In this document: one piece after another, positions 1 to 64,000 of the stretch | Numbering within the stretch: the stretch's first letter is position 1 | Layout: each line of letters opens with the position of its first letter | From: Blasia pusilla | Lineage: Eukaryota | DNA length: 64,000 nt | Reading direction: 5' to 3' | NCBI GenBank assembly: GCA_050084515.1 | Contig: CM114271.1 | Span: 16,492,001-16,556,000, forward strand | The notes under the pieces: model-generated | The model's input: the letters and a program-made list of their open reading frames with translations, nothing else | Databases searched by the model: none | What the model was told of the DNA's origin: nothing | Program-made: the position numbers and the translations under genes

Positions 1-2007
1 CTTGAGGAGACCGATCGGGGCGTCCTTTCGATTGCACGATTGGAGCATGTTGGGGCTTGGAGTGGTGCTCACCAAAGCATGATGATGAGGGTAGAGAGTT
101 TGTGGTGGCTTACGCTAGCCGCTCGAACAACGCCGCAGAGGCGAAATCGGCTTGTATGAGGGTGAGTTTGGTCGGTGTGGGTTGTCGCGCATTTTAGGTG
201 TTACTTATTCGGCAACCCCTTTACCATCATCATCGATCATCAACCACCGAAGTGGTTGATGGAGTCCGACAAGCTTACAGGGAAGCTTGCGAGATGGGCT
301 CTGTTGTTGCAGGAGTATGATTTTTGGTACATAGACCTGGAACGCTCAACCAGGATGTAGATGGGTTGAGTTGTAACCCATGCCCGAGTCAGCGAGATGC
401 GATTGGATCTCGATGGCATGGAGAGAGTGATGAGGAGTCGGTGCCAGGATGGCACGCGTCAGCCTATTTAGGCATGTTGGCTATGGAGAGCCAGAGTGTG
501 GAGACTTTGATGGCGAGGTCTAGTGGAGAGTCTTTGGATCCCGAGGCGGTGAGGACACGACAAGTGGCGAGATATTCATGATGATGGAGTAGTCTTAGAG
601 TACCTTCAGACATCGGCAGCCTTGCAAGCACCATGGATGCTAGAGAGCGGGATCGGATCCTACAGCGGGCCAGACGGTTCCGTTGGGAGGGGACACATGT
701 TTTGAGGGTTTGGGAGGATGGCAGAGTACCGCGAGTGCCGCATCCTTTGCAGAGAGCACGACTAGTGCAACATGCCCACGAGGAGTTGGGTCACTTTGGG
801 GTGAAGCGGACGTATAGCTTGCTCCGGATTCAATATTGGTGGCGAGGCATGCAGGCAGGCGTTCAGCAGCTTTGTTGCCAAGTGCATGGTGTGTGATCGG
901 GTCCGAGCATCGTTCAATGCTCGACTCCACAATTGCATCCATTACCGATCATGGGCTTAGGGTATAGATGGAGTTTGGATTTTGCGGGACCTTTGCCCTT
1001 GACGGAGCGCCACGATCGTTATGTGTTGGTGATGGTGAGCACTTCTCGAAGTGGATCGAGTTGGTTGCATTGCCGACAAAGCAAGTGAGGGAGTAGCTTA
1101 TGCCTTCCTTGACAGAGTCTTTGAGTCATTATGGCGCACCGGTGAGGTGTTGATGACCAGGGTACCGAAGTTTCGCGGTGAGTTCCAGGCCTTGTGTGAC
1201 GGGCGATCGACCATCGCGCGACCGCGAGATCATCCCGAGGCGGATGGATTAGCGGAGAGAGTTGTGCAGACGGTGAAGAGGCGTTTACGCAAGTATGGCT
1301 TGCAGAGAGGTCACCTAGGAGATTGGGACCTCTAGTTGCTATGGTTGGCGATGGGATACAGATTCAGCAGGCAGGCATCCTTAGCGTCTTTTTCACCGTA
1401 CTTGCTACTTTATGGCCGAGAGCCACATTTACCTGCGGCCATTCGTCGAGATGCTGGTGAGATGGTGAACCTTGATGACCCAGATGTATGGGTGCGAGCA
1501 TGTTCTCAGAGGGCTGAGTTATTTCGGAGAGTGATGCTCATGGCGTTCGAGAACTTGGCGATTGCACAGCATCGGGATACGTTGAGGTATGCGACTATTT
1601 GAGGTGGTAGTTATCGACCAACTATCCGGAGGTTTCATCAGGGAGATTATGTCTATTTGCAGCAGACGGCACCGATGATGTTGGATGTGACTGCAGGGCG
1701 CACTATCCTGAGAGTGCGTGACATTTTGCCATCGGGTGTTCTCTTGCTTGAGGGACGCGATGGTATGGTATGGAATGACCATGTGCGTAATTGTGCGCCA
1801 TGTCACCTTCCTAACATTGATGGTACATTAGATCCGAGCTTAGTAGTAGTTCCTGCAGGCTTGCGTTGTATGTTGTGTGGTTCTGCCCGTGGTGCGGCCA
1901 CGATGCTAGTCTGTGATGGCTGTTCGAGAGGATGGCATATGGCATGTTTGACGCCACCTCTCACTAGGGTTCCTCAAGGACGATGGATGTGTCCCAGATG
2001 TACATAG
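1..2007 (+). pseudogene. Frameshifted pol: RNase H - integrase H2C2 - DDE core - C-terminal PHD finger (1867-2004)
   Basis: KLARWALLLQEYDF; HAHEELGHFG...YWWRGM; HPEADGLAER; PYLLLYGREP; CMLC..CDGC..WHMAC..WMCPRC (C4HC3); stop TAG 2005-2007. Confidence 0.92.
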
Positions 2008-2178
2008 AGAAGGTAGTTCTACATTCCGACTTATGTCTATGACATAGATGACAAGGAGGTGACTAACGATGGGGCCACATGAGCACCCGGCCTTCTTGCT
2101 CTTAGCGTCCGAGAGATGTATGTCATGGTAGGTAGGGATAGATGGCTATCTGGAGTTAGAGGGACCTAACCATGAGCT

Positions 2179-2188
2179 AGGGGGGCGA
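2179..2188 (+). other. Polypurine-tract-like motif immediately before repeat B1
   Basis: AGGGGGGCGA; same motif in the same position in copy 3 (59831-59840, minus strand). Confidence 0.65.
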
Positions 2189-2315
2189 TTGGAGATATTT
2201 TGGTTCTTCTTGTCTCGTTATTTGGATGCCATGAGTTAGCATGAGATCATGCGTGTTTGTGTGTGTATTCGGTGACAGCGATGTATGTTGTGTAGCGATG
2301 TGTATGCGCACGACA
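2188..2315 (+). repeat. Terminal repeat B1 (128 bp)
   Basis: ATTGGAGATATTTTGG...GCGCACGACA; differs from B2 by one substitution and a 2-bp indel. Confidence 0.95.
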
Positions 2316-2317
2316 AC

Positions 2318-2829
2318 TGTCACGTCTTTTAGGATAGATCGGTGGGATCGAATAGAGCACCTTCATGAGTAGTGGAGGACACGCCCAGTAGGTCGAGGGT
2401 GACCATTGAGGCCTTGGAAACCTGAGATAACGAGGTTTCCCCTTCGTTCGGCTCATTTGGAGCCATATTGAGGAACTTACTATTTTAGGTAATTACTATT
2501 TTGAATATATGATCGACTTACTATTTTTGGTAAGTGGCCCTTGACCTCCTACATCAGGTCAAGAGCCAAGGAGGTGACTTGGGAGAATAGGTTACCATGG
2601 AGAGAGCTTGGGAGAGGAGAGGGGTATACCTCAAGGAGAGAGAGCTTGAGAGCTCATTCTCTCTTTATTGAACCTCTTGGCATGAGGCGGCGGAGCTATG
2701 GTACCTTGCCTTGTGAGTGTAACCCAAGCCTCTCATTAGGAGAGTGGGTTTGGTTTGACATGAGATAGAGTGCACACCTTTGAGAGCTATGGTGTGAGAT
2801 GGTGGAGAGAGAGATTAGATATTACTTTA
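2318..2829 (+). repeat. Terminal repeat A2 (~510 bp, LTR-like, starts TGTCAC)
   Basis: Colinear with the reverse complement of 10774-11287; contains hairpin CTTGACCT-cctacatc-AGGTCAAG and a TATA-like GGGGTATA. Confidence 0.93.
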
Positions 2830-2954
2830 TTGGAGATATTTTGGTTCTTCTTGTCTCGTTATTTGGATGCCATGAGTTAGCATGGGATCATGCGTGTTTG
2901 TGTGTGTTCGGTGACAGCGATGTATGTTGTGTAGCGATGTGTATGCGCACGACA
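2829..2954 (+). repeat. Terminal repeat B2 (126 bp), 3' terminus ...GACA
   Basis: Near-identical direct repeat of 2188-2315. Confidence 0.95.
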
Positions 2955-4712
2955 CTAACGATTTGGATCAATTGGTCTTGTGTCTCCCAAGTTTGGATCT
3001 CGAATCACCCTTCAAGCTCAATACATCTACACAAGATTAGATATCGACCTAACCACTCACTCCCTAAGATAGGAGAATATTTCAAGACTTGGGATAGACT
3101 TTCTTAATTGATAGTTTGGGGACTTGAAATGGTACTAGTGGGCAGGGAGGTCCCAAATACCCCATGGACCTCCCTGGGGTATTTGGGACCCGAAACCTTC
3201 ATTGAACAAGTCTTTAATGTACTAAAGATCTAGACAAACAAATGAACATAAGTCTTATAAAGGACCAAAAATTTACAAAATGATAACTTGGGGATTTTGG
3301 CCACAAGGGGCAACACAAAATATTACATGGATAAAAGGATGAGGTGAATTTATTTAGAATAAGATGTAAGGGAAAAATCTCCAAGCATATTTGGAACCTG
3401 ACTCTCATATTGGAAACCATGGGAGGATGAACCAAGGCCACATAATGCATTGAGAGGTTTAATTGAGGATTAACACCAAGTCAAGTCTAGATAATCCAAT
3501 TAAGGATTAACCTTAGAGCTTAACTCATATAATGAGTTTTGATTAAAGTTTTGTCTAGATCTTTAGTACATTGAAATTGAATTCTCACAAGCTTTCTAAT
3601 GCAATCTTATTCATCCCAAATGTCTCTTGGATCTTGAAAATATGGTTCAACATAAAGAAATCAAGGATGTTGTTGACTTGACGGGATTTTTGAAACCAAC
3701 CTTATTGAACAACTACATACACATTCTTGCTTCAAGTTTCAGGGAATAGTTTGCCTTCATCCCTCCCCTTGAAAATATTTAAGCATATTTGTGTGGATGA
3801 ACATGCAACGACTTATGGTGGAAATTTTGTTTTTGAGTTGCCTCGACTGATTGGTCTGGCTCAAAAGAAAGATGGAGGATGCTTGATGGTTATGAATTGA
3901 AAATCTCACTATCATCAATGGTGTGCAGACTACAACGGACAAGTGCTTCCAATACCTTCCATCCAAGTCGGTCCTTTTGATTGTATCTCGTCGCCAATGC
4001 GTTGGAGCCCTAGAGTTTAGAAGTCCTAGCTACATTTTGATCTTAAACACGGAAAACCCCTAGACGTTCAATCAAGTTCCAAGCTAGGTTGAAGTCTCCT
4101 CACAGTTTGACTCTTGTGGGACTTGAGCTCTTCTCAAGTTCCATCCAATGTTTGGTCATGCTCTTCTAAGTCAAAACCACTATATAATCTACAAGGCGTC
4201 CATCAAGGCTCGTGTCTTACTTATGTAACTTATGTTTCACCCATGAGACTTTGATGTATTTGCATCCCATTTGAGGTCACTAGAGTTCACATGTTCCACA
4301 TTGGCTTTCTTTTGGTTTTGAGGCTGCAAATTTTTTTAAAAAAAAGGGCTTCTAATTCTTCTAATGCATCAAATTATTTCCAATTATAGGAAGGATAATT
4401 TTTTTTATACTCGAGGAGATAATGATTACGTTCAAGTATTTATATGAAATTTTTTTGGAATAAATATGATTGGGAGAATGGAAAATGGAAAAGGAAAATA
4501 AATGGATTTCAAAGAATTTTTAATGCCTTGAAATTTGAGAGGCTATTGTATGCACATTTAGTTTTATTAGGAAAAAATGAGCTTCTATACGAATTCTTGT
4601 ATCTTGATAAATCCAAAACCTTCTAAAAGAAGGGGATGGGACTTCCACTTGGATAGTAGCCTTCTTTAAATATCTTATAAATTCTATAAATTCATGTCAT
4701 GAGGAATATATT

Positions 4713-7700
4713 CCACCCCGAATAGTCGCATACCTCAATGTATCCTGATGTTGCGCAATCGCCAAGTTCTCGAACGCCATGGGCATCACTCTCCGAAACA
4801 ACTCAGCCCTCTGAGAACATGCTCGCATCCATACATCTGGATCATCAAGGTCCAGCACCTCACCGTCATCTCGACAAATGGCCGCAGGTAAATTTGGCTC
4901 TCGGCCATAAAGTAGCAACTATGGTGAAAAAGACGCTAAAGATGCATGCCTCCTGAATCTGTATCCCATCGCTAACCAGGGAAAATGGAGGTCCCAATCT
5001 CCTAGGTGACCTCTTTGCAAGCCATACTTGCGTAAACCCCTCTTCACGGTCTGCACAACTCTCTCCGCTAATCCATCCGCCTCGGGATGATCTTGCGAAG
5101 TCGTACGATGGTCGATGAGCGCCTGATCACACAAGGCCTGGAACTCACCGCGAAACTCGGTACCTTGGTCTGTCAACACCTCAGCCGGTGCGCCATAATG
5201 ACTCAACATTCTGTCAAGGAAGGCATAAGCTACTCCCTCACTCGCTTTGTCAGGCAATGCAACCAACTCGATCCACTTTGAGAAGTGCTTGATCATCACC
5301 AACATATAACGACTGTGACGCTCCGTGAAAGGCAAAGGTCCTGCAAAATCCAAACTCCATCTATACCTTAAGCCCATGATCGGTAATGGATGCAATTGTG
5401 GAGTCGGAGCATTGAACGATGCTCGGACCCGATCACACACCATGCACTTGGCAACAAACTGCTGAACGTCAGTCTGCATGCCTCGCCACCAATATTGAAT
5501 CTGGAGCAAGCTATACGTCCGCTTCACCCCAAAGTGACCCAACTCCTCATGGGCATGCTGCACTAGTCATGCTCTCTGCAAAGGATGTGGCACTACGCGT
5601 ACTCTGCCATCCTCCCAAACCCTCAAAACATGTGTCCCCTCCCAACGGAACCGTCTGGCCCGCTGTAGGATCCGATCCCGCTCTCTAGCATCCACGGTGC
5701 TTGCAACGCTGCCAATACGAAGGTACTCCAAGACTACTCCATCATCATGAATATCTCGGCTACTTGTCGTGTTCTCACTGGCCTCGGGATCCAAGGACTC
5801 TCCGCTGGATCTCGCCATCGAAGTCTCCACACTCTGGCTCTCCATAGCCAGCATGCCTAAATAGGCTGACGCGTGCCATCCTGGCACCGACTCCTCATCA
5901 CTCTCTCCATGCCATCGAGCTCCAGTCGCATCTCTTTGACTCGGGCATGGGTTACGACTCAACCCATCTGCATCTTGGTTGAGCATCCTAGATCTCTGTA
6001 CTACGTGAAAATCATACTCTTGCAACAACAGAGCCCATCTCGCAAGCTTCCCTGTAAGCTTTTCAGACTCCATCAACCACTTGAGTGGTTGATGATCAGT
6101 GATGATGGTAAAGGGGTGCCGAATAAGTAACACCTGAAATGCGCGATAGCCCACACCGCAGCCAAGCACTCACCCTCATACGAGCTGTACTTTGCCTCTT
6201 TAGCGTTGTTCGAGAGGCTAGCGTAAGCAACCATGAACTCTCTACCCTCATCATCATGCTGGGTGAGCACCGCTCCAAGCCCCAACATGCTCCAATCTAT
6301 GTGCAACTGGAAAGGACGCCCCCTGATCGATCTCCTTAATATGGGCATGGACATCAACCTGTCCTTGAGCAACAGAAATGCTCGCTCCTGCTCATCCCCC
6401 CAGTGCCACTCGTGATCCACCTTGGTCAACAAGGTCAGCGGCTTCGCAATCGAACTGAATCCCTTGACGTATCGCCGATAGAAGTTCGCCAATCCCATGA
6501 ATGCGTGAACACAACTCACATCCGTAGGGCGTGGAATGCGTGAGATAGCCTCTACCTTCACTGCACATGTGAATCGAACGGGTAATGAGCTAAGGCGCCC
6601 ATCACCTGACCGCCATCCTGGTCTATAGGACGCTGAATCCTCCCAGTAATCCAGGGAAAACCCCATCGGGTATAACACTGCTCCACCAACCAAGACGTCG
6701 TAGGACTCTACATCAGTCACTATCACCTTGGCGCGCACCACGGACTCATCTGTAGGATGTCTTGGGCGAATCCTCACCACGACCTCTTGTCGGGTGATAT
6801 ACTGTGTGGTACTCGCTCCACCCAAGGATGTCTGTATCTGGAATGGACAACGATCCACATCGGCTCTCGTCAAGCCCAATCCTTTGAATGACGCTTTCCC
6901 CAACATCAAGGGTTGCACTCCTGAATCCAACAAGACGCGTTGCGGACTAAAAGCTCTACCTATAGGACTCACCAAGTGGAAGACCTATCCTTGGTTATCC
7001 AACAACACAACACGAGGAGAAGCCATGGCACGCTCTATTGCAGGTCTAGCGGGCATCTCCGCCATCCTAGCAGCCGCAGCCTGCCATGAATCTGACGTGG
7101 ACTGTCCGAGCATCTGCTCCAAGGGCAGGTCCATCACCTCCTATGCAATCACCTCTGAACGTGATGCAAGAACTCCAACTCCGCGCTCACATAGCAAAGC
7201 GGCCAGCCAAAAAGCCTCGGCGGGTGTACCCCCCAACGTCATAACATCGGAAGCAGAAAATAAAGGAGTGCGGTACACAACGGTGGCCGCCCTCAACAAC
7301 GTGCTCGACACATGCCCCTCCTGAGCATCAAAAATAAGAGTCATCGTACTCGCTTCTCCCATCACCCTTCGTGCCTGCACACCAACAACATCACCAACTC
7401 TCCAGGAACTTTGATGAGGACCCATCGATGGGGTCCTCATCGCTTCAGACAACGTGAAAGACTGAGGAAGCCTAGTCTGTTTTCTGGCTTCCCCTTGTTG
7501 TGGATCCAACTCTGCGGCTACTCCACGCGTCACAAGTGCGGCGGCCTCCATTTGGGCAACCCCGCACATCCAACTAGGATCCTCCTGATCTCTGGCTGCT
7601 CCATATAATGTCGATGCCACGGATCCGGCATCGGGTAACCTCAATGCCAAAGTGGAAATCTGCTCATGTAGCTACTGTATCTGAGTAGCCATCCCAGCCT

Positions 7701-9193
7701 CACGTCCGGCGTCTCCCTCGGCGCGTCTAGGTGGTGGTACTCTACCTCTTCCACGGGCAGCTCCACCACCCTGTCGGGCAACTCCAGCTCCTCGTCCCCC
7801 AACGGGACCACCTGGTGCACGATCTCTAGGCCCACCTCGTCCCTAAATGGGACCACCTGGTGCACGATCTCTAGGCCCACCCGTACCGGCTACTCGCTCT
7901 GGTGACCTCTCTAGCCCTCGGTCCGGACGTAACTCAAGATGTAAAGTGAAACACCTGGCGCGTGTATGACCATACCTATGACAATAGTCACACTGATAAC
8001 CTCCTGGTGCATCACCATCTCCTCCTCCAGTTGAGGCACACGTCCATGACCCTGACGAGTGCAATGGCACTGATGATGGGCTCCACCACATGACCAACAA
8101 GTAATAGTAGGCGACTGCTGTTGAGCCGCATATGAAGGCGTAGGTCTCTGTGCCACGGGCTCCCGATATCCTCCCTGAGCTTGTGGTGCCACAATTGACC
8201 TATCTCGGAGTCCACGTTGCTGCACAGGTGGTGTAGCCAATCGCGACTGCTCTCGCCTAGAACCATGGTGGCTACGCTCTCCTCCGCCATATTGCGCTCA
8301 ATGTTCTCGGCGGTCCTAAAAATATCCCTCAACATAGGGGAGGTGTTCATAAGAAGCACCCCTCTTGCACCCGTGGCCGCAGGGTCTGGTCCAACATCGC
8401 GTACCATGACTGGATAGCCTAAGCCTCTATCACCCCCTGAGTGACGTTGATAAACCGGTGCAAGCAAGTGTAAGCCTCATGTAAACTCTCACCCGGGCGC
8501 CTCTGAAAGTTGTGGATGCTCCGCAACTTTTCCGTCCGTACCCCGTAGTAGCTCGCCCTCAACTCAGCAAAGAACTCAATGACGGGATTGAACCTGGGAC
8601 GAACCCGACTAGACGGTGTAACTGCTCCAGTGCGAGTGACCCCTCCTAAAACATCACTATTGGAAGAGGAAGTAGCCTCTCCTGAATCCTCCTCCTCATC
8701 TGGGAATGGCTCCGTCCATGACACATAGTGGGGGTTGTAGTAGAGTCGCCATGCCTCAATCTCCTGGGCATATCTGTGGGAGACCTCATGGTAATTGTCT
8801 ATGGGTGCCCCCTCTAAATACTGGAAATATACCATTCCATGCTGTAAATGGGTTGAACTCTCTAGAGTTCCTGGCCCGCTGGGAGTCGCACCAACTCCTA
8901 AACTTTGCTATGAAATCATGCAACTCAATCGTACCTACTGCACCTGAAAACCTACGCGGTCCTCTACCCCGGTCGTCCATCTCGTACGCCCAATCGGTAG
9001 GACCATTCACAATGTGTGGCGACATGCTCTCAAACTCCTCTACACCCTCCCCCTTGTCTGACGATGATACAAAAGGAGGTCGAGTTGGTCCCTGAAGTGA
9101 AGACCCTCGGAACCTCACGCCACTACGCGTAAAACCTCTAGAGCTACTCTCGGGTTCACCACCTTGCCTCTCAAAGTCCCGAATGGACGCCAT
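4713..9193 (-). pseudogene. Degenerate gag-pol (gag, 2 Zn knuckles, aspartic protease, RT thumb/RNase H, integrase)
   Basis: FQRRPGESLHEAY (gag); CWSCGGAHHQCHC and CDYCHRYGHTRARC; RVLLDSG; FMGLANFYRRYVKGFS; WSLDFAGP, TDQGTEF, ADGLAER; several frameshifts and stops. Confidence 0.9.
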
Positions 9194-10773
9194 GATGACC
9201 CTCGTGCCCTTCTCACCCGATCACTCTTGCCTCGCGAGTAATCCCTCAATCACTCATCCCAAACATGCGGCACTCGATCTACACTCTCCCTCCGCGAGAC
9301 ATGTAACGTGCGGCAATAAGCGGCGTGGTGGGGCAAATCGACCACGCTATCATTTCATCGATAACCTACCCTCAACTCCGGACATCCCACACAGGTCTAT
9401 GTCCCCTAAACCACATACATAAATGATGCTCTCAACATCCACACACCCAGTATCCCCAAATAAACTAACCAAATCCCAGAATCCCTCACACGTGCAGGGT
9501 AAAGGACCAGAATGGGTAACCTGAACACATGTCAATGTCGCTCCTCAGCAAATGCAAATCTCGACCCCAACTCGGTCATGGAGAAACTCCTCCAATCAGC
9601 AAGTCATACTCCTCCCGTACTGACGTTGCTCAAAACTCCTCGATAGACGGTGCGGTTCCAACGGAACGGTACGGCGTTGCAGGCGGCACGGAACGGCTAC
9701 GAACGGCACCGCCCTCGATGATGGATGCGGCACTCGGCGCCATACCCTCCTCAATCAACAATAAACCCACACTTTGCTCCATAATGCCGGAGCGGCTCCG
9801 CGATCAACACGGTGCGGTGTGGCCACGAGCGGCACGACGCGGCAATCGGCGACGCGTTGCGGCTACGGGCGTCACGGCACGGTACCCGATCGTCGTTGAG
9901 CGGCTACCAATCACAACATAGCAGCATGAAATCAAAACTTAAACACTATAACAAGAGGTCATATGCCATCACATGTTGATGACAGTGGCGGCCAAAACAA
10001 AATACGTGATGGCGACGCAAGTCTGAGAATCAACGAACGTTGTGGAAGACCCTCCACTCCGTAACGGCGAAAATGGCAACCAAGGGTGGACAACGGACGG
10101 TGGACCATTGACGGTGATGGTTGACCATTGATGGTGACGGCCGAACGGTGATGGTGATGGCGATTTTGATGGTTGACGATGACTATGATTGATCATGTGG
10201 CGGCTGGTTTAGGTTTTGCACAATTTAACCCTAAAAATCGCCTAGCAATGGCAGTTTTCAAGATTGATCATAACTTTTTGCTCGCAACTCCAAATTGCGC
10301 ATTGTTTGTTGCACAGCGTGCACAACTTCACAATCTACGCCAACATCCAGAAAAATTGGAAATTCCAGTAAAAACTGACGGGGATTGTCGTAAAGCCCAA
10401 TGTCTCTTTCTCCTACACAAAATTCGGCAGCACTTCCGCGCTGATTTCTCCCAACAAAAATGTAAAACCTATAAAAATGCAAATCAGCAAGCGACATGAA
10501 GCTCCCAAAAGCACCGGAATGGGGCAACCCGCCCCCATACTCAATCCCTATCAGAAATTGGGCAGCGCTTCCGCGCGCCACTCTTCCACATGAAAAATCG
10601 GCAAATGCAAAGAACAATCCAAGCAACCCTTGCTCCGCTGAGCACTCCCATGAGCCGTTGAACGGAGAACACGGTCCCCAACCTGCAAAAACAGTGAATG
10701 ACCAGCGAGCTCCCCCATGAAGCTCTCTCACTCTCTCATTCTCTCATTCTCGCATTCTCGCATTCTCTCTTTG

Positions 10774-11287
10774 TAAAGTAAGATCCAATCTCTCTCTACA
10801 CAATCTCACACCATAGCTCTCAAAGGTGTGCACTCTCTCTCATGTCAAACCAAACCCACTCTCCTAATGAGAGGCTTGGGTTACACTCACAAGGCAAGGG
10901 ACCATAGCTCCATTGCCTCATGCCAAGAGGTTCAACAAAGAGAGAATGAGCTCTCAAGCTCTCTCTCCTTGGGATATATACCCCTCCCCTCTCCCAAGCT
11001 CTCTCCATGGTAACCTATTCTCCCAAGTCACCTCCTTGGCTCTTGACCTGATTAGGAGGTCAAGGGCCATTTACCAAAAATATAAAGCCGATCATATATT
11101 CAAAATGGTATTTACCTAAAATAGTAAATTCCTCAATGTGGCTCCAAATGAGCCAAAACGAAGGGGAAGCCCGCACTCTCAGGTTTCGGGCCTCAGCAGG
11201 TCATCCTCGACCTCCTAGGCCTGTCCTCCACTACTCTTGAAGACGCTCTACTAGATCTCACCAATCTATCCTAATAGATCGGTGACA
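10774..11287 (-). repeat. Terminal repeat A1 at the 5' end of copy 2 (not followed by B or by a TGG-type PBS)
   Basis: Reverse complement aligns with 2318-2829; on the element strand it is followed by CAAAGAGAGAATGCGAGAATGCGAG... Confidence 0.92.
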
Positions 11288-13637
11288 AAGGAGATATCTT
11301 ATAGGGCAATAAGTCAATATTTTTATGGATAACTTGACTATTAACTTTGTGTGTAACACAAGCTCTACAGTAATTTGAAATTAACATGACATCCTCTTCA
11401 AATAAGCTTATTAGGGAACTCGAAAAGCACAAGATGATCATAAACTAGGTAGGATTATTAGAGATAATAGTGAGAGCTATAAACAACATAAGACAAAATT
11501 TGAGGTGTGTTGATGTTCATGGAGAGTCTTGGTGGAGGTTGCAACAACTAGGCAAAGTCCCAATGATAGTTTCTACAATGATGGTGGATGAAATATTTCA
11601 TCCATTCAAACACTTACTATTCAAACATTTATTTGTTTTGCGAACTACAAGGGCTTAGTAGTTTTTATGATTTGTAGAGTCCAACCTCTACTTCTCCTTG
11701 CTTCACCTTGAAGCACTCTCGACCTTGAACTTTGCAAGCGGAGGACTTAGGTTAAGCCCCAAAGACTCAACTGGTTGCACGTTTTGTAGGTAGCTCACAA
11801 AGTGTCAAATACTAATATAATGAATCGAGTCTCTTCAAGTATGTATTGCCTTTTCTGGAAGCCTCTTTCCTAAAATTTGATCAATCTCTCCAAATCACTT
11901 GCCTATATTGGAGCGCGTTCATTAATTTCTCAAGGTGCATCCTCTAGCTCAAACTTGAGACACCACCAAACGCACATAAGAATTAATTTACCGTTCAAGG
12001 ACTTGAGCAAGCAGGGAGGGAGAGTGTCCCCCTCCCTCCCCTATATGTACTTTTCTAGGGTTCTCTATGGAAATCATACCTTCCCCAATGCCCACATCTA
12101 GCCCTTGATTTTAGCCCTAAACCCAAATGTAGTTTGCGACCCACGAACCCACATTTGACTAGTTATCCAATGGTTTGGCGGAAGCTTCTTGCATATTCTG
12201 CAACTCTCGGATCCCCAAATGTATCTTGGAGATTGGATCCATATTTTATATGTCTCTAGTGTCCATCTCGACTCCCCGTTTGGTGTCTCATAGTCTCATA
12301 CTTGCCGTTCATTGCGTTTAGTGATTAGTCTCGTGGTGTCTCGCCCATCTTGACTACTCACATGTTCCTTGCTCCTCGCCTTGATTTGACGCTTGGCTTA
12401 AAGATCTCAAACCTTCCTTGCCCTGCCTTTTTCCTTGTGAGTAGCTATACCCCTTTCTCACCTAAGGCTAGTCACAAGACGCGTGCACATCTCGCCTAAC
12501 GTTAGTCTTGTGGTCGGTTTCGCCGCTCTAACTAGTCTAGCGACTAGTTAGTCTACATTTTGACTTTGGTGCGTCGCACCAAGGTCTTTTCCTCCTTGGA
12601 CCTGCGATCATGACTCGCTTTTTGGGTCTCCGCTAGCGTGGGGGCCATAGACTCAGTTATTTGTGACGCACCATATCTTATAATTTATATTGTTAAAGAA
12701 ATGTAACTTTTTAATTTTCAAAGAAATACCTCTATTCCCTACACATGGGAGTAGTGCCACATCAAGAAAAGATTTTTATAACACACGCATAAAGATTTTA
12801 AGAAAATAAGAATTTTGGACAACATTATTATCGGCCCATTGCATACCATGAGATGTGTATCTTTGTCAATCCTTTGAACAAAGGAAAGCTTCTTCACTTC
12901 CAAAAGCATCTTTATTTGCCATATGGAAACGGCCTACAAAGAATATTTCCACATCACGGACAATAAGAAAACATTTTTCCAAACAACATGCTCACTTCGT
13001 GCCATGGACGAAGTCCACATAAGTTAATTACTAATTATGATTATCCTCCGCATGACACAAGCCCGGGTTTTGATAAGTCTACACCCTACCATCACCCATT
13101 AGGAAAGTTTGCATGGTGCCCCGGCCTTTGAGAAAAAACAAATCTATCTTGTCGAATATTGTGGCTCTTAAAAATGTGCGCAGGATAAAAAGAAGTATAT
13201 TTTTCCAAAGTCGATTTTCCGAATAATTTATTTTTTTATTGAAAAAACGCGAGTCTGAGAATTTTTTCCCCGGCGTCAGCCAAGTCAATGGCATCGATCC
13301 CCGGCTACCGGTCGTCCGTGAATATATACCGACCGGAGTGTATTTGTTTTTGGAAAATGTTTTATATAATAAAAATATAAAAATAGCGTTGGATGGCGAT
13401 AAATGGACGGCGTTACGTGCGCCGGTGGAGTCTATCTCCACCTGGCGAACATTCTTCCGTGAACCCTCACGATTATAACGACTTTGACTAGAGAGAGAAG
13501 AGCGGTGAATACTGTATATACCAGTAAAAGAAGTGTTTTCCCGTGTGTTTTTAATCAAATAAGTTTAAAAACAGTTTTGTCTCAATAGAGGATATTTTAT
13601 TTAATTAAAAATGCGGAGGTGGAAGAAAAGGATCATA

Positions 13638-15292
13638 ATTGCCTCTCTTCGGTTTCTTACGAGGATTGGTGACCCTCAAGTCGCCTTCGGCATTCTCTCT
13701 TCTTGTTTTGCTCGTAGACCTGGTTACCTCACTAGAACTGTCTGGACATCTAGTCACCTTTCTTCCTATATAGATCCTTTGATAGGAAGCTCATGCAGGT
13801 GTTTGGGGATCTTCTAGGACCCGGCTCCTTAGAGTGCCCCATGGGGGAGTTAGCTCGTAGACAGGCCTCTTGGCCAATTTCTTTTGGTGGAGTAGGTCTT
13901 CTCTCGACCGAGTTAGTGGCGCCCTCCGCTTTTTTAGGGAGTTGGGCCATAGTGGCACCCCTCCTTTGCTCCCGATTTTTGGTTAGAGATAGACCGCTCC
14001 TTCTACACTACGTCTCCCAAATCGAGGATGGCTCTTTCCCACCGGTCTTCACTCACGGCTTGTAGAGATTCCTTCGAGTTGAGGCCGAGCCGTTCTCCCC
14101 ACTTTCTCCTCCTTAGTTACCTCCGGTCGCCTCGGGGCTCCAATCTTCCTTGATGGAAGCCCACTTTGAGGCAGTTTTTAGAGGCACTATGTCCGACGGG
14201 AATATCCCCATGGAGGTTAGGGCCCGATTCGCTCTTGCTCCGAAAGGGGTAGGCTCATGGGTAGGGGCGCGCCCCCTTCTCCAGGCTTTCCGTATCGCAC
14301 CACTTACCTATACCACAGCGATGCGGTTCCGCTTGGGCCTCCCCCAACCATCGGTGGTTGGTTCGACACACTGCGAGTGTCGCCGGAGCCTGGATCCACT
14401 TGGTGTGCATTTGGCACGCTGTCGATTGGGCTTGGGGTGAGGATAGCCACTCACGATGCAGTGCGGGATATCATGTTCAGTATTGCTCGGGAGAGTGGCT
14501 TCCATGTGCAGAGAGAGAGGCACTACTCCATGCGGGATTCCCTCATTCGTGCCGATCTCTACATGACACGTGAGGCTGAGGTGGTTGTGGCGGACGTGGT
14601 AGTCACAGATCCTACGCGGGAGGCAGTGCGAGCCCAAGTGGTGGCCCAAGGGCGAATGCTACAAGGAGCGGCGGCGGCGAAGAAGACACATATCTCTGAT
14701 CGACTACACGAGGGACACATCTTCATCCCCCCGCCATAGAGATGTATGGGGCTATGGGGGAGAGGTTCGACTTCGTTCTTACGGATCGCGCCCATCATCT
14801 CCACTCGAGAAATGGGTTGTCCTTAGCTCTCTGCGATTCTCAGATTGTAGGCAGCGGGTCTCCATAGCGTTGCAGCGTGCCCAGGCTAATGGGATTTTTG
14901 CGGCGGGCTCAGCGTGGGAGACGCGGCGCTAGAGGCCCACTTAGTAGTAGTCATAGCTCTCTTGTTGTTGCTGATATTGTCTCTGCTGTTGGTGAGTTTC
15001 GTCGTTAGGGGGGGGAATGCCCCCTTCTTCCTTTTCTGGTCCTGTTGTGGCCTTCAGGTTTTGACTCTTTGAGTCCCCCTCTTTTGTACTTCCGATGGGT
15101 TTTCCATCACTCGTTTTTATCGAAGTGCATCTTTGTTTATTGTTTCTTCCTTCCTCCCTCCCTCCCTAAGGGTAGGACTCGGGAGAGTGTGGCTCATGCA
15201 ATGCCCGTGCATCTCTCATCGGCTACAGCACCGCCGGTGAGCGGACCGTCCAATTACCGAGCGCCAATAAAGCCGATAATAATAATAATAAT
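13638..15292 (+). mobile_element. 5'-truncated non-LTR retrotransposon with restriction-like endonuclease (CRE-like), degenerate
   Basis: QASWPISFGGVGL..APSAFLGSW; RFRLGLP..CEC..H..C Zn finger; HDAVRD..E..RAD..D RLE motif; IALQRAQA; possible (AAT)n tail at ~15277-15292; boundaries approximate. Confidence 0.75.
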
Positions 15293-15830
15293 CAGGTGAC
15301 GTGAACTCACTTACCGGTGTGTGGAGCAATGATTATTAATCTCGGGCGAGCAATTAATTAGCTGGCGAAGATTGCTCTCTGCTTATGTACCGCCGTTAAC
15401 CCGAGCGCAGTGAGCGACGGTACTGCAGTTAGCTCCGCCTCGTTAAGAAAGAAAGAAAGAAAGAAGTGATCTAATCCGCCACGCGACGGCAGTCGGCCTC
15501 GCCTTCTTATCTGAGCAGCCAAGGGGCCGGTTTCGCCTCCTCTCGCTCGGTGCGGTCGGAAACCGCATCTCATTCCTTTCGTTGCTTTCCTTCCTGCGAC
15601 TGATAATATTCTTCGACGTCCTCGAGTCTAAGGCATTCTATTCCATTCCATTCCCTTATCAAAGTGCCCGCCCAACGATATTTTTCGCGCTGGGCATTGG
15701 AGGGTCGCTCGAATTGAGAAGGGCCGGGACTGCGCGGGGCGGTGTCCAATTGTAGCCGCTTGCTTGGCTTGGGGTCGTGCAGCGGTGTGGAGCGAGCGAA
15801 GCGGTGGGAGGAATTCGGAAGTGCGAGAAA

Positions 15831-16275
15831 ATGAGGAAGGAGGATACCGTGAAGCTGATCAGTGCGGAGGGTTTCGAATTTGTCATCGACCGCAAGGCCG
15901 CGCTCGTCTCCAATACCCTCAAAAACATGCTCACGTCTTCAGGTATTAGCCGCCGGGTTCCGAAGCCTGGATTTGTGTCCGTGTTATTTTCTGCTGCCGT
16001 TGATGCGGTGGGTGCTGGAGGGTTGCCGGTGTCAATTCCTTTGATCACCTTGCTGCTCTCGGAACTGCTGGCAAGCAGTCTCGGAGAGCTTTTCTCCGTG
16101 CAGTTCTGCCCTTGAGCGTTTCATGAGATCTTGGAGTTTGTCGACTTTACCAGCTGGGAGGTTTTCTTTCCTGTGGGTCGGATGCTTTCTCTTTCTTTCT
16201 CTCTCTCTGTTTGTGCCTCGCGGACAGCAAGGCACTCCATTCTCTCTCCCGATGTCTGTTGCGACTCCCCGTGGA

Positions 16276-16318
<43 letters not shown>

Positions 16319-17552
16319 ATGCCTTACGCGACAAGAAAACCCCAACTAGGTTCGGGTGCCGTAAGTGGCGCATGTAGCGGGTGAGAAGGGTGAAAAACTT
16401 TACAAAGTGGAGGTTTGGCAGGCGGTGATTGGGCAAGCAGATGACCTGCCCTCATTGCCTGGCTGCGTTTCAACTGCTGAGAAGAGAGAGAGAGAGGGAG
16501 AGGGAGAGAGAGAGTTCCTGATCCGTCCGTACTCGAGATTCGTTGTCTGGGTCGGCTTATGTGTTGTCGTCTATGAAAACGATTAGAGCAGTACCCGGCA
16601 ATCGAAGCTCCATAGACGAATTTCTTTCGTCAATTCAGCGAGATTACCTCTCGTGCACGTTCGCGTAATTCTGGTGGCTCATGGTCCTTTCGATCCCGTG
16701 GACTTTTCAATTCTCATTGATTCATAGATGCGGCAGTTTGCATCATGCGGGAGGACGTGGGGCTTGGCGTGTGGGTTGGCTATCGTCGTGCCGGCCATGG
16801 TCCGGTAGATCTCGTCGTCACCAGCATCTTGTCTTCTGACTCAAGACGCTCGACCGCTCTTATCAAGACGTCAGTAGTGGCGTCTTGATAAGAGCGGACT
16901 TCGAACTAGGGTCGGTTGTACATGCGCGAAAGAAATAGTGTTGCATCTTTTGTCTCCTGAAATGCAGCAACTGTTGGTTGTGAGGTTGAAGTTCCCCCCG
17001 TCTTCGTTTGGCAGGAAGCTTTACTGAGACGGAGTTGGGTGAAGTGAGGTTTCCGGAGATCAGCACACCCATTCTTGAAAAGGTTTGCCAGTATTTCTAC
17101 TGGTCTCTGCAGTTCGCCAGGTTTTTTACTCTTAACCTAGAAGTCCTCATTGTAATCGCTTGGACATTCCCTCTTTTTATTAACAGTCGTATATTGGAAG
17201 GGAGAACTTGCGAGCGCTTGATTTTGGCTGTTTTCTCGGAGTCGGGAGGGAGGGACGTTCAAAACCTTTGATACAATTCTTGTTGCTTCTAGATACGGGT
17301 ATCGACGGACTTAGATGGAGCCATTCAGCTGTTTGCTATCTATGCGCGTTGCACTCAATGTGGTCTTTTCAGAATTTTAATTTTCATGGATTGTAGCTTC
17401 TGAATCTGGTCGTCGTTACCATCATCACGGGCCTGAATGACGAGGGCGGAAAATGGCTGGAACTGTGTTGCAGTGGTAAGGAGACAGAGTTCCATATAGA
17501 ACCGGAAATCACCCTCGAGCTCATGATGGCAGCGAACTACTTGCATACTTAA
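15831..17552 (+). CDS. ELC1: Elongin C, 98 aa; exons 15831-15942, 17015-17120, 17474-17552
   Basis: GT-AG introns in matching phases give MRKEDTVKLISAEGFEFVID...LEKVCQYFYW...LELMMAANYLHT*. Confidence 0.96.
16278..16313. repeat. (TC)n microsatellite in Elongin C intron 1
   Basis: Direct reading. Confidence 0.95.
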
Positions 17553-20516
17553 GTGGAGTTCTGCTACGATTGGCAGGCTACGTGGATTTGGATCTGAACA
17601 TTCGCAGAATACTTCGCGCTCGACAGAGGGAGACACGGAGTTCTATCACCCTAGAGAAAAGCAGGTTTCACCATAGCTCTCGGTGTTTTCGATTCGAAAT
17701 TCTCACCCACCAGTCCTTTTCCGGCATGGCGCACACCGTTCTTGAACTGTCGATTCGACTCTCTCGGTTTGTCGGAGAACGTTTCGAGTTTCATCTTACA
17801 CGCGAGGTCGTAGTTAGGTCAGGTGGGCGTGTTGCTTCAAATAAGCACATTTCATTGCCGGCGTCTTCAGTTTCTTGTAACCGGAAACTTTGCAAGTTTG
17901 TATATAATTCCAATTTTGCGTTTGGACTTTGTTTTTCACGGCGCGTGATCCCCCCGATTTTTATTCGAGATGCAAAGAGTCGTTGCTTTCTTTTTGTGGA
18001 GAATATTTTCATGAGGAGTCGGTAGGCTGGAGCGAGGTGGAAAATGAATGACAATTAGTGTTCGTAACGCTCGGACCAATCCGAGACGTCGTAGACAGTG
18101 TAACACATGCAATTAAAAGTTGAGGCACATAGGAAACTTCTCCGCTAGATATGTAAGCAATTAAAGAAATCCGGTTCAGGATTCAATGTTGTCAGTACTG
18201 TTGTCTGCTAACATGGCAGAGTTAGTAGCATACAAAATTCGTGAGTGTAAATATTTTTTTAGCGAATGTTGCAGAACAGGCACACTGGTATTGACGATTG
18301 AATACCGAACGCCTAAACTTTGTAAAAGGTAATTTTCTTCTGAACGGGTAACTTCCATTAACGGCCAGTATCTTATGCGAAGACGAAAGTACGAGTGCTC
18401 ACTTCGCAGGCCTAAACAACGTGTTTTGGACGATTTTCATGCCCGACGACTTCCGTTCTGCATTTACTTGTGGATTTTTCCCCTAGTAGGAGCATCGTAG
18501 CATCTCGTACTGGGGAGCCGATCTTCGAAAGTTGGAAGAATGTTATCTCCCCCCGGTACACCGGTGCATCGTCCAGGTGAGCAGAAGAAATACGTCGTGA
18601 ACTATGATTATCATCTAATCGAGAATCTTCCCACGTTTCCAACGCGATCCTCGCACAGTCAGCCAGTACGGTGAAGGGCGAGAGAACCCATGGCCAAGCG
18701 CGGATAAAAATGTAACGAAAACATGTCTCCAACAGTAGAAGGTGAACAGTGGGAGATGTCGACAGCCGCACATAAATAGGCCATCCATCCTCTTTATCGG
18801 TCGAAAATACAGAGCGAAAGTGTCTTCGCCTTTCCAGGGGAGATGGAGTTTGACTACGATTCTCCTCAGACTCGACGACCACGATGCCACATAAAACCCA
18901 TTCGCCCTTCCCGCGAACCTCCAGTGTCCTGTTTGAAAGCAGTAATTGCTAAAAACACCTACGGAAATACTTACCCACCTATGGGCACATCTCACGATAA
19001 AGCATAGCAGCATGCATCGAGCAGGGAAGAGGAAGAGTTGCTCCGCTCAGCAGCACCATAGTCCAAGGTCTAGTAGCATGGACAGAACAAGGAAGAGGAA
19101 GAGTTGCTTCCATCAACAGCACCATAACTCGCGAAAGAATCTAGACACATGCATGCAGGGAAAGGCGAATAACAGAAACAACGTCTGACGCTCTCGAGAA
19201 CATCCAGCAGCCTCGGTGCACATCGTCGGGGCAGAGGAATTGTAACGGTTCAAATCCTCGTTGGCTAGCGCTACCCTTTCTGCAAATGCTCGTCGTCGCA
19301 GAGACAGGCTGCCAGATAGTATAGTATCCGATGCGTCTGCGGCTCGTAGGAGTCCATGGGGATGACGAGTATACACACGCGTAGACGCTGACGGACTGAT
19401 GCCGGAGGAGGAGACGACGAGTCTGTCTGTTTCCTTTTTCGTCGATGTGAGAGAGAGAGAGAGAGGATAGGAGCGCCAGTTGCCGAACGAATGCCGCCTC
19501 AGGATAGGTTCGCATCTTGTGTCGATCATCGACTGGCCCATGATCGGTTCTCTCTCTCACACACAGAGCACTGGCGGTTGTTTTCTGCCCGAGTCGTTGG
19601 AAACCAGGCCGGCCCCCACCGACTTCCTCTCCGTCTTTCGAATGCACCGCCTTCCAGTAAGTACACCACAAAACCGTGGCTTAGATACTTAAAGGTAATA
19701 ATCAATCGTATAGTTGAGAGGACGGAAGCTCTCTGACAGTGCGCACAGTCGTCATACGACTGACAAAATTGAAGTCTGGGAAGATATGGAAAAGCGGGTA
19801 CCAAGCAGATCTGTCTATAGCTAATCCTCGTGCTATAATACAGTTCACCTACTATAGTTGACATTAACATGCAGTGCCCATTCATTTGATGTGTGGCACT
19901 GTGTGCCTACCACACGAAGAATGAGGGTAAGATATATCGGATATCCTTCTGTGGACAGTGACAGCTTACCTAATAAAGGAACCTCACATGTGGAGAGCAG
20001 CTCCAAATAGTCCACCCCGGAGAAACGCTATGCTATTGGTTGCTTGTTTCTGCGAAAGAACTCGAATCGATGGGGAGCCATGCACACGTGACGAAGATGC
20101 ACCCTTCCCTTCGCAGTAATGCGTTTCTAGTTTTCGCAGAACATCCTGAAACATCGACAGGACTCAAACACGGACTCGCAACCGAAACGGACAAGATGAT
20201 CGCCATTATTATACATAGAATCTTTCGTACACATTAGGAGCTAGCACAATCTTCTCACGGACAATGAGAGCCTCTCACACGCTCCCTCGACAGCAACTGC
20301 AGGTCTTGGGAGTCAGGAATGGTCCAGATAGCAACAAATACTGGGGTTCCCTGGCACCTCTAGCTAACTGCCTGCCGTACTCAATTCTCAAGCGCCTGCA
20401 ATATCCTTGTGAAGGCCAGATTGAATGAATGAGAAGCAGGAGATCAATTGATGCTCAACCCCGTGACTGCCTATTCCGCCAAAACGATTCCGGGTTCCTT
20501 GAAACTACCGAAAACA

Positions 20517-23500
20517 CTAATCCTCAGCGAGAAACTCGAGCTTTTCCTTGATGATTTGACGATGTTCCTCTGTGAGTACAAAATCGTTTGCCATGATCCG
20601 TTTCCTCAGTTCCCACTTTTCGTTGTCACCTGCGACCTGCTCCTTGGCACCAGAAACTTGAGAGGCTCAGAAGACCGGTCTGAGGATTCCAAGTATCTGT
20701 TGCTACTGCCTTTGCTTGTGATACCATCCATACATTTCTTTCAAGGCTTCTTCACATTTGAAGAGTAAACAGGGATACGTCAGTGTCCACGAAAGAAAGG
20801 AGACAGATTCGTTACCTCCACAAAGTTGTTGATATGGCCATCTTTGTTGGGTTGAGTAAAGGGACAATCTGGATTGGTGCACCAGTTACCATCCACGATG
20901 AACTTGAATTCATACCTTCCAACCTGCAGCAAAATCAGAAACCCAGAATAAGGACGCTGCGCAGGCGCTGGCCCAAAAGTGAAAAAACGCGGCAGCCCGT
21001 AGTATAGTGTGCAGTGTTCGCTGTGGTTCACTTCGCATTACAAGGACAACCGAATGGTCACCATCCAATCGGCAGTAGAAACAGCAGCTTGTTCTCCATG
21101 CACCACGCTTCTGGTCGGAGTTTTCATGGGAAGCGTTGTCAAACCCATGACACTAAGTAACCAGTGATGCTAAGGAGTACCTTTAAATACATACACCTAC
21201 TTTCGTAATTCAGTGATAGCTATCCAGTGCAATTCTATAATAATCGAATGCAGAGATAGCTACTGCGTAACTTGGGCTCTATAACCAACCGTATCTAGTG
21301 ACGACCTTCTTCCAGTGCACAATCGGAAATGCCTTCCAAACTCGGCCCAAGCATACCATTACATAGATGAAAGGGAGAGCATCGTACTGGTAGTTCTCGA
21401 TCTAGATGCCAGTGTCCATCGTCGCCTTTTGTGAAAGCTACGCGCTGAATCAGTACCTCGTCAAAATCAACATTGACAGCATCAGTACCCATGGCAAGAA
21501 TCCCTCAGAGGGTAGCAATTAGGGGATGCACTCGTTTTGATATCTCAAACAGTTAGTCTCCCTTACTTGACAGATGGAAATCTCTGTTAAAATTGGCTAC
21601 CGTTCACTCGATCCTGCATTTCTGTTCTCTGGGGCAATGGCTCAGAAAACAGAGTCTTGTCATGAGGGCAGTACAGTACTCGGCATGGTGGGGTATGGAT
21701 CACAGCACCATAATTATCCTCATCCTTTCCACTCCAAGGAAATACTTCATCATTCCAGAGTGACCGTCAAAGTCGGAAGCAATGTAGAAATGCCAAAACT
21801 CCCTCCGGGATGTGTTTTGATAGATGGATAGACAAGCGGCAAACTGATTTTCTCATGTACTGTTACCACTCAGGCACCACACACAGCTAATTGCACGACT
21901 GCCTTCGCACCACAGACCACAATTACAAGATTTGTAGCTTTGAACCAAGTAGATTTTCCGAAAATCCCCAAGGTACATCTGACATTTGAGAGATCCCACT
22001 TTTTGGAACATAGAATTTCCTGAAGCGTGACTAGTGTAGAATCAACAACCATAGGAACACAAACAAGTAGCCAGCTTCTGACTATTTCTTTGCAACACTG
22101 GTTTAGATGACCGCCACTTTCCCCTAACGTAAGTCGTCGCCATTCTTTCAGATATCTGACGGTCTCTCGAGTTGATTGGCTACAGTACTTAGCATCTACT
22201 GTCACCACAGCCAAACTACAGATGGAAACATGACCACATGGCACCTGCCAATCCTACGCAGGCCCGAAACTTGTATCCACACACATAGCATAGAAGTAAT
22301 TATGCCTATCGTAATTCCTAGAAGTAATTCATAGAAGTGGCTTGTCGGGTTCACAGTGAACGCATGTGTGGGAAGGGCAAAGTAGGTGGCTGAGTCACAT
22401 GAACGCCCACAGTAGAGGAACATTTTGCACCAGCTCTTGACAGCACAGGGTTGACTGTACAACAAGCCCACCTTACATTGGACTTCTATGAATGGGCGTC
22501 TGTCAAAGCTCACCAAAGAAGTATCTGGGCGCAACAGAAACAAGAAGTTTCTGTTGCGACCAAATTCTGACTCAAGGAGGACCGCATCTCAAGTCTATCG
22601 ATTCTCCACCAAATAGTATTACACAGTAGGTAGGAAAATGTCAGGCGCCTTCCATCTAAAGCTGTAGTCTGTCTAATGCTGTAAGCTACTCTCGACATTA
22701 GAGCATAGTCCCCCGTGTGTGATACTCGGCCAAATTGGACAGTACTGCAAATTATTCTAGGCAACCGTCTTACAAAGTTTCCTACTGAAATCAACCCTCT
22801 CAGTAGTCCCTTTAGATCGAGCAATCTTCTGAACAAAATCCTTCTGTGAACAAAGTTGCCAGGACCGATTCCTCTCTCAGTCACTCCAAGACATGTCACT
22901 CCAAGCTCAAGAAATGATGTTCTATTTTGATAGCCATTTCTTGCAGGCACCTGTTTTTCAAGAACACCAAATATAGCCATGCTCGAATATCGTCAAGGAA
23001 GTATGCGCTCCTTGATGTTTGAATATCATAAGGTATGATATTTACTAAGCTATGGGGCCCTTGCTCATATGAGACACAGCAGGACACATATTTCTAACCG
23101 CTTGTCTTATAATGGAAGGACTTCATGTACTGCTTGATTTACCAAGAGCTTTTCAATTGAAGTACCTGGCTATATTGAAAAATCTCATCACTTTGTAGAT
23201 GATCAACTCTATCATCGAAGTGATGACGAACAATGAGTGAGTCCTCTTTAGTTCTCATTGCCCATCACGGATGATTGGATCAAAGAAAAGGGAGACCCGA
23301 ATATGTTAAACCTATGTAAATGTATCATCCCAGAATTTAACAGCTCTAGATAGGTGTGAACTCGAAACCATCGACGACAATCTGGATTAATGGATGACTT
23401 ACCTCATACCACCCAACGTCAAGTCCAGCAACCTCAACACTTTCTGCTGCACCTCTCCACCATGACAGACGTACTTTTTCTTTGGCATTCCCCGTCAACT

Positions 23501-26500
23501 ACACACCAGATATGAGGACATTAGTATAGGTAAACCTCACCAGAGTAGGGTTGACGTCATTACTCTTTGTCCTCAACTGGAGAAAGCCATATCTACAAAC
23601 AGAAGACTCTGGGGACCAATTCTCCACTGTAACGCACTCCAATATTTTTGGTCACTTATGGAGTGATGTTCTGAAGGAAGGCAAATAGACAGGTAGGAAT
23701 ATCATACACAATACAAAATTAAAGAACTTTCAACTATCAAATTGTGAGCTTCGGTCCTTGATTCTGATGGATCCAGACGCAAGCTATCCTCCAAACCATT
23801 CCTTTAAATCTCACTCTGGTGACTTTCAGGTGTGCCCAACCATGATGCACACTTAGTGTAGGCCCACAACTTCACTCCCGGTCCCTTAGATCTATGTCTT
23901 CAATTTCTCTTTCTTCAACAATGGTGCACATTAGTAAATAATACTATTCCATACTTTCAACAAACTTCCACCCTTTATCAGTTTAGGAGACGCTAACAGT
24001 ATAGCTCACCATATCCGCTGTTGCAGCTTTGATTGAATCCAATTTGGGATGACACGAGCGAACTTTCTACATCATTTTGTGAGGCAAAACTCTAACGTAA
24101 GTATTCCTCACAGGGGGCCTGCATTGAAAACACCGTTTGAACTGTAGATTCACAAAAGCGCCAAACATAAGAAGAAGTACCAAGAGTCTACTTGTAACAA
24201 ACGCATACCACAAACATCAAACTATTTCAAATTCTGCTGTGCGTGGTAGTAATGGCTACTAAGCTAATACTAACAAGTGGACGTTTGAGAACAGTATTGA
24301 GTCCTCACTTGTAGCATAGCATTAGCCTCAAAAAGCTCATACCCACGAATCCAATACATGTAGGTCAACTGTATACACAGAAGCATAAGTCAGATATACT
24401 CGACCCTGTTAGATTAAAGTAAAAGTCTACTGAAAGGTTTGACGCCCTAATCTGCTCAGATTCATGGTCTATTGGGTTCATACTAGTGGGTAAATAAACA
24501 CACTGCATTTATTCTATTACTGTATACGCACAAGATATCCCACAAATGGATTTATCTTACTCTACTTGTTACAAACCTTAATTTAGGCTCTTAATCCACT
24601 TCTATTCAACGAAACTCGGATAAGCAATCAGAGGACAGAAAACTGACCGCGACAGCAGGTGCTCTGCCAAGTCCGGCAGTGCAATGCACATATGCCGTTC
24701 CTTCATTCCTCTTTGTTGCTTTGTACAACTCAGCAACTACCTTTGGCAAGCGAAGACGTAGATCATATGGATCGAAATCTCTGCTCAAAAAAATCTGACG
24801 TTTTCAATGATCACCCCCTGACAAAATCCAAGCAGCAGCAAAAACCTCCTGAAGAGTATCATCTGTGTGTACAAGCGAAAAACAGAAGGCCTAAAGTAGC
24901 TCTCTGCAACTCTAAAAGGTTTGGAATGAATACCGTATTTGAGCCCTGATATGCTCAATTCCATCTAGCTCTTTAGCTCGCTCTTGGATGGCACAGATAT
25001 CCACTGAGAAATATCTAATCAGCCTAGTGAAGGATCTCTCCAACTGACAAAGAGGAAGGGAAAATGCCATGAAATTATACAAAACGGATAAACTTGTCAA
25101 CGTACTAGGTGGTGTATTATGGATTTCAGAGTGCAGCAATTACAGTATAACGACGTCATGAAAAGATTTTCGAACATTTTCATGCAAGAAATTCTCTAAA
25201 TAAGAGCGACTGTGATTCCTCGTGAAGAAAGTGAGATTAAAGGATACGCAAGATCTGGATCTTGTTGCAGGCAAAAGATCGTTCCCACTCCTGCTCCTTT
25301 CAGGCGATCCACATCTGATGGGGTCTGCACGTTTACTTGTAGGAGCTGAACTTAGTCAAGGGCATCCTTACGATTCTTGTAAAACCAAGCAGGCGAAATA
25401 CACTAACAGGTGGGCACACCACAGCAAGTCTGTGCTATGACGACTGTAGTAAACATTTCAAAATTCCCCATAAGAAAGTTGCTGGAGAATTCACTCACTT
25501 GTGGACAGGAACCAACAATTAAGTCCGGTAATACATGGGCGTAATTCATTCCAAGTTCATGCCTGTAGGTAAGACCTGCAAAAGGGGTAAATCACCCCAT
25601 TTTTCAGCTGTCGAGCGTCTGAGATCATCCTCGACCTAGTGTCGACTTGAAGTATCATGTGCAATATACTTACAAACGTTGTAATACACCAAAAGTTGCA
25701 GTCATGTGAACATTCACCGTTTACATCATAACAAACTGAGCGGGGGAAGTGCAGAAAAGCCGTGCAAAACTTCCTGCGGGAAGAACTTAAGTTGGACGCA
25801 ACGAGAAAACAAAGTGGAATGCGCCTCCAACATACGACGGTAAAGCGCACATCTCCGGAAATTGGCGCTATGTTAGCTACCTGAACCCATAGCCTGCTGC
25901 ATAGAATCAGAATACGTCTCTGTTTTCTTGGTAACGTCAGATTCCTCTGTCCTTCCGACACTTGCAGTGATCTGCAGCCCATGCGAACTCAAAAGCTCAG
26001 GCGTTCCCTAAATCATCCAATTTCTCTTTGCAAATACAGCGATCTGTCACAAAAAAACTATGAGAACTCAAACATTGCCTGGACTCCACATTGGGAAGAG
26101 CTTGGACCGGATGCGCCAGAGAATGAATGAACTCATTGACCTCAGGAATCCAAGGGAGCTATGGAACTTTGGAGAAACGTTTCTCGAGAGTAGGGCAATC
26201 AAGCTACTGCGGATACGTTGATACGGCAGGTTGGCACACAGACGATGGAATTGTGCTCAGCCAAGGAAATTTGTAGCCCTCAACACCCCTGAATGATGGG
26301 TCACATCCTATCTGAAACCCAGCAAACAAAAAAAATCTAGGTTCCGTTATCACTCCTGGAAGAAGAGAATAGAGAGGGACAGGCTCCGGACCTGCAGACT
26401 GAATCGTTTATCGGAGGGAATTGGTACATAAGTGTAGATGATAACATCCAGTAAGCTTCGGATTACACAAATTCGCCCAAATTCGAACCGGCGACAGACG

Positions 26501-27231
26501 TATTGATAAACAAGTCAGATGGAAAGGTTTGAATCACCAGAAGACGGGAAAAAGAAGAAGAAGAAGAAGAAGAAGAAAAACTCTGCGCATTCTTACAAGT
26601 CTTAGTATCTGTACCTATACCTTTCTCCCTGGAATCGCATCCTCTTGCTTTCTCACGCTTGATACTCCTTCAGCCACAATTGTCTCACCACACCACACCT
26701 CGGAATGCAGGCAAAAATTCCAGAAATCCCATCCAAACAATGACCGTGGACGAGCACAGCCAAATCATGAAGCAGAGAGCTGCTGCATATTCACAATGTG
26801 CTCACACCACACCCACCTGCATGCGAGGCAGTTGCAAGCCGTCGGCTCTAGTGTCGTGCCCCAACATTTTCAGCAATTGCGCAGACGACCAGCCTCCGTT
26901 GCTTTGAACGGATGCTATTTTCGCTTGTCCTTGAACTTTCCTGCATTCAAGCAGGTTAACAAACCATCAATCATCACCGCCGTTGCACTCCGAATCCCTC
27001 TCAATTCCACGCCAGAAATTCACTAATTCCCCAAAACCACCGCCAGCCACACTCCTCCCGGCAACAAGCATAACCAGAATCCACTCCAGAAATTCTCCCT
27101 CCGACCAGCCTGAGAGCAGAGGATCAAACAAACCTGCTTCCCACTAGAGCGAAACTCGCCACAGAAGGCCGCAGCGTCGTCGCAGCAGCACTCATGGAGC
27201 ACGCATTCGCGGCGGACGCGCTCATTGTCAT
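20517..27231 (-). CDS. SEX4: Phosphoglucan phosphatase (DSP4/SEX4 type: transit peptide, dual-specificity phosphatase, CBM48). Exons: 27231-27134 and 26940-26817 (tentative), 25971-25881, 25575-25499, 25324-25248, 25014-24934, 24780-24648, 24368-24309, 24066-24010, 23498-23403, 21444-21388, 20923-20816, 20636-20517
   Basis: Phase-consistent GT-AG exons encode [32 protein letters not shown], catalytic [30 protein letters not shown]; Ser/Ala-rich N-terminus; an additional small 5' exon near 26620-26700 is possible. Confidence 0.93.
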
Positions 27232-28134
27232 TGCTCCCTCCCTCACTCAATCAATTGAGCACACTCGCTCACGCACAGCCCCACGCAGAAAGCGAGCCAG
27301 CCAACGGATATCCCCGGCGGATGGCGCTACCTCAACAACGGCAATTCGCTCGCTCGTCCCTCGGAAGTCTTCCCAGCCTCTCTCTGCTGTCCTCCTGTTT
27401 CGGTCCACCTCTCTCGTCTTTATTTTGTTCGTTCCAGTAGGTGAGGGGGAACGCCACCCCCCACTCTCCCGTCCTCTTCTGAATCTCGCGCGGGATCCAT
27501 CATCCATCCCCCGACCGACAGCGTGATCGATCCTCCATGCGACGGCTATTGCTGCACCACGTGGGCCCTCTCCCTCGCTCCTCTTTCGCATCCCTTTCCT
27601 AGACGATTCACATGGGAGCGATTGCCTCCGTTTGGAGGCATATTTCCAGAATATTCGGAGTCCGTTCCGGCTAAAGACCGCCTCAAGGATATGGAGAACT
27701 CGCGAGTCGCGAGGACGTCTCTCTTCTCTTCCCGGGTCGGGAGGGCCGCCCTTCTTTTCCTTCCCCTCAACCTCCACCGTCGAGACCGGTCGCATATGCC
27801 GTCGGCGTAGCATTCCGTCCCTTCGCCAATTGTGTACAGTGGTAGTCAGGATAACTGCGGATCCGTCAGTCCAGCTGCTGCTTTCGGATAGGATGTCAGC
27901 ATTCACCCCTGGACTGTGTGGACAGCGCGAAATGCGTTCGCGAGGAATACCAAGTTGGACTAAACAAGTGTGTTGAGTTTAGTTTGTGAAGCGATTAAAT
28001 TAAAATTTATTTTTTTCAATCTCTCAAATATTTTTTTAATAAAGAAAAGGTGTTTGCAACTTAAGAAGACACTCTCCAATAATAACTAATAAGGGGCCCT
28101 GCGATGATGCAGGGATACAAAAATATCAATAAGA

Positions 28135-30850
28135 AATTTTTTATTTCCATGAAGTATTTCTTTATACATAACGTTGCTTGTGAAGAGTCCTTTATCATTT
28201 GAAAGCGCATCACTTCCTATTGTGATATGTATTGCATATTTTTTGTCCTACTCTCAACAATGCAACATATAATTCACCATCAGAAAAGACTCGTGTAGGT
28301 AGAAAAATTCCTATCTTTTTCAAGGTTTGACCTTGAGATTTATTGATAGTCATGGCAAAAGCGGGACGAATGAGAAATTCAAATCTACGTAAATCAAAAG
28401 GTAAACCTGAGTCTCACACAATCAATGGGATACGTGGAGTAAATACTCGATCACCAGTGTTCTTTTCTATAATGATTTCAGCATCAATGGCATGTTGCAT
28501 GAATCCACGAATCACCAAACGAGTTCGGTTGGCTTGTCCCTTTGAACCATTCAAATTCCGTAAAAGCATGATAAGTGCATCAATTTTCAAGGTTAAACGA
28601 TGTGGTGGTAAATTTGATGGTAAGCAAGTATTTAAGATTTCGGTCGGATAAATATAACTCATTCCCTCATCCGAAATAGTATCAACACTAAGGTAAGTGC
28701 GTTCTTACATAAAACAAAGATATGTCAATTAGAATATGATTTTAGTATTGATGCATAATACAATTAAAGAACACATGAGGAGAATGACATGAATATTACC
28801 TCTCCATAGAATTGAAACATGACTTCTGTATTGATGTCGTCAACATCTCGATTTTTGGTGTAAGAGTTGTTGTACCTCTTAAAGTTAATCTCACGAAACT
28901 TTTCAGAATCATTTCCGTAATGTCAATAAGATCATTGATTTTCTTACTTTCGGTCATCATATCACTTGGAAATTGTATGAAATCCTCTCCCAAATGAGCT
29001 TGCAAAGGCACACGACCCTCTCCAAACTCCAATAACCAATTTGCAAAATCTTGTTTTTGTACACGCATGTTCACTTTCAAATTTGGAACTCTCATATTGA
29101 TCGTTAGCTTCATTACCCTCACATGAGACCATAAAGTTAACCTCTTTAATGTAGCTTGAATATTTTTGGACGGTCTCCATGACGAACAACTTGCAAGACT
29201 TGGCGAAAATCCCCACGAAAGACTATTAATTTGCCACCAAACAGAATATTCCTCAAGTTTTCGGATACCACTCCCATGATATCTTGAAAGAATCGATTTA
29301 CAGTCTCAAATACATGGCGATGAGTCATAGGTGCCTCCCCCCATGTGATAAGCCAAGCCCTTTGAATCAAGCACGCAACTTCGCTATTAACACGTAGATT
29401 GCAAAAAAACGTACTCAAAGATATGAATATTTTTGGCAAGATAACTCTTTACCATGATAAAAGACTTACGAAGAAATGAATTGGTCATATTACTTACTTG
29501 CAAGTAGAATTTTCATCTACTTTGACATGAGTGCGCAGTGTGTCCTCCATCTAAGAGCAAAGCAACTATCCCCGATGAAGCAACAGCTAAAGCTATGCCT
29601 TCAACACCTCGTGCACTCGCAAGAAGAAGATTGTATAAGAAGGTTTTTCCACTTCCACCACGTCCGTCAATGAAGAACAAATTTGAACACGAATTAATAT
29701 CACCATGCAAGGATGTTTTCGAGTTTATCGTGAATAGCATCCCAAATCAACCGTTTTACATCATTCAAAGTTTCCTCTCCTAGCCTACCTCGTTCATGTA
29801 GGTCATCTCCATCATATTGGAGCTCTTCCGCTTCCAAATAGGAATATAAAGATGAAGCTTGGAAATCCGCTTAGGGCACATCGGGGAAATCGGATAATCG
29901 TTTTCCTTGATCTTGCAAATGGTAGTGGACTTCCAATAATGTCATGCAAATAATTAAGAATTTGGAGCAAGATCGAGTATCCCTGTTTTCTGCATAAAGG
30001 CTAAGATGGAAATCAAGTCCAAAAGCAAAATCAGAAAATAACAATTATTATCATTGAAATAGGATACACTATTACCTCACGTTGTTGATAGAGGACATCC
30101 TCAATGAGTGGGACCAAAAATTGACTCTATAGTTGAGCAGGTCGGGTTGGTGTGTTCTAAGCGAGAATAATAGCAAAGAGTGGACGCAATGCACGACCTG
30201 TATGGATTTTTTATGCTTCTTGAAAGCATGAGAATACTTCCCTATGATCCTCAAGAAGCCCTATTTGAATAGCAGCCTCCTCAAATGTTGGATATAACAC
30301 TTCGTGAACAGTTCTTACGTATTAATATGTAGTTGCGCCTCAAATATGATGAAGTAGCAACCACAACCAATGTCATTCTCCTTCATCTATATATCAAAAC
30401 TTGAATGCATTTGCTTAATACACCAAACATTGCAATGATCAAAACGATGCTTTTATATATATTTACATAATTTGTAAGTACATTGAGGAATTGGAAATAA
30501 AAGTACCTGGGTGAGTAAGATATAAGGGACCAATTGGATGCCCACAACCATTTCTCCTTTGAGTTCTATGAATCCATCTTTTTTTCTCCAACGATAATAG
30601 GAAGGAAACTTGTTATATAAATACTTTCGAGCCTCCAAATCCAAATGATTAGTTGCAAACCATTGTGTAAGAGTTGTCCCCCTCTTCCTTTGTAATATCT
30701 CTTGCATATTGTCATGCTCATTGAAGAAAATTCTTTGTAATTCAGATAGATGAACTGTCAGCCTTACGATACTTGGATGTTCTGCATGTAGGCTAAACTT
30801 GAACAATCTCCAACATGCTTCAGAAGAAGATACATATCTGTATATGATAC
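28135..30850 (-). pseudogene. Helitron Rep/PIF1-like helicase remnants
   Basis: [77 protein letters not shown]. Confidence 0.9.
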
Positions 30851-33800
30851 AAAAAATAGTCAAATATCATATGTTCAGAAAATGAAAACTTTGAGCTCCA
30901 ACATCACTAATCAATGATTTAAAAAATGGAGGACAACACCTTAAGATTGGGAGTTGCAATTTTCCATGACTACAACACATTCCAAAAGGTGAGTTCCGAT
31001 ACCTTTAACTCTTTACCTTTTCACACTTCCAATGTAGCATATAGCATGAAGGGAAAATTTATGTCATAGAATCAATAGTAAGACGCCCAATAACTTGGTT
31101 GATACCTCCTTGTAATATTAGCTTCTTTATATCACTCTCCTAGAAGTTCCTTATTCGTGCAATATTGAGTGAGATATTGACTCTTGAAGCTCATCTAACA
31201 TTATGACCTGGTGATCGAGCACTCTTAGTTGGAAGATTTAATCCATTCCCTATACTTGAGACGTATGAAGTGTAGGGATATTATTCATAAGGTCATCATC
31301 ATGTTGAGCAGAAGATACTTCCTCGATGACTATAGGCGTTACATGAGTGGATACCTCAAATATTTGAACAGTGGGGATATTTTTGGTAACGTCGTCATCT
31401 TGTTGAATATATGAGTCTTCCATAATAATCGCTACATTATTGATAGGTTGATCAACTTCAAGTACATATATATCCTCCATAGTGGGAAAATTAGTAATTC
31501 CATGTTGAGTCAAACGCCTACAAAAAAAGGGTAAGAATAATATCATGTAATTTTCATTAGAATCTGCCTCGTATATTTAATACACCAAATGTGAGAAAAT
31601 ACATACCTTCCAATATTATTTATCATGGAGGTAGAATTTTGGTCTATCATAGTGGATGGATCATCACCAAGATTGTGATGACTTCCTCCAACAACTTCTC
31701 TTCTTTTGTTGTAATCTCTATGATAGATTGCCTTTTTTTTGTTTCTTTAGAGCCAAAGTCTTGGCACAAATAATTCATTTTCATTTTTGTGCCTCTCCAC
31801 GTAAGACTTTACGAAAATACGAAAAGAGGTTGGACTTGATGGAATAGGAAGTCTGAGCAACCAATTTGCATGCTACAAATTTTGTACGAAACAAAACAAA
31901 TTTCCATAAGCAAGCTTCAAAAGCTAGAAAGGATTAGAATGGAAAATACGAGGTATCGGTAATATGCTTAATATACGTTGGGGGTGATTGAATGCGGACA
32001 AGAGGTTGTCGTTGTCTCCGATCTCCTATCATTTGATCACGAATGGCTCGATTTCTTTTTTGGCCCTCACCACGAAGCACTTTTCGATAATCTCGTAAAT
32101 CCATAGGATTTTCTAGAAGAGGGAGTCTATACAAAAAGGCCAACGCTACAATTATTTTAATAGTACATCGAAAATATACAATGAAACAAAGTCAACACCA
32201 CAACAACCAAAAGAGATTATCTAAAATTCGGTACGGTACGTCGGAGAAATTGAGATGGAGGTTGTAAGAGGTGCTTCCTCTCGGCGTAGGCAAAGTGGTA
32301 TATTCGTAATATCACAAAGTGCACAGTTCTCCATCGCACCAACCATATTTTGGACATATACAATAGATTAATCTTCTAAACACACATAAGAAAATTATCG
32401 GATTGTTATCAAAAATAATTCTAACAATAGAATTTGTAAACGCTAAAAGGAAGGGGATTGCAAAAAAGGCATAGAAATAGCGTAAAAATCACTTATGAAG
32501 AAAGGCAACTCGCTCATTAATTGAAGTTTAGCTCTTCTATTATGTTAATTTAGATCTTGTGTTACACGTGTCATCAACGGAGGAGGCCAAAATGTATACC
32601 GAAGGAAGGGGTCCTCAAACACAATCCTCTTTTTATATAGTTATGAAATAGAAAAAGGGGGAAAAAAGGGAAAATAATGGAGAAAAGAAAATTGAGAAAT
32701 TAGAAAAAAGGAGAAAAAGCAGAGAAAAAGGCAAGATTTTTTTAATAAATTGGAAGAAAGCTAAATCATAAATTATTTTCAGAGAAAATAAGAGAAAAAT
32801 AAATTTCAGGAAAATCGTGTGGAAAATATTTAAGAATTGAAAAAAAATATTGATCGGGAAAGAAAATAAGAAAGAGGGGGGAAAATAAGGGAAAATTGAA
32901 TTAATAAATATGAAAAATTAGGTCAAGAGAAGATAAAGAAGAAAAAATATAAATAAGTAGAAGGGAAAAAATGAGTAAAATTTTTTTGAGAAAAAAATAT
33001 TGGAAAAGGAGGCAAAAAAAAAAAAAAAGGGGGGGGCAAAAGGTCGAAAAAGATTGATTTAGCAACGTTGTCAGTTCATCTCGATCTGGACTGTTGGATC
33101 ACTGTGAGCCAGATCGAACGCACAGGATTGCAAGAGCTACCGTGACACTTAGATCTAGGTGGGCGAGATCAGATCGGTCCGATCTCACATAGTTTTTCCT
33201 ATTTTCGACCGTTGGATTGCAACCCCCAAAATCGCGCCGTCAGATCCTCTCCATCAGGACCGTTGGATCTTTGTCAGGCAGATCGGATGGACAGGGCTGA
33301 AGATGCATTTTGGACCGTTAAATTTGGATGGGCGAGATCGGACGGTCCGATCTCGCCTAGTGTGGCAGGTTTTCGACCGTTAGATCGGATCAGATGGACT
33401 AGGTTTATTACTTAGCCCCGATTGTTAGATCTAGGGCGGAAAGATTGGACAACTTGATCTCGCCCAGTGTGGCTGGTTTTCGACCGCCGATTTGCAGACT
33501 CTGAGATCGGGCCCCTAAACCCGATCTCGGCCTCGGGCAGAACGCGCCTCCCTCCGTATTCGTGGCCCTTGGCGAGGAATGAGGAGGTCGGGCTCGCCTC
33601 GGACGCTCCTCACTTTCCCCTCGCATCTTTACTATCTCCTGCCCCATTCGGTGCCTCACCTTGCTCGCTCGCGGCTGTTTTTGCTCCTCGCTACCTCGCC
33701 TCCGACGCCTTGCTACTGCCTTTTCACTCACGGTTGCCTCGCCTTGCAGCTGCCTTTCTTCGTGGCTATTTTTGCTCATGGCTGCCTCGCCTCGTTGTTG

Positions 33801-34415
33801 CCTTTTTCTCATGGCTACCTTGCCTTGTTGCTGCCTCTTTGCTTGCGACTGCCTTGCCTTGCTACAGTCTTGCCTCACTCATAGTCGCCTTGCTCCCGGC
33901 TGCTCTATCCAACCTTGGTTGGCGCCCCGCTCTTGGCTATTCGACCCTTCCTTGCTTTCCTAATGCTCGAGGTTGTGGGACCCGCCGTGATAACGTTTGG
34001 GCATGTATGTCGAGCTACAGCCGGCGGCGGCTTGACCTGGGCTTGGTTGTTTTGGACTCTTGTTGTGCTTTTGGGTTTTGGTCTGGGTCACTTCCCTTTG
34101 GCATCACCTTGCTCCACTCTGCCTTTGAATTTTGCCTTCTGAGACAGCCGTGAGCTCTGGATCTCGCTACGGATCTTGGCCTCTTGCTTCACTTGCATCT
34201 GGCATCCTTAGACAATTGTGAGCTCTAGATCTCGCTCTGGATCTCGCTTAAGATCTTGCTCCATATTTTGGCCTCTTTCTTCTCCGAGGCCTTCGTCTTG
34301 CCATGGTTGCATTATTGCTTGCTCAGATGGCGCTAGCCCGCTGCTGCTCGCCTTGGACGTTGTGCTCGTGTTGTTGCGTGAAATCGCACTCACCATTTGC
34401 ACCTCCTGTTGCTTG

Positions 34416-34564
34416 TATTTGAGCATTTGCTCACTTGGTGTAGTAGCCCCGCGGCTTTTTTCTCTTCTCTTCACTTGATGCAAGAGTCCGTATTTGAGCA
34501 TTTGCTCACTTGGTGTAGTAGCCCCACGGCTTTTTTCTCTTCTCTTCACTCGATGCAAGAGTCC
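34416..34564. repeat. Tandem duplication, ~74 bp x2
   Basis: GTATTTGAGCATTTGCTCACTTGGTGTAGTAGCCCC...GATGCAAGAGTCC repeated. Confidence 0.85.
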
Positions 34565-36485
34565 CGCATCATACTTTTTGGACTTGGGCTCTTAGGCTTT
34601 TAATGTTTTTGTTGTATTTCGTACAGGCCTTGGGAGATTTTTTTCTATATGGTATGGGTTTGTTGTTGTGGGATGGCACTCTAGACTTTGATGCCAATGT
34701 CTCCTTGCAATCTGGGCTTGGAAATGCCTCTCACACAACCCAATGAGTGGGTCGGAAGAGAAAGCGTTGGGTGGGTTGGAAGAATGCAGGTCTGCATGGT
34801 TGATGGGCAGAGTTGGGATATTCCTACCCGCCGAGTAGAATCTAGTGGGGTGGTCGAGTGCATTGTGGGGGCGGGGATCACAACTTCTTTAGAGTGCAGA
34901 GAAGAAGCATGATATGAAAGCAGATAGATTACATATAGTGCAAGCTTTACATCATACACCTTACATTGTAATTTTGAAGGCAACATTGATATGCATTGAT
35001 CTTTTTCTCTTCACAACTACCCTGGGACGCAAATTTTGCCTATATATGTTCGTACTTCTAGATGATTCCTCTTGAAGGTGCTCTTCACACGTACCCTTCA
35101 TATCTTGGAGGCTTTTGACACGTTCTGGGATGTACTCTTATGAGCTTTCAGTGTGTTGTCTCTTGTTGCTTTCCTTGTGATCCTTATTCATAAATCGCTT
35201 TGATTTAGCCCTCCGTCCATACTCGAGCGATTGGACATGCATCTTTTGGCCGCTGTCTCGCTCAGTCAAGGGAGGTTCTAAGGAGGGAATTGAATCCCTT
35301 TTCGCGTCGCCAAAGTCGGGTTCGCTGTCGTAACCCAACTTAGTCCCCCATTATGGGATGACTCAGCTTTCAACTTTTGGACTCGACTCCAACATGATCG
35401 CATCTTTGTGTGTGATCGAAGACCACGACTATCTATTTGAAGGTTTAGTATCCGCAAGTTTAACCCCATAGAATTTTTTTAGAGCTACACGGGTGAGTTA
35501 TTTTGTTTCCCTTTGCTTGTGTCGACTTCATAGTTGTACGCCTTATGGTCATAGTTCACCTTTTTCTACGCAGCTCGGTACAATGAAGTAAGTTAGTTCC
35601 TTTCCTGTTTTGCAGGTTTGTAGATTGAGAAAGCTAAAGGAGAGTTGCAAAAGTGTGGAAAAGTTGAATGAGAGCAGTAGAAGTGGGGATTGAATAGAAC
35701 GAGATAGGAACTTACGATGTCGATTGGTATCTAGTCCTTTCTTCCAATATAGACTTGCAAACATGTAAAAACTCCATGAATATTAAGTAGATTATGGGTG
35801 TAACCCCTGCACAACTTAAGAGTTGCATCTAGCAAAAAAGTGTAGCTCTCATTAGTATGAAGCGTCTAAACAAAAGTGTAGCTATGAATAGTATGAAGCG
35901 TCTAAACAATGCACCACTGCACATTTGTATGCCATATTCATGTTGCAATAGAAACATGGAAGTCCAAGCCTAAACCTCTTCATAATGTGATGCGACAATG
36001 TTTTGAGAATGAAAACTCTTTAAATAGTACATTTTTCAAAACCCCCTAACTCTAAATTCAAATAAGATCTGGACACGTTTGAAATCTCAATTGTCTATCA
36101 CCACTCCATAATTTGATGTTAATTGCAAAACGGAAAAATGGCTTAAGGTTAATGGGAAAACGACACGATTTGGTGTTAATTGAAAAACGGAAAAATGGCT
36201 TAAGGTTAATGGGAAAAAGTGTTGATTAAGATTAGTGGCAAAACTCTATGTACGGAAACCAAAACACGTGTTTACTCTAAAATTCGATCCAAGAACTATG
36301 TATATGTGAACGACACGTGTCGTGCAAGGAGCATCAGTTGAGGTACACATGTTGTGCATTGGGCCTCTCTAAGTGGACATGTGTCATGCCGGGAAACCTT
36401 TATAGAAGACCGTGAACTCTTTTAATAGTATAGATATAGATATAGCACACAAATATGAAAAATGGCCACAACTTAAACTGCTAGT

Positions 36486-36487
<2 letters not shown>

Positions 36488-36528
<41 letters not shown>
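36488..36528. repeat. (TA)n microsatellite
   Basis: Direct reading. Confidence 0.95.
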
Positions 36529-36531
<3 letters not shown>

Positions 36532-37002
36532 TAATTGGGGACCCCATATGCATACTACGACAAGATAGTGAGAAAAAAGGACAAAATAGGCAACATATTT
36601 GAATTTTGTTGTTTGAGCCATAGTAGATGGGTAGAAATAGATAGGGATAGAGAAAATGGATAGGGATTTGAGAGGAATAGAAAGAAAAAAATCATCAAAT
36701 AAGAATTTATTTAATATTATAAGGGGTGATTATAAATATTGATACATGAATTGCTTCGGTTGCAACAAGATTCATTGTGTAGTTGTGCCCCACTACTCTC
36801 CATTTGACTTGATACCTATTGAATTGGCTCAACCATAGTGGCGTCCATCCTATCCAGTAAGCAACGTCTATTTTCATGGGATGCCATCTTCTAAGGGAAA
36901 AAATAGATTAGAAAAAAACCAGAATTGGAATATTAATGCAAATTATTGCTGGCCAAAAGGTCATTAAGAGCAAATTTCCCTCATATACGGAGATGATTGA
37001 TG

Positions 37003-37004
<2 letters not shown>

Positions 37005-37071
<67 letters not shown>
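37005..37071. repeat. (TA)n microsatellite
   Basis: Direct reading. Confidence 0.95.
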
Positions 37072-37074
<3 letters not shown>

Positions 37075-37099
37075 TCTAGAAAGCATAACGTAAACCAAC

Positions 37100-40000
37100 A
37101 CAAGTGTGAATTCTCATTTGATTATGACAAGGAAATTTCCATGAATTGTAATGCCCTGAACTTTATGCCCAAACATAGCATACCCAATTGTGAAGGGGAA
37201 CAATCCCTTCTAGAACTTGTTGTACCATCTATTTCTCAAACTTGCATAGTTTGTCCGCCTGACTTTCATAAGTTGCTCGCTTGATAAAATTTTTACAAAA
37301 ATTTCTTATAGTATGTTAGCATTATATACTACATTATGTACAATTGTTACATAGTCATTTTCATCATGACCTTTAAGATCAATATTGGATATCAAGAGAA
37401 TCTTACATCCAGGAGCAAGCAAGGACAATTGATGAAAGCTTGTATCTTCAAGCCATATATGAAAATACGGTTATAATTTGGTTGGATAACGACAAGTCAT
37501 GATGAATCTTGTCAAAGTCTTTCTTAATATCAATTTGTACGAGCCAAGTCAATGCCATCCATGAGTAACGGAGGTCTCGGAGGTCTTTATGAGTACAATA
37601 CCAACCTCTCTAGAAAAGCATCGTTGTGCAACCAAATTAAGAAGATCAATGCATGAACGATAAGAGGAGACTATTTGAGTGTCATAAGTGATGAAATCAA
37701 TGGCTTTATCTTCCTCAACAAAAAAATGCACCCAAAAGTGCATAAATATCATCATGTTGTGGAACATGTTCTTTGCTATCCATTAAAAATTGCAAAAGTA
37801 GAGTATCAACATAATGCTACAATGGCAAAGTAACTATATATGTCTCAACACTCTAGAATAGTGGAGAGAATGATATATGAAAAAGCTTACAAAAAGGAGT
37901 CCCATTATGTTCGCAAATTGGTAGCAATTGACATAAATCATCAATAAGAAAGATAAGCTTTGTGAAAAATAGTTGCAATGTGGAGAGGATGATGCCTTAT
38001 TTCTTCTTGTTGCAATTATATGTAGCAAGTGAGGTGTGGGCATGCTCCACTCATCAATGAAAACTACATGGGCGTTTTGTTATGAGTTATATTGGTTTGA
38101 TGCAATATGCATTAATTAAAAATATCCCTTTATGGGAATCCTAAAAGTTGAACGTAGGGTTGTCGCCTCAATGTGAAGTCTTACTGTAGCTATCCCAATG
38201 GTGGCGTCATGATGTATTTCACTAACTTTGATGGCCATTACTTTCTCATAAATGTTATGGAAAACATTTTCCCATAGCCTAGAGCTTTGAAGATGTGGAC
38301 AAGACCATGCCTTCTATCCTTGAGGGCTTCAAACATATGTGCATGATTATGCTATAGATTTAGAAATGCAAAATAGAGGTCCTTCCTTTAATATAGGTTA
38401 ATTGGTATTATGTTGTGTTAGGTTACTATATGGAAAAATTAATGACAATAGGTTGCATGCAATGCAAGTAGTGGATCTAAGATGACTAATACTTTGCCTA
38501 ATACCTTAGCTGTGTGGACATGACTCCAATAATTTTTAGTACATGCTTCCATAAAATTTCCCCAATGTATTCATTATAAGTCTATTAGTGACACTTCCCC
38601 TTATAAGCACATTCATCTACTTATGTCCAATCCTCTAATTTTGATGACATTATTTCTTATTCTAATCCAAAAGTAATGTTATGTAGTCGAACGTTGTAGA
38701 AGAAGTCATTCCACTCGTGCAATGGGTGGAACTCATTGTAGTGAACAACTCTTTGGGTCCTATATACTAGGCTACCAAGAAAGTCTATGCCAACAAACCG
38801 ACTTTTATTTGTAAGGTGGGATTCCAACTCATGTCTCCCAAAGTAATATACAAAAGTAAGATCAAATGATGATTAAGGGTCGTGGGAGTATAATACAATA
38901 GGATGTATGCAAAGTACAAATGAATTCCCTTATAAACTTGTATGTATATGTGGAGCACTTGAGTCCACATAACTTACTGATTGAGATTGGTATATAATAG
39001 CTATCGATAGCTTTAGATGAAACTACCCTATTTAGAACTTTACCACATATGATACGTTATCATATTTTATCAAGTCCTTCAAGGCCAAGGGCCTTTGTAG
39101 ACTTTGTGTTGATATCTAATGCACATCTTGGCTTAGATTTGAGTGTGTACATAATAAGATAATAAGACCAATCAATGTTTGTCACACGCTCTATATTCAT
39201 GTGTGCTCCCCACAATAGGAGAATCAAGGAGTGGTATGGAATTACATTTCTATGTTCTATACCTAGCATGTAATACTTCCACCTCATTGTGGTAGCATCA
39301 ATTGAAGGTTGCACTTCCATGTTTATGTCTATTGTAAAACCTAGCTTAGATAATGGAGTATGGGTTCTATTCTTCTAAACTACGCATACGCCTTGCTTGC
39401 ACTTGTGTAACTACTTTGAAACTACATAGTTGTGGAGTCATGGCTTGACAAAGGGATCACTCACTTAGCGAGGCAGGGATTGTGGTATGTAATGGAAAAT
39501 TTTAGATGTAACCATGTCTTATGGATTAAATCCAGACGATCATATGGTAGTCCAAGCTGCCATTTCCCCATAGATCATATGTGAGTAGTTCTCGCTTTAT
39601 ATTTCCAAAATATTTAAGGCCACCAAGTATGCAAGAATGCATGCAATCATATATGGAAAAACATTGCACACTCTACAAGAGCATCTTTTCATGTGAAGGC
39701 AAGATGGTTTTTGTAAGATATATTCTATGTCAATTACCTTAGGCCATTTTGTGTTTGAGATTTTTACTGAGGTTAGGGCCAAAAGAAAATGTGGTATTCC
39801 CCACTTCCTCGCTATAGTTGTCAAGTCTTGCAAATATCTTCAATTCCAAGCAAGAATTCATGGGATTTGGTTGCTAATAGAGTGCTTGCCAAGTTTTTCC
39901 TACAAGTTCTTGTATAATAATTTTGGGTTTTCTCTTAAGCATGTCTAAGTTGCAATCCAAAACATATACAGAGCCTTGTAGGAGATGCAAAAGCAATGGA

Positions 40001-40150
40001 CCGCCTAAGCTGAAGCATTATCATGGAGTAAGGCTTGGAGAGTATAAACACACTAAAGAGTTGCTTTGTGCATTGCCATAGATATCCATTGAAAGATCCA
40101 CTCCCAACATAATACCCATATAAGTAGGGAAAAGAAATGAGAAATAAAAA
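37100..40150 (-). pseudogene. Highly decayed second Helitron-like Rep-helicase of a different lineage (may extend to ~42700)
   Basis: WGIPHFLLALTS..KWP; GSLDYHMIVW (HUH-like); VIPYHSLILLLWGAHMNIERV..YYL..Y..K; FIDEWSM (Walker-B-like). Confidence 0.65.
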
Positions 40151-43100
40151 ATAAGTTGACTATGTGATGATACAAAATATGATACTTTGGGGTAAACAAA
40201 AGTTGTTAAGGGATGTACTATTGTTATTATTCAGAAATTTTGTGGACAAACTTTATTAAAAATAACAGAAGTCGTCAAAAAATAAAATAAACATTTATAT
40301 TCTAAACTATTAAAGAATGTTGAAATAGGAATTGTTTTTAGGGTGTAACTTTATCATGAGATGTCAGATGAGAATACTTCTTTGGCTTTACGAAAGAAGC
40401 GCCAAAGGCCGAAAATGGATCGTAGCTAGATTTTTGATAGCGAGTTTCTTATGAATTTGTGACATAAGTTACTCTTTTTTTTAGATAAAATAATCCACTA
40501 TTAAAGACTTACGATATTTGTCTCCTTTGCATGTGTATGTGATAGTGGACATCTTGCAATATATTAAGATCACTACCCTAAGGATCAAAACTCATGATGT
40601 CCTTTTTCTTGTGATGCTTCAATAATTTGCTCAAAAAATAGTGATGGAAAAATCACTAGACCTATGGTTGGGTTGGGAAGGTCATTGAGAGCTAGGTAGT
40701 TTTTATAGAGGGGATTTATCTTTAGCTTAACAAATGACACTTTCTTGACTATTGTGTAGAAGAAATTATTATTCATCCCCTCATCACCATGGCTATTCCA
40801 GCTTATTAGAAGATTGTTAAGTAAAGATGTCACACAAAAATATCCTTTGTGAAATCCATTATATTTTTTAATGGATATCAATGTGGGGATCAATAATGGA
40901 TAGTAGTTGTAGATAAACTGAATCAACTTCAAGAATGTCACGTATATGAGATGGTGTTATATATACTTTTGCTTTGTGCACAACCTACCCAACCACCACT
41001 AGTTATATATATGGAATGTTCATGGACGGTAAAATTTTGATCTTCATTTGACCATAGCATAGCGTATAAAGAGGATATATTCTTGTTGACAAATTGACAT
41101 TCTTGTCATAGATGACTTATTTCCATCACTAAAATAATAGAGTATCTCTTAATATCCACAACATTGCATTTGCTTTATTATCGTGGAGCAATAAAATTTC
41201 CAACCAAACAGAAGTCTCCCATCCACCAACCAATGTTGGATCAAAAGATTTGACCTGATACCTTCTAGAGGAACCAATAAATATCTTGCACATTATCCGT
41301 ATATAATGAATGGATTAATCCATCAATCAATGTGCTTCCACAAAATTAAGCCTACAATGTAAGCATACCATACGGAAAACAAATATCACAATATTGGTGG
41401 GTTGGTATGGATGTTATCTGTTATATCCCAATTTCACTAAGTCAAGTTATAGTCACCGAATGGCACTACAATAATATCATGAGCTCTTTGCATAATTGCA
41501 AAGTTCTTTGAATGAGAATATGAGAACGTGTCATAAAATTTGTATGGATGTTGGACAATATCACATGGAGATTTCATATTATCAATTTGGCTAGCATGTA
41601 TCATTGGGTTAAAGCACTGGCTAAAGATGGAACGTGCCATACATTTTCCCATTTGTAGTTGACACGCATGTTGCAAAAAACTAGCAAGAAACATGCCATG
41701 TATTAAATATGGAAAAGTTCTATTGGCTATCTATATCCTAAGTATAAAATCCCTAATAGGCTTTGTACATATTAAAAATTTCATATAACGCATTGTCCAG
41801 TGCATCACTTTGATCACATGCTTAAATCGAGCCATAGTATTATTTTTTCTACATCTTCGGATATCTCACAAGCTATAAAATGCAATCATTTTTCTATACA
41901 ACTATGCACATTTGTTGCATCTAGCAAAGGACTGATTACCATCAATCAGACCGAAGGTATCATGTAAGGAATGGATTCAAGCAACATTAACCATGCATTT
42001 TACAATCATAGCAACTTGGTGCTCATAAACAAGGCATGCACACAATAACTTACATTAAAAAAACTTAAGTGTGAGAGTGCAGTATTATCACCCACTTGAC
42101 TCCTTCAACACCTCAACAAAGTGTTCTATGACCCGAGTATCTGCAATATCATATGACACTCATGAACATGCAATCCAACAATAAAAAATAATCAATGTGC
42201 TTGAGTAAATATTTGACCTAAACAAAGGAACGCATGTAGAAATACATTGAACTCATAAGCTTTCACATAATATGTAGATATGTCAGCTCGTATCATCCTA
42301 CATAGATTGGAAGGCAAACTAAATGTCTCCCACTTCTTCGGCCTGTCTATCCTTAATTTCTTATTTTGATTGTTCTTAATCAATTGCTGCATACACTCCC
42401 TCCCCAACTATTTATGAAATTTTCATCTTTATATTTGAAGTCTTTTAAGCATCCATATACTTAATTTCCAAATCATTGGCCACCTTATTTTATTGCATTA
42501 CGGCCAAATAGTTCTGGCATGTATTTTGTAAGACACATCTCCTATTTTTAGTTGAATCATTTTCCCATCATTCCATTTCTACACTCCACCTCTTGCTTGA
42601 GATAAACAACCAAATTATCTTGCAATTGTTCATAACATTTGTGCTTGCCTATTATATTTTTCATGGTGTCGATCGGCTAAAGTAGGCTACATATATGCCA
42701 AACTCACCATGAAGACCAACCCACATAAAAGCACTATAGAAAAGTTTCACAGTTCACAAACAAGACATCACCACTAAGGAATTATGCTACTGTGTTTACA
42801 AAGAAATACGCAACTTAAATAGCGTGACTCTCATAGCCAAACGTACGCCAAGGTGGAACATCAAAAATCTATTGGGCTAATTCTAGGATGGTTGCCCCTT
42901 GGAGAGGTCTCTTGGAGGAGATATGAGATGTGAGACACATACAAGATTAAGTGTTTCACGTGTTATGGTCGTAACTTGAGAATCCTGAATCGAATGTGAA
43001 CCAAGACTCGAGAGGAGGCTAGTTTAGAAAGAGTGGGTTGGCAAGGAGGATGAGACCATAATTGGAGCTGGACTAGCCTTTGGGGTTGCACTCTGTTTTG

Positions 43101-43322
43101 GGTCATAAGGTTCAGACCCAAGATGCGTTTGGGATGAATAAGGTGGTATAGGGAAGCTTATGCAAGGCTAGTTCTATCTCAAGAAAGATCTAGACAAACA
43201 CATGAACAGAGGTCAAGATATCACTTGGAAACTTTTAGAAGGACAGTTGGATTGAGGGCCAAAAGGAGCGGCCCGAGGGGTCTTTCCCAAAGATAAGGAG
43301 AGGTTGCAGTCGCAGTAAGTAA

Positions 43323-45079
43323 GAAATGGAGATTACATCACATGGACGTCAAGAACGCCTTCTTGAATGGAGGTCTATACGAGGAGGTATATATGACTCA
43401 ACCACCTCGATACGAGCATCCCAAGTTTCCATTTCGCGTATGCAGGTTAAAGAAAGCTCTATACAAGCTCAAACAAGCTCCAAGAGCTTGGTATGGCAAG
43501 ATTACATACGTCCTACAAGAGCTGGGTTTTAGGATATGTGATTCTGACTCCTCGTTATATGTCTTGAGAGGACAAGATCATACAATTATCATTATATTGT
43601 ATGTTGACGATTTGTTGATTATTGGGAGTACTGAAGAAATGGTACAACAAGTCAAGCTTAAGTTACAAGGAGAATTTGATGTGAAGGACTTGGGAGAACT
43701 CAAGTACTTCCTTGGTATTGAGTTTATCAAGGTTGGAGAGAGCATGTGGTTACTACAACCACAATATGCTCTTCATATGCTTTCAAAATATGGTATGACG
43801 GCTTGTAAGCCAATCTCTATACCTTTGGACGAGAGCGTGAAGCTAAGAGTGGATGAAGGAGAACTGCTTGCAGATTCTAATATGTACATGCGCATGGTTG
43901 GAAGTTTGATCTATCTAACTATAACGAGACTAGATTTGAGCTATGCTGTTGGCCTAGTGAGCCAGTTTATGCAAGCACCTCGAAAACCTCACCTTGATGT
44001 TGTGAGGAGGATTATGCGATATGTGAAATTCTCTATTCAATTCAGGCTTCAATTTGAACCTTCTCTGAGTTTTTAATTACAGAGATTTACAGATGCTGAT
44101 TCGGTAGGAAGCGTGTCTGATCGACACTCCACATTTGGTTATTCATTTACTTTGGAAAGCGCAGCTATAAGTTGGGCTTCAAAGAAGCAACCTAGAGTTG
44201 CTTTACCTTCAACAGAGGCTGAATACAGAGGAGCAAACAATGCAGCATGTGAGGCGGCGTGGCTTCATCGATTACTTGTTGAGATTGGTATTAGTAACTT
44301 AGGACCTAGTGTAATATATGCAGGCAATATTAGTAGCATCAAGCTTGCTAGTAACCTTGTGTTTCATGCTCGTACAAAGCATGTTGAGGTACACTAACAT
44401 TTTATTAGAAAGAAAGTGCTTGCAGGAGAAATTGATCTTGTGTGTATAGGTACAGATTAGCAAATTGCTGACATCTTTACAAAGGCATTCTCTAGAGATA
44501 AGTTTGAGATGTTTAGAAAGGATTTAGGCATTAGAGATATCGATATGAGCTTGAGGGGGAGTATTGAAGATTGAGTTACAATCAAGCTAATGAGACATCT
44601 AAACTGCTGCATTTGGTATTCACACAAAGTAGGGAAGCTTAATCTTGGTTAGTCAGTTAAGTACGATTATCTTAACTAGTGTTAGTTAATCATAGTTAGT
44701 CTAACTTGAGACTATGGTTAAGGATAGGGTTAGGGTTGCTTGTACATACCATATATAATTGAGAAGAGGACCAGCCTCCACTCATTCTCTTATTGCAAAT
44801 TTCGTTCTCCATGGTGGTGTGTGTGTGTGAGAGCCCGTTTTCCACCAATTATGCTTGTTTAGCAGTTTTCCACATTCGTTCCTTGTAACCGGTCTTTGCA
44901 CAAAGACTATCTTCACTTTTCTTTACAAAGAAGCTTTTTCTTAGTCTTCATTGACAGTCTTTAATTTCCGTTCTTATCGCGGTCTTTTCTTAGGAAGCAC
45001 CCGCGCTTATTCTTCTTACTTCTTTTCCTGTCTTTTACACCATTCTCACTCTTCCAAAACAACCCTTAATCTTCTAACA
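43323..45079 (+). mobile_element. Ty1/Copia 3' fragment: RT, RNase H, PPT (44553-44561), 3' LTR (~44562-45079)
   Basis: [54 protein letters not shown] then TATTGAAG...CTTCTAACA. Confidence 0.9.
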
Positions 45080-45344
45080 TCTCTTGTCCTCTCATCAGAG
45101 TTCTATTAGTCACTATTCACACAATTTCGGTAAAGTAAGACTCTTTACTTGCGGTATTGAATCTTTAGTCCTTGCTCAAGGAAGACTCCTATACAAAACA
45201 TGCTCTTTCTGTCAAAATTTAAAAAACGTGGGCACTACATGGGCGTTGGAACATTTGTTTAAACACACATGTGAGAAGTAAAGGAAGCCAACAAGAAGGC
45301 CTACAAGGAAGGACTAAGAGGAAAATGGAGGCAATCAATGTGAT

Positions 45345-46095
45345 TACCTGTAGAATCTGACACGTTGGTAGACATTAGAAGTCAAGAAATGCTAGTGACG
45401 AAACAAGTGAAGAAAGATAATGAAAGAAAGGTAAGGCATTATCCTTCCATGCAACCTGTAGGAATCTGACAGGTTGCATGTCAAACGAAGGTTGATTATA
45501 AGAAGAACGTTAAGAAAGCCACTGAAAAATTGAAATAAGAACATAACATATATGTGAAAGCAAAGAAATGCAGGAAACTCTAAGGTTCCAATCAGACATT
45601 CAACCCATCAAAATTTGACAGGTTGCAAGACATGCTGAAAGAAAAATGAAACACCCATATGTTAGGAAGCATCCACGTTCCGTTCATTCAGACATGCAAC
45701 CCGTCGGAATCCGACAGGTTGCATCGCTTGCAACCTGTTAGAATCCGACACGTTGCATCGCTTGCAACCACTCAGAATCCGACAAGTTGCAAGGATTGTC
45801 TTAGTTTACGTTATCTTGCAATTTTCAAAATTTGACGGGTTGCAAGATGGTAGAACTAAAAATAAGATCAAACCAGAGTCTTTCAAAACCAAAAAGCTAA
45901 AAAAACAACTGCCACCCGTCGCGAGCTGCTACAACCGAATAGTAGAGTCCAAGAGAGCACACACACCACACCAAAAGAATAGAAGAACATCAAATGGGAA
46001 TTCGACGGGTTGAAGGTTGCAGTGAAAGTAGAGTTCCAAAAAGTAAGAAATGTTCAAGATATCTTCAGGCGACCTATCAATTTTTGACGGTTTGC
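45345..46095. repeat. Cluster of imperfect palindromic repeats (TGCAACCTGTCGGAATCCGACAGGTTGCA-like), 34-bp tandem units at 45695-45791
   Basis: Three tandem units plus dispersed copies near 45345, 45450, 45600, 45820, 46000, 46070. Confidence 0.8.
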
Positions 46096-46898
46096 TAAAA
46101 TTTTTGAGATCCATAATCGGATCTCTAATTTTTAAAATGCTCATATTTTTATGGATTTTAAACATTAGAGATCCGATTATGGATCTCAAAATTCCATGAT
46201 TTCTCTAATTTTAAAAATTTTATGGATTTTATGGATTTTAAAAATTAGAGATCCGATTCTGAAATTTTATGAATTTTATGAAACCCTAAAAATGCCTCCA
46301 TAAAATTTCAGAATCGGATCTCTAAAATAACATCAAACCATGAGCATGAAGAAAAGTTGGTGCAAAAAAATTAATTCCTTTATTACAAATCATTTGCAAA
46401 TTGGCTATTTTCATTTCATTTCCTGAACAAGAAATTCTAGTCTATGATCGCTTCAGCCTCGTCATCTATAAAAATATTCCTAACTCTTGCCGGTTCCTCT
46501 AAAAGGCACTTCTCTTGGCTATTAAGTGGCTCCTCTACACGATTGTAGATGGGAAAAGACAAAGAAGGAGAATCTTAGAGCCTTTTCCTCCTTGGAACCC
46601 CATATTGGTCCCATGTGACCCGAGAAAAGTCCCAACGCCTCCCCCAAAAGGTGATTTTGAAGGCTCTACAAAGGGACACCCATCCATAATTGATATATGC
46701 TTCTGTGCTTCAACTAGTACATTCCAACCCCAAAACGCTTGAAATCCAAGGCACCTACACTCACTCGTCATCATCCGAGAGCTCCTCTAGAATCATCGGT
46801 GGCCTTGCTATCCTGATTTTTGGGATCACTGGTAGTGACGATGGCGTCACAACCAATGGCTATGCTGTAGGTTCATTAACCCGTGGAGGCGACTCTTG

Positions 46899-47470
46899 GA
46901 TGACTTTTTCATTTTGCAAAAGCTAGAGCTTACCTTGGCTCGTTGCCGAGAGGTGCAGTTGTCTTTGCACCCGGAGAAGCCTTACATTGCAATGAAGCAG
47001 GATATCCTATTGGGCCATCGGTTGTCTTCGCGCGGTATTGAAGTGGATAAGGCTAAAGTGGAGATAATTTTGGAGTTGGAAGCTCATACAAATCTTCGTG
47101 AGCTAAGAGGTTTCTTAGGGCATGTGGGGTACTATTGACGATTTCTTAAAGATTACACACAAGGCGAAGCCTTTAACTACCCTACTAAAGAAGACCGAGG
47201 AGTGGGAGTGGTTGCCAGCATGTTAGACGACATTCGAGGAGTTGAAGTAGGCGCAGATGACAGCTCTTGTGCACCGTCCTCCAGAGTGGACGAAAACATT
47301 CTAGGTGTATGTAGACACCTCTTTGTTTGCTATTGGTATAGTACTAAGTCAGTTAGATGAGAAGAAAAGGGATTACCCTATCTATTATGCAAGTCGGAAA
47401 CTCTTGGTGGCAGAGCAGAAGTACACTACTACGGAGAGGGAGGCCTTAGGAATGGTCTTTTCTTGCAAGG
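46899..47470 (+). pseudogene. Gypsy RT/RNase H fragment
   Basis: MDDF; ILLGHRLSSRGIEVDKAKV; LRGFLGHVGYY; YVDTSLFAIGIVLSQ; YTTTEREALGMVF. Confidence 0.85.
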
Positions 47471-48540
47471 ATGGTGCCTACTGCACGTGAGAAACAACGT
47501 ATGCCTCCATGGCTCATGTCTTCCATCTCCTGCCAAGTGACACTACCTCCGTCTCCGATCTTGTCATCAGACCAACTCTCTAGAGATGACGATCCACCTA
47601 CGGATGGAAGTCAAGGTGGCTCCTTGATCGTAACCCCTCAATATCTCACTCCACTCTGTGTCACACCACCACTACTGCTCAAACTACCTCGTTCTTCCAA
47701 CCCCTGGAAGAATGCTGTTGTGACAACCTTGTCTCACCTGCTAAAACACTCAGACTCACCAGAGTCTCCCGCGCTCCTCACTAGGTCACCTATGCTAATG
47801 GTAACCCCGTGATGACACACTCGGCCTTACGCACACTCAACACTCTGGCTCACCCTGAGCCTACCGACTATCTCACCTAATCACCAACATACGCTTGGAT
47901 CATATGTCAATTGCCGAGTAGGGGTCCAAAACCGCCATACAAACATGATAAACATGAAAGAAATATCCACTCGTCACCATAACTGAACCCATCTTGCACC
48001 TGCTACTACGTGATCCAGCACCCTCACTAACACAAGACAAGTGCGGGAAAAGGGACTCGAATGGGTAACATAAATACTCCCGCCATCAACCTAGTGCACG
48101 ATCAACCCTGACTTCTCCATGTGGTATGTCAACCTCAGCAGCACAACCTCTCATCGCACAACAAATCGATCTTCCCATCAACAGACGCAGACTACACGTC
48201 AGCCTCAGCATACGACCACTCCATCGTCAACTCTTCGGCGTTGGGGATCCATCTCATCCCCAACCACGTAACTCATCTACTATGGTTAGCTTCCTTCAAC
48301 CATGTACATCGTCCCAACCTGGTAGCCTGGTCACCATGCCAGCCTTACCATGTCGTCTGGACCTACCGCGTAACCAGCTTTATTCCGTCCGGATAAACGG
48401 AACCGCATACCTTGAGCCTACCTCGACCGACTCCATCCCCAAACTCAGACACGCCGCCCTATGCGGCAACGCCCCTCCCCCTTCTTTCGATCCCGCTTCC
48501 CCATGCGTGGCCTTTCCCCCACTCCCAACTTAGCTGAATC
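47471..48540 (-). mobile_element. Diverged relative of the PHD-Gypsy family: leader and gag N-terminus fragment
   Basis: Minus-strand EMEDMSHGGIRCFSRAVGTI resembles copy-2 gag EMDDRGRGPRRFSGAVGTI; GGGAAAAGGGACTCGAATGGGTAAC (~48044) resembles GGGTAAAGGACCAGAATGGGTAAC (~9497); right boundary uncertain. Confidence 0.6.
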
Positions 48541-48617
48541 TCCAACGCATCCCCCCAAGGCACGTCCTTCCTTCCTCCTTCACGTCTGAGGCCCCTCCGT
48601 CTAACCCAATGTTTTCA

Positions 48618-51600
48618 CAGATCCGGGGTCGCGAGAAGTGCCATCCGGTAGTTTTTGCGATTTTCCGTTTGGGTCAGCAAAGTTCCGGCAGGGTTTCCGG
48701 TGAGTGACAGGGCCAATCCGGCAAGTGACGGTGCTACTAGAGGAATGACGGAAAGTATCCCCATTCCGGCAGAGAGTCATCGGGATATAGCCGCTGTCCG
48801 TCTGAAATCAGCAGAAACCGACGGCTCCCTACAATGAGCCTCCCGGAATACTGCCGATTTGAATTTTGATGGCCGGCTATTTTAAGGCTTACCTGGCAAG
48901 GGGGGATTGGAGGAGACAGCTGATGGTTGGATGAGAATTCCAAAGGCATAGCAGATCATCACCTTCAAATTTGGGGGAAGGATTTCAAACCCTAGCCCTT
49001 CGCTCTTTCTCCTAAGGTTGTAGCCGTTCAACTCAAATCCAACGGCTTCAACAGAAGATTTCCAAGGGGCAGCCCAAGACGGGAAGGCAGAGGCGACACG
49101 GCTGGGGCCGCTGGGTGACAAGCATATGGGGCCATGGGGTAGTACCCTCAGACCAAGCCCTCCCGAGCTCATTCCTCACTATTTTCTCTTCGACTCCTCT
49201 GCTCTCTCCCCGACTCCGAGGCTCCAACTCCCCGCACTCTCCATAGCTTTGATTATGTTCGTGATTCTGCTTGATCTGCTGCTCTCTCCTCGCTCCGCTC
49301 GCTGCTCTCTCCCCGACTCCACTGAGTCCCCTGCTCCTCTCTCCCACTCCCCGCACGGCCCGCAACTTTACCTCTCCCCGAAGGATCCAAAAGTTTTGAC
49401 TCCATTGCTGCTCGATGACGCTGATACTCGCTCAATTGCGCAACACAGATACTTACTCGAGTCAGGACTCCTCACTCCCTGACTCTGCTCAGTTCGCTGC
49501 TCCCCAAACTCCAAGTACCCGTGTCTCCGCAACTCTGATTCTCCCAGAAGGACCCGACTTCGTTGCTGCTCGACGATGCATAGATTTTTGCTACGCTCTG
49601 AAGTCTAGACTCCTCCCTCTTCGTAGCTGATCATCATTTTCTCATTGCTGACTTCGAAGCAGTCCACAACAAACCTGCATTGAAGCAGGTCGTCTTCTCT
49701 TAGACTCTGCGAGTTTGTATGTGTGCAGCATATTTGTGCGCTTCCCAGCTTGTTTTCTCTCCGCTCCGTACACTATCTTCAGTTCGTTGCTCTTCTATGT
49801 TGGCTCCCCAACATACTCTGCACATTGGCTCCCAAATCGGCAACTCATGTTTGTAGTTACGAAGTTTTGGCTTTCGGGAGCTCCACGGCTAGCTGCAACT
49901 GCTCTTCATTACAAAGCCGTAGCTTCGTTGAGCTCGAGACTAGGCTGTTCTCCAGGTTGGGCTCCGTGACTCCGTAGGCTGTTCTCCTGGACTCGGCAGC
50001 GGTGCCTTCTCTCTTAGCTGCCCGGCTTCATGACAGTCCGGCTCTAAGGAAGTTCTAAAGTGCCAGCATCTTTGCCATGTTTGCGCAGCTTTGTGACTCC
50101 GCTCAATCGTTCTCAATTTTCGTTCTTAGTTTTTGTTACTATGCATATTTGGCTGAGTTTGTGACTCCCTGAGAACCGCTCATCGAGAACCGCTCAGGCG
50201 CCACCTAGTGCCCACTATTTGGAAATCTTCTTGGGGAATGAGTTTGAATCTTTCGGAGATCTACGCATGTTGCATTTCTTCCATAGCTACCTCTCTATAC
50301 TAGCTTTGCACAAGCCTTTGTTGTGAATTTGCTTCTATAAACATTGTCTGATTCAGGGTTCATTTAGACAGATTGATTCACATGCGTGTCTAGTTCACCG
50401 GTTATTATGGCCAAGAGACAAAAGACGTTGAGTTCATTCTTAGATAAGGGACCTCGAAACGATGTGCCAGATATTATTGCATTATTGCTCATCCGATGAT
50501 AAAGATGAACAACCTACGTCAGGTAGTAGTCGATCCTTCCCTGAAAATGTTCGCATTGCGTGGAAGGATGTGTGGTACTCAATGTATGATTGGATTGATT
50601 ATGATTCAGGTCTTGGTAGGATTTTCTGTAAAGTCTATAGGAAGGGGAAGGGGAAGGGGAAGAGTGCTTTTGCTAAAGATGGGGCAATTGATTGCAAAGT
50701 CTCTGCGTTCACTGACCACGCCAAGTCCAATGAGCATATCAAGCTCTTATGGGCTGCTAATGGAGGTAAGAAGTTGATGGCTAAGGCCATTGCGACCACA
50801 AACCACAAACCGGACCTATGAAGTAGCCCTCCTAACATTGTTCAAGTGTGCATACTTCCTTGCGAAGGAGGCTATGACATTTCTGAGATCTCCCAATCTG
50901 TGTAAGTTATTGCTTTCTGTAAACGCACCTAGTACAAGATGAAAGGAGTTGCAGCGAAATGTCTTATTTCATCAGCCAAGTCTTGCTAAGAAGAACTCTT
51001 TCAAGAGTTCAGGCTTCTCCCTTTTTTGGTATTAGGATTGATGAGTCCACAGACATATGTGTTTCTGGTCATTTAGTTGTGTTTGCCACTTTCATTGAAG
51101 ACGGACAGGTAGAGTGTTGTTTTCTCGGATTACTTCAATGTGAGTCAAAGTCTTCAAACGCTATTACTGAAATGTTGCTGCAACTCATCAAGGATGGAGG
51201 GTTGGAATTCTCCAAAATGGTTGTCTTTGGCTCTGATGGTGCCTCGACAATGGTAGGTATCCAGACAGGGGTAGCTTCACAAATGAAGCAAAAGGTGAAC
51301 CCCTATATTCTATCTGTTCATTGTGTCGCTCATAAGACAAATTTTGCTGCTTTGTCTGCTGCAAAAGTTGTTGATTGCAAGGCAATCTCTAGTGAAGTGG
51401 ATCCCATTCTCAATTTTGTTGTTGGTTACTTCAGGAGGTCCTCCAAAAGGAGAACACTTCTGTCCACTTTGCAGGAAAAGTTCAATAATTCCAAGCGAGT
51501 GATGAAGAGATACCATAAAATTCGTTGGTTATCTCAATGGCAAGCCGTTTCCACATTGTGTGATTCTCTAGAATCAGTGTTGATTTATTTTAGGGACATT

Positions 51601-52992
51601 TATCCTTCGGAGGATGGTGGGAATGCTGCTCATTTATTTAACAAGTTAAGATCATTCCAAATGATCTATCAGTTATATTTTTTAGCTGATATCCTTTCCA
51701 TGCTTGCAAATTTGAGCAAGATTTTCCAGTACAAGTTTGTGGATGTTAGCACTATAGGAAGCATTGTTAATTCCGAGATAGCTTCCATCACTATAAATTT
51801 TGTGATGGAAACACATGACTTGAATGCATCGACCTTCTGTGAAGACACAGGTTATCAAATTTTACCTGATTTTGGGCCTCCGAGTGGCTATCTTCGAGGT
51901 TTACAATCTGAGATAAGGGATAAAATGTTCCATAGTATAGAGATGTCTCGAGATCGCACAGATAGGGATCTGGAGGCTGCATTATTCTTTCAGAAAAGGT
52001 TTGCTGAAAGTGTATGTTCAGTTTTGCAAGATCAATTTCGAGATAACCATCTTATTGGTGCAATGAAAATTCTAAACCCCTTACACATGCCTTCTAGACA
52101 GGGGGGATTGAATAGCTGGGGCTGTCAAGATTTAGATGATTTGTGTGGTTTCTTTGGAGCTCAATTACCTCTTAGAGGTCAGTTGCAACCTGTTTTGATT
52201 AACTCTCCTATTGTGAAACAATAGTTTCAGTCTTTCAAACCGATGGCTACTACAGAGTGGAAGGATCGCAACTTTAGGGACTTATGGGCTATGGTAAGTT
52301 GGAGTCCCTCTTTGCAATGTAAGTTTTCAAACTTGTTGATTTTAGCAAATATTGCTAGAGTCCAATGTGTGAGTACTGCTATTTGCGAGTGAGCTTTCTC
52401 CATTCAAAATATGATCAAGAGCAAATCTCGCAATAGGTTGTCTACAAAATACTTAGATGTTGTTTTGAGGATTGCCTTAGAAGGCCCTTCCTCTGATTAA
52501 GAGGACTTGTTGGGTGAGTCTGTTGTGTTATGGAAAAATTCTGCTCATTTTAGATATATCTTTGCTAGTCCATAAAAATATCTGACTTCATAGGTAGAAG
52601 TAGAGGTAGAAGGAGACAACACTCGAGTTTTTGTAAAGTAGGATGTTTTTATTTAGATTTGTTGGTTTTGTAGGGCCCTTTTAGAATACTTGGAGCTTTG
52701 GGGCTCCAAGTATTGTAGAGGGGGAGGATACTTGGCTCCCAACTGGTGGGAGGAACCAGGTTCAACTCCTGCCAAGGATATCTTACTAAATGATATGTGA
52801 TTTACTACCAAGTGACACGAGGTCTTTGAAGTTGAATTTTTTTAGAGTGTTGGAAGTCACGTTGCTTAGAATGTTGGAGTGATGATAGTGAATGAATGGG
52901 AAAGATAGTGAATGAATGGGAAATCATTGTTTTCTCTTAGAAATCTTCAAAATCCAATGACGTTGAAAAAATGTCCTCACGAGACGGGTTTG
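48618..52992 (+). mobile_element. hAT DNA transposon, boundaries tentative
   Basis: Contains the transposase; loosely inverted ends CAGATCCGGGGTCGCGAG / CTCACGAGACGGGTTTG; no 8-bp TSD seen. Confidence 0.55.
50407..52600 (+). pseudogene. hAT transposase (TTF-type Zn finger, DUF4371/ZNF862-like, hATC), disrupted
   Basis: MAKRQKTLSSF; W..W..IFCK..H; FGIRIDESTD; GSDGASTMVG; VHCVAHK; RWLS; STAICE*AFS..KSRNRL; stops and frameshifts. Confidence 0.9.
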
Positions 52993-53042
52993 TAATACAA
53001 CAGAGGCAAATCAAATGCCATTACATCATAACTCCATAGTTA

Positions 53043-53072
53043 CTAGTGAGAATGCCCGTGCGATGCACCGGC
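53043..53072 (-). mobile_element. Helitron 3' terminus (hairpin + CTAG|T)
   Basis: Minus strand GCCGGTGCATCGCACGGGC-ATTCTCA-CTAG-T. Confidence 0.7.
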
Positions 53073-53191
53073 GTCCAAATTTAATTTGTTCATAAGTTCA
53101 AAGTCAGAATTAAGTTGCAAAGGAGTGAAGTCTTCCTTGCTCGAGCTCCTCTAAGTTTCTGGGTGACAAGGAGCTCCGCTCTTTTCTCACA

Positions 53192-54811
53192 GGCGGGGGA
53201 TTTACCATCCTGGACGATTTGTCCCATCTACGCCGCTTGTCCAGGTGCAAAGCGAGGCTGGAAAGAAGATCATTGCCGTGAGTTGTGATGCCGTGGTGGT
53301 TGGGTCGGGATCAAGCGGAGGAGTGGTTTCCGGGGTCCTCGCAGAAGTCGGCTAGAAAGTTTTGATCGTCAAGAAAGGGCAGTATTTTGCCAGGGATGAC
53401 CTCACTCTGCTAGAAGGGCCATCACTTGCCGGGATGTATCAAGGAGGAGGTGTTCTAGCGACGAAGAGTGGGAACGTTGCGATTCTCGCTGGATCGACTA
53501 TTGGAGGCGAGTTAGCTGTGAATTGGTCGGCATCCTTCCGAACTCCCGATCACGTCTGCCGAGAATGGGCCGAGGATTTAGGGCTCTCGATGTTCGCTGG
53601 TAGTCGATATAGTGAAGCTATGGATGCCGTCTGCTCTAAGCTCGGTGTGCACACTGTCTGTGAGCAGGAAAGTTTCCAAAAATGTGGTTCTAAGAAAAGG
53701 CTGCAAGAAAATGGGATACGGCATGGAAGATATTCCGAGAAATGTGACGGGTCAGCATTCCTGCGGATTTTGCGGCTTAGGATGCCAAAACGGAGCGAAG
53801 AAAGCCACTCCTGAGACTTGGTTGGTGGACGTTGTGAATTCCGGATCTCGGATTTTGGCTAAGTGTGAAGTTTGTGGGGTCCTACAACGCAGAAATTCCA
53901 AGTGTGGCTCAGAGAAGGAACGCAAGGCCGTTGGTGTAGTGGCTTCCATAGGCAAGAACACACTATTATACATCCAGGCCCGTGCTACTGTGATCTCAGC
54001 CGGATCGCTCTGCACCCCACCACTAGTGTTGCAAAGTGGTCTACGAAATCCGAACATCGGGAGGAACCTACACTTGCACCCGGTGCTCATGGTGTGGGGT
54101 TTCTTACCCGAGGGCCAAGGAGCCAGGGGAGTTTATTATAACGGGCCGATCATGAGCGCAATGTCAAACAGTTCGCCCAATTGGCAAGCACATTCGGCTT
54201 CTTCTGCGTACGGCAGTCTCATCAAAGTTCCTATTCTGCACCCTGGCAGCTTCGCCGCAGTGTGTCCATGGATCTCGGGTGCCGATCACAAGGAGCGCAT
54301 GAGGAAATACTCCCGTACAGCGCACTTCCTCATCCTACACAGAGATCGGGGGCATGGAGGAGTCGTGAAAATCAAAGGTAAATCTTTGGAGATCACGTAC
54401 AACGTCGACCCTCTAGATGTGGAGTCCATGAAGGACTCCACTGATGGGGCCTTGAGAGTTCTGGTGGCGGCGGGAGCTGTGGAAATTGGCACACAACACC
54501 TAACTGGCGAGACATTCCAGAGTTTGGACTGCAAACCCGAGGAATTGGAGGATTATCTAAAGAGAGTTCCATCACAAGGTGTAAGGAAACTGGCAGTTCG
54601 TATGGCCTCGGCCCACCAAATGGGATCTTGCCGCATGGGCGCTTTAGGGTTTAGGTGGTGGATGACGGCGGAGAGACGTGGAAAGTGGAGAGATTGTTTC
54701 TGGCTGATGCCAATTTTCCCCACGGCCTCAAGCGTAAATCCCATGATCACGGTGCAATCCACAGCCTTCTGCATCGCTCAATCTGTGATGATCAAACTGG
54801 AAAAAGAATAG
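53192..54811 (+). pseudogene. Long-chain fatty-alcohol oxidase (FAO, GMC oxidoreductase), 5'-truncated and disrupted
   Basis: CDAVVVGSGSSGGV; ILAGSTIGG..VNWSASFRTP; CGFCGLGC; NPNIGRNLHLHP; SAHQMGSCRMG; FPTASSVNPMITVQS; in-frame TAG at ~53353, frameshift at ~53680; upstream exon(s) not found. Confidence 0.88.
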
Positions 54812-55419
54812 GATAAAGGAGGAAGGATTGTTTCATTTCTTCCCCGATGCGATTCATAGTTGTCACATTCCCCATAAGGCGGAAGACAGGAACAAAAGAC
54901 CCCTTCCATTCATCTGAGCTCTCGTCTGGCGAGCCGTGAACTCCTCTTTTAAACTCCCGTCATCATGCTCGGAAGGAATTATCGAGATTATGTCGCGATG
55001 AGAATCGCGATGCACGGGCACTCCCACGCAACCCTGATGCGCAGGCCCGATGAATTAAATTGGCCGTGCAAACCTCGAACATTTAGACGGCATAATATAA
55101 TAGAGCAGGCGTGAGAGGACGATGACGGGGTGGTGAAAGGCGGAAAAGGTGAGGAAAAAATCATTCTTACAAACAATCGCCTCAATGAGCCTGTTACGAA
55201 AATTCCACAATCATAGTGATATGCCCCTGACGTAAAATCCAAAAAAATCGGAGCAAAACTTTGGTGAATAGTTTTACCACATTCAATCTGGCGCTCCTTC
55301 AATCTCCAACGCTGCTTCTCCTTCACTTCCTCCGATAACTCTCTCCACATTTGATTTAAGGCCGTCCTAAAGCAAGGAAAGAAACACGTGTGATACTACA
55401 CCTGGTCCAATGTTCGGAG

Positions 55420-56100
55420 AGATCCGGGGTTACGAGTAACCCCGGCCGGCAAATTTCAGGAAAATCCGACGCCGGAAGAAGTCGACCGGCACCAGTTCCG
55501 GGCGGTAATGAATAGCTGCCGGAAGTTGACAGGGCAGTCCTGCAGGCGCCGGAATGTGACTGCCTGAATGTCGGAACATGCCGGAATGTGGCGACGTCCG
55601 GGCAGGAAAGCCGGTTTTCGGCTGGATAACATTTACCGGCGGACGGTTTATTGCCGTTTGGGGTTCCGGCTGCCGGAAATGCGGGAGTGGCTTAGATTTG
55701 CTTAGGGGGAGGCGGCTCGATCCAGACCGTCCCCTCAAATGTGTGCCCTAACACCCACTTAGGGCACACTAATTTGAGCCGTCCGATCTAAATCGAACGG
55801 CTTCAGTTAGGGTCGCCCATCTGCCAAGGGGCTCGCAGGGGGGTGGAGACTCGACTACGGGCCCTGAACCCCCTCATTCTGCTCTGCCTCACTCCGCAGC
55901 CTGCGCTCCGCAGCCTCCGCAGCTCCGCTTTGCTCCTTTTCGCTTTTCGGCTTTGCTCCTCTCCGCAGCTCGGCAGCCTCGGCTTTTCTGCGCTCGGATC
56001 CGCAGCCTCCGCAACTCGGCGAGTCGGCTTTGCTCCTTTTCGGTTTTCGGCTTTGCTCCTCTCCGCAGCTTGGCGAGTCCGCTTTGCTCCTTTTCGGTCA
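55420..56100 (+). repeat. GC-rich segment resembling the 5' region of the hAT-like element, with short tandem repeats (CTCCGCAGC / CTTTGCTCCTTTTCG) at 55880-56095
   Basis: AGATCCGGGGTTACGAG resembles AGATCCGGGGTCGCGAG at 48619; similar CCGG-rich then C-rich layout. Confidence 0.45.
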
Positions 56101-56456
56101 AAATATACATTCCTCACAAAATATACTCATTCCACGTTATGCCTTCCTACAAGATGAAGTTGTGAGCCAATTAGTCATTCACGAGGTGATTTAAACACAA
56201 AACCAGCTCGTAAAAGTAGCCTTTTACGATCAGACCCCGTCCTTACCGCACACTGGTTACATCTTACGAAAGAAAAATGAAAGAATGTAAATCGGAACAG
56301 ATAGCCTAGGCTGCCACTCGGAGGGGGCCAATGGTGGGTGAGTACTCATCAAAATTTCCGGTCTACATACAGTTTTGGAACGAGTCTCTAAAAACCCGCT
56401 CCCATTAATCCAAGTTACATTGATTTCACTCAAAAACTCGCGAATATCAATAAAGC

Positions 56457-58662
56457 TCACTGACGTATCAGATTAGCAAGTTTCAAAAAACTTTGTTGAG
56501 ACGATCCGCCCTCTTCGATAGCTGCAGCTGCTGACGCTTTGAGCTGCTCGGCCCTCTCTTTCAGACGTTTGCCCAATTCTGTCGACATGGCGGTGACCAC
56601 CGTATTCGTCACTTCCCCTCTATCTACAAAACCGGAAGCATCTACAGGAAGAAGGAGTGCCACCCGTTCATGCTCCGCAATATATCTGCTTGGTTACAGC
56701 GTTCCAATTCCATTAGATACACGAACGGTTATCTCTGTCAGATAATCTCCACCCAGCAGAAAGAATTCGGTCTTCATTGACTGAGACTTCCTAACAAGAA
56801 TTCAATGGATAGAAATCCGATCTATAAGCTGGGTGCATTAAATGTTGCAACCCAGCATGTCGTTTTCGGTTCCACACCATGCAGACAGAAAGCCTTTCTT
56901 TCCATGCCTCCAGGGAGGTGACGCTCACTCGGATCGTTCTAACTTCTAATCACAGGATCAAAAGATATGAGACAGTTGTGATTACCACGCGTTTGACCTA
57001 CTTTATCTCGGGCTGCAAAAGCTCGACCTCTTGAGCTGAATCGACAGACACACGAATTAGATGCGGTAAATTTACCTGGCATTGGGCAGCTGGTCTGCAA
57101 ACGATGGCCATCCAATGATCGGAACACCTCTGACTATGCTTTCCAGCACGGAGTTCCATCCACAGTGCATCAGAAACACAGCCACGGAAGGATGAGACAA
57201 AATTTTTAGCTGCGGGGCCCAGCCCCTGACAATCAGCCCACGGTCCTTCACCCGTTCTTCGAAACCAGGTGGCAACAAATTGGGCATTTCCTCCTTCGTT
57301 ACGCTCGGAGATGGTCTCAAAACCCATAGGAACCGTGCTTGGCTTGCCTCCAATCCCAAAGCCAGCTCGTGGACGTGTTCAATGGACCATGCCTGCATGC
57401 CCGTGGTGCCAAAATTTACATACACAACTGAGCAGGCCGACTGCTGCTCCAGCCACCGCAGGCATTCATCGTCCACATATTCGACATCATCCTCGAAACA
57501 AATTTGGCTAACCCGGACTGCCGAGTCCAGAGGACCCACTGGAAATACGTCTACCTGTTTCATCATAAAAAGAAGTTACGCGCAGCATCTTGGTGAGACC
57601 CAAAACTCTAAACTCTCAATAGCTTAATTTCGGCATCTTGAAAAGCAGGAATGGCTGTTTTTTCAAGCTAGGTAATAATTGCTGCCAATCATTGGGTGCT
57701 GCGGGTGGAGGATTGCAAATGCGGCGCAAGGACACAGGACAGGGAATCGGAGGAGAAGGACGGGCGGCAATATGGCCATCTTATATGTCCAGGACACTCA
57801 GGAAATTGTACATACCTGGAAGTCGCGGCGGATGCTTTCGACATGTTTTGGTTCAAACTCATTGAACGAATTAATCAAAATTCCTGCTGATCCAGCAATA
57901 GAACCTACTACGTATTTCCCCACCCTGTCCCAAAAAATTTCCGCAATCCGACTCTCTCCTTCATCATCGAGTTGCGGAATCCGATTCGAAAGAGCAGTCA
58001 TCCCATATAAACTGTACGCTCCGGATGCCCATAAGAGACACCTAGGAATGTTCAGCTTGGCTGCCAAGTCCTATTCCAATCGAAAAGTCGCCCGAACGTT
58101 CTCATCGGTTAATTATTCTTCGCATACATCCAATGCATGCAGAATAAGAAAACAGACCAAGAGTTTCCATGGCCACGTGAAAGATCTCAAGTATCAGGAG
58201 AAATGTGCAAAGGAAATGTTTTGCACTTACCGCTGTCCAATATTGGAGGACATCAGAGATTATACATGTGGGACGTCCTGGACTGCTGGAACCAGGCAGG
58301 AGCTCCTTCTCCGCGTAATCATTCACCGCAAGAGACATCTCTGCAATGTCAATCTCCACACCCATCGCGCCTGGTGGCGGAGTGTAAGCAAGGTCAAGAC
58401 GCAGCCCAATGAAATTTATTTGCTCGCTCAAATTGCCAAAACTTTTAACAACAGGCTCGATCAAGTGTTCAAAGCTGAGAATTGTAAGTTTAATATTCCC
58501 TTCGAGCAGACGCACTAGCTGCTCCGCCACGTGCACCATAGGCGTGATGTGAGGGAGCGCTGGATGAGGTATCATTAGCAAGTGAGGGGCTCTGCTCTCC
58601 ACGCCCTCGTTCCTACAACTTTTCTCCGCAGCTTCAGCACCATTGCAACTTTCGTGCGGCAT
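56457..58662 (-). CDS. Family-1 UDP-glycosyltransferase, 464 aa; exons 58662-58231, 58070-57816, 57554-57076, 56685-56457
   Basis: PHPALPHITPM (catalytic His), CIISD, VVYVNFGT, PSPG box WAPQLKILSHPSVAVFLMHCGWNSVLESIVRGVPIIGWPSFADQ, GGSS; exon lengths sum to 1395 nt in frame with GT-AG introns. Confidence 0.92.
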
Positions 58663-59349
58663 GCTTGATGGAGCTCAGTCGAGCCCTAGTCGACGACGGT
58701 AGTCGAGAATGAGCTTTGGCGAGGCAACTCAGAATGACATCTTCAAACAGATTAGTATCGGTTCATATATTCGAAGGGATTTGTATGGGGTCCTATTCAC
58801 ATATGCACCGTGGTCCTACTCATAACACGAGAAGCATTCCACATTTTCGGAGAGTTTTCATTCATTGACTTTTCCAATCTTCACCCCAACATCGTCGGTC
58901 ACGTTCCGGTCGGAACTAACCAGCACGTGTTGTCGGCCGGGCAGGGCTGCCGGTTTGAGGCCGGGATGACATTCCAGGTAGACGGATTGTGGCTGAGTGA
59001 CTTCCTGGCAGCCGGGAAATTTTGAAACTCGAACGTTTTTCGCTAGTGTGATGGACGGCAACATCGCCTTAAGGGGAGACGGCTTAATCTTAGTCGCTCA
59101 CTCGAAGTTGTGCCCTACCTGCCCATTTAGGACAGTAATGTGACTCGATCGGACGGCTACATGAAAAAAGAAGGGGCCAGGCCGCTGGGTGGAGACCCAA
59201 CTACGGGGCTCTCCACACCTCATTCTCTCCTTTACGCTTCACTTGCTCTCTCCGAGCTGCCCTGTCTCAAGTTCGAACTTCGAAAAATACATAAGACAAT
59301 CATTGTGTTCGTAGGTAAGGTAGGTAATGGGCTTGACATTATCGCATTT

Positions 59350-59703
59350 CGGTTCATATGATGAAAGAGAAGAGCAACCTCCATACGAAGCAATGCGTCT
59401 ATACTTGAAAAAGTTTGTATAGCATGGAGGGATGTATGGTACTCAATGTATGGCTGGATTGATTTTGATTCTGTCTTTTATAGAATCTTTTGTAAAGTTT
59501 GTAGGATAGGAAGGGGAAGAGTGTCTTTTCCAGAGATGGAGCAATTAATTGCAAGGTTTCAGCTTTTACTGATCATGCCAAGTCCAACGAGCAAATCAAG
59601 CTTGCATGGGCTGGAAATGGGGGTAAGAAGCCAATGGCCAAGGCCATTGCCACAACCAACCAAACTTGCCATTGTTTAAGTGCACATACTTCCTTTTGAA
59701 GGA
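59350..59703 (+). pseudogene. hAT transposase N-terminal fragment, interrupted by PHD-Gypsy copy 3
   Basis: Similar to 50500-50870 (WRDVWYSMYGWIDFD..IFCKVC; AKAIATTN). Confidence 0.8.
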
Positions 59704-61301
59704 TGTCGTGCGCATACACATCGCTACATAACGTACATCGCTGTCACTGAACATAAACATAAACACGCACGATCCCATGCGAACTCATGGCATCCAAACA
59801 AGGAGACAAGAAGTACTAAAATATCTCCAATCGCCCCCCTAGCTGGTGGTTAGGTCCCTCTAACTCCAAATAGCCATCTATCCCTACCTACCATGACATA
59901 CATCTCTAGGACGCTAAGAGCAAAAAGGTCGGGTGCTCATGTGGCCCCATCGTTCGTCGCCTTCCTATCATCCATATCACGAAAAAAAACGGAATCGAAA
60001 CCTACCTAGTATCTCCTCTATGTACATCTGGGACACATCCATCGTCCCCGAGGAACCCTAGTGAGAGGTGGCGTCAGACATGCCATATGCCAACCTCTCG
60101 AACATCCATCACAGACTAGCATCATGGGCGTACCACGGGCAAAACCACACAACATACAACGCAAGCCTGCAGGAACTACTGCTAAGCTTGGATCTATTGT
60201 ACCATCAATGTTAGGAAGGTGACATGGTGCACAATTACGCACATGGTCCTTCCATTCCATACCATCGCGTCCCTCTAGCAAGAGAACACCGGATGGCAAA
60301 TCGTCATGCACTTTCATGATAGGACGCCCTGCAGTCACATCCAACGTCGTCGGATAGTTGGTCGATAACCACCACCCCGAATAGTCGCATACCTCAACGT
60401 ATCCCGATGTTGCGCAATTGCCAAGTTCTCGAACGCCATGGGCATCACTCTCCAAAACAACTCGGCCCTCTGAGAACATGCTCGCATCCATACATCTGGG
60501 TAATCAAGGTCCAGCACCTCACCAGCATCTTGACGAATGGCCGCAGGTAAATCTGGCTCTTGACCATAAAGTAGCAAGTATGGTGAAGAAGACGCCAAGG
60601 ATGCATGTCTGCTAAATCTATATCCCATCACCAATCATGGCAACTAGAGATCCCAATCTCCTAGGTGACCTCTCTGCAAGCCATACTTGCGTAAACCCCT
60701 CTTCACCGTCTACACAACTCTCTCCGCTAATCCATCCGCCTCGGGATCATCTTACGAAGTCGTATGGTGGTCGATCAGTGTTTGATCACACAAGGCCTGG
60801 AACTCACCGCGAAACTCGATACCTTGGTCTATCAACACCTCAGCGCGTGCGCCATAATGACTCAGCACTCTATCAAGGAAGGCATAAGCTACTCCCTCAC
60901 TCGCTTTGTCAAGCAATGCAACCAACTCGATCCACTTCGAGAAGTGCTCGATCATCACCAACACATAATGACTATGACGCTCCATCAAAGGCAAAGGTCC
61001 TACAAAATCCAAACTCCATCTATATCTTAAGCCCATGATAGGTAATGGATGCAACTGTGGGGTCGGAGCATTGAACGATGCGCGGACCCGATCACACACC
61101 ATGCACCTGGCAACAAACTGCTGAACGTCAGTCTCCATGCCTCGCCACCAATACTGAATCTGGAGCAAGTTGTACTTCCGCTTCATCCCAAAGTGACCCA
61201 TTTCCTCGTGGGCATGTTGCACTAGTCGTGCTCTCTGCGAAGGATGCGGCACTACGCGTACTCTGCCATCCTCCCAAACCCTCAAAATATGTGTCCCCTC
61301 C
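59704..61301 (-). mobile_element. PHD-Gypsy copy 3: integrase, PHD finger (60021-60158), 3' UTR, PPT, single B repeat (59704-59831)
   Basis: Homologous to ~680-2315; ends ...GCACGACA directly against hAT sequence; cut at 61301 by a chromovirus LTR. Confidence 0.92.
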
Positions 61302-61654
61302 TGTAACTCTCCAGCTCACGGAACCACTCTAGAGTTGCTCAAAGGTAGAATGCCCTCAAGGCCTCTCCTCTTCCTTTATATACTTAGAGATAGGTACAAT
61401 GAAGACAAATTAGCTCTACCTATCCTTATGCCACATGTCCTACTCTCATAGCATGAGAGAATCTCCTTTGGAGTCTAATGTCCCAACCTCATCTTCCTCG
61501 ACCTCATCCTTATCTCCCTTTTCACCAACCTATGGCCCCACTCTCATCTTTATCTCATGTATCTTGTCTTTTCTCTTTTTGGTTGATTCTTTCCCACTTA
61601 TGCGCTTCATGTCATAGATTCTAACTTAACTATGACTAACAAAGGATGGTTACA
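61302..61654 (-). repeat. 3' LTR of a chromovirus (353 bp)
   Basis: TGTAAC...GTTACA termini; PPT ATGGGGGGAGGTT adjacent at ~61655-61667 on the minus strand. Confidence 0.88.
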
Positions 61655-61689
61655 AACCTCCCCCCATTTAAGACACAACGTCCTCGTTG

Positions 61690-64000
61690 TGAGAACTTTC
61701 AAACTCTTGCACTATTAATGGTGCGTTCGCCAAGTTGGCTGAGGGTTCCTATGTGGCCTCAAATAGTGGATATCCTTTCCATTAGACCAAATATTCAACT
61801 CATTGGTGATGAGCTCTTCGAGTGCGTTTCTTCAAGATACGTTCCACTTCAAATTCTTCATGATCTCCGACTATTTGAGGTAGTGGTGGAGTGACAATAT
61901 TGTCCTTAAATCTCTTACGGCGTGGAATAAACGGTCGAAGAAGAGAGACATGAAACACATGATGGATTTTCATATGCATCGATAGATCTAGCTTATACGC
62001 CACGGCGCCCACTTTTTGTAGGATAGTGAAAGGCCCAATATAGGGAGGATTAAGCTTACGAACTCCTACTAATGATAAATTGGTTGTTGCTAACCAAACC
62101 TTGTCTCCTTCACAAAACTCGACATCTCGACGATGAGCATCTGCATATTATTTTTGTCGATTTTGGGCAATAACCAACTTCTCCTTATCAAGTTGAACCC
62201 CTTTCTGAATTTGGTCCACAAACTCATTAACTGCAGCTACCTTTATAGGTTCCCTCTTACTTTTCCCTATTCGAGTGAGACTAGAAGGAATTGAGGGATG
62301 CTCGCCATGCATTAAAAAGAACGGTGTGATCTTAGTGGAAGAGTTCATGGAGTTATTATATGAGAACTCTACTAAGGGTAACAATGAGTCCCATCCTTGT
62401 TGATCCTCCAATGTTAAGGCGCGTAGCATATCCTCAATAGTACGGTTGGCCCTTTTAGTTTGTCCATCAGTTTGAGGGTGATAAACCGTAGACATGGCTA
62501 GTTTAGTTTGGAGCAATCCGAATAAAGCCTTCCAAAATAAACTCGTGAAATGGGTTCCCCTATCAATGATAAGCACTTTAGGAAGACCATGATGGACAAA
62601 GACTGTCTCGATGTAGATCCTAGCCAACTCTCGTGCAGTCACAGTCTTCTTGGTCGGACGAAGGTGTATCAACTTGCTTAGTCTATCCACAAAGACCACA
62701 ATAGAGTCATATCCCGTGATCGTACATGGTAGCTCACAAACAAGATCTATAGTGACTTGTTTCCAACATTTTTGAGGTATTGGGATCGGCTGCAACAATC
62801 CTGCTGGTTTTGTGTTACTAGCCTTGATTTGTTGACAAATCCTACAACTCCTTACATATATGTCAACATCTTCTCTCATTTTGGGCCAATAGTACGCTCG
62901 TTGTAATCCCTCTAAGGTTTTTCTCAGCTCCCATGTGACCCGCAATGACTGTGTCGTGAGCTTCAGACAATACTTCAGTGCGTAATTTTGGATCTTGTGG
63001 GATCCATACTTTATCTTTATGGAAAACCAATCCTTGAGCCTTGTATACTCTATTGGCATGAATAGCCACGGTAATTTCTTCATCCTCCTTTGTGGCTTTG
63101 GATAACTTTTTCCACCAACTAGAGTGAATCTCCACTTCATTTATGTTATTCATCTGTGGTATACGAGTCAAGGCGTCTGCCAACTGCTTCTTTCCTTCCA
63201 CATAGACAATTTTCATCATGAATTGTTGTCGCCATTCTGCCCATCGAATTTGACGTTTGGAGAGCTCCTTCTGGGACTCTAAGTAGACCAAGGGCTTGTG
63301 ATTAGTCTCCACCACAAACTCCTTATCGCCCAAGTAATGTTTCCAATGTTTGGTTGCCAACACAATAGCAAGTTCTTCTCGCTCAGTTGTATGGTAGTTT
63401 TGCTCCGCTGGCAATAGCTTGCAAGAAAAGAAGGCAATAGGATGTCATCCATCCTCCCATTCTTGTTGTAGTACTCCTCCAATACTAGTACCTGAAGCAT
63501 CTGTGGCCAACTTGATGGGTCGATTAGGATCATACCACTTCAATATAGGGGCTTTGATCAAGGCATCCTTTAATGATTGAAAAGCAATCTCTTGTGATGT
63601 GCCCCAATTCCATTTTTGTCCTTTCCCTAGTAAAGCTGTTAAGGATTGTGAAATTTGAGCAAAACCTTTGACAAATCTTCGATAGAATCCTGTTAACCCT
63701 AGAAAACTCTTCAATTGAGTTTGATCCTCAGGTGCACTCCATTTTTGGATCGCTTCTACCTTCTCACTCATCACTTGAATACCTTCTACGCTTACTCGAT
63801 GCCCTACATAATCAACTTCTGTTTTACCGAACTCACATTTTGACGCTTTAGCATACAACTCATTATCTTCTAGGATTTGAAGGACTTCTCGTAGATGATT
63901 TATATACTCCTCTATCGTTTTACCATAGACTAAGATATCATCTAAGAATACAATGACAGACTTGTCTAAATATGGACGAAAGATATCATTCATTAGGCCC
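61690..64000 (-). pseudogene. Chromovirus (Ty3/Gypsy) pol: RT, RNase H, integrase, chromodomain; degenerate, runs off the window
   Basis: VIVFLDDILVY; LATDAS; VFVDRLSK; HPQTDGQT; IHHVFHVSLLRP; EEFEVERIL...YLV*WKGY chromodomain. Confidence 0.92.

Follow-up and report, generated by a model that had tools for sequence, protein, structure and literature searches.

The repeats that bound a Ty3/Gypsy-type retrotransposon of Blasia pusilla are split, reading A-body-B-NN-A-B (NN, two nucleotides) where two identical LTRs would be expected. The layout is real, extends across a lineage of related elements and has already been noted once in a green alga; the replication mechanism that we set out for it is a proposal only. 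A preliminary description of this DNA had suggested a Gypsy lineage with non-canonical ends that had not been described before. The DDE integrase and the lineage-wide A...B-NN-A-B arrangement uphold the first part of that suggestion, whereas the second falls to a remark in a figure legend (PMC5890265). Taken as a whole, and weighted towards the parts observed directly, the explanation developed here is the one towards which we lean.

Anatomy of the three copies

The window, by which we mean the whole 64-kb stretch of DNA analysed, holds three copies of the element. All are decayed and incomplete, as the preliminary description had cautioned: the window start truncates copy 1; copy 2, cut at about 4706, is missing some 2.4 kb from protease to RT connection, where intact relatives have the methylase and RT core; and copy 3 is broken at 61301 by a nested Gypsy element. 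The window family is very abundant, with DNA contig depths in the thousands. The features of the three copies are as follows.

1 to 2007, plus strand: decayed 3′ part of copy 1 pol, with RNase H, integrase zinc finger, rve core and C-terminal region (ORFs, Pfam)
1867 to 2001, plus strand: PHD finger at the integrase C-terminus (PF00628, E 6.5e-12, residues 89-133 of ORF 1603-2004)
2005 to 2007, plus strand: stop codon of copy 1 pol (ORF listing)
2179 to 2187, plus strand: G-run aggggggcg directly before B1, taken as the polypurine tract (PPT; sequence)
2188 to 2315, plus strand: B1, 128 nt, ending ..CGACA (repeat search, BLAST)
2316 to 2317, plus strand: 2-nt spacer AC between GACA and TGTC (sequence)
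2318 to 2828, plus strand: A2, 511 nt, starting TGTCAC (repeat search, BLAST)
2829 to 2954, plus strand: B2, 126 nt, ending ..CGACA, the 3′ terminus of copy 1 (repeat search, BLAST)
4706 to 10760, minus strand: body of copy 2, with leader, gag, protease, RT connection/RNase H and integrase (ORFs, Pfam)
10761 to 10774, minus strand: predicted self-priming primer-binding site (PBS) ACAAAGAGAGAATG, starting at the last base of A1 (complement search)
10775 to 11287, minus strand: A1 of copy 2, its 5′ terminus, with TGTCAC at 11287 (BLAST, flank comparison)
10935 to 10948, minus strand: predicted transcript start CATTCTCTCTTTGT, 32 nt downstream of the TATA box (sequence only)
10974 to 10980, minus strand: TATATAT box inside A1 (sequence context)
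59704 to 59831, minus strand: B of copy 3 (BLAST), followed by the unrelated flank TCCTT
59832 to 59840, minus strand: G-run of copy 3, directly before B (sequence)
59841 to 61301, minus strand: copy 3, 3′ part of pol with PHD finger (repeat search)

Direct reading, a repeat search and BLAST within the window agree that copy 1 ends in the order pol-PHD, G-run, B1, AC, A2 and B2, as first described, so that GACA-AC-TGTC forms a palindrome-like junction, and that B2 is followed by the unrelated flank CTAAC. Within A2 lie the motif CATTCTCTCTTT (2655-2666) and a TATA region that has decayed. Searching A and B separately by BLAST, a check that the preliminary description had proposed for the genome and related species, gave two matches to A in the 64 kb (A2 and A1 of copy 2, 90% identity) and three to B. 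B1 and B2 are 97.7% identical, with one substitution and one 2-bp indel between them, and the B of copy 3 is more diverged at 89%, which bears out the contrast that had been drawn between the pair and the third repeat. The remaining ends were also read correctly from the start: A1 of copy 2 stands alone at the 5′ end, preceded by unrelated flank without B, and copy 3 ends in the G-run and B. By BLAST, the 474 leader nucleotides that follow A in copy 2 match nothing else within the window, so B is absent from them. We rejected a repeat longer than B, since the borders of B1 and B2 are sharp and the 250 nt upstream of each resembled one another no more than shuffled sequences did in all seven elements tested.

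The pol of copy 1 matches those of copies 2 and 3 in inverted orientation at 92-94% identity, and its Pfam assignments were made from the homologous copy-2 pieces together with ORF 1603-2004. Window ORFs contain RNase H (RT_RNaseH), an Integrase_H2C2 zinc finger, an rve (DDE) core and, at the C-terminus in place of a chromodomain, a PHD finger. No tyrosine recombinase was hit by Pfam in eight window ORF pieces or in the three ORFs of L004, a near-intact relative. Both the window pieces and L004 have the Ty3/Gypsy Pol order with a DDE integrase and an H2C2 zinc finger, and two identical terminal LTRs are absent: the 5′ end is A alone and the 3′ end is B or B-NN-A-B.

Recurrence of the layout and its lineage

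Relatives were drawn from metagenome contigs as 76 loci with the PHD-bearing C-terminus and sorted into independent insertions by pairwise BLAST; the PHD C-terminus query found no match in viral contigs, and a DNA pattern from A found none in viral or metagenome contigs. Ten independent 3′ ends read B-NN-A (window copy 1, L002, L029, L007/8/19/21, L009/10, L023, L056/60, L004, L039/41 and L026/27) and 12 of the 22 read B directly followed by flank. Where the end of A is visible in a B-NN-A end, B2 follows A2 in every case (7/7) with unrelated flank directly after ..ACA, and none stops at A (0/7). A conserved G-run and B precede the junction ..GACA-NN-TGT(C/T)A.. in several families that are diverged and come from three or more sources. 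The G-run, TAGGGG(G/A)GC/TAGGGGGG, lies directly before B in copy 3, L002, L007, L008, L019, L023 and others, and the spacer is 2 nt in every related junction (AC, GT, GC, AT or TT). Two 5′ ends are readable, those of window copy 2 and L025, and both pass from flank into TGTCAC.. without B. In run X2, four DNA contigs connect the A start (2318/2323) with sequence from elsewhere in the family. The elements terminate at TGTC/TGTT, where A starts, and at GACA, where B ends, as the preliminary description had supposed: flanks outside both are unrelated, in the window and in related loci. We are confident that the layout belongs to the lineage and is no local accident.

The 5′ regions of the loci contain no full-length B; all hits follow the G-run or the A end, and the sole B matches elsewhere are 54-57-nt inverted fragments of the B end in five brine-family loci. 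No 5′/3′ repeat pair was found in L010, L020, L022 or L058, a sensitive 5′-versus-3′ comparison of L010, L020, L022, L034, L045, L056 and L058 gave nothing useful, and A2 queries from eight loci matched only positions after B1. The contigs of L004, L010, L048 and L051 all start within the T-rich leader, so their 5′ repeats are lost, and because contigs break there no related locus has both A1 and A2 of one element. An old copy, L056, has B-NN-A-B at its 3′ end and nothing A-like upstream of the leader, and among old L007-type elements the repeat nearest to a given B1 is not always its own B2. A 785-nt pair in L014/L028, considered as A1/A2, proved to be another small repeat inside duplicated host segments. 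The 5′ region of L034 also matches the 3′ region of L031/32 in inverted orientation, which we read as a probable nested insertion and not as terminal inverted repeats.

Could the replicating unit be a plain A...B without LTRs, in which B-NN-A-B arises from a tandem with an internally deleted copy or from insertion or recombination of a solo A-B? The 12 of 22 ends in which B meets flank would suit such a unit, as would the occurrence of solo-like TGTCACGG..CCGTGACA units as separate insertions. One of these, 631 bp long, lies within B of L022 between (G/A)TTAT repeats, which fit an integrase-type 5-bp target duplication at TGTC/GACA-type ends; a duplication of this kind was seen only for this solo-like unit. 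Against a plain A...B stands the exact joining of A end to B start and the 2-nt spacer in 10 insertions of at least five diverged families. Moreover, the bases flanking A2-B2 form no target duplications in the window, L002, L029, L007 or L010, for which reason we rejected A2-B2 as a solo unit inserted beside B1. The spacer is inherited and not made anew, since AC is found both in copy 1 and in 65 RNA reads that pass through GACAACTGTCA to 2322, into diverged A. An A...B unit would also be unable to complete first-strand transfer from the PBS because it has no 3′ copy of the transcript start. We therefore consider this origin improbable.

The near-intact Pol of L004 reads, by Pfam, Asp_protease_2 (PR), DNA_methylase (PF00145, E 5.4e-12), RVT_1, RNase H (RT_RNaseH), H2C2, rve and PHD. 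The methylase region recurs by tblastn in nine groups of loci (L006, L010, L017/18, L020/22/24, L048/49/51, L055, L056, L057/58 and L060), and its best solved relatives are DNMT3A/3B/3C, at E of about 1e-8. It is absent from all three window copies, of which copies 1 and 3 begin downstream of its position and copy 2 is deleted there, so the placement of the window family in a DNMT3 lineage depends on its integrase C-terminus, which is 57-78% identical to that of methylase-bearing loci. The only named homologues are from Haematococcus and Volvox. On balance, we take the element to be best explained as a decayed member of a streptophyte/green-algal Gypsy lineage with PR, DNMT3-like methylase, RT, RNase H, DDE integrase and PHD finger.

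The nearest published counterpart is KnitGypsy-Dnmt3 of Klebsormidium nitens, to which a figure legend ascribes DIRS-like repeats (PMC5890265, de Mendoza et al. 2018); the legend of Fig. 1e in the same paper gives the DIRS layout (SymbioDIRS) as A-coding region-B-A-B. KnitGypsy-Dnmt3 resembles L004 and other relatives in having a Gypsy-type Pol with an internal DNMT3-like C5 methylase, and shares A-coding region-B-A-B with them and the window element; the link is made by domain set and layout, not by sequence alignment or a tree. It differs in that the window copies are without the methylase region and that their relatives carry a PHD finger, a term with no occurrence in the main text of PMC5890265; that text likewise gives no priming sites, termini or mechanism for the algal element. 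Within the literature searched, elements of the Gypsy-DNMT3 kind are mentioned only there and in one preprint, which again names Gypsy-DNMT3 of streptophytes (bioRxiv 10.64898/2026.05.21.726589); supplements or figures may hold coordinates for the K. nitens repeats.

Transcription and priming sites

Raw RNA reads (X21) cover the whole element on the sense strand. The joint between B end and A start is spanned by 32 reads from 20 starts, which together with the 65 reads described above demonstrates that the internal B-NN-A junction is transcribed in the sense direction. RNA depth over the leader is 13-39, and no joint of B end to leader is among the best-supported RNA joints listed, which rank above 169 further joints.

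These reads bear on the alternative that the preliminary description had itself put forward as fatal to its reading, namely a canonical LTR of A+B at both ends, with B1 a one-off duplication and copy 2 a deletion product. A2-B2 does form one unbroken unit from TGTC to GACA, as a normal LTR would, but G-run-B-NN-A is seen again in RNA reads and in 10 independent insertions that span several families and sources, the joint of B to leader that such an LTR calls for is missing from the best-supported joints at that leader depth, the PBS adjoins A and not B, and L025, like copy 2, starts with A alone, making two of two readable 5′ ends without B. The canonical arrangement is largely refuted.

In copy 2, a stretch of 14 nt that opens with the final base of A1 complements 10935-10948, the predicted transcript start, without a mismatch, and we infer that it forms a PBS for self-priming of the Tf1 type. 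A complementary 14-mer arose in none of 20000 shufflings of A1, and only two inverted pairs of at least 11 nt occur in 2.4 kb, both on the PBS site. The complement is CT/GA-rich, and in the minimum-free-energy fold of the predicted 5′ RNA the first 20 nt pair with an internal GA-rich stretch and not with the PBS. The complement is seen in one decayed copy, because the PBS region of L025 is deleted, and the 5′ regions of L004, L010, L022, L034, L048 and L056 gave no convincing self-priming signature. A PBS of the tRNA-iMet type, sought with its 12-nt motif, was rejected, since the motif matched in no element copy; its sole match in the window (two mismatches, 47405) lies outside the elements, and 4.9 such matches would be expected by chance. 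Judged from motifs and complementarity, the putative priming sites are canonical in kind (a G-run PPT and a self-priming PBS), and what is unusual is the position of the integration ends.

The same sites argue against an ordinary element whose LTR is B (TG..CA, 90-210 nt), with A as its 5′ leader and B1-A2-B2 as a miniature derivative or a tandem that shares an LTR. The TG(G)...ACA borders of B and the G-run before it would be expected of a 3′ LTR. Yet it is in or beside A that the TATA box, the transcript-start motif and the PBS are all found, both readable 5′ ends and the four contig joints start A at flank with no B0 before it, and the 5′ regions of the loci are without a full-length B. We regard an LTR of this kind as very improbable.

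Proposed replication cycle

The G-run before B and the PBS after A, the latter known from one copy, flank the unit B-NN-A and not the integrated ends, and the A2|B2 junction corresponds to the base to U5 end|U3 start. Because the PBS adjoins the A end and the G-run adjoins the B start, B-NN-A is probably the LTR as reverse transcription defines it, with self-priming. Transcription would start inside A at a site of the 10935-10948 type, 32 nt after the TATA box; the 5′ end of the RNA would prime the minus strand on the adjoining PBS, as in Tf1, and the plus strand, primed by the G-run, would start with the first base of B. Ordinary cDNA with B-NN-A as its LTR would result, in which U3 would comprise B, NN and the first 339 nt of A, and R-U5 the remainder of A. 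The integrase ends (..CA / TG..) would then sit back to back inside the LTR, two bases apart, as at a circle junction.

Self-priming has been defined and predicted for Tcn1 elements of mosses (PMC6317226, PMC2864245). The likeness of the present element to the Tf1/Sushi-Tcn1 group lies in a predicted PBS directly after the repeat that would complement the element's own transcript start, and in hosts that include mosses; those elements differ in having a chromodomain and ordinary pairs of identical LTRs that themselves end in TG..CA, where the Blasia element and its relatives have a PHD finger and, as we propose, integration ends inside the RT-defined LTR. The window analysis yields a predicted complement of 14 nt. 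In Tf1 the self-priming complement is 11 nt.

We speculate that the cDNA ends become joined, in a 2-LTR circle or by an end-to-end jump, which would create a junction of A end and B start, and that opening at the GACA-NN-TGTC of the 5′ LTR would then give exactly A-body-B-NN-A-B. We put forward integration from such end-joined, junction-bearing cDNA tentatively, at somewhat less than an even chance. A-body-B-NN-A-B would be the replicating master, because it is the sole integrated form with promoter, PBS, PPT and 3′ U3-R. Copies of the A..B type, such as copy 3, would be dead ends, left by recombination between B1 and B2 or by cutting at the same sites in linear or 1-LTR molecules. A circle would also predict the mirror form A-B-NN-A-body-B, which was not found among loci whose 5′ ends are mostly lost. 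In its strictest form, the proposal would hold that only end-joined cDNA resembling a 2-LTR circle, cut at GACA-NN-TGTC, yields a replication-competent insertion and that the LTR is circularly permuted, which we think possible but on the doubtful side.

Retroviral integrases cleave the palindromic LTR-LTR junctions of 2-LTR circles (PMC1905944, PMC1180852), where a ..CA-spacer-TG.. palindrome likewise serves as substrate and is opened to two processed ends. In retroviruses, however, end-joining has to come first for the junction to exist, and its cleavage is a side path, whereas here the junction, with its 2-nt spacer, would be encoded in every LTR and its opening would be the normal route.

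Split direct repeats were defined for PAT-like, Ngaro and DIRS-type elements (PMC4157794), which share with ours the order A1-body-B1-A2-B2 and an internal B1-A2 that equals the joined termini, have incomplete transcripts that need this internal copy and in some cases carry a methylase (PMC4157794, PMC7192593). They differ in their tyrosine recombinase and Dam-like adenine methylase, whereas the present lineage has a DDE integrase (H2C2 + rve), TG..CA ends and a related solo unit with a 5-bp target duplication. A rival route follows what has been proposed for them: linear cDNA ending in TGTC/GACA would be built directly by extra template switches guided by B1-NN-A2, and the integrase would insert this ordinary linear molecule with no end-joining. 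The identical layout, whose internal copy of the joined termini is proposed to make incomplete transcripts whole again (PMC4157794, PMC7192593), the mostly linear and single-stranded state of DIRS-1 cDNA (PMC7192593) and the transcription of B1-NN-A2 all speak for it. With a PBS at the A1 end and a G-run before B1, however, ordinary transfers would give B-NN-A at both ends; a search of the sequence found no primer-like site after B and no purine tract before A, and there is no homology to force a jump from B start to A end. We consider extra template switching unlikely, though the most plausible of the alternatives weighed here.

Earlier knowledge of the layout, as far as the sources consulted extend, amounts to a single remark in a figure legend (PMC5890265). 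New here are the termini, the 2-nt junction, the priming sites (with a predicted PBS) and the two integrated forms, which together turn a layout into a testable model of replication. The clade has likely been missed or mis-bounded in bryophyte and algal genomes, because LTR finders and surveys seek identical terminal repeats. That one Pol unites a PHD reader with a DNMT3-like methylase is relevant to the way these elements handle host chromatin. If the integrase acts on the internal junction, the lineage would offer a natural model of what is otherwise known only from retroviruses, as a side path, and would link DIRS-like and Gypsy architectures. Integration from a circle junction is an old model, discarded for retroviruses. 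Should the proposed cycle prove true, it would be the normal route of a widespread Gypsy clade of the green lineage, and split direct repeats would be a general footprint of the integration of junction-bearing cDNA, whether by a DDE integrase or by a tyrosine recombinase.

Split direct repeats in the window copies

The preliminary description had read the 3′ end of copy 1 as pol, a PPT (the G-run below), B1, AC, A2 and B2, and direct reading, a repeat finder and BLAST all agree on this order.

Features of the Gypsy copies in the window
1867-2001, plus: PHD finger at the integrase end, copy 1
2005-2007, plus: pol stop, copy 1 (direct reading)
2179-2187, plus: G-run aggggggcg (direct reading, repeat finder, BLAST within the window)
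2188-2315, plus: B1, directly after the G-run
between B1 and A2, plus: two-base spacer AC (direct reading)
2318-2828, plus: A2, beginning TGTC (direct reading, repeat finder, BLAST)
2829-2954, plus: B2, with GACA at its end and unrelated sequence beyond (direct reading, repeat finder, BLAST)
11287-10775, minus: A1, 5′ terminus of copy 2, 90% to A2, the only recurrence of A in the window
59831-59704, minus: B of copy 3, 89%, the only B in the window besides B1 and B2, G-run before, unrelated flank after
60040-60170, minus: PHD finger at the integrase end, copy 3
61302-64000, minus: nested Gypsy element with a chromodomain-like C-terminus, same orientation as copy 3
61657-61302, minus: LTR of this nested element, TGTAAC...GTTACA

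Some 170 nt are untranslated between the pol stop of copy 1 and its G-run. B1 and B2 are near-identical, as described: a single substitution and a 2-bp indel separate them. The repeats have sharp borders, and in 7 of 7 elements compared the 250-nt stretches preceding B1 and B2 resembled each other no more than shuffled sequence does. Copy 2 does open with A alone, between unrelated flank and a leader that found no other BLAST match in the window and hence no B, and copy 3 ends in G-run and B, with unrelated flank after 59704. Each of the three copies is decayed and lacks part of the element: the window start truncates copy 1, copy 2 passes from protease straight into the RT connection and ends at about 4706, and the nested chromodomain-bearing element breaks copy 3 at 61301.

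The pentamer TCCTT stands on the minus strand both before A1 of copy 2 (11288-11292) and after B of copy 3 (59699-59703); the two copies overlap in pol, lie 48 kb apart and are not ordered as parts of a single element would be, and the shared flank may reflect coincidence (about 1 in 1000), a preferred target or rearrangement long ago. Other repeats in the window are a 75-nt tandem pair (34415-34564), an 80-nt AT-rich pair (46122-46261), a CTCCGC-rich cluster (55892-56074) and a direct pair at 77-81% (50542-50805 versus 59406-59662), one member of which abuts the copy 3 flank.

Protein domains and lineage

Pfam found RNase H, the integrase H2C2 finger, the rve core and a C-terminal PHD finger in the window, so the enzyme is a DDE integrase, as first proposed. 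Chromoviruses carry a chromodomain at the integrase C-terminus, whereas this element has the PHD finger there. A near-intact relative from a metagenome contig, L004, has three long frames, and its Pol comprises aspartic protease, C5 DNA methylase (PF00145, E 5.4e-12), RVT_1, RNase H, H2C2, rve and PHD; Pfam detected no tyrosine recombinase in L004. The DNMT3-like methylase region (L004:2477-4660) lies between protease and RT, displays the motifs IFGGIGTG, GWPCQGHS and IFENVP, and has DNMT3A, 3B and 3C as its nearest solved relatives. It occurs in nine locus groups, among them L006, L010, L017/18, L020/22/24 and L048/49/51, and likewise L055, L056, L057/58 and L060. A protein search returned 386 proteins at E <= 1e-20; among the 120 listed, nine combine methylase, integrase and PHD in one chain (eight also with RT), and a tenth has methylase, RT and integrase without PHD. 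Named proteins among the matches listed come from Haematococcus and Volvox.

The lineage belongs to the kind represented by KnitGypsy-Dnmt3 of Klebsormidium nitens (de Mendoza et al. 2018, PMC5890265), whose legends refer to DIRS-type repeats with Gypsy-type domains (Fig. 4c) and define the DIRS arrangement as A-coding region-B-A-B (Fig. 1e). A 2026 preprint (10.64898/2026.05.21.726589) mentions "streptophytes (Gypsy-DNMT3)". The legends give the architecture a precedent in print; the preliminary description therefore holds for the architecture and its generality but not for its being undescribed. In running text, we found no account of its termini, priming sites or mechanism. Because the methylase region is missing from all three window copies, their membership rests on integrase-PHD similarity and the common layout. 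We file the element under the Gypsy-DNMT3 kind with split direct repeats.

Recurrence in the species and in related loci

One RNA read set and three sets of DNA contigs, all bearing the window's species label, were mapped to 1600-11700 with a likeness threshold of 85%. The family is highly abundant, with a summed contig depth of 5,000-25,000 in sequencing run X1 versus 0-200 in unique DNA between the copies, and it is transcribed in the sense direction along the whole element. The B end (2954) is joined to the A start (11274, opposite strand) in 32 RNA reads with 20 starts, and 65 RNA reads pass ..GACAACTGTCA to 2322 before entering a diverged A, indicating that B-AC-A is a family feature within the transcript. 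Four contigs from run X2 connect other parts of the family directly to the opening base of A (2318, or 2323); these joints are nested insertions that mark the A start as a real 5′ terminus. A joint from B end to leader is absent among the 15 joints listed (169 more exist), with RNA covering the leader, which is weak evidence. Differences between window copies and family contigs are dominated by C>T and G>A (in X1, for example, 237 and 240 out of about 1050 places), as expected of methylated-cytosine deamination.

A DNA pattern from A matched nothing in viral or metagenome contigs, and the 134-residue PHD-bearing C-terminus as query found 76 metagenome loci at 33-78% identity. At least three kinds of metagenome contributed these families, brine samples among them (L025-27, L030, L033, L038-44, L053, L068). 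Anatomy was determined by self-comparison, BLAST of A and B pieces, junction reading and a motif scan, and loci with common flanks were counted as one insertion. After the PHD stop, the common layout is a conserved G-run, a B of 90-210 nt ending ..(G/A)ACA, two bases (NN) and TGT(C/T)A. The spacer, which is AC, GT, GC, AT or TT, looks inherited, as both copies of one family (L002, L029) have spacers a single transition apart. Ten independent 3′ ends read B-NN-A, which together with the RNA reads makes the architecture general rather than local, and 12 read B then flank. Where its end is visible, A2 runs directly into B2 and then unrelated flank (7/7) and never ends the element (0/7).

Independent 3′ ends
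B-NN-A, A2 end visible (7): window copy 1; L002; L029; L007/8/19/21; L009/10; L023; L056/60
B-NN-A, other three: L004; L039/41; L026/27
B then flank (12): window copy 3; L001; L011; L012/13/17/18; L040/52/54/55; L014-16/28/45-47; L020/22/24/57/58; L033; L053; L068; L042-44; L030
Left out, equivocal ends: L006, L061, L074/75
Left out, <400 nt past the stop: L003, L005, L025, L034-38
Left out, weakest PHD-only matches: L067, L069-72
Left out, families without recognisable B: L031/32, L048-51, L059, L062-66, L073, L076

The L011 flank opens CA+TGTCATG, apparently a remnant of A. Besides that of copy 2, one more 5′ end is readable, in L025; it passes from flank to TGTCAC without B, and its A is 81% identical to A2 of L041 over 500 nt. 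The two ends of an element were never found in the same locus, probably because contigs break in the T-rich leader. Contigs of four families open in its (TTTTTG)n (L004:1-68, L010:1-40, L048:40-117, L051:7-90); window copy 2 has just a short T-run there (about 10685).

Two further arrangements were seen among the loci. Sequence upstream of gag in L034 (1-1522) matches L032:7833-9374, downstream of the PHD stop, in inverted orientation (86% over 1.5 kb; weaker in L048-51, L056 and L060); we read it as insertion into an older inverted copy, the alternative being true inverted terminal repeats. Inside B of L022 lies a 631-bp unit (10667-11297) that contains tandem repeats and is bounded by an 8-bp inverted repeat (TGTCACGG/CCGTGACA), also present in L020, L024, L057 and L058 and partially in L028:867-1319. 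This unit resembles a solo A-B-type insertion from a related family, and the (G/A)TTAT duplications around it in L022 are the sole target duplication seen.

Predicted priming sites and a proposed permuted LTR

In copy 2, 14 nt from the last base of A1 (10774-10761) perfectly complement A1 340-353 (10948-10935), the predicted transcript start, which follows a TATATAT box by 32 nt. The 14-mer was absent from all 20,000 shuffles of A1, and the only two inverted pairs of at least 11 nt in 2.4 kb of 5′ region both fall at this site. The arrangement is that defined in print as self-priming (PMC2864245), which has been predicted for moss Tcn1 elements (PMC6317226). Counting against such a PBS, it is known from one decayed copy, its complement is CT/GA-rich, and the minimum-energy fold of the predicted leader lacks the duplex, the 5′ end pairing instead with an internal GA-rich stretch. 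Just past the predicted PBS, GAGAATG occurs four times (10700-10773, minus strand), which creates, 29 nt further on, a second 11-nt complement to the predicted transcript start. The G-run before B is conserved between families whose surrounding sequence is not.

Given the predicted PBS and the G-run, reverse transcription should yield ordinary double-stranded cDNA, whose LTR would be B-NN-A, starting at the first base of B and finishing at the last of A. The genomic A2/B2 join would then be a join of U5 end and U3 start, exact to the base, and the integration ends TGTC and GACA would lie inside the LTR, next to each other with two bases between them. A 2-LTR circle would read body-PPT-B-NN-A-B-NN-A-PBS-body and, opened at the second junction, would give A-PBS-body-PPT-B-NN-A-B, the observed form. 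Cuts after each CA of a junction with this 2-nt spacer would produce 5′ overhangs of 2 nt and recessed CA-3′ ends, as processed retroviral ends have. Integrase cleavage of palindromic LTR-LTR junctions has been reported (PMC1905944 and PMC1180852).

A route by template switching, as has been proposed for DIRS elements, is a serious rival to circle opening. Against the model, no circle was observed, the mirror form expected from a circle was not found but may exist, and L056 reads B-NN-A-B with nothing A-like upstream of its leader. On the circle model, the A...B form would derive from a linear or 1-LTR molecule cut at the TGTC/GACA sites, or from B1 x B2 recombination; having no 3′ copy of R, it cannot replicate, which on this reading fits a form that is common yet a dead end. 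What is new here is the exact termini, the 2-nt junction, the two integrated forms with their frequencies, the spread over several families and sources, and the PHD finger, together with a predicted self-priming PBS and a permuted-LTR model in which the integration ends would lie inside the LTR.

Follow-up and report, generated by a model that had tools for sequence, protein, structure and literature searches.

A terminal-repeat junction encoded within a liverwort-type Ty3/gypsy retrotransposon with split repeats, and its possible role as an integrase substrate

The 22-mer GCGCACGACAACTGTCACGTCT, located at positions 2306-2327 on the plus strand of the window (the whole stretch of 64,000 nucleotides analyzed in this study), is the internal B1/A2 junction of a split-repeat Ty3/gypsy-type retrotransposon. 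The element is of a liverwort type and belongs to the little-known gypsy elements whose repeats are split in a DIRS-like manner. At the junction, a 2-bp spacer, AC, separates the right-end repeat B1 (last base 2315) from the left-end repeat A2 (first base 2318). The first-pass annotation had placed the end of B and the start of A 2 bp apart at this site, which was confirmed (B1, 2190-2315; AC, 2316-2317; A2, 2318-2830). The best mechanism available for this arrangement, to which the sequence features described below lend slightly less than an even chance, would be that of a split-repeat element whose integrase opens circular or concatemeric cDNA at the junction.

Sequence of the junction and repeat layout of the copies

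The 22-mer occurred only once in the window and matches were found in 0 of 100 shuffled sequences. The bare palindrome GACANNTGTC was present at chance level, with three occurrences in the window versus 1.07 expected and at least three in 10 of 100 shuffles. What goes beyond chance is the exact location of the palindrome at the boundary of two repeats, together with its recurrence in related elements from elsewhere. The window form of the junction is GACAACTGTC, and the perfect palindrome of the relatives is GACAGCTGTC (GACA-GC-TGTC). The spacer AC is thereby one transition (G-to-A) away from the perfect palindrome, and this change probably occurred in a CHG context. The 3' end of the 126-bp B1 reads ...GCGCACGACA. 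The terminal inverted repeat of the element is short, with 4 bp perfect (TGTC...GACA) or, in a longer comparison, 5/7.

Self-comparison of the window yielded three partial copies of the element (Table 1). Its full layout, A1-internal-B1-AC-A2-B2, is a composite of these copies, in which the start of A and the end of B border host DNA. The sample of termini comprised one 5' end (copy 2) and three 3' ends (B2 of copy 1, B of copy 3, and B2 of the related contig L001, described below), all from different copies. Unrelated DNA adjoined the start of A in the single case and the end of B in all three, so the junction abuts the two integrated termini of the element, in agreement with the earlier claim that it joins them. 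When the flank of copy 1 was compared with A, 85 and 79 of 300 shuffles reached the same score. The flank of copy 3 gave a single weak match to A2 (1 of 300 shuffles scored as high), and in its comparison with A1 15 of 300 shuffles did so. Searches for hidden homology (A versus the 3' UTR before B1, the leader versus B, and the flank of B2 versus A) yielded none, and the window contained no additional copies of A, B or the leader, even at greater divergence.

The ends of the element did not carry the same LTR. The 5' end consisted of A alone, and the 3' end of B-AC-A-B (copy 1), B-GC-A-B (L001) or B alone (copy 3). In copy 2, A1 runs into the leader and gag with no B between them, and homology between A1 and A2 ends at the exact base at which homology between B1 and B2 begins, the start of B2. 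Split direct repeats in the order A1-coding-B1-A2-B2, which define PAT/Ngaro elements, were found as a composite of copies 2 and 1, and the 3' part of this arrangement recurred in L001.

B1 and B2 of copy 1 showed 97.7% identity over 128 bp (3 differences in 126-128 bp), versus 88-90% identity (10-11% divergence) of B between copies, for which pol was 8-10% divergent. These values fit the view that a single template gave rise to B1 and B2 of copy 1, when the element inserted or later. A tblastn comparison of copy 2 with the pol of a related contig, L002, showed that residues 838-1355 of ORF1 and residues 1-295 of ORF2 are missing from this copy. Ty3/gypsy elements create target-site duplications of 4-6 bp; TCCTT borders copy 2 on its 5' side and copy 3 on its 3' side, but these are two separate copies. 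An origin of copies 2 and 3 from one insertion that was duplicated with its flanks was not supported, as the three copies form a star, with 49, 27, and 47 private substitutions.

Table 1. Positions of the element copies, their repeats and candidate functional sites in the window.
Feature	Position	Strand	Remarks
Copy 1	1-2954	+	5' start outside window; ends PPT-B1-AC-A2-B2, then flank
Copy 1, 3' part of pol (RNase H remnant, integrase, PHD finger), degenerate	1..2007	+	PHD in ORF 1603-2007; tblastn with L002 pol
Polypurine-tract (PPT) candidate AGGGGGG, then CGAT, then B1	2179..2185	+	G-run 4 nt before B; also in copy 3 at 59840-59834
B1, internal copy of right-terminal repeat (TGGAGAT...CACGACA)	2190..2315	+	97.7% to B2, 89% to copy 3 B
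Junction ...CACGACA-AC-TGTCAC...	2306..2327	+	Unique in window; motif shared with L001, L002; L003 contig end
2-bp spacer AC (GC in three relatives)	2316..2317	+	Direct sequence reading
A2, internal copy of left-terminal repeat (TGTCAC...TACTTTAT), promoter- and R-U5-like	2318..2830	+	513 bp; 90% identity to A1
TATA-like motif TATACC	2625..2630	+	Sequence reading; copy 2 counterpart TATATAT, 10980-10974
CATTCTCTCTTT, candidate transcript 5' end and self-primer	2655..2666	+	~30 nt (30-32) past TATA-like motif; exact copy in A1, 10948-10937
B2, right terminus of copy 1, then unrelated DNA (CTAACG...)	2831..2954	+	Repeat comparison; flank without significant similarity to A
Copy 2	11287-4713	-	3' truncated; flank, A1, leader; internal deletion takes out RT palm
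A1, left terminus of copy 2	10773..11287	-	Unrelated AT-rich DNA ending TCCTT on its 5' side
Primer-binding-site (PBS) candidate AAAGAGAGAATG, self-priming type	10761..10772	-	Directly after A1
Copy 2 internal: 1.5-kb leader, gag with zinc knuckle, protease, deletion, RNase H, integrase	4713..10760	-	Truncated at 4713
Copy 3	61301-59704	-	PPT-B, then flank; nested chromovirus cuts 5' side
Copy 3 internal (integrase, PHD, 3' UTR)	59830..61301	-	5' side interrupted by nested chromovirus
B of copy 3	59704..59829	-	AGGGGGG-CGAT before; unrelated DNA (TCCTT...) directly after; no A2-B2
Nested chromovirus, 3' LTR TGTAAC...GTTACA	61655-61302	-	Interrupts copy 3 on 5' side

Six layouts were weighed: an LTR corresponding to B, to A, to A+B or to B-AC-A-B, the absence of repeats, and the split repeats A1-internal-B1-AC-A2-B2. 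The split-repeat layout alone accounts for all three copies with a single, ordinary secondary event, in which B1 recombined with B2 in copy 3. The other five were disfavored because they need deletions with endpoints exactly on boundaries of A or B. An LTR consisting of B only (126 bp) requires a tandem element and an internal deletion with its endpoint exactly at B2, and copy 2 would have to have lost its 5' LTR up to a point precisely 2 bp ahead of A; in addition, the PBS candidate follows A and not B. An LTR consisting of A only fits copy 2, but fails on the presence of B2 after A2 (copy 1 and L001) and on the border of B with the flank in copy 3. An LTR of the form B-AC-A-B fits copy 1 but fails on copy 2.

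Protein domains and related elements

The domains of pol in the window followed the Ty3/gypsy order, with RT_RNaseH, Integrase_H2C2, and rve followed by a C-terminal PHD. The rve domain was detected with E-values of 1.7e-13 in the window and 1.2e-13 in L002, and PHD (PF00628) with an E-value of 6.5e-12 in the window ORF at 1603-2007. Three residues, D695, D755, and E790, were invariant in all eight aligned pol proteins of the family and, judged from their spacing, probably represent the DDE catalytic triad. Matches to Phage_integrase (tyrosine recombinase) were found neither in the 10 ORFs of L002 that reach 120 aa or more nor among the 71 ORFs scanned in the window. The nearest named proteins originated from Marchantia polymorpha (81% over the C-terminal 134 aa), Calypogeia fissa, and Sphagnum fallax. 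Full-length relatives in the family have a length of ~1040-1100 aa and contain RVT_1, RNase H, integrase, and PHD. A look-up of the integrase in the ESM Atlas returned generic integrase clusters only.

A collection of bacterial and archaeal genomes was scanned with the alignment of the eight family pol proteins, which returned three contigs of evidently eukaryotic origin. These contigs, L001 to L003, were assembled from short reads and filed in bacterial MAG bins, and their host is uncertain. L001 (2905 bp) reads from the end of PHD through AGGGGGGG, CAC, B1 (106 nt, ending in ...ACACGACA), GC, and A (360 nt, beginning with TGTCACGGG...) into B2, after which 21 nt of other sequence lead to the contig end. 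B2 of L001 is 100% identical to its B1, and the final 21-mer is absent from L002. L002 (9285 bp) has the order ...PPT-B-GC-A-leader-gag, and its first 127 nt are the same as its last 127 nt, which points to a 9158-bp circle, or to an assembly cycle of that length. Its ORFs are intact: ORF1 encodes a protease and a C5 DNA methylase (PF00145, E-value 6.8e-12), and ORF2 contains RVT_1, RT_RNaseH, Integrase_H2C2, rve, and PHD in this order. A weaker match to the methylase domain (E-value 1.1e-4) was found in L003. The lack of a methylase in the window copies is explained by deletion of the corresponding region in copy 2 and its absence from copies 1 and 3, or location outside the window. L003, whose pol showed 43% identity over query residues 1-508, reads AGGGGGGGAAG, TGTCAG...(~110 nt)...CGCACGACA-GC-TG up to the contig end; after the PPT-bounded B of ~110 nt, the contig thus terminates in ...CGCACGACAGCTG. 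A direct-repeat scan of L003 revealed no terminal repeats in the contig.

Four of the five Bs that are preceded by a PPT candidate continue into a 2-bp spacer and TG(TCAC), and the fifth, in copy 3, continues into foreign DNA. The first-pass annotation had named two checks, on conservation of the spacer and on restriction of the junction to this locus. The spacer was 2 bp long in four of four elements, with GC in L001, L002, and L003 and AC in copy 1 of the window, and the junction was present at four of the five readable PPT-preceded Bs, copy 3 being the one that lacked it. Because the spacer was kept and the junction extended beyond one locus, both checks came out in favor of that annotation. 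Downstream, at the homologous base, A is followed by the leader in copy 2 and L002 and by B in copy 1 and L001. In a comparison of the window with L002, B was alignable (z ~3.5) and A was not (z ~1.3), yet CACGACA and TGTCAC were identical. A palindrome with a fixed 2-bp spacer was kept across relatives whose pol identity ranges from 43 to 80%.

Candidate landmarks of reverse transcription

A G-run was found upstream of B in five of five cases (copies 1 and 3, L001, L002, and L003). The candidate PPT motif before B consists of AGGGGGGG and CAC in L001 and L002, and in L003 AGGGGGGGAAG is positioned directly before TG. A comparable G-run precedes, by 2 nt, the LTR of the chromovirus nested in the window.

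The 12-nt PBS candidate AAAGAGAGAATG is the exact reverse complement of CATTCTCTCTTT, which occupies positions 338-349 of A. In L002, the 13-mer directly after A is the exact reverse complement of positions 183-195 of A, 29 nt past TATA. Since the layout is the same as in the window and the sequence is different, this counts as covariation. The candidate primer pairing is situated in GA/CT-rich sequence, and the minimum-energy fold pairs the primer segment with a different GA-rich part of A. A search of the window for tRNA genes and Rfam families as a source of primers found none. In Tf1/sushi and Tcn1 elements the PBS is complementary to the start of the transcript rather than to a tRNA, and the candidate PBS of the window element may be of this type. 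Compared by features, these elements have ordinary identical LTRs and a chromodomain, whereas the window element has split repeats and a PHD finger on its integrase. Self-priming has been predicted for most moss and club-moss gypsy elements of the Tcn1 clade (PMC6317226).

If the PPT before B and the PBS after A are both genuine, reverse transcriptase should build B-NN-A as one LTR. Its U3 would then probably comprise B, NN, and positions 1-337 of A, and its R-U5 positions 338-513 of A. In an LTR of this composition the junction lies inside the LTR and would be present in every cDNA. The join of A2 and B2 would, in turn, represent a U5 end ligated to a U3 start, as at the junction of a two-LTR circle. 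B-NN-A is itself bounded by TG...CA as well, with T-TG at the start of B, and TTTACA in copy 2 and TTATTCA in L002.

Integration mechanism, alternatives and known systems

In the proposed mechanism, plus-strand DNA would start at the G-run just before B and minus-strand DNA at the self-priming site just after A, after which the cDNA would be circularized or become concatemeric. The integrase would subsequently nick 3' of CA on both strands of one B-NN-A junction. The nick geometry given in the first-pass annotation is workable: if each strand is nicked 3' of its CA, the two nicks are spaced by 2 bp, and the products would be recessed CA-3'OH ends that carry 2-nt 5' overhangs. The cut would yield a linear A...B-NN-A-B with such ends, which would then be integrated. 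This integrated form would be a circular permutation of the cDNA, derived from a two-LTR circle or concatemer opened at one junction. Cutting of a one-LTR circle, or of both junctions, would instead give the form A...B, of which copy 3 is possibly an example and which should be a dead end, since its RNA lacks terminal redundancy.

A broader proposal is put forward more tentatively and has clearly less than an even chance: a bryophyte gypsy lineage may be retrovirus-like until the cDNA stage and then integrate from circles, with the DDE integrase as the natural cutter of the junction at GACA-GC-TGTC. If true, this lineage would provide a DDE counterpart of the tyrosine-recombinase DIRS elements, as well as a living example of the circle-precursor pathway that was discarded for retroviruses. 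Several points count against integration from circles. With TG...CA at the ends of B-NN-A, ordinary integration by those ends is chemically possible, and copies of that kind may exist outside this small sample. The junction is missing from copy 3, and CAGCTG could be kept as a transcription-factor site in U3. In retroviruses, moreover, linear cDNA is the accepted main precursor. The original suggestion of an element that integrates from circular or terminally redundant cDNA, cut at the junction, was thus supported in part. The anatomy, the recurrence of the junction, and the fixed spacer were in its favor, but it had overlooked that B-NN-A is the LTR expected from reverse transcription, that this LTR ends in TG...CA, and that a precedent is in print.

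The same architecture can be explained by a junction that acts as a template from which reverse transcriptase rebuilds the ends, in the B1-A2 style of DIRS-1 and PAT/Ngaro elements, while the integrase acts on the ends of a linear A...B-NN-A-B. For DIRS-1, an internal copy of the joined ends is reported to be essential and the cDNA to be mostly linear and single-stranded (PMC7192593). The predicted transcript of the window element would lack positions 1-337 of A as well as B2, so something must restore them, and TGTC...GACA termini would be blunt CA ends that require no processing. On the other hand, from the mapped PPT and PBS no order of strand transfers could be derived by reasoning that adds B2 at the right end, as standard transfers give B-NN-A at both ends. 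An RT template also leaves the exact 2-bp spacer, and its sequence GC in three of four elements, unexplained. This explanation is considered rather unlikely.

The PPT before B, the PBS after A, and LTR ends that read TG...CA would also suit an ordinary LTR element with B-NN-A as its LTR, integrating via TG...CA. The window copies would then be secondary products (tandem or partial LTRs, truncations, recombination between B repeats) and the palindrome a U3 site, CAGCTG. Consistent with such a history, the window copies are old and damaged (8-10% divergent, with one internal deletion and one nested insertion), and L002 is compatible with a plain LTR element. What makes an ordinary LTR element improbable is the need for a break exactly at the B/A junction in four of four termini from at least two lineages (the 5' end of copy 2, B2 of copy 1, B of copy 3, and B2 of L001). 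No copy seen had foreign DNA bordering B at its start or A at its end, L001 shares the exact base of the A2/B2 join with the window, and KnitGypsy-Dnmt3 is reported to have the same layout, A-coding-B-A-B (PMC5890265). An LTR corresponding to A+B (TGTCAC...CACGACA, 637 bp) would offer the best terminal inverted repeat (TGTC/GACA), a TATA-like motif in its middle, and a GT-rich 3' part, and its flanks would adjoin the start of A and the end of B. B1-AC would then be a functionless fossil of a two-LTR-circle junction in the 3' UTR, and copy 2 would have lost the B of its 5' LTR. However, a purine run before A2 is absent, whereas the G-run precedes B1 in five of five cases; the PBS candidate directly follows A in copy 2 and L002, with no B between; and loss of B at the exact boundary would be required independently in two lineages. 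An A+B LTR is for these reasons regarded as highly implausible.

KnitGypsy-Dnmt3 of Klebsormidium nitens is described as having Gypsy domains and DIRS-like repeats (Fig. 4c legend of de Mendoza et al., 2018; PMC5890265), and the layout of DIRS elements is spelled in the same paper as A-coding region-B-A-B. As the combination of Gypsy domains and DIRS-like repeats is already in print (PMC5890265), the architecture of the window element is not new. By the published description, this combination is common to KnitGypsy-Dnmt3 and the window element, and in L002 and L003, relatives of the latter, the polyprotein includes a C5 DNA methylase domain next to the integrase. The junction, its spacer, the PBS, and the mechanism are not described in the accessible part of the account of KnitGypsy-Dnmt3 (PMC5890265). 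Elements of the PAT-like/Ngaro group (DIRS order) share the A1-coding-B1-A2-B2 layout with internally abutted termini (PMC7192593; PMC5890265). They differ in having a tyrosine recombinase and no DDE integrase, whereas the window family has rve and Integrase_H2C2, with no Phage_integrase found in the scanned ORFs. The methylase of DIRS/PAT elements is Dam-like (PMC5890265), in contrast to the C5 type found in relatives of the window element. A DIRS-like repeat layout is thus not tied to tyrosine recombinases.

As a palindrome of two element ends (CA...TG), the window junction resembles the two-LTR junction of retroviruses. The retroviral junction exists only after circularization and has 4 bp between CA and TG, whereas that of the window element is genome-encoded, lies within the LTR-equivalent, and separates CA from TG by 2 bp, so that a cut would give the normal 2-nt overhang. 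Abutted ends a few bp apart also form the circle junction of the IS3 family, including IS911, which is the substrate of a DDE enzyme. IS911 is a bacterial DNA transposon without an RNA step, and its likeness to the window junction is an analogy of working only. Integrase cleavage of palindromic two-LTR junctions has been reported for foamy virus and HIV-1, and two-LTR circles have been reported as a reserve substrate of integrase (PMC1180852; PMC1905944; PMC4372172). Whether a circle junction can be a natural substrate of retroviral-type integrases is an old question. For retroviruses it was settled against circles, and only in vitro experiments and inhibitor-release work have raised it again (PMC1180852; PMC1905944; PMC4372172). 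A genome-encoded junction, with the integrated ends located exactly there, opens the circle question to tests on plant material and to an oligonucleotide assay.

A literature search, for which subscription journals were mostly beyond reach, returned, apart from PMC5890265, nothing specific on DDE-integrase elements with split repeats or on the PHD-integrase family, and no proposal of an encoded junction as a substrate of a DDE integrase. For annotation, LTR finders assume two identical LTRs, and elements such as the one described here will consequently be mis-bounded or missed. The window as a whole is transposon-rich plant DNA that also contains copia, Helitron-like, and hAT-like pieces. A GMC oxidoreductase and a UDP-glycosyltransferase fragment were found in it as well.

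A DNA methylase domain in the related elements and its loss from copy 2

A C5 cytosine DNA methylase domain (PF00145) was detected in two related contigs of evidently eukaryotic origin that had been placed in bacterial MAG bins. In L002, the domain was found in the polyprotein encoded by the first reading frame, ORF1 (from nt 8582, across the end of the contig, as far as nt 3491; E 6.8e-12), while L003 showed a match of E 1.1e-4 in its polyprotein (nt 3061-9519). In both contigs the methylase adjoined protease, RT, integrase, and PHD domains, an arrangement that has been reported for KnitGypsy-Dnmt3, a gypsy element of Klebsormidium nitens with DIRS-like repeats (PMC5890265).

The equivalent region had been deleted from copy 2, the partial copy that retains the 5' end, and was otherwise absent from the window. 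Relative to L002, copy 2 lacked ORF1 residues 838-1355 and residues 1-295 of the second frame, ORF2, and its protease was fused directly to RT thumb and RNase H. Copy 2 is a deletion derivative. At the primer-binding-site candidate, its leader started with approximately five 8-bp units (GAGAATGN; 10720-10772, minus strand), and the leader also contained two 22-bp repeats at a distance of 135 bp (10420-10576, minus strand).

Flanks and surroundings of copies 2 and 3

The same 5-bp sequence, TCCTT, formed the 5' flank of copy 2 and the 3' flank of copy 3, the partial copy whose 3' end is B alone. The chance of such a match at two fixed positions is approximately 1 in 1000. Both copies lie on a common strand, 48 kb apart, with the 3' part preceding the 5' part. 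The shared flank could reflect a target preference, or it could stem from an old duplication of a single insertion; against such a duplication, the three copies showed a star-shaped relationship, with 49, 27, and 47 private substitutions.

Copy 3 is interrupted by a nested chromovirus. Downstream of its coding part come a polypurine tract consisting of a G-run and then a 3' LTR of 354 bp (TGTAAC...GTTACA, 61655-61302), whose end coincides exactly with the break in copy 3. Approximately 300 nt 3' of the copy 3 B, a stretch (59196-59403, minus strand) aligned weakly, and with gaps, to positions 89-297 of A. Its score of 55 compared with 34 ± 5.7 for shuffled sequences, and was equalled or exceeded by 1 of 300 shuffles in the comparison with A2 and by 15 of 300 in that with A1. 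This stretch may be a chance match or a very old A-like remnant.

Features of the window
Feature	Position	Strand	Content or basis
Copy 2 deletion derivative	6043-7479	minus	comparison with L002
TCCTT, 5 bp directly before copy 2 A1	11288-11292	minus	sequence reading
PIF1-helicase fragment (Helitron-like)	28799-29305
Copia RT	43297-44073
Imperfect palindrome, 240 bp	46082-46325
hAT-like zinc finger and DUF4371 ORFs	50444-52221
GMC oxidoreductase, in two frames	53356-54808
UDP-glycosyltransferase fragment	57075-57575
TCCTT, 5 bp directly after copy 3 B	59699-59703	minus	sequence reading
Chromovirus nested in copy 3	61302-64000	minus	RVT_1, RNase H, integrase, SH3_Tf2-1, chromodomain-like tail

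Contig closure in L002 and the TATA-like motif of L003

Nucleotides 1-127 of L002 were identical to nucleotides 9159-9285, so that the contig closes as a 9158-bp circle. This closure may represent an assembly cycle through a collapsed repeat A, or it may correspond to a genuine circular or tandem form. In L003, a strong TATA-like motif (CCTATATATAGGGG; nt 10070-10090) was located in the 3' UTR, with the polypurine run and B following approximately 160 nt downstream, whereas in the window and in L002 the TATA-like motif lies within A.
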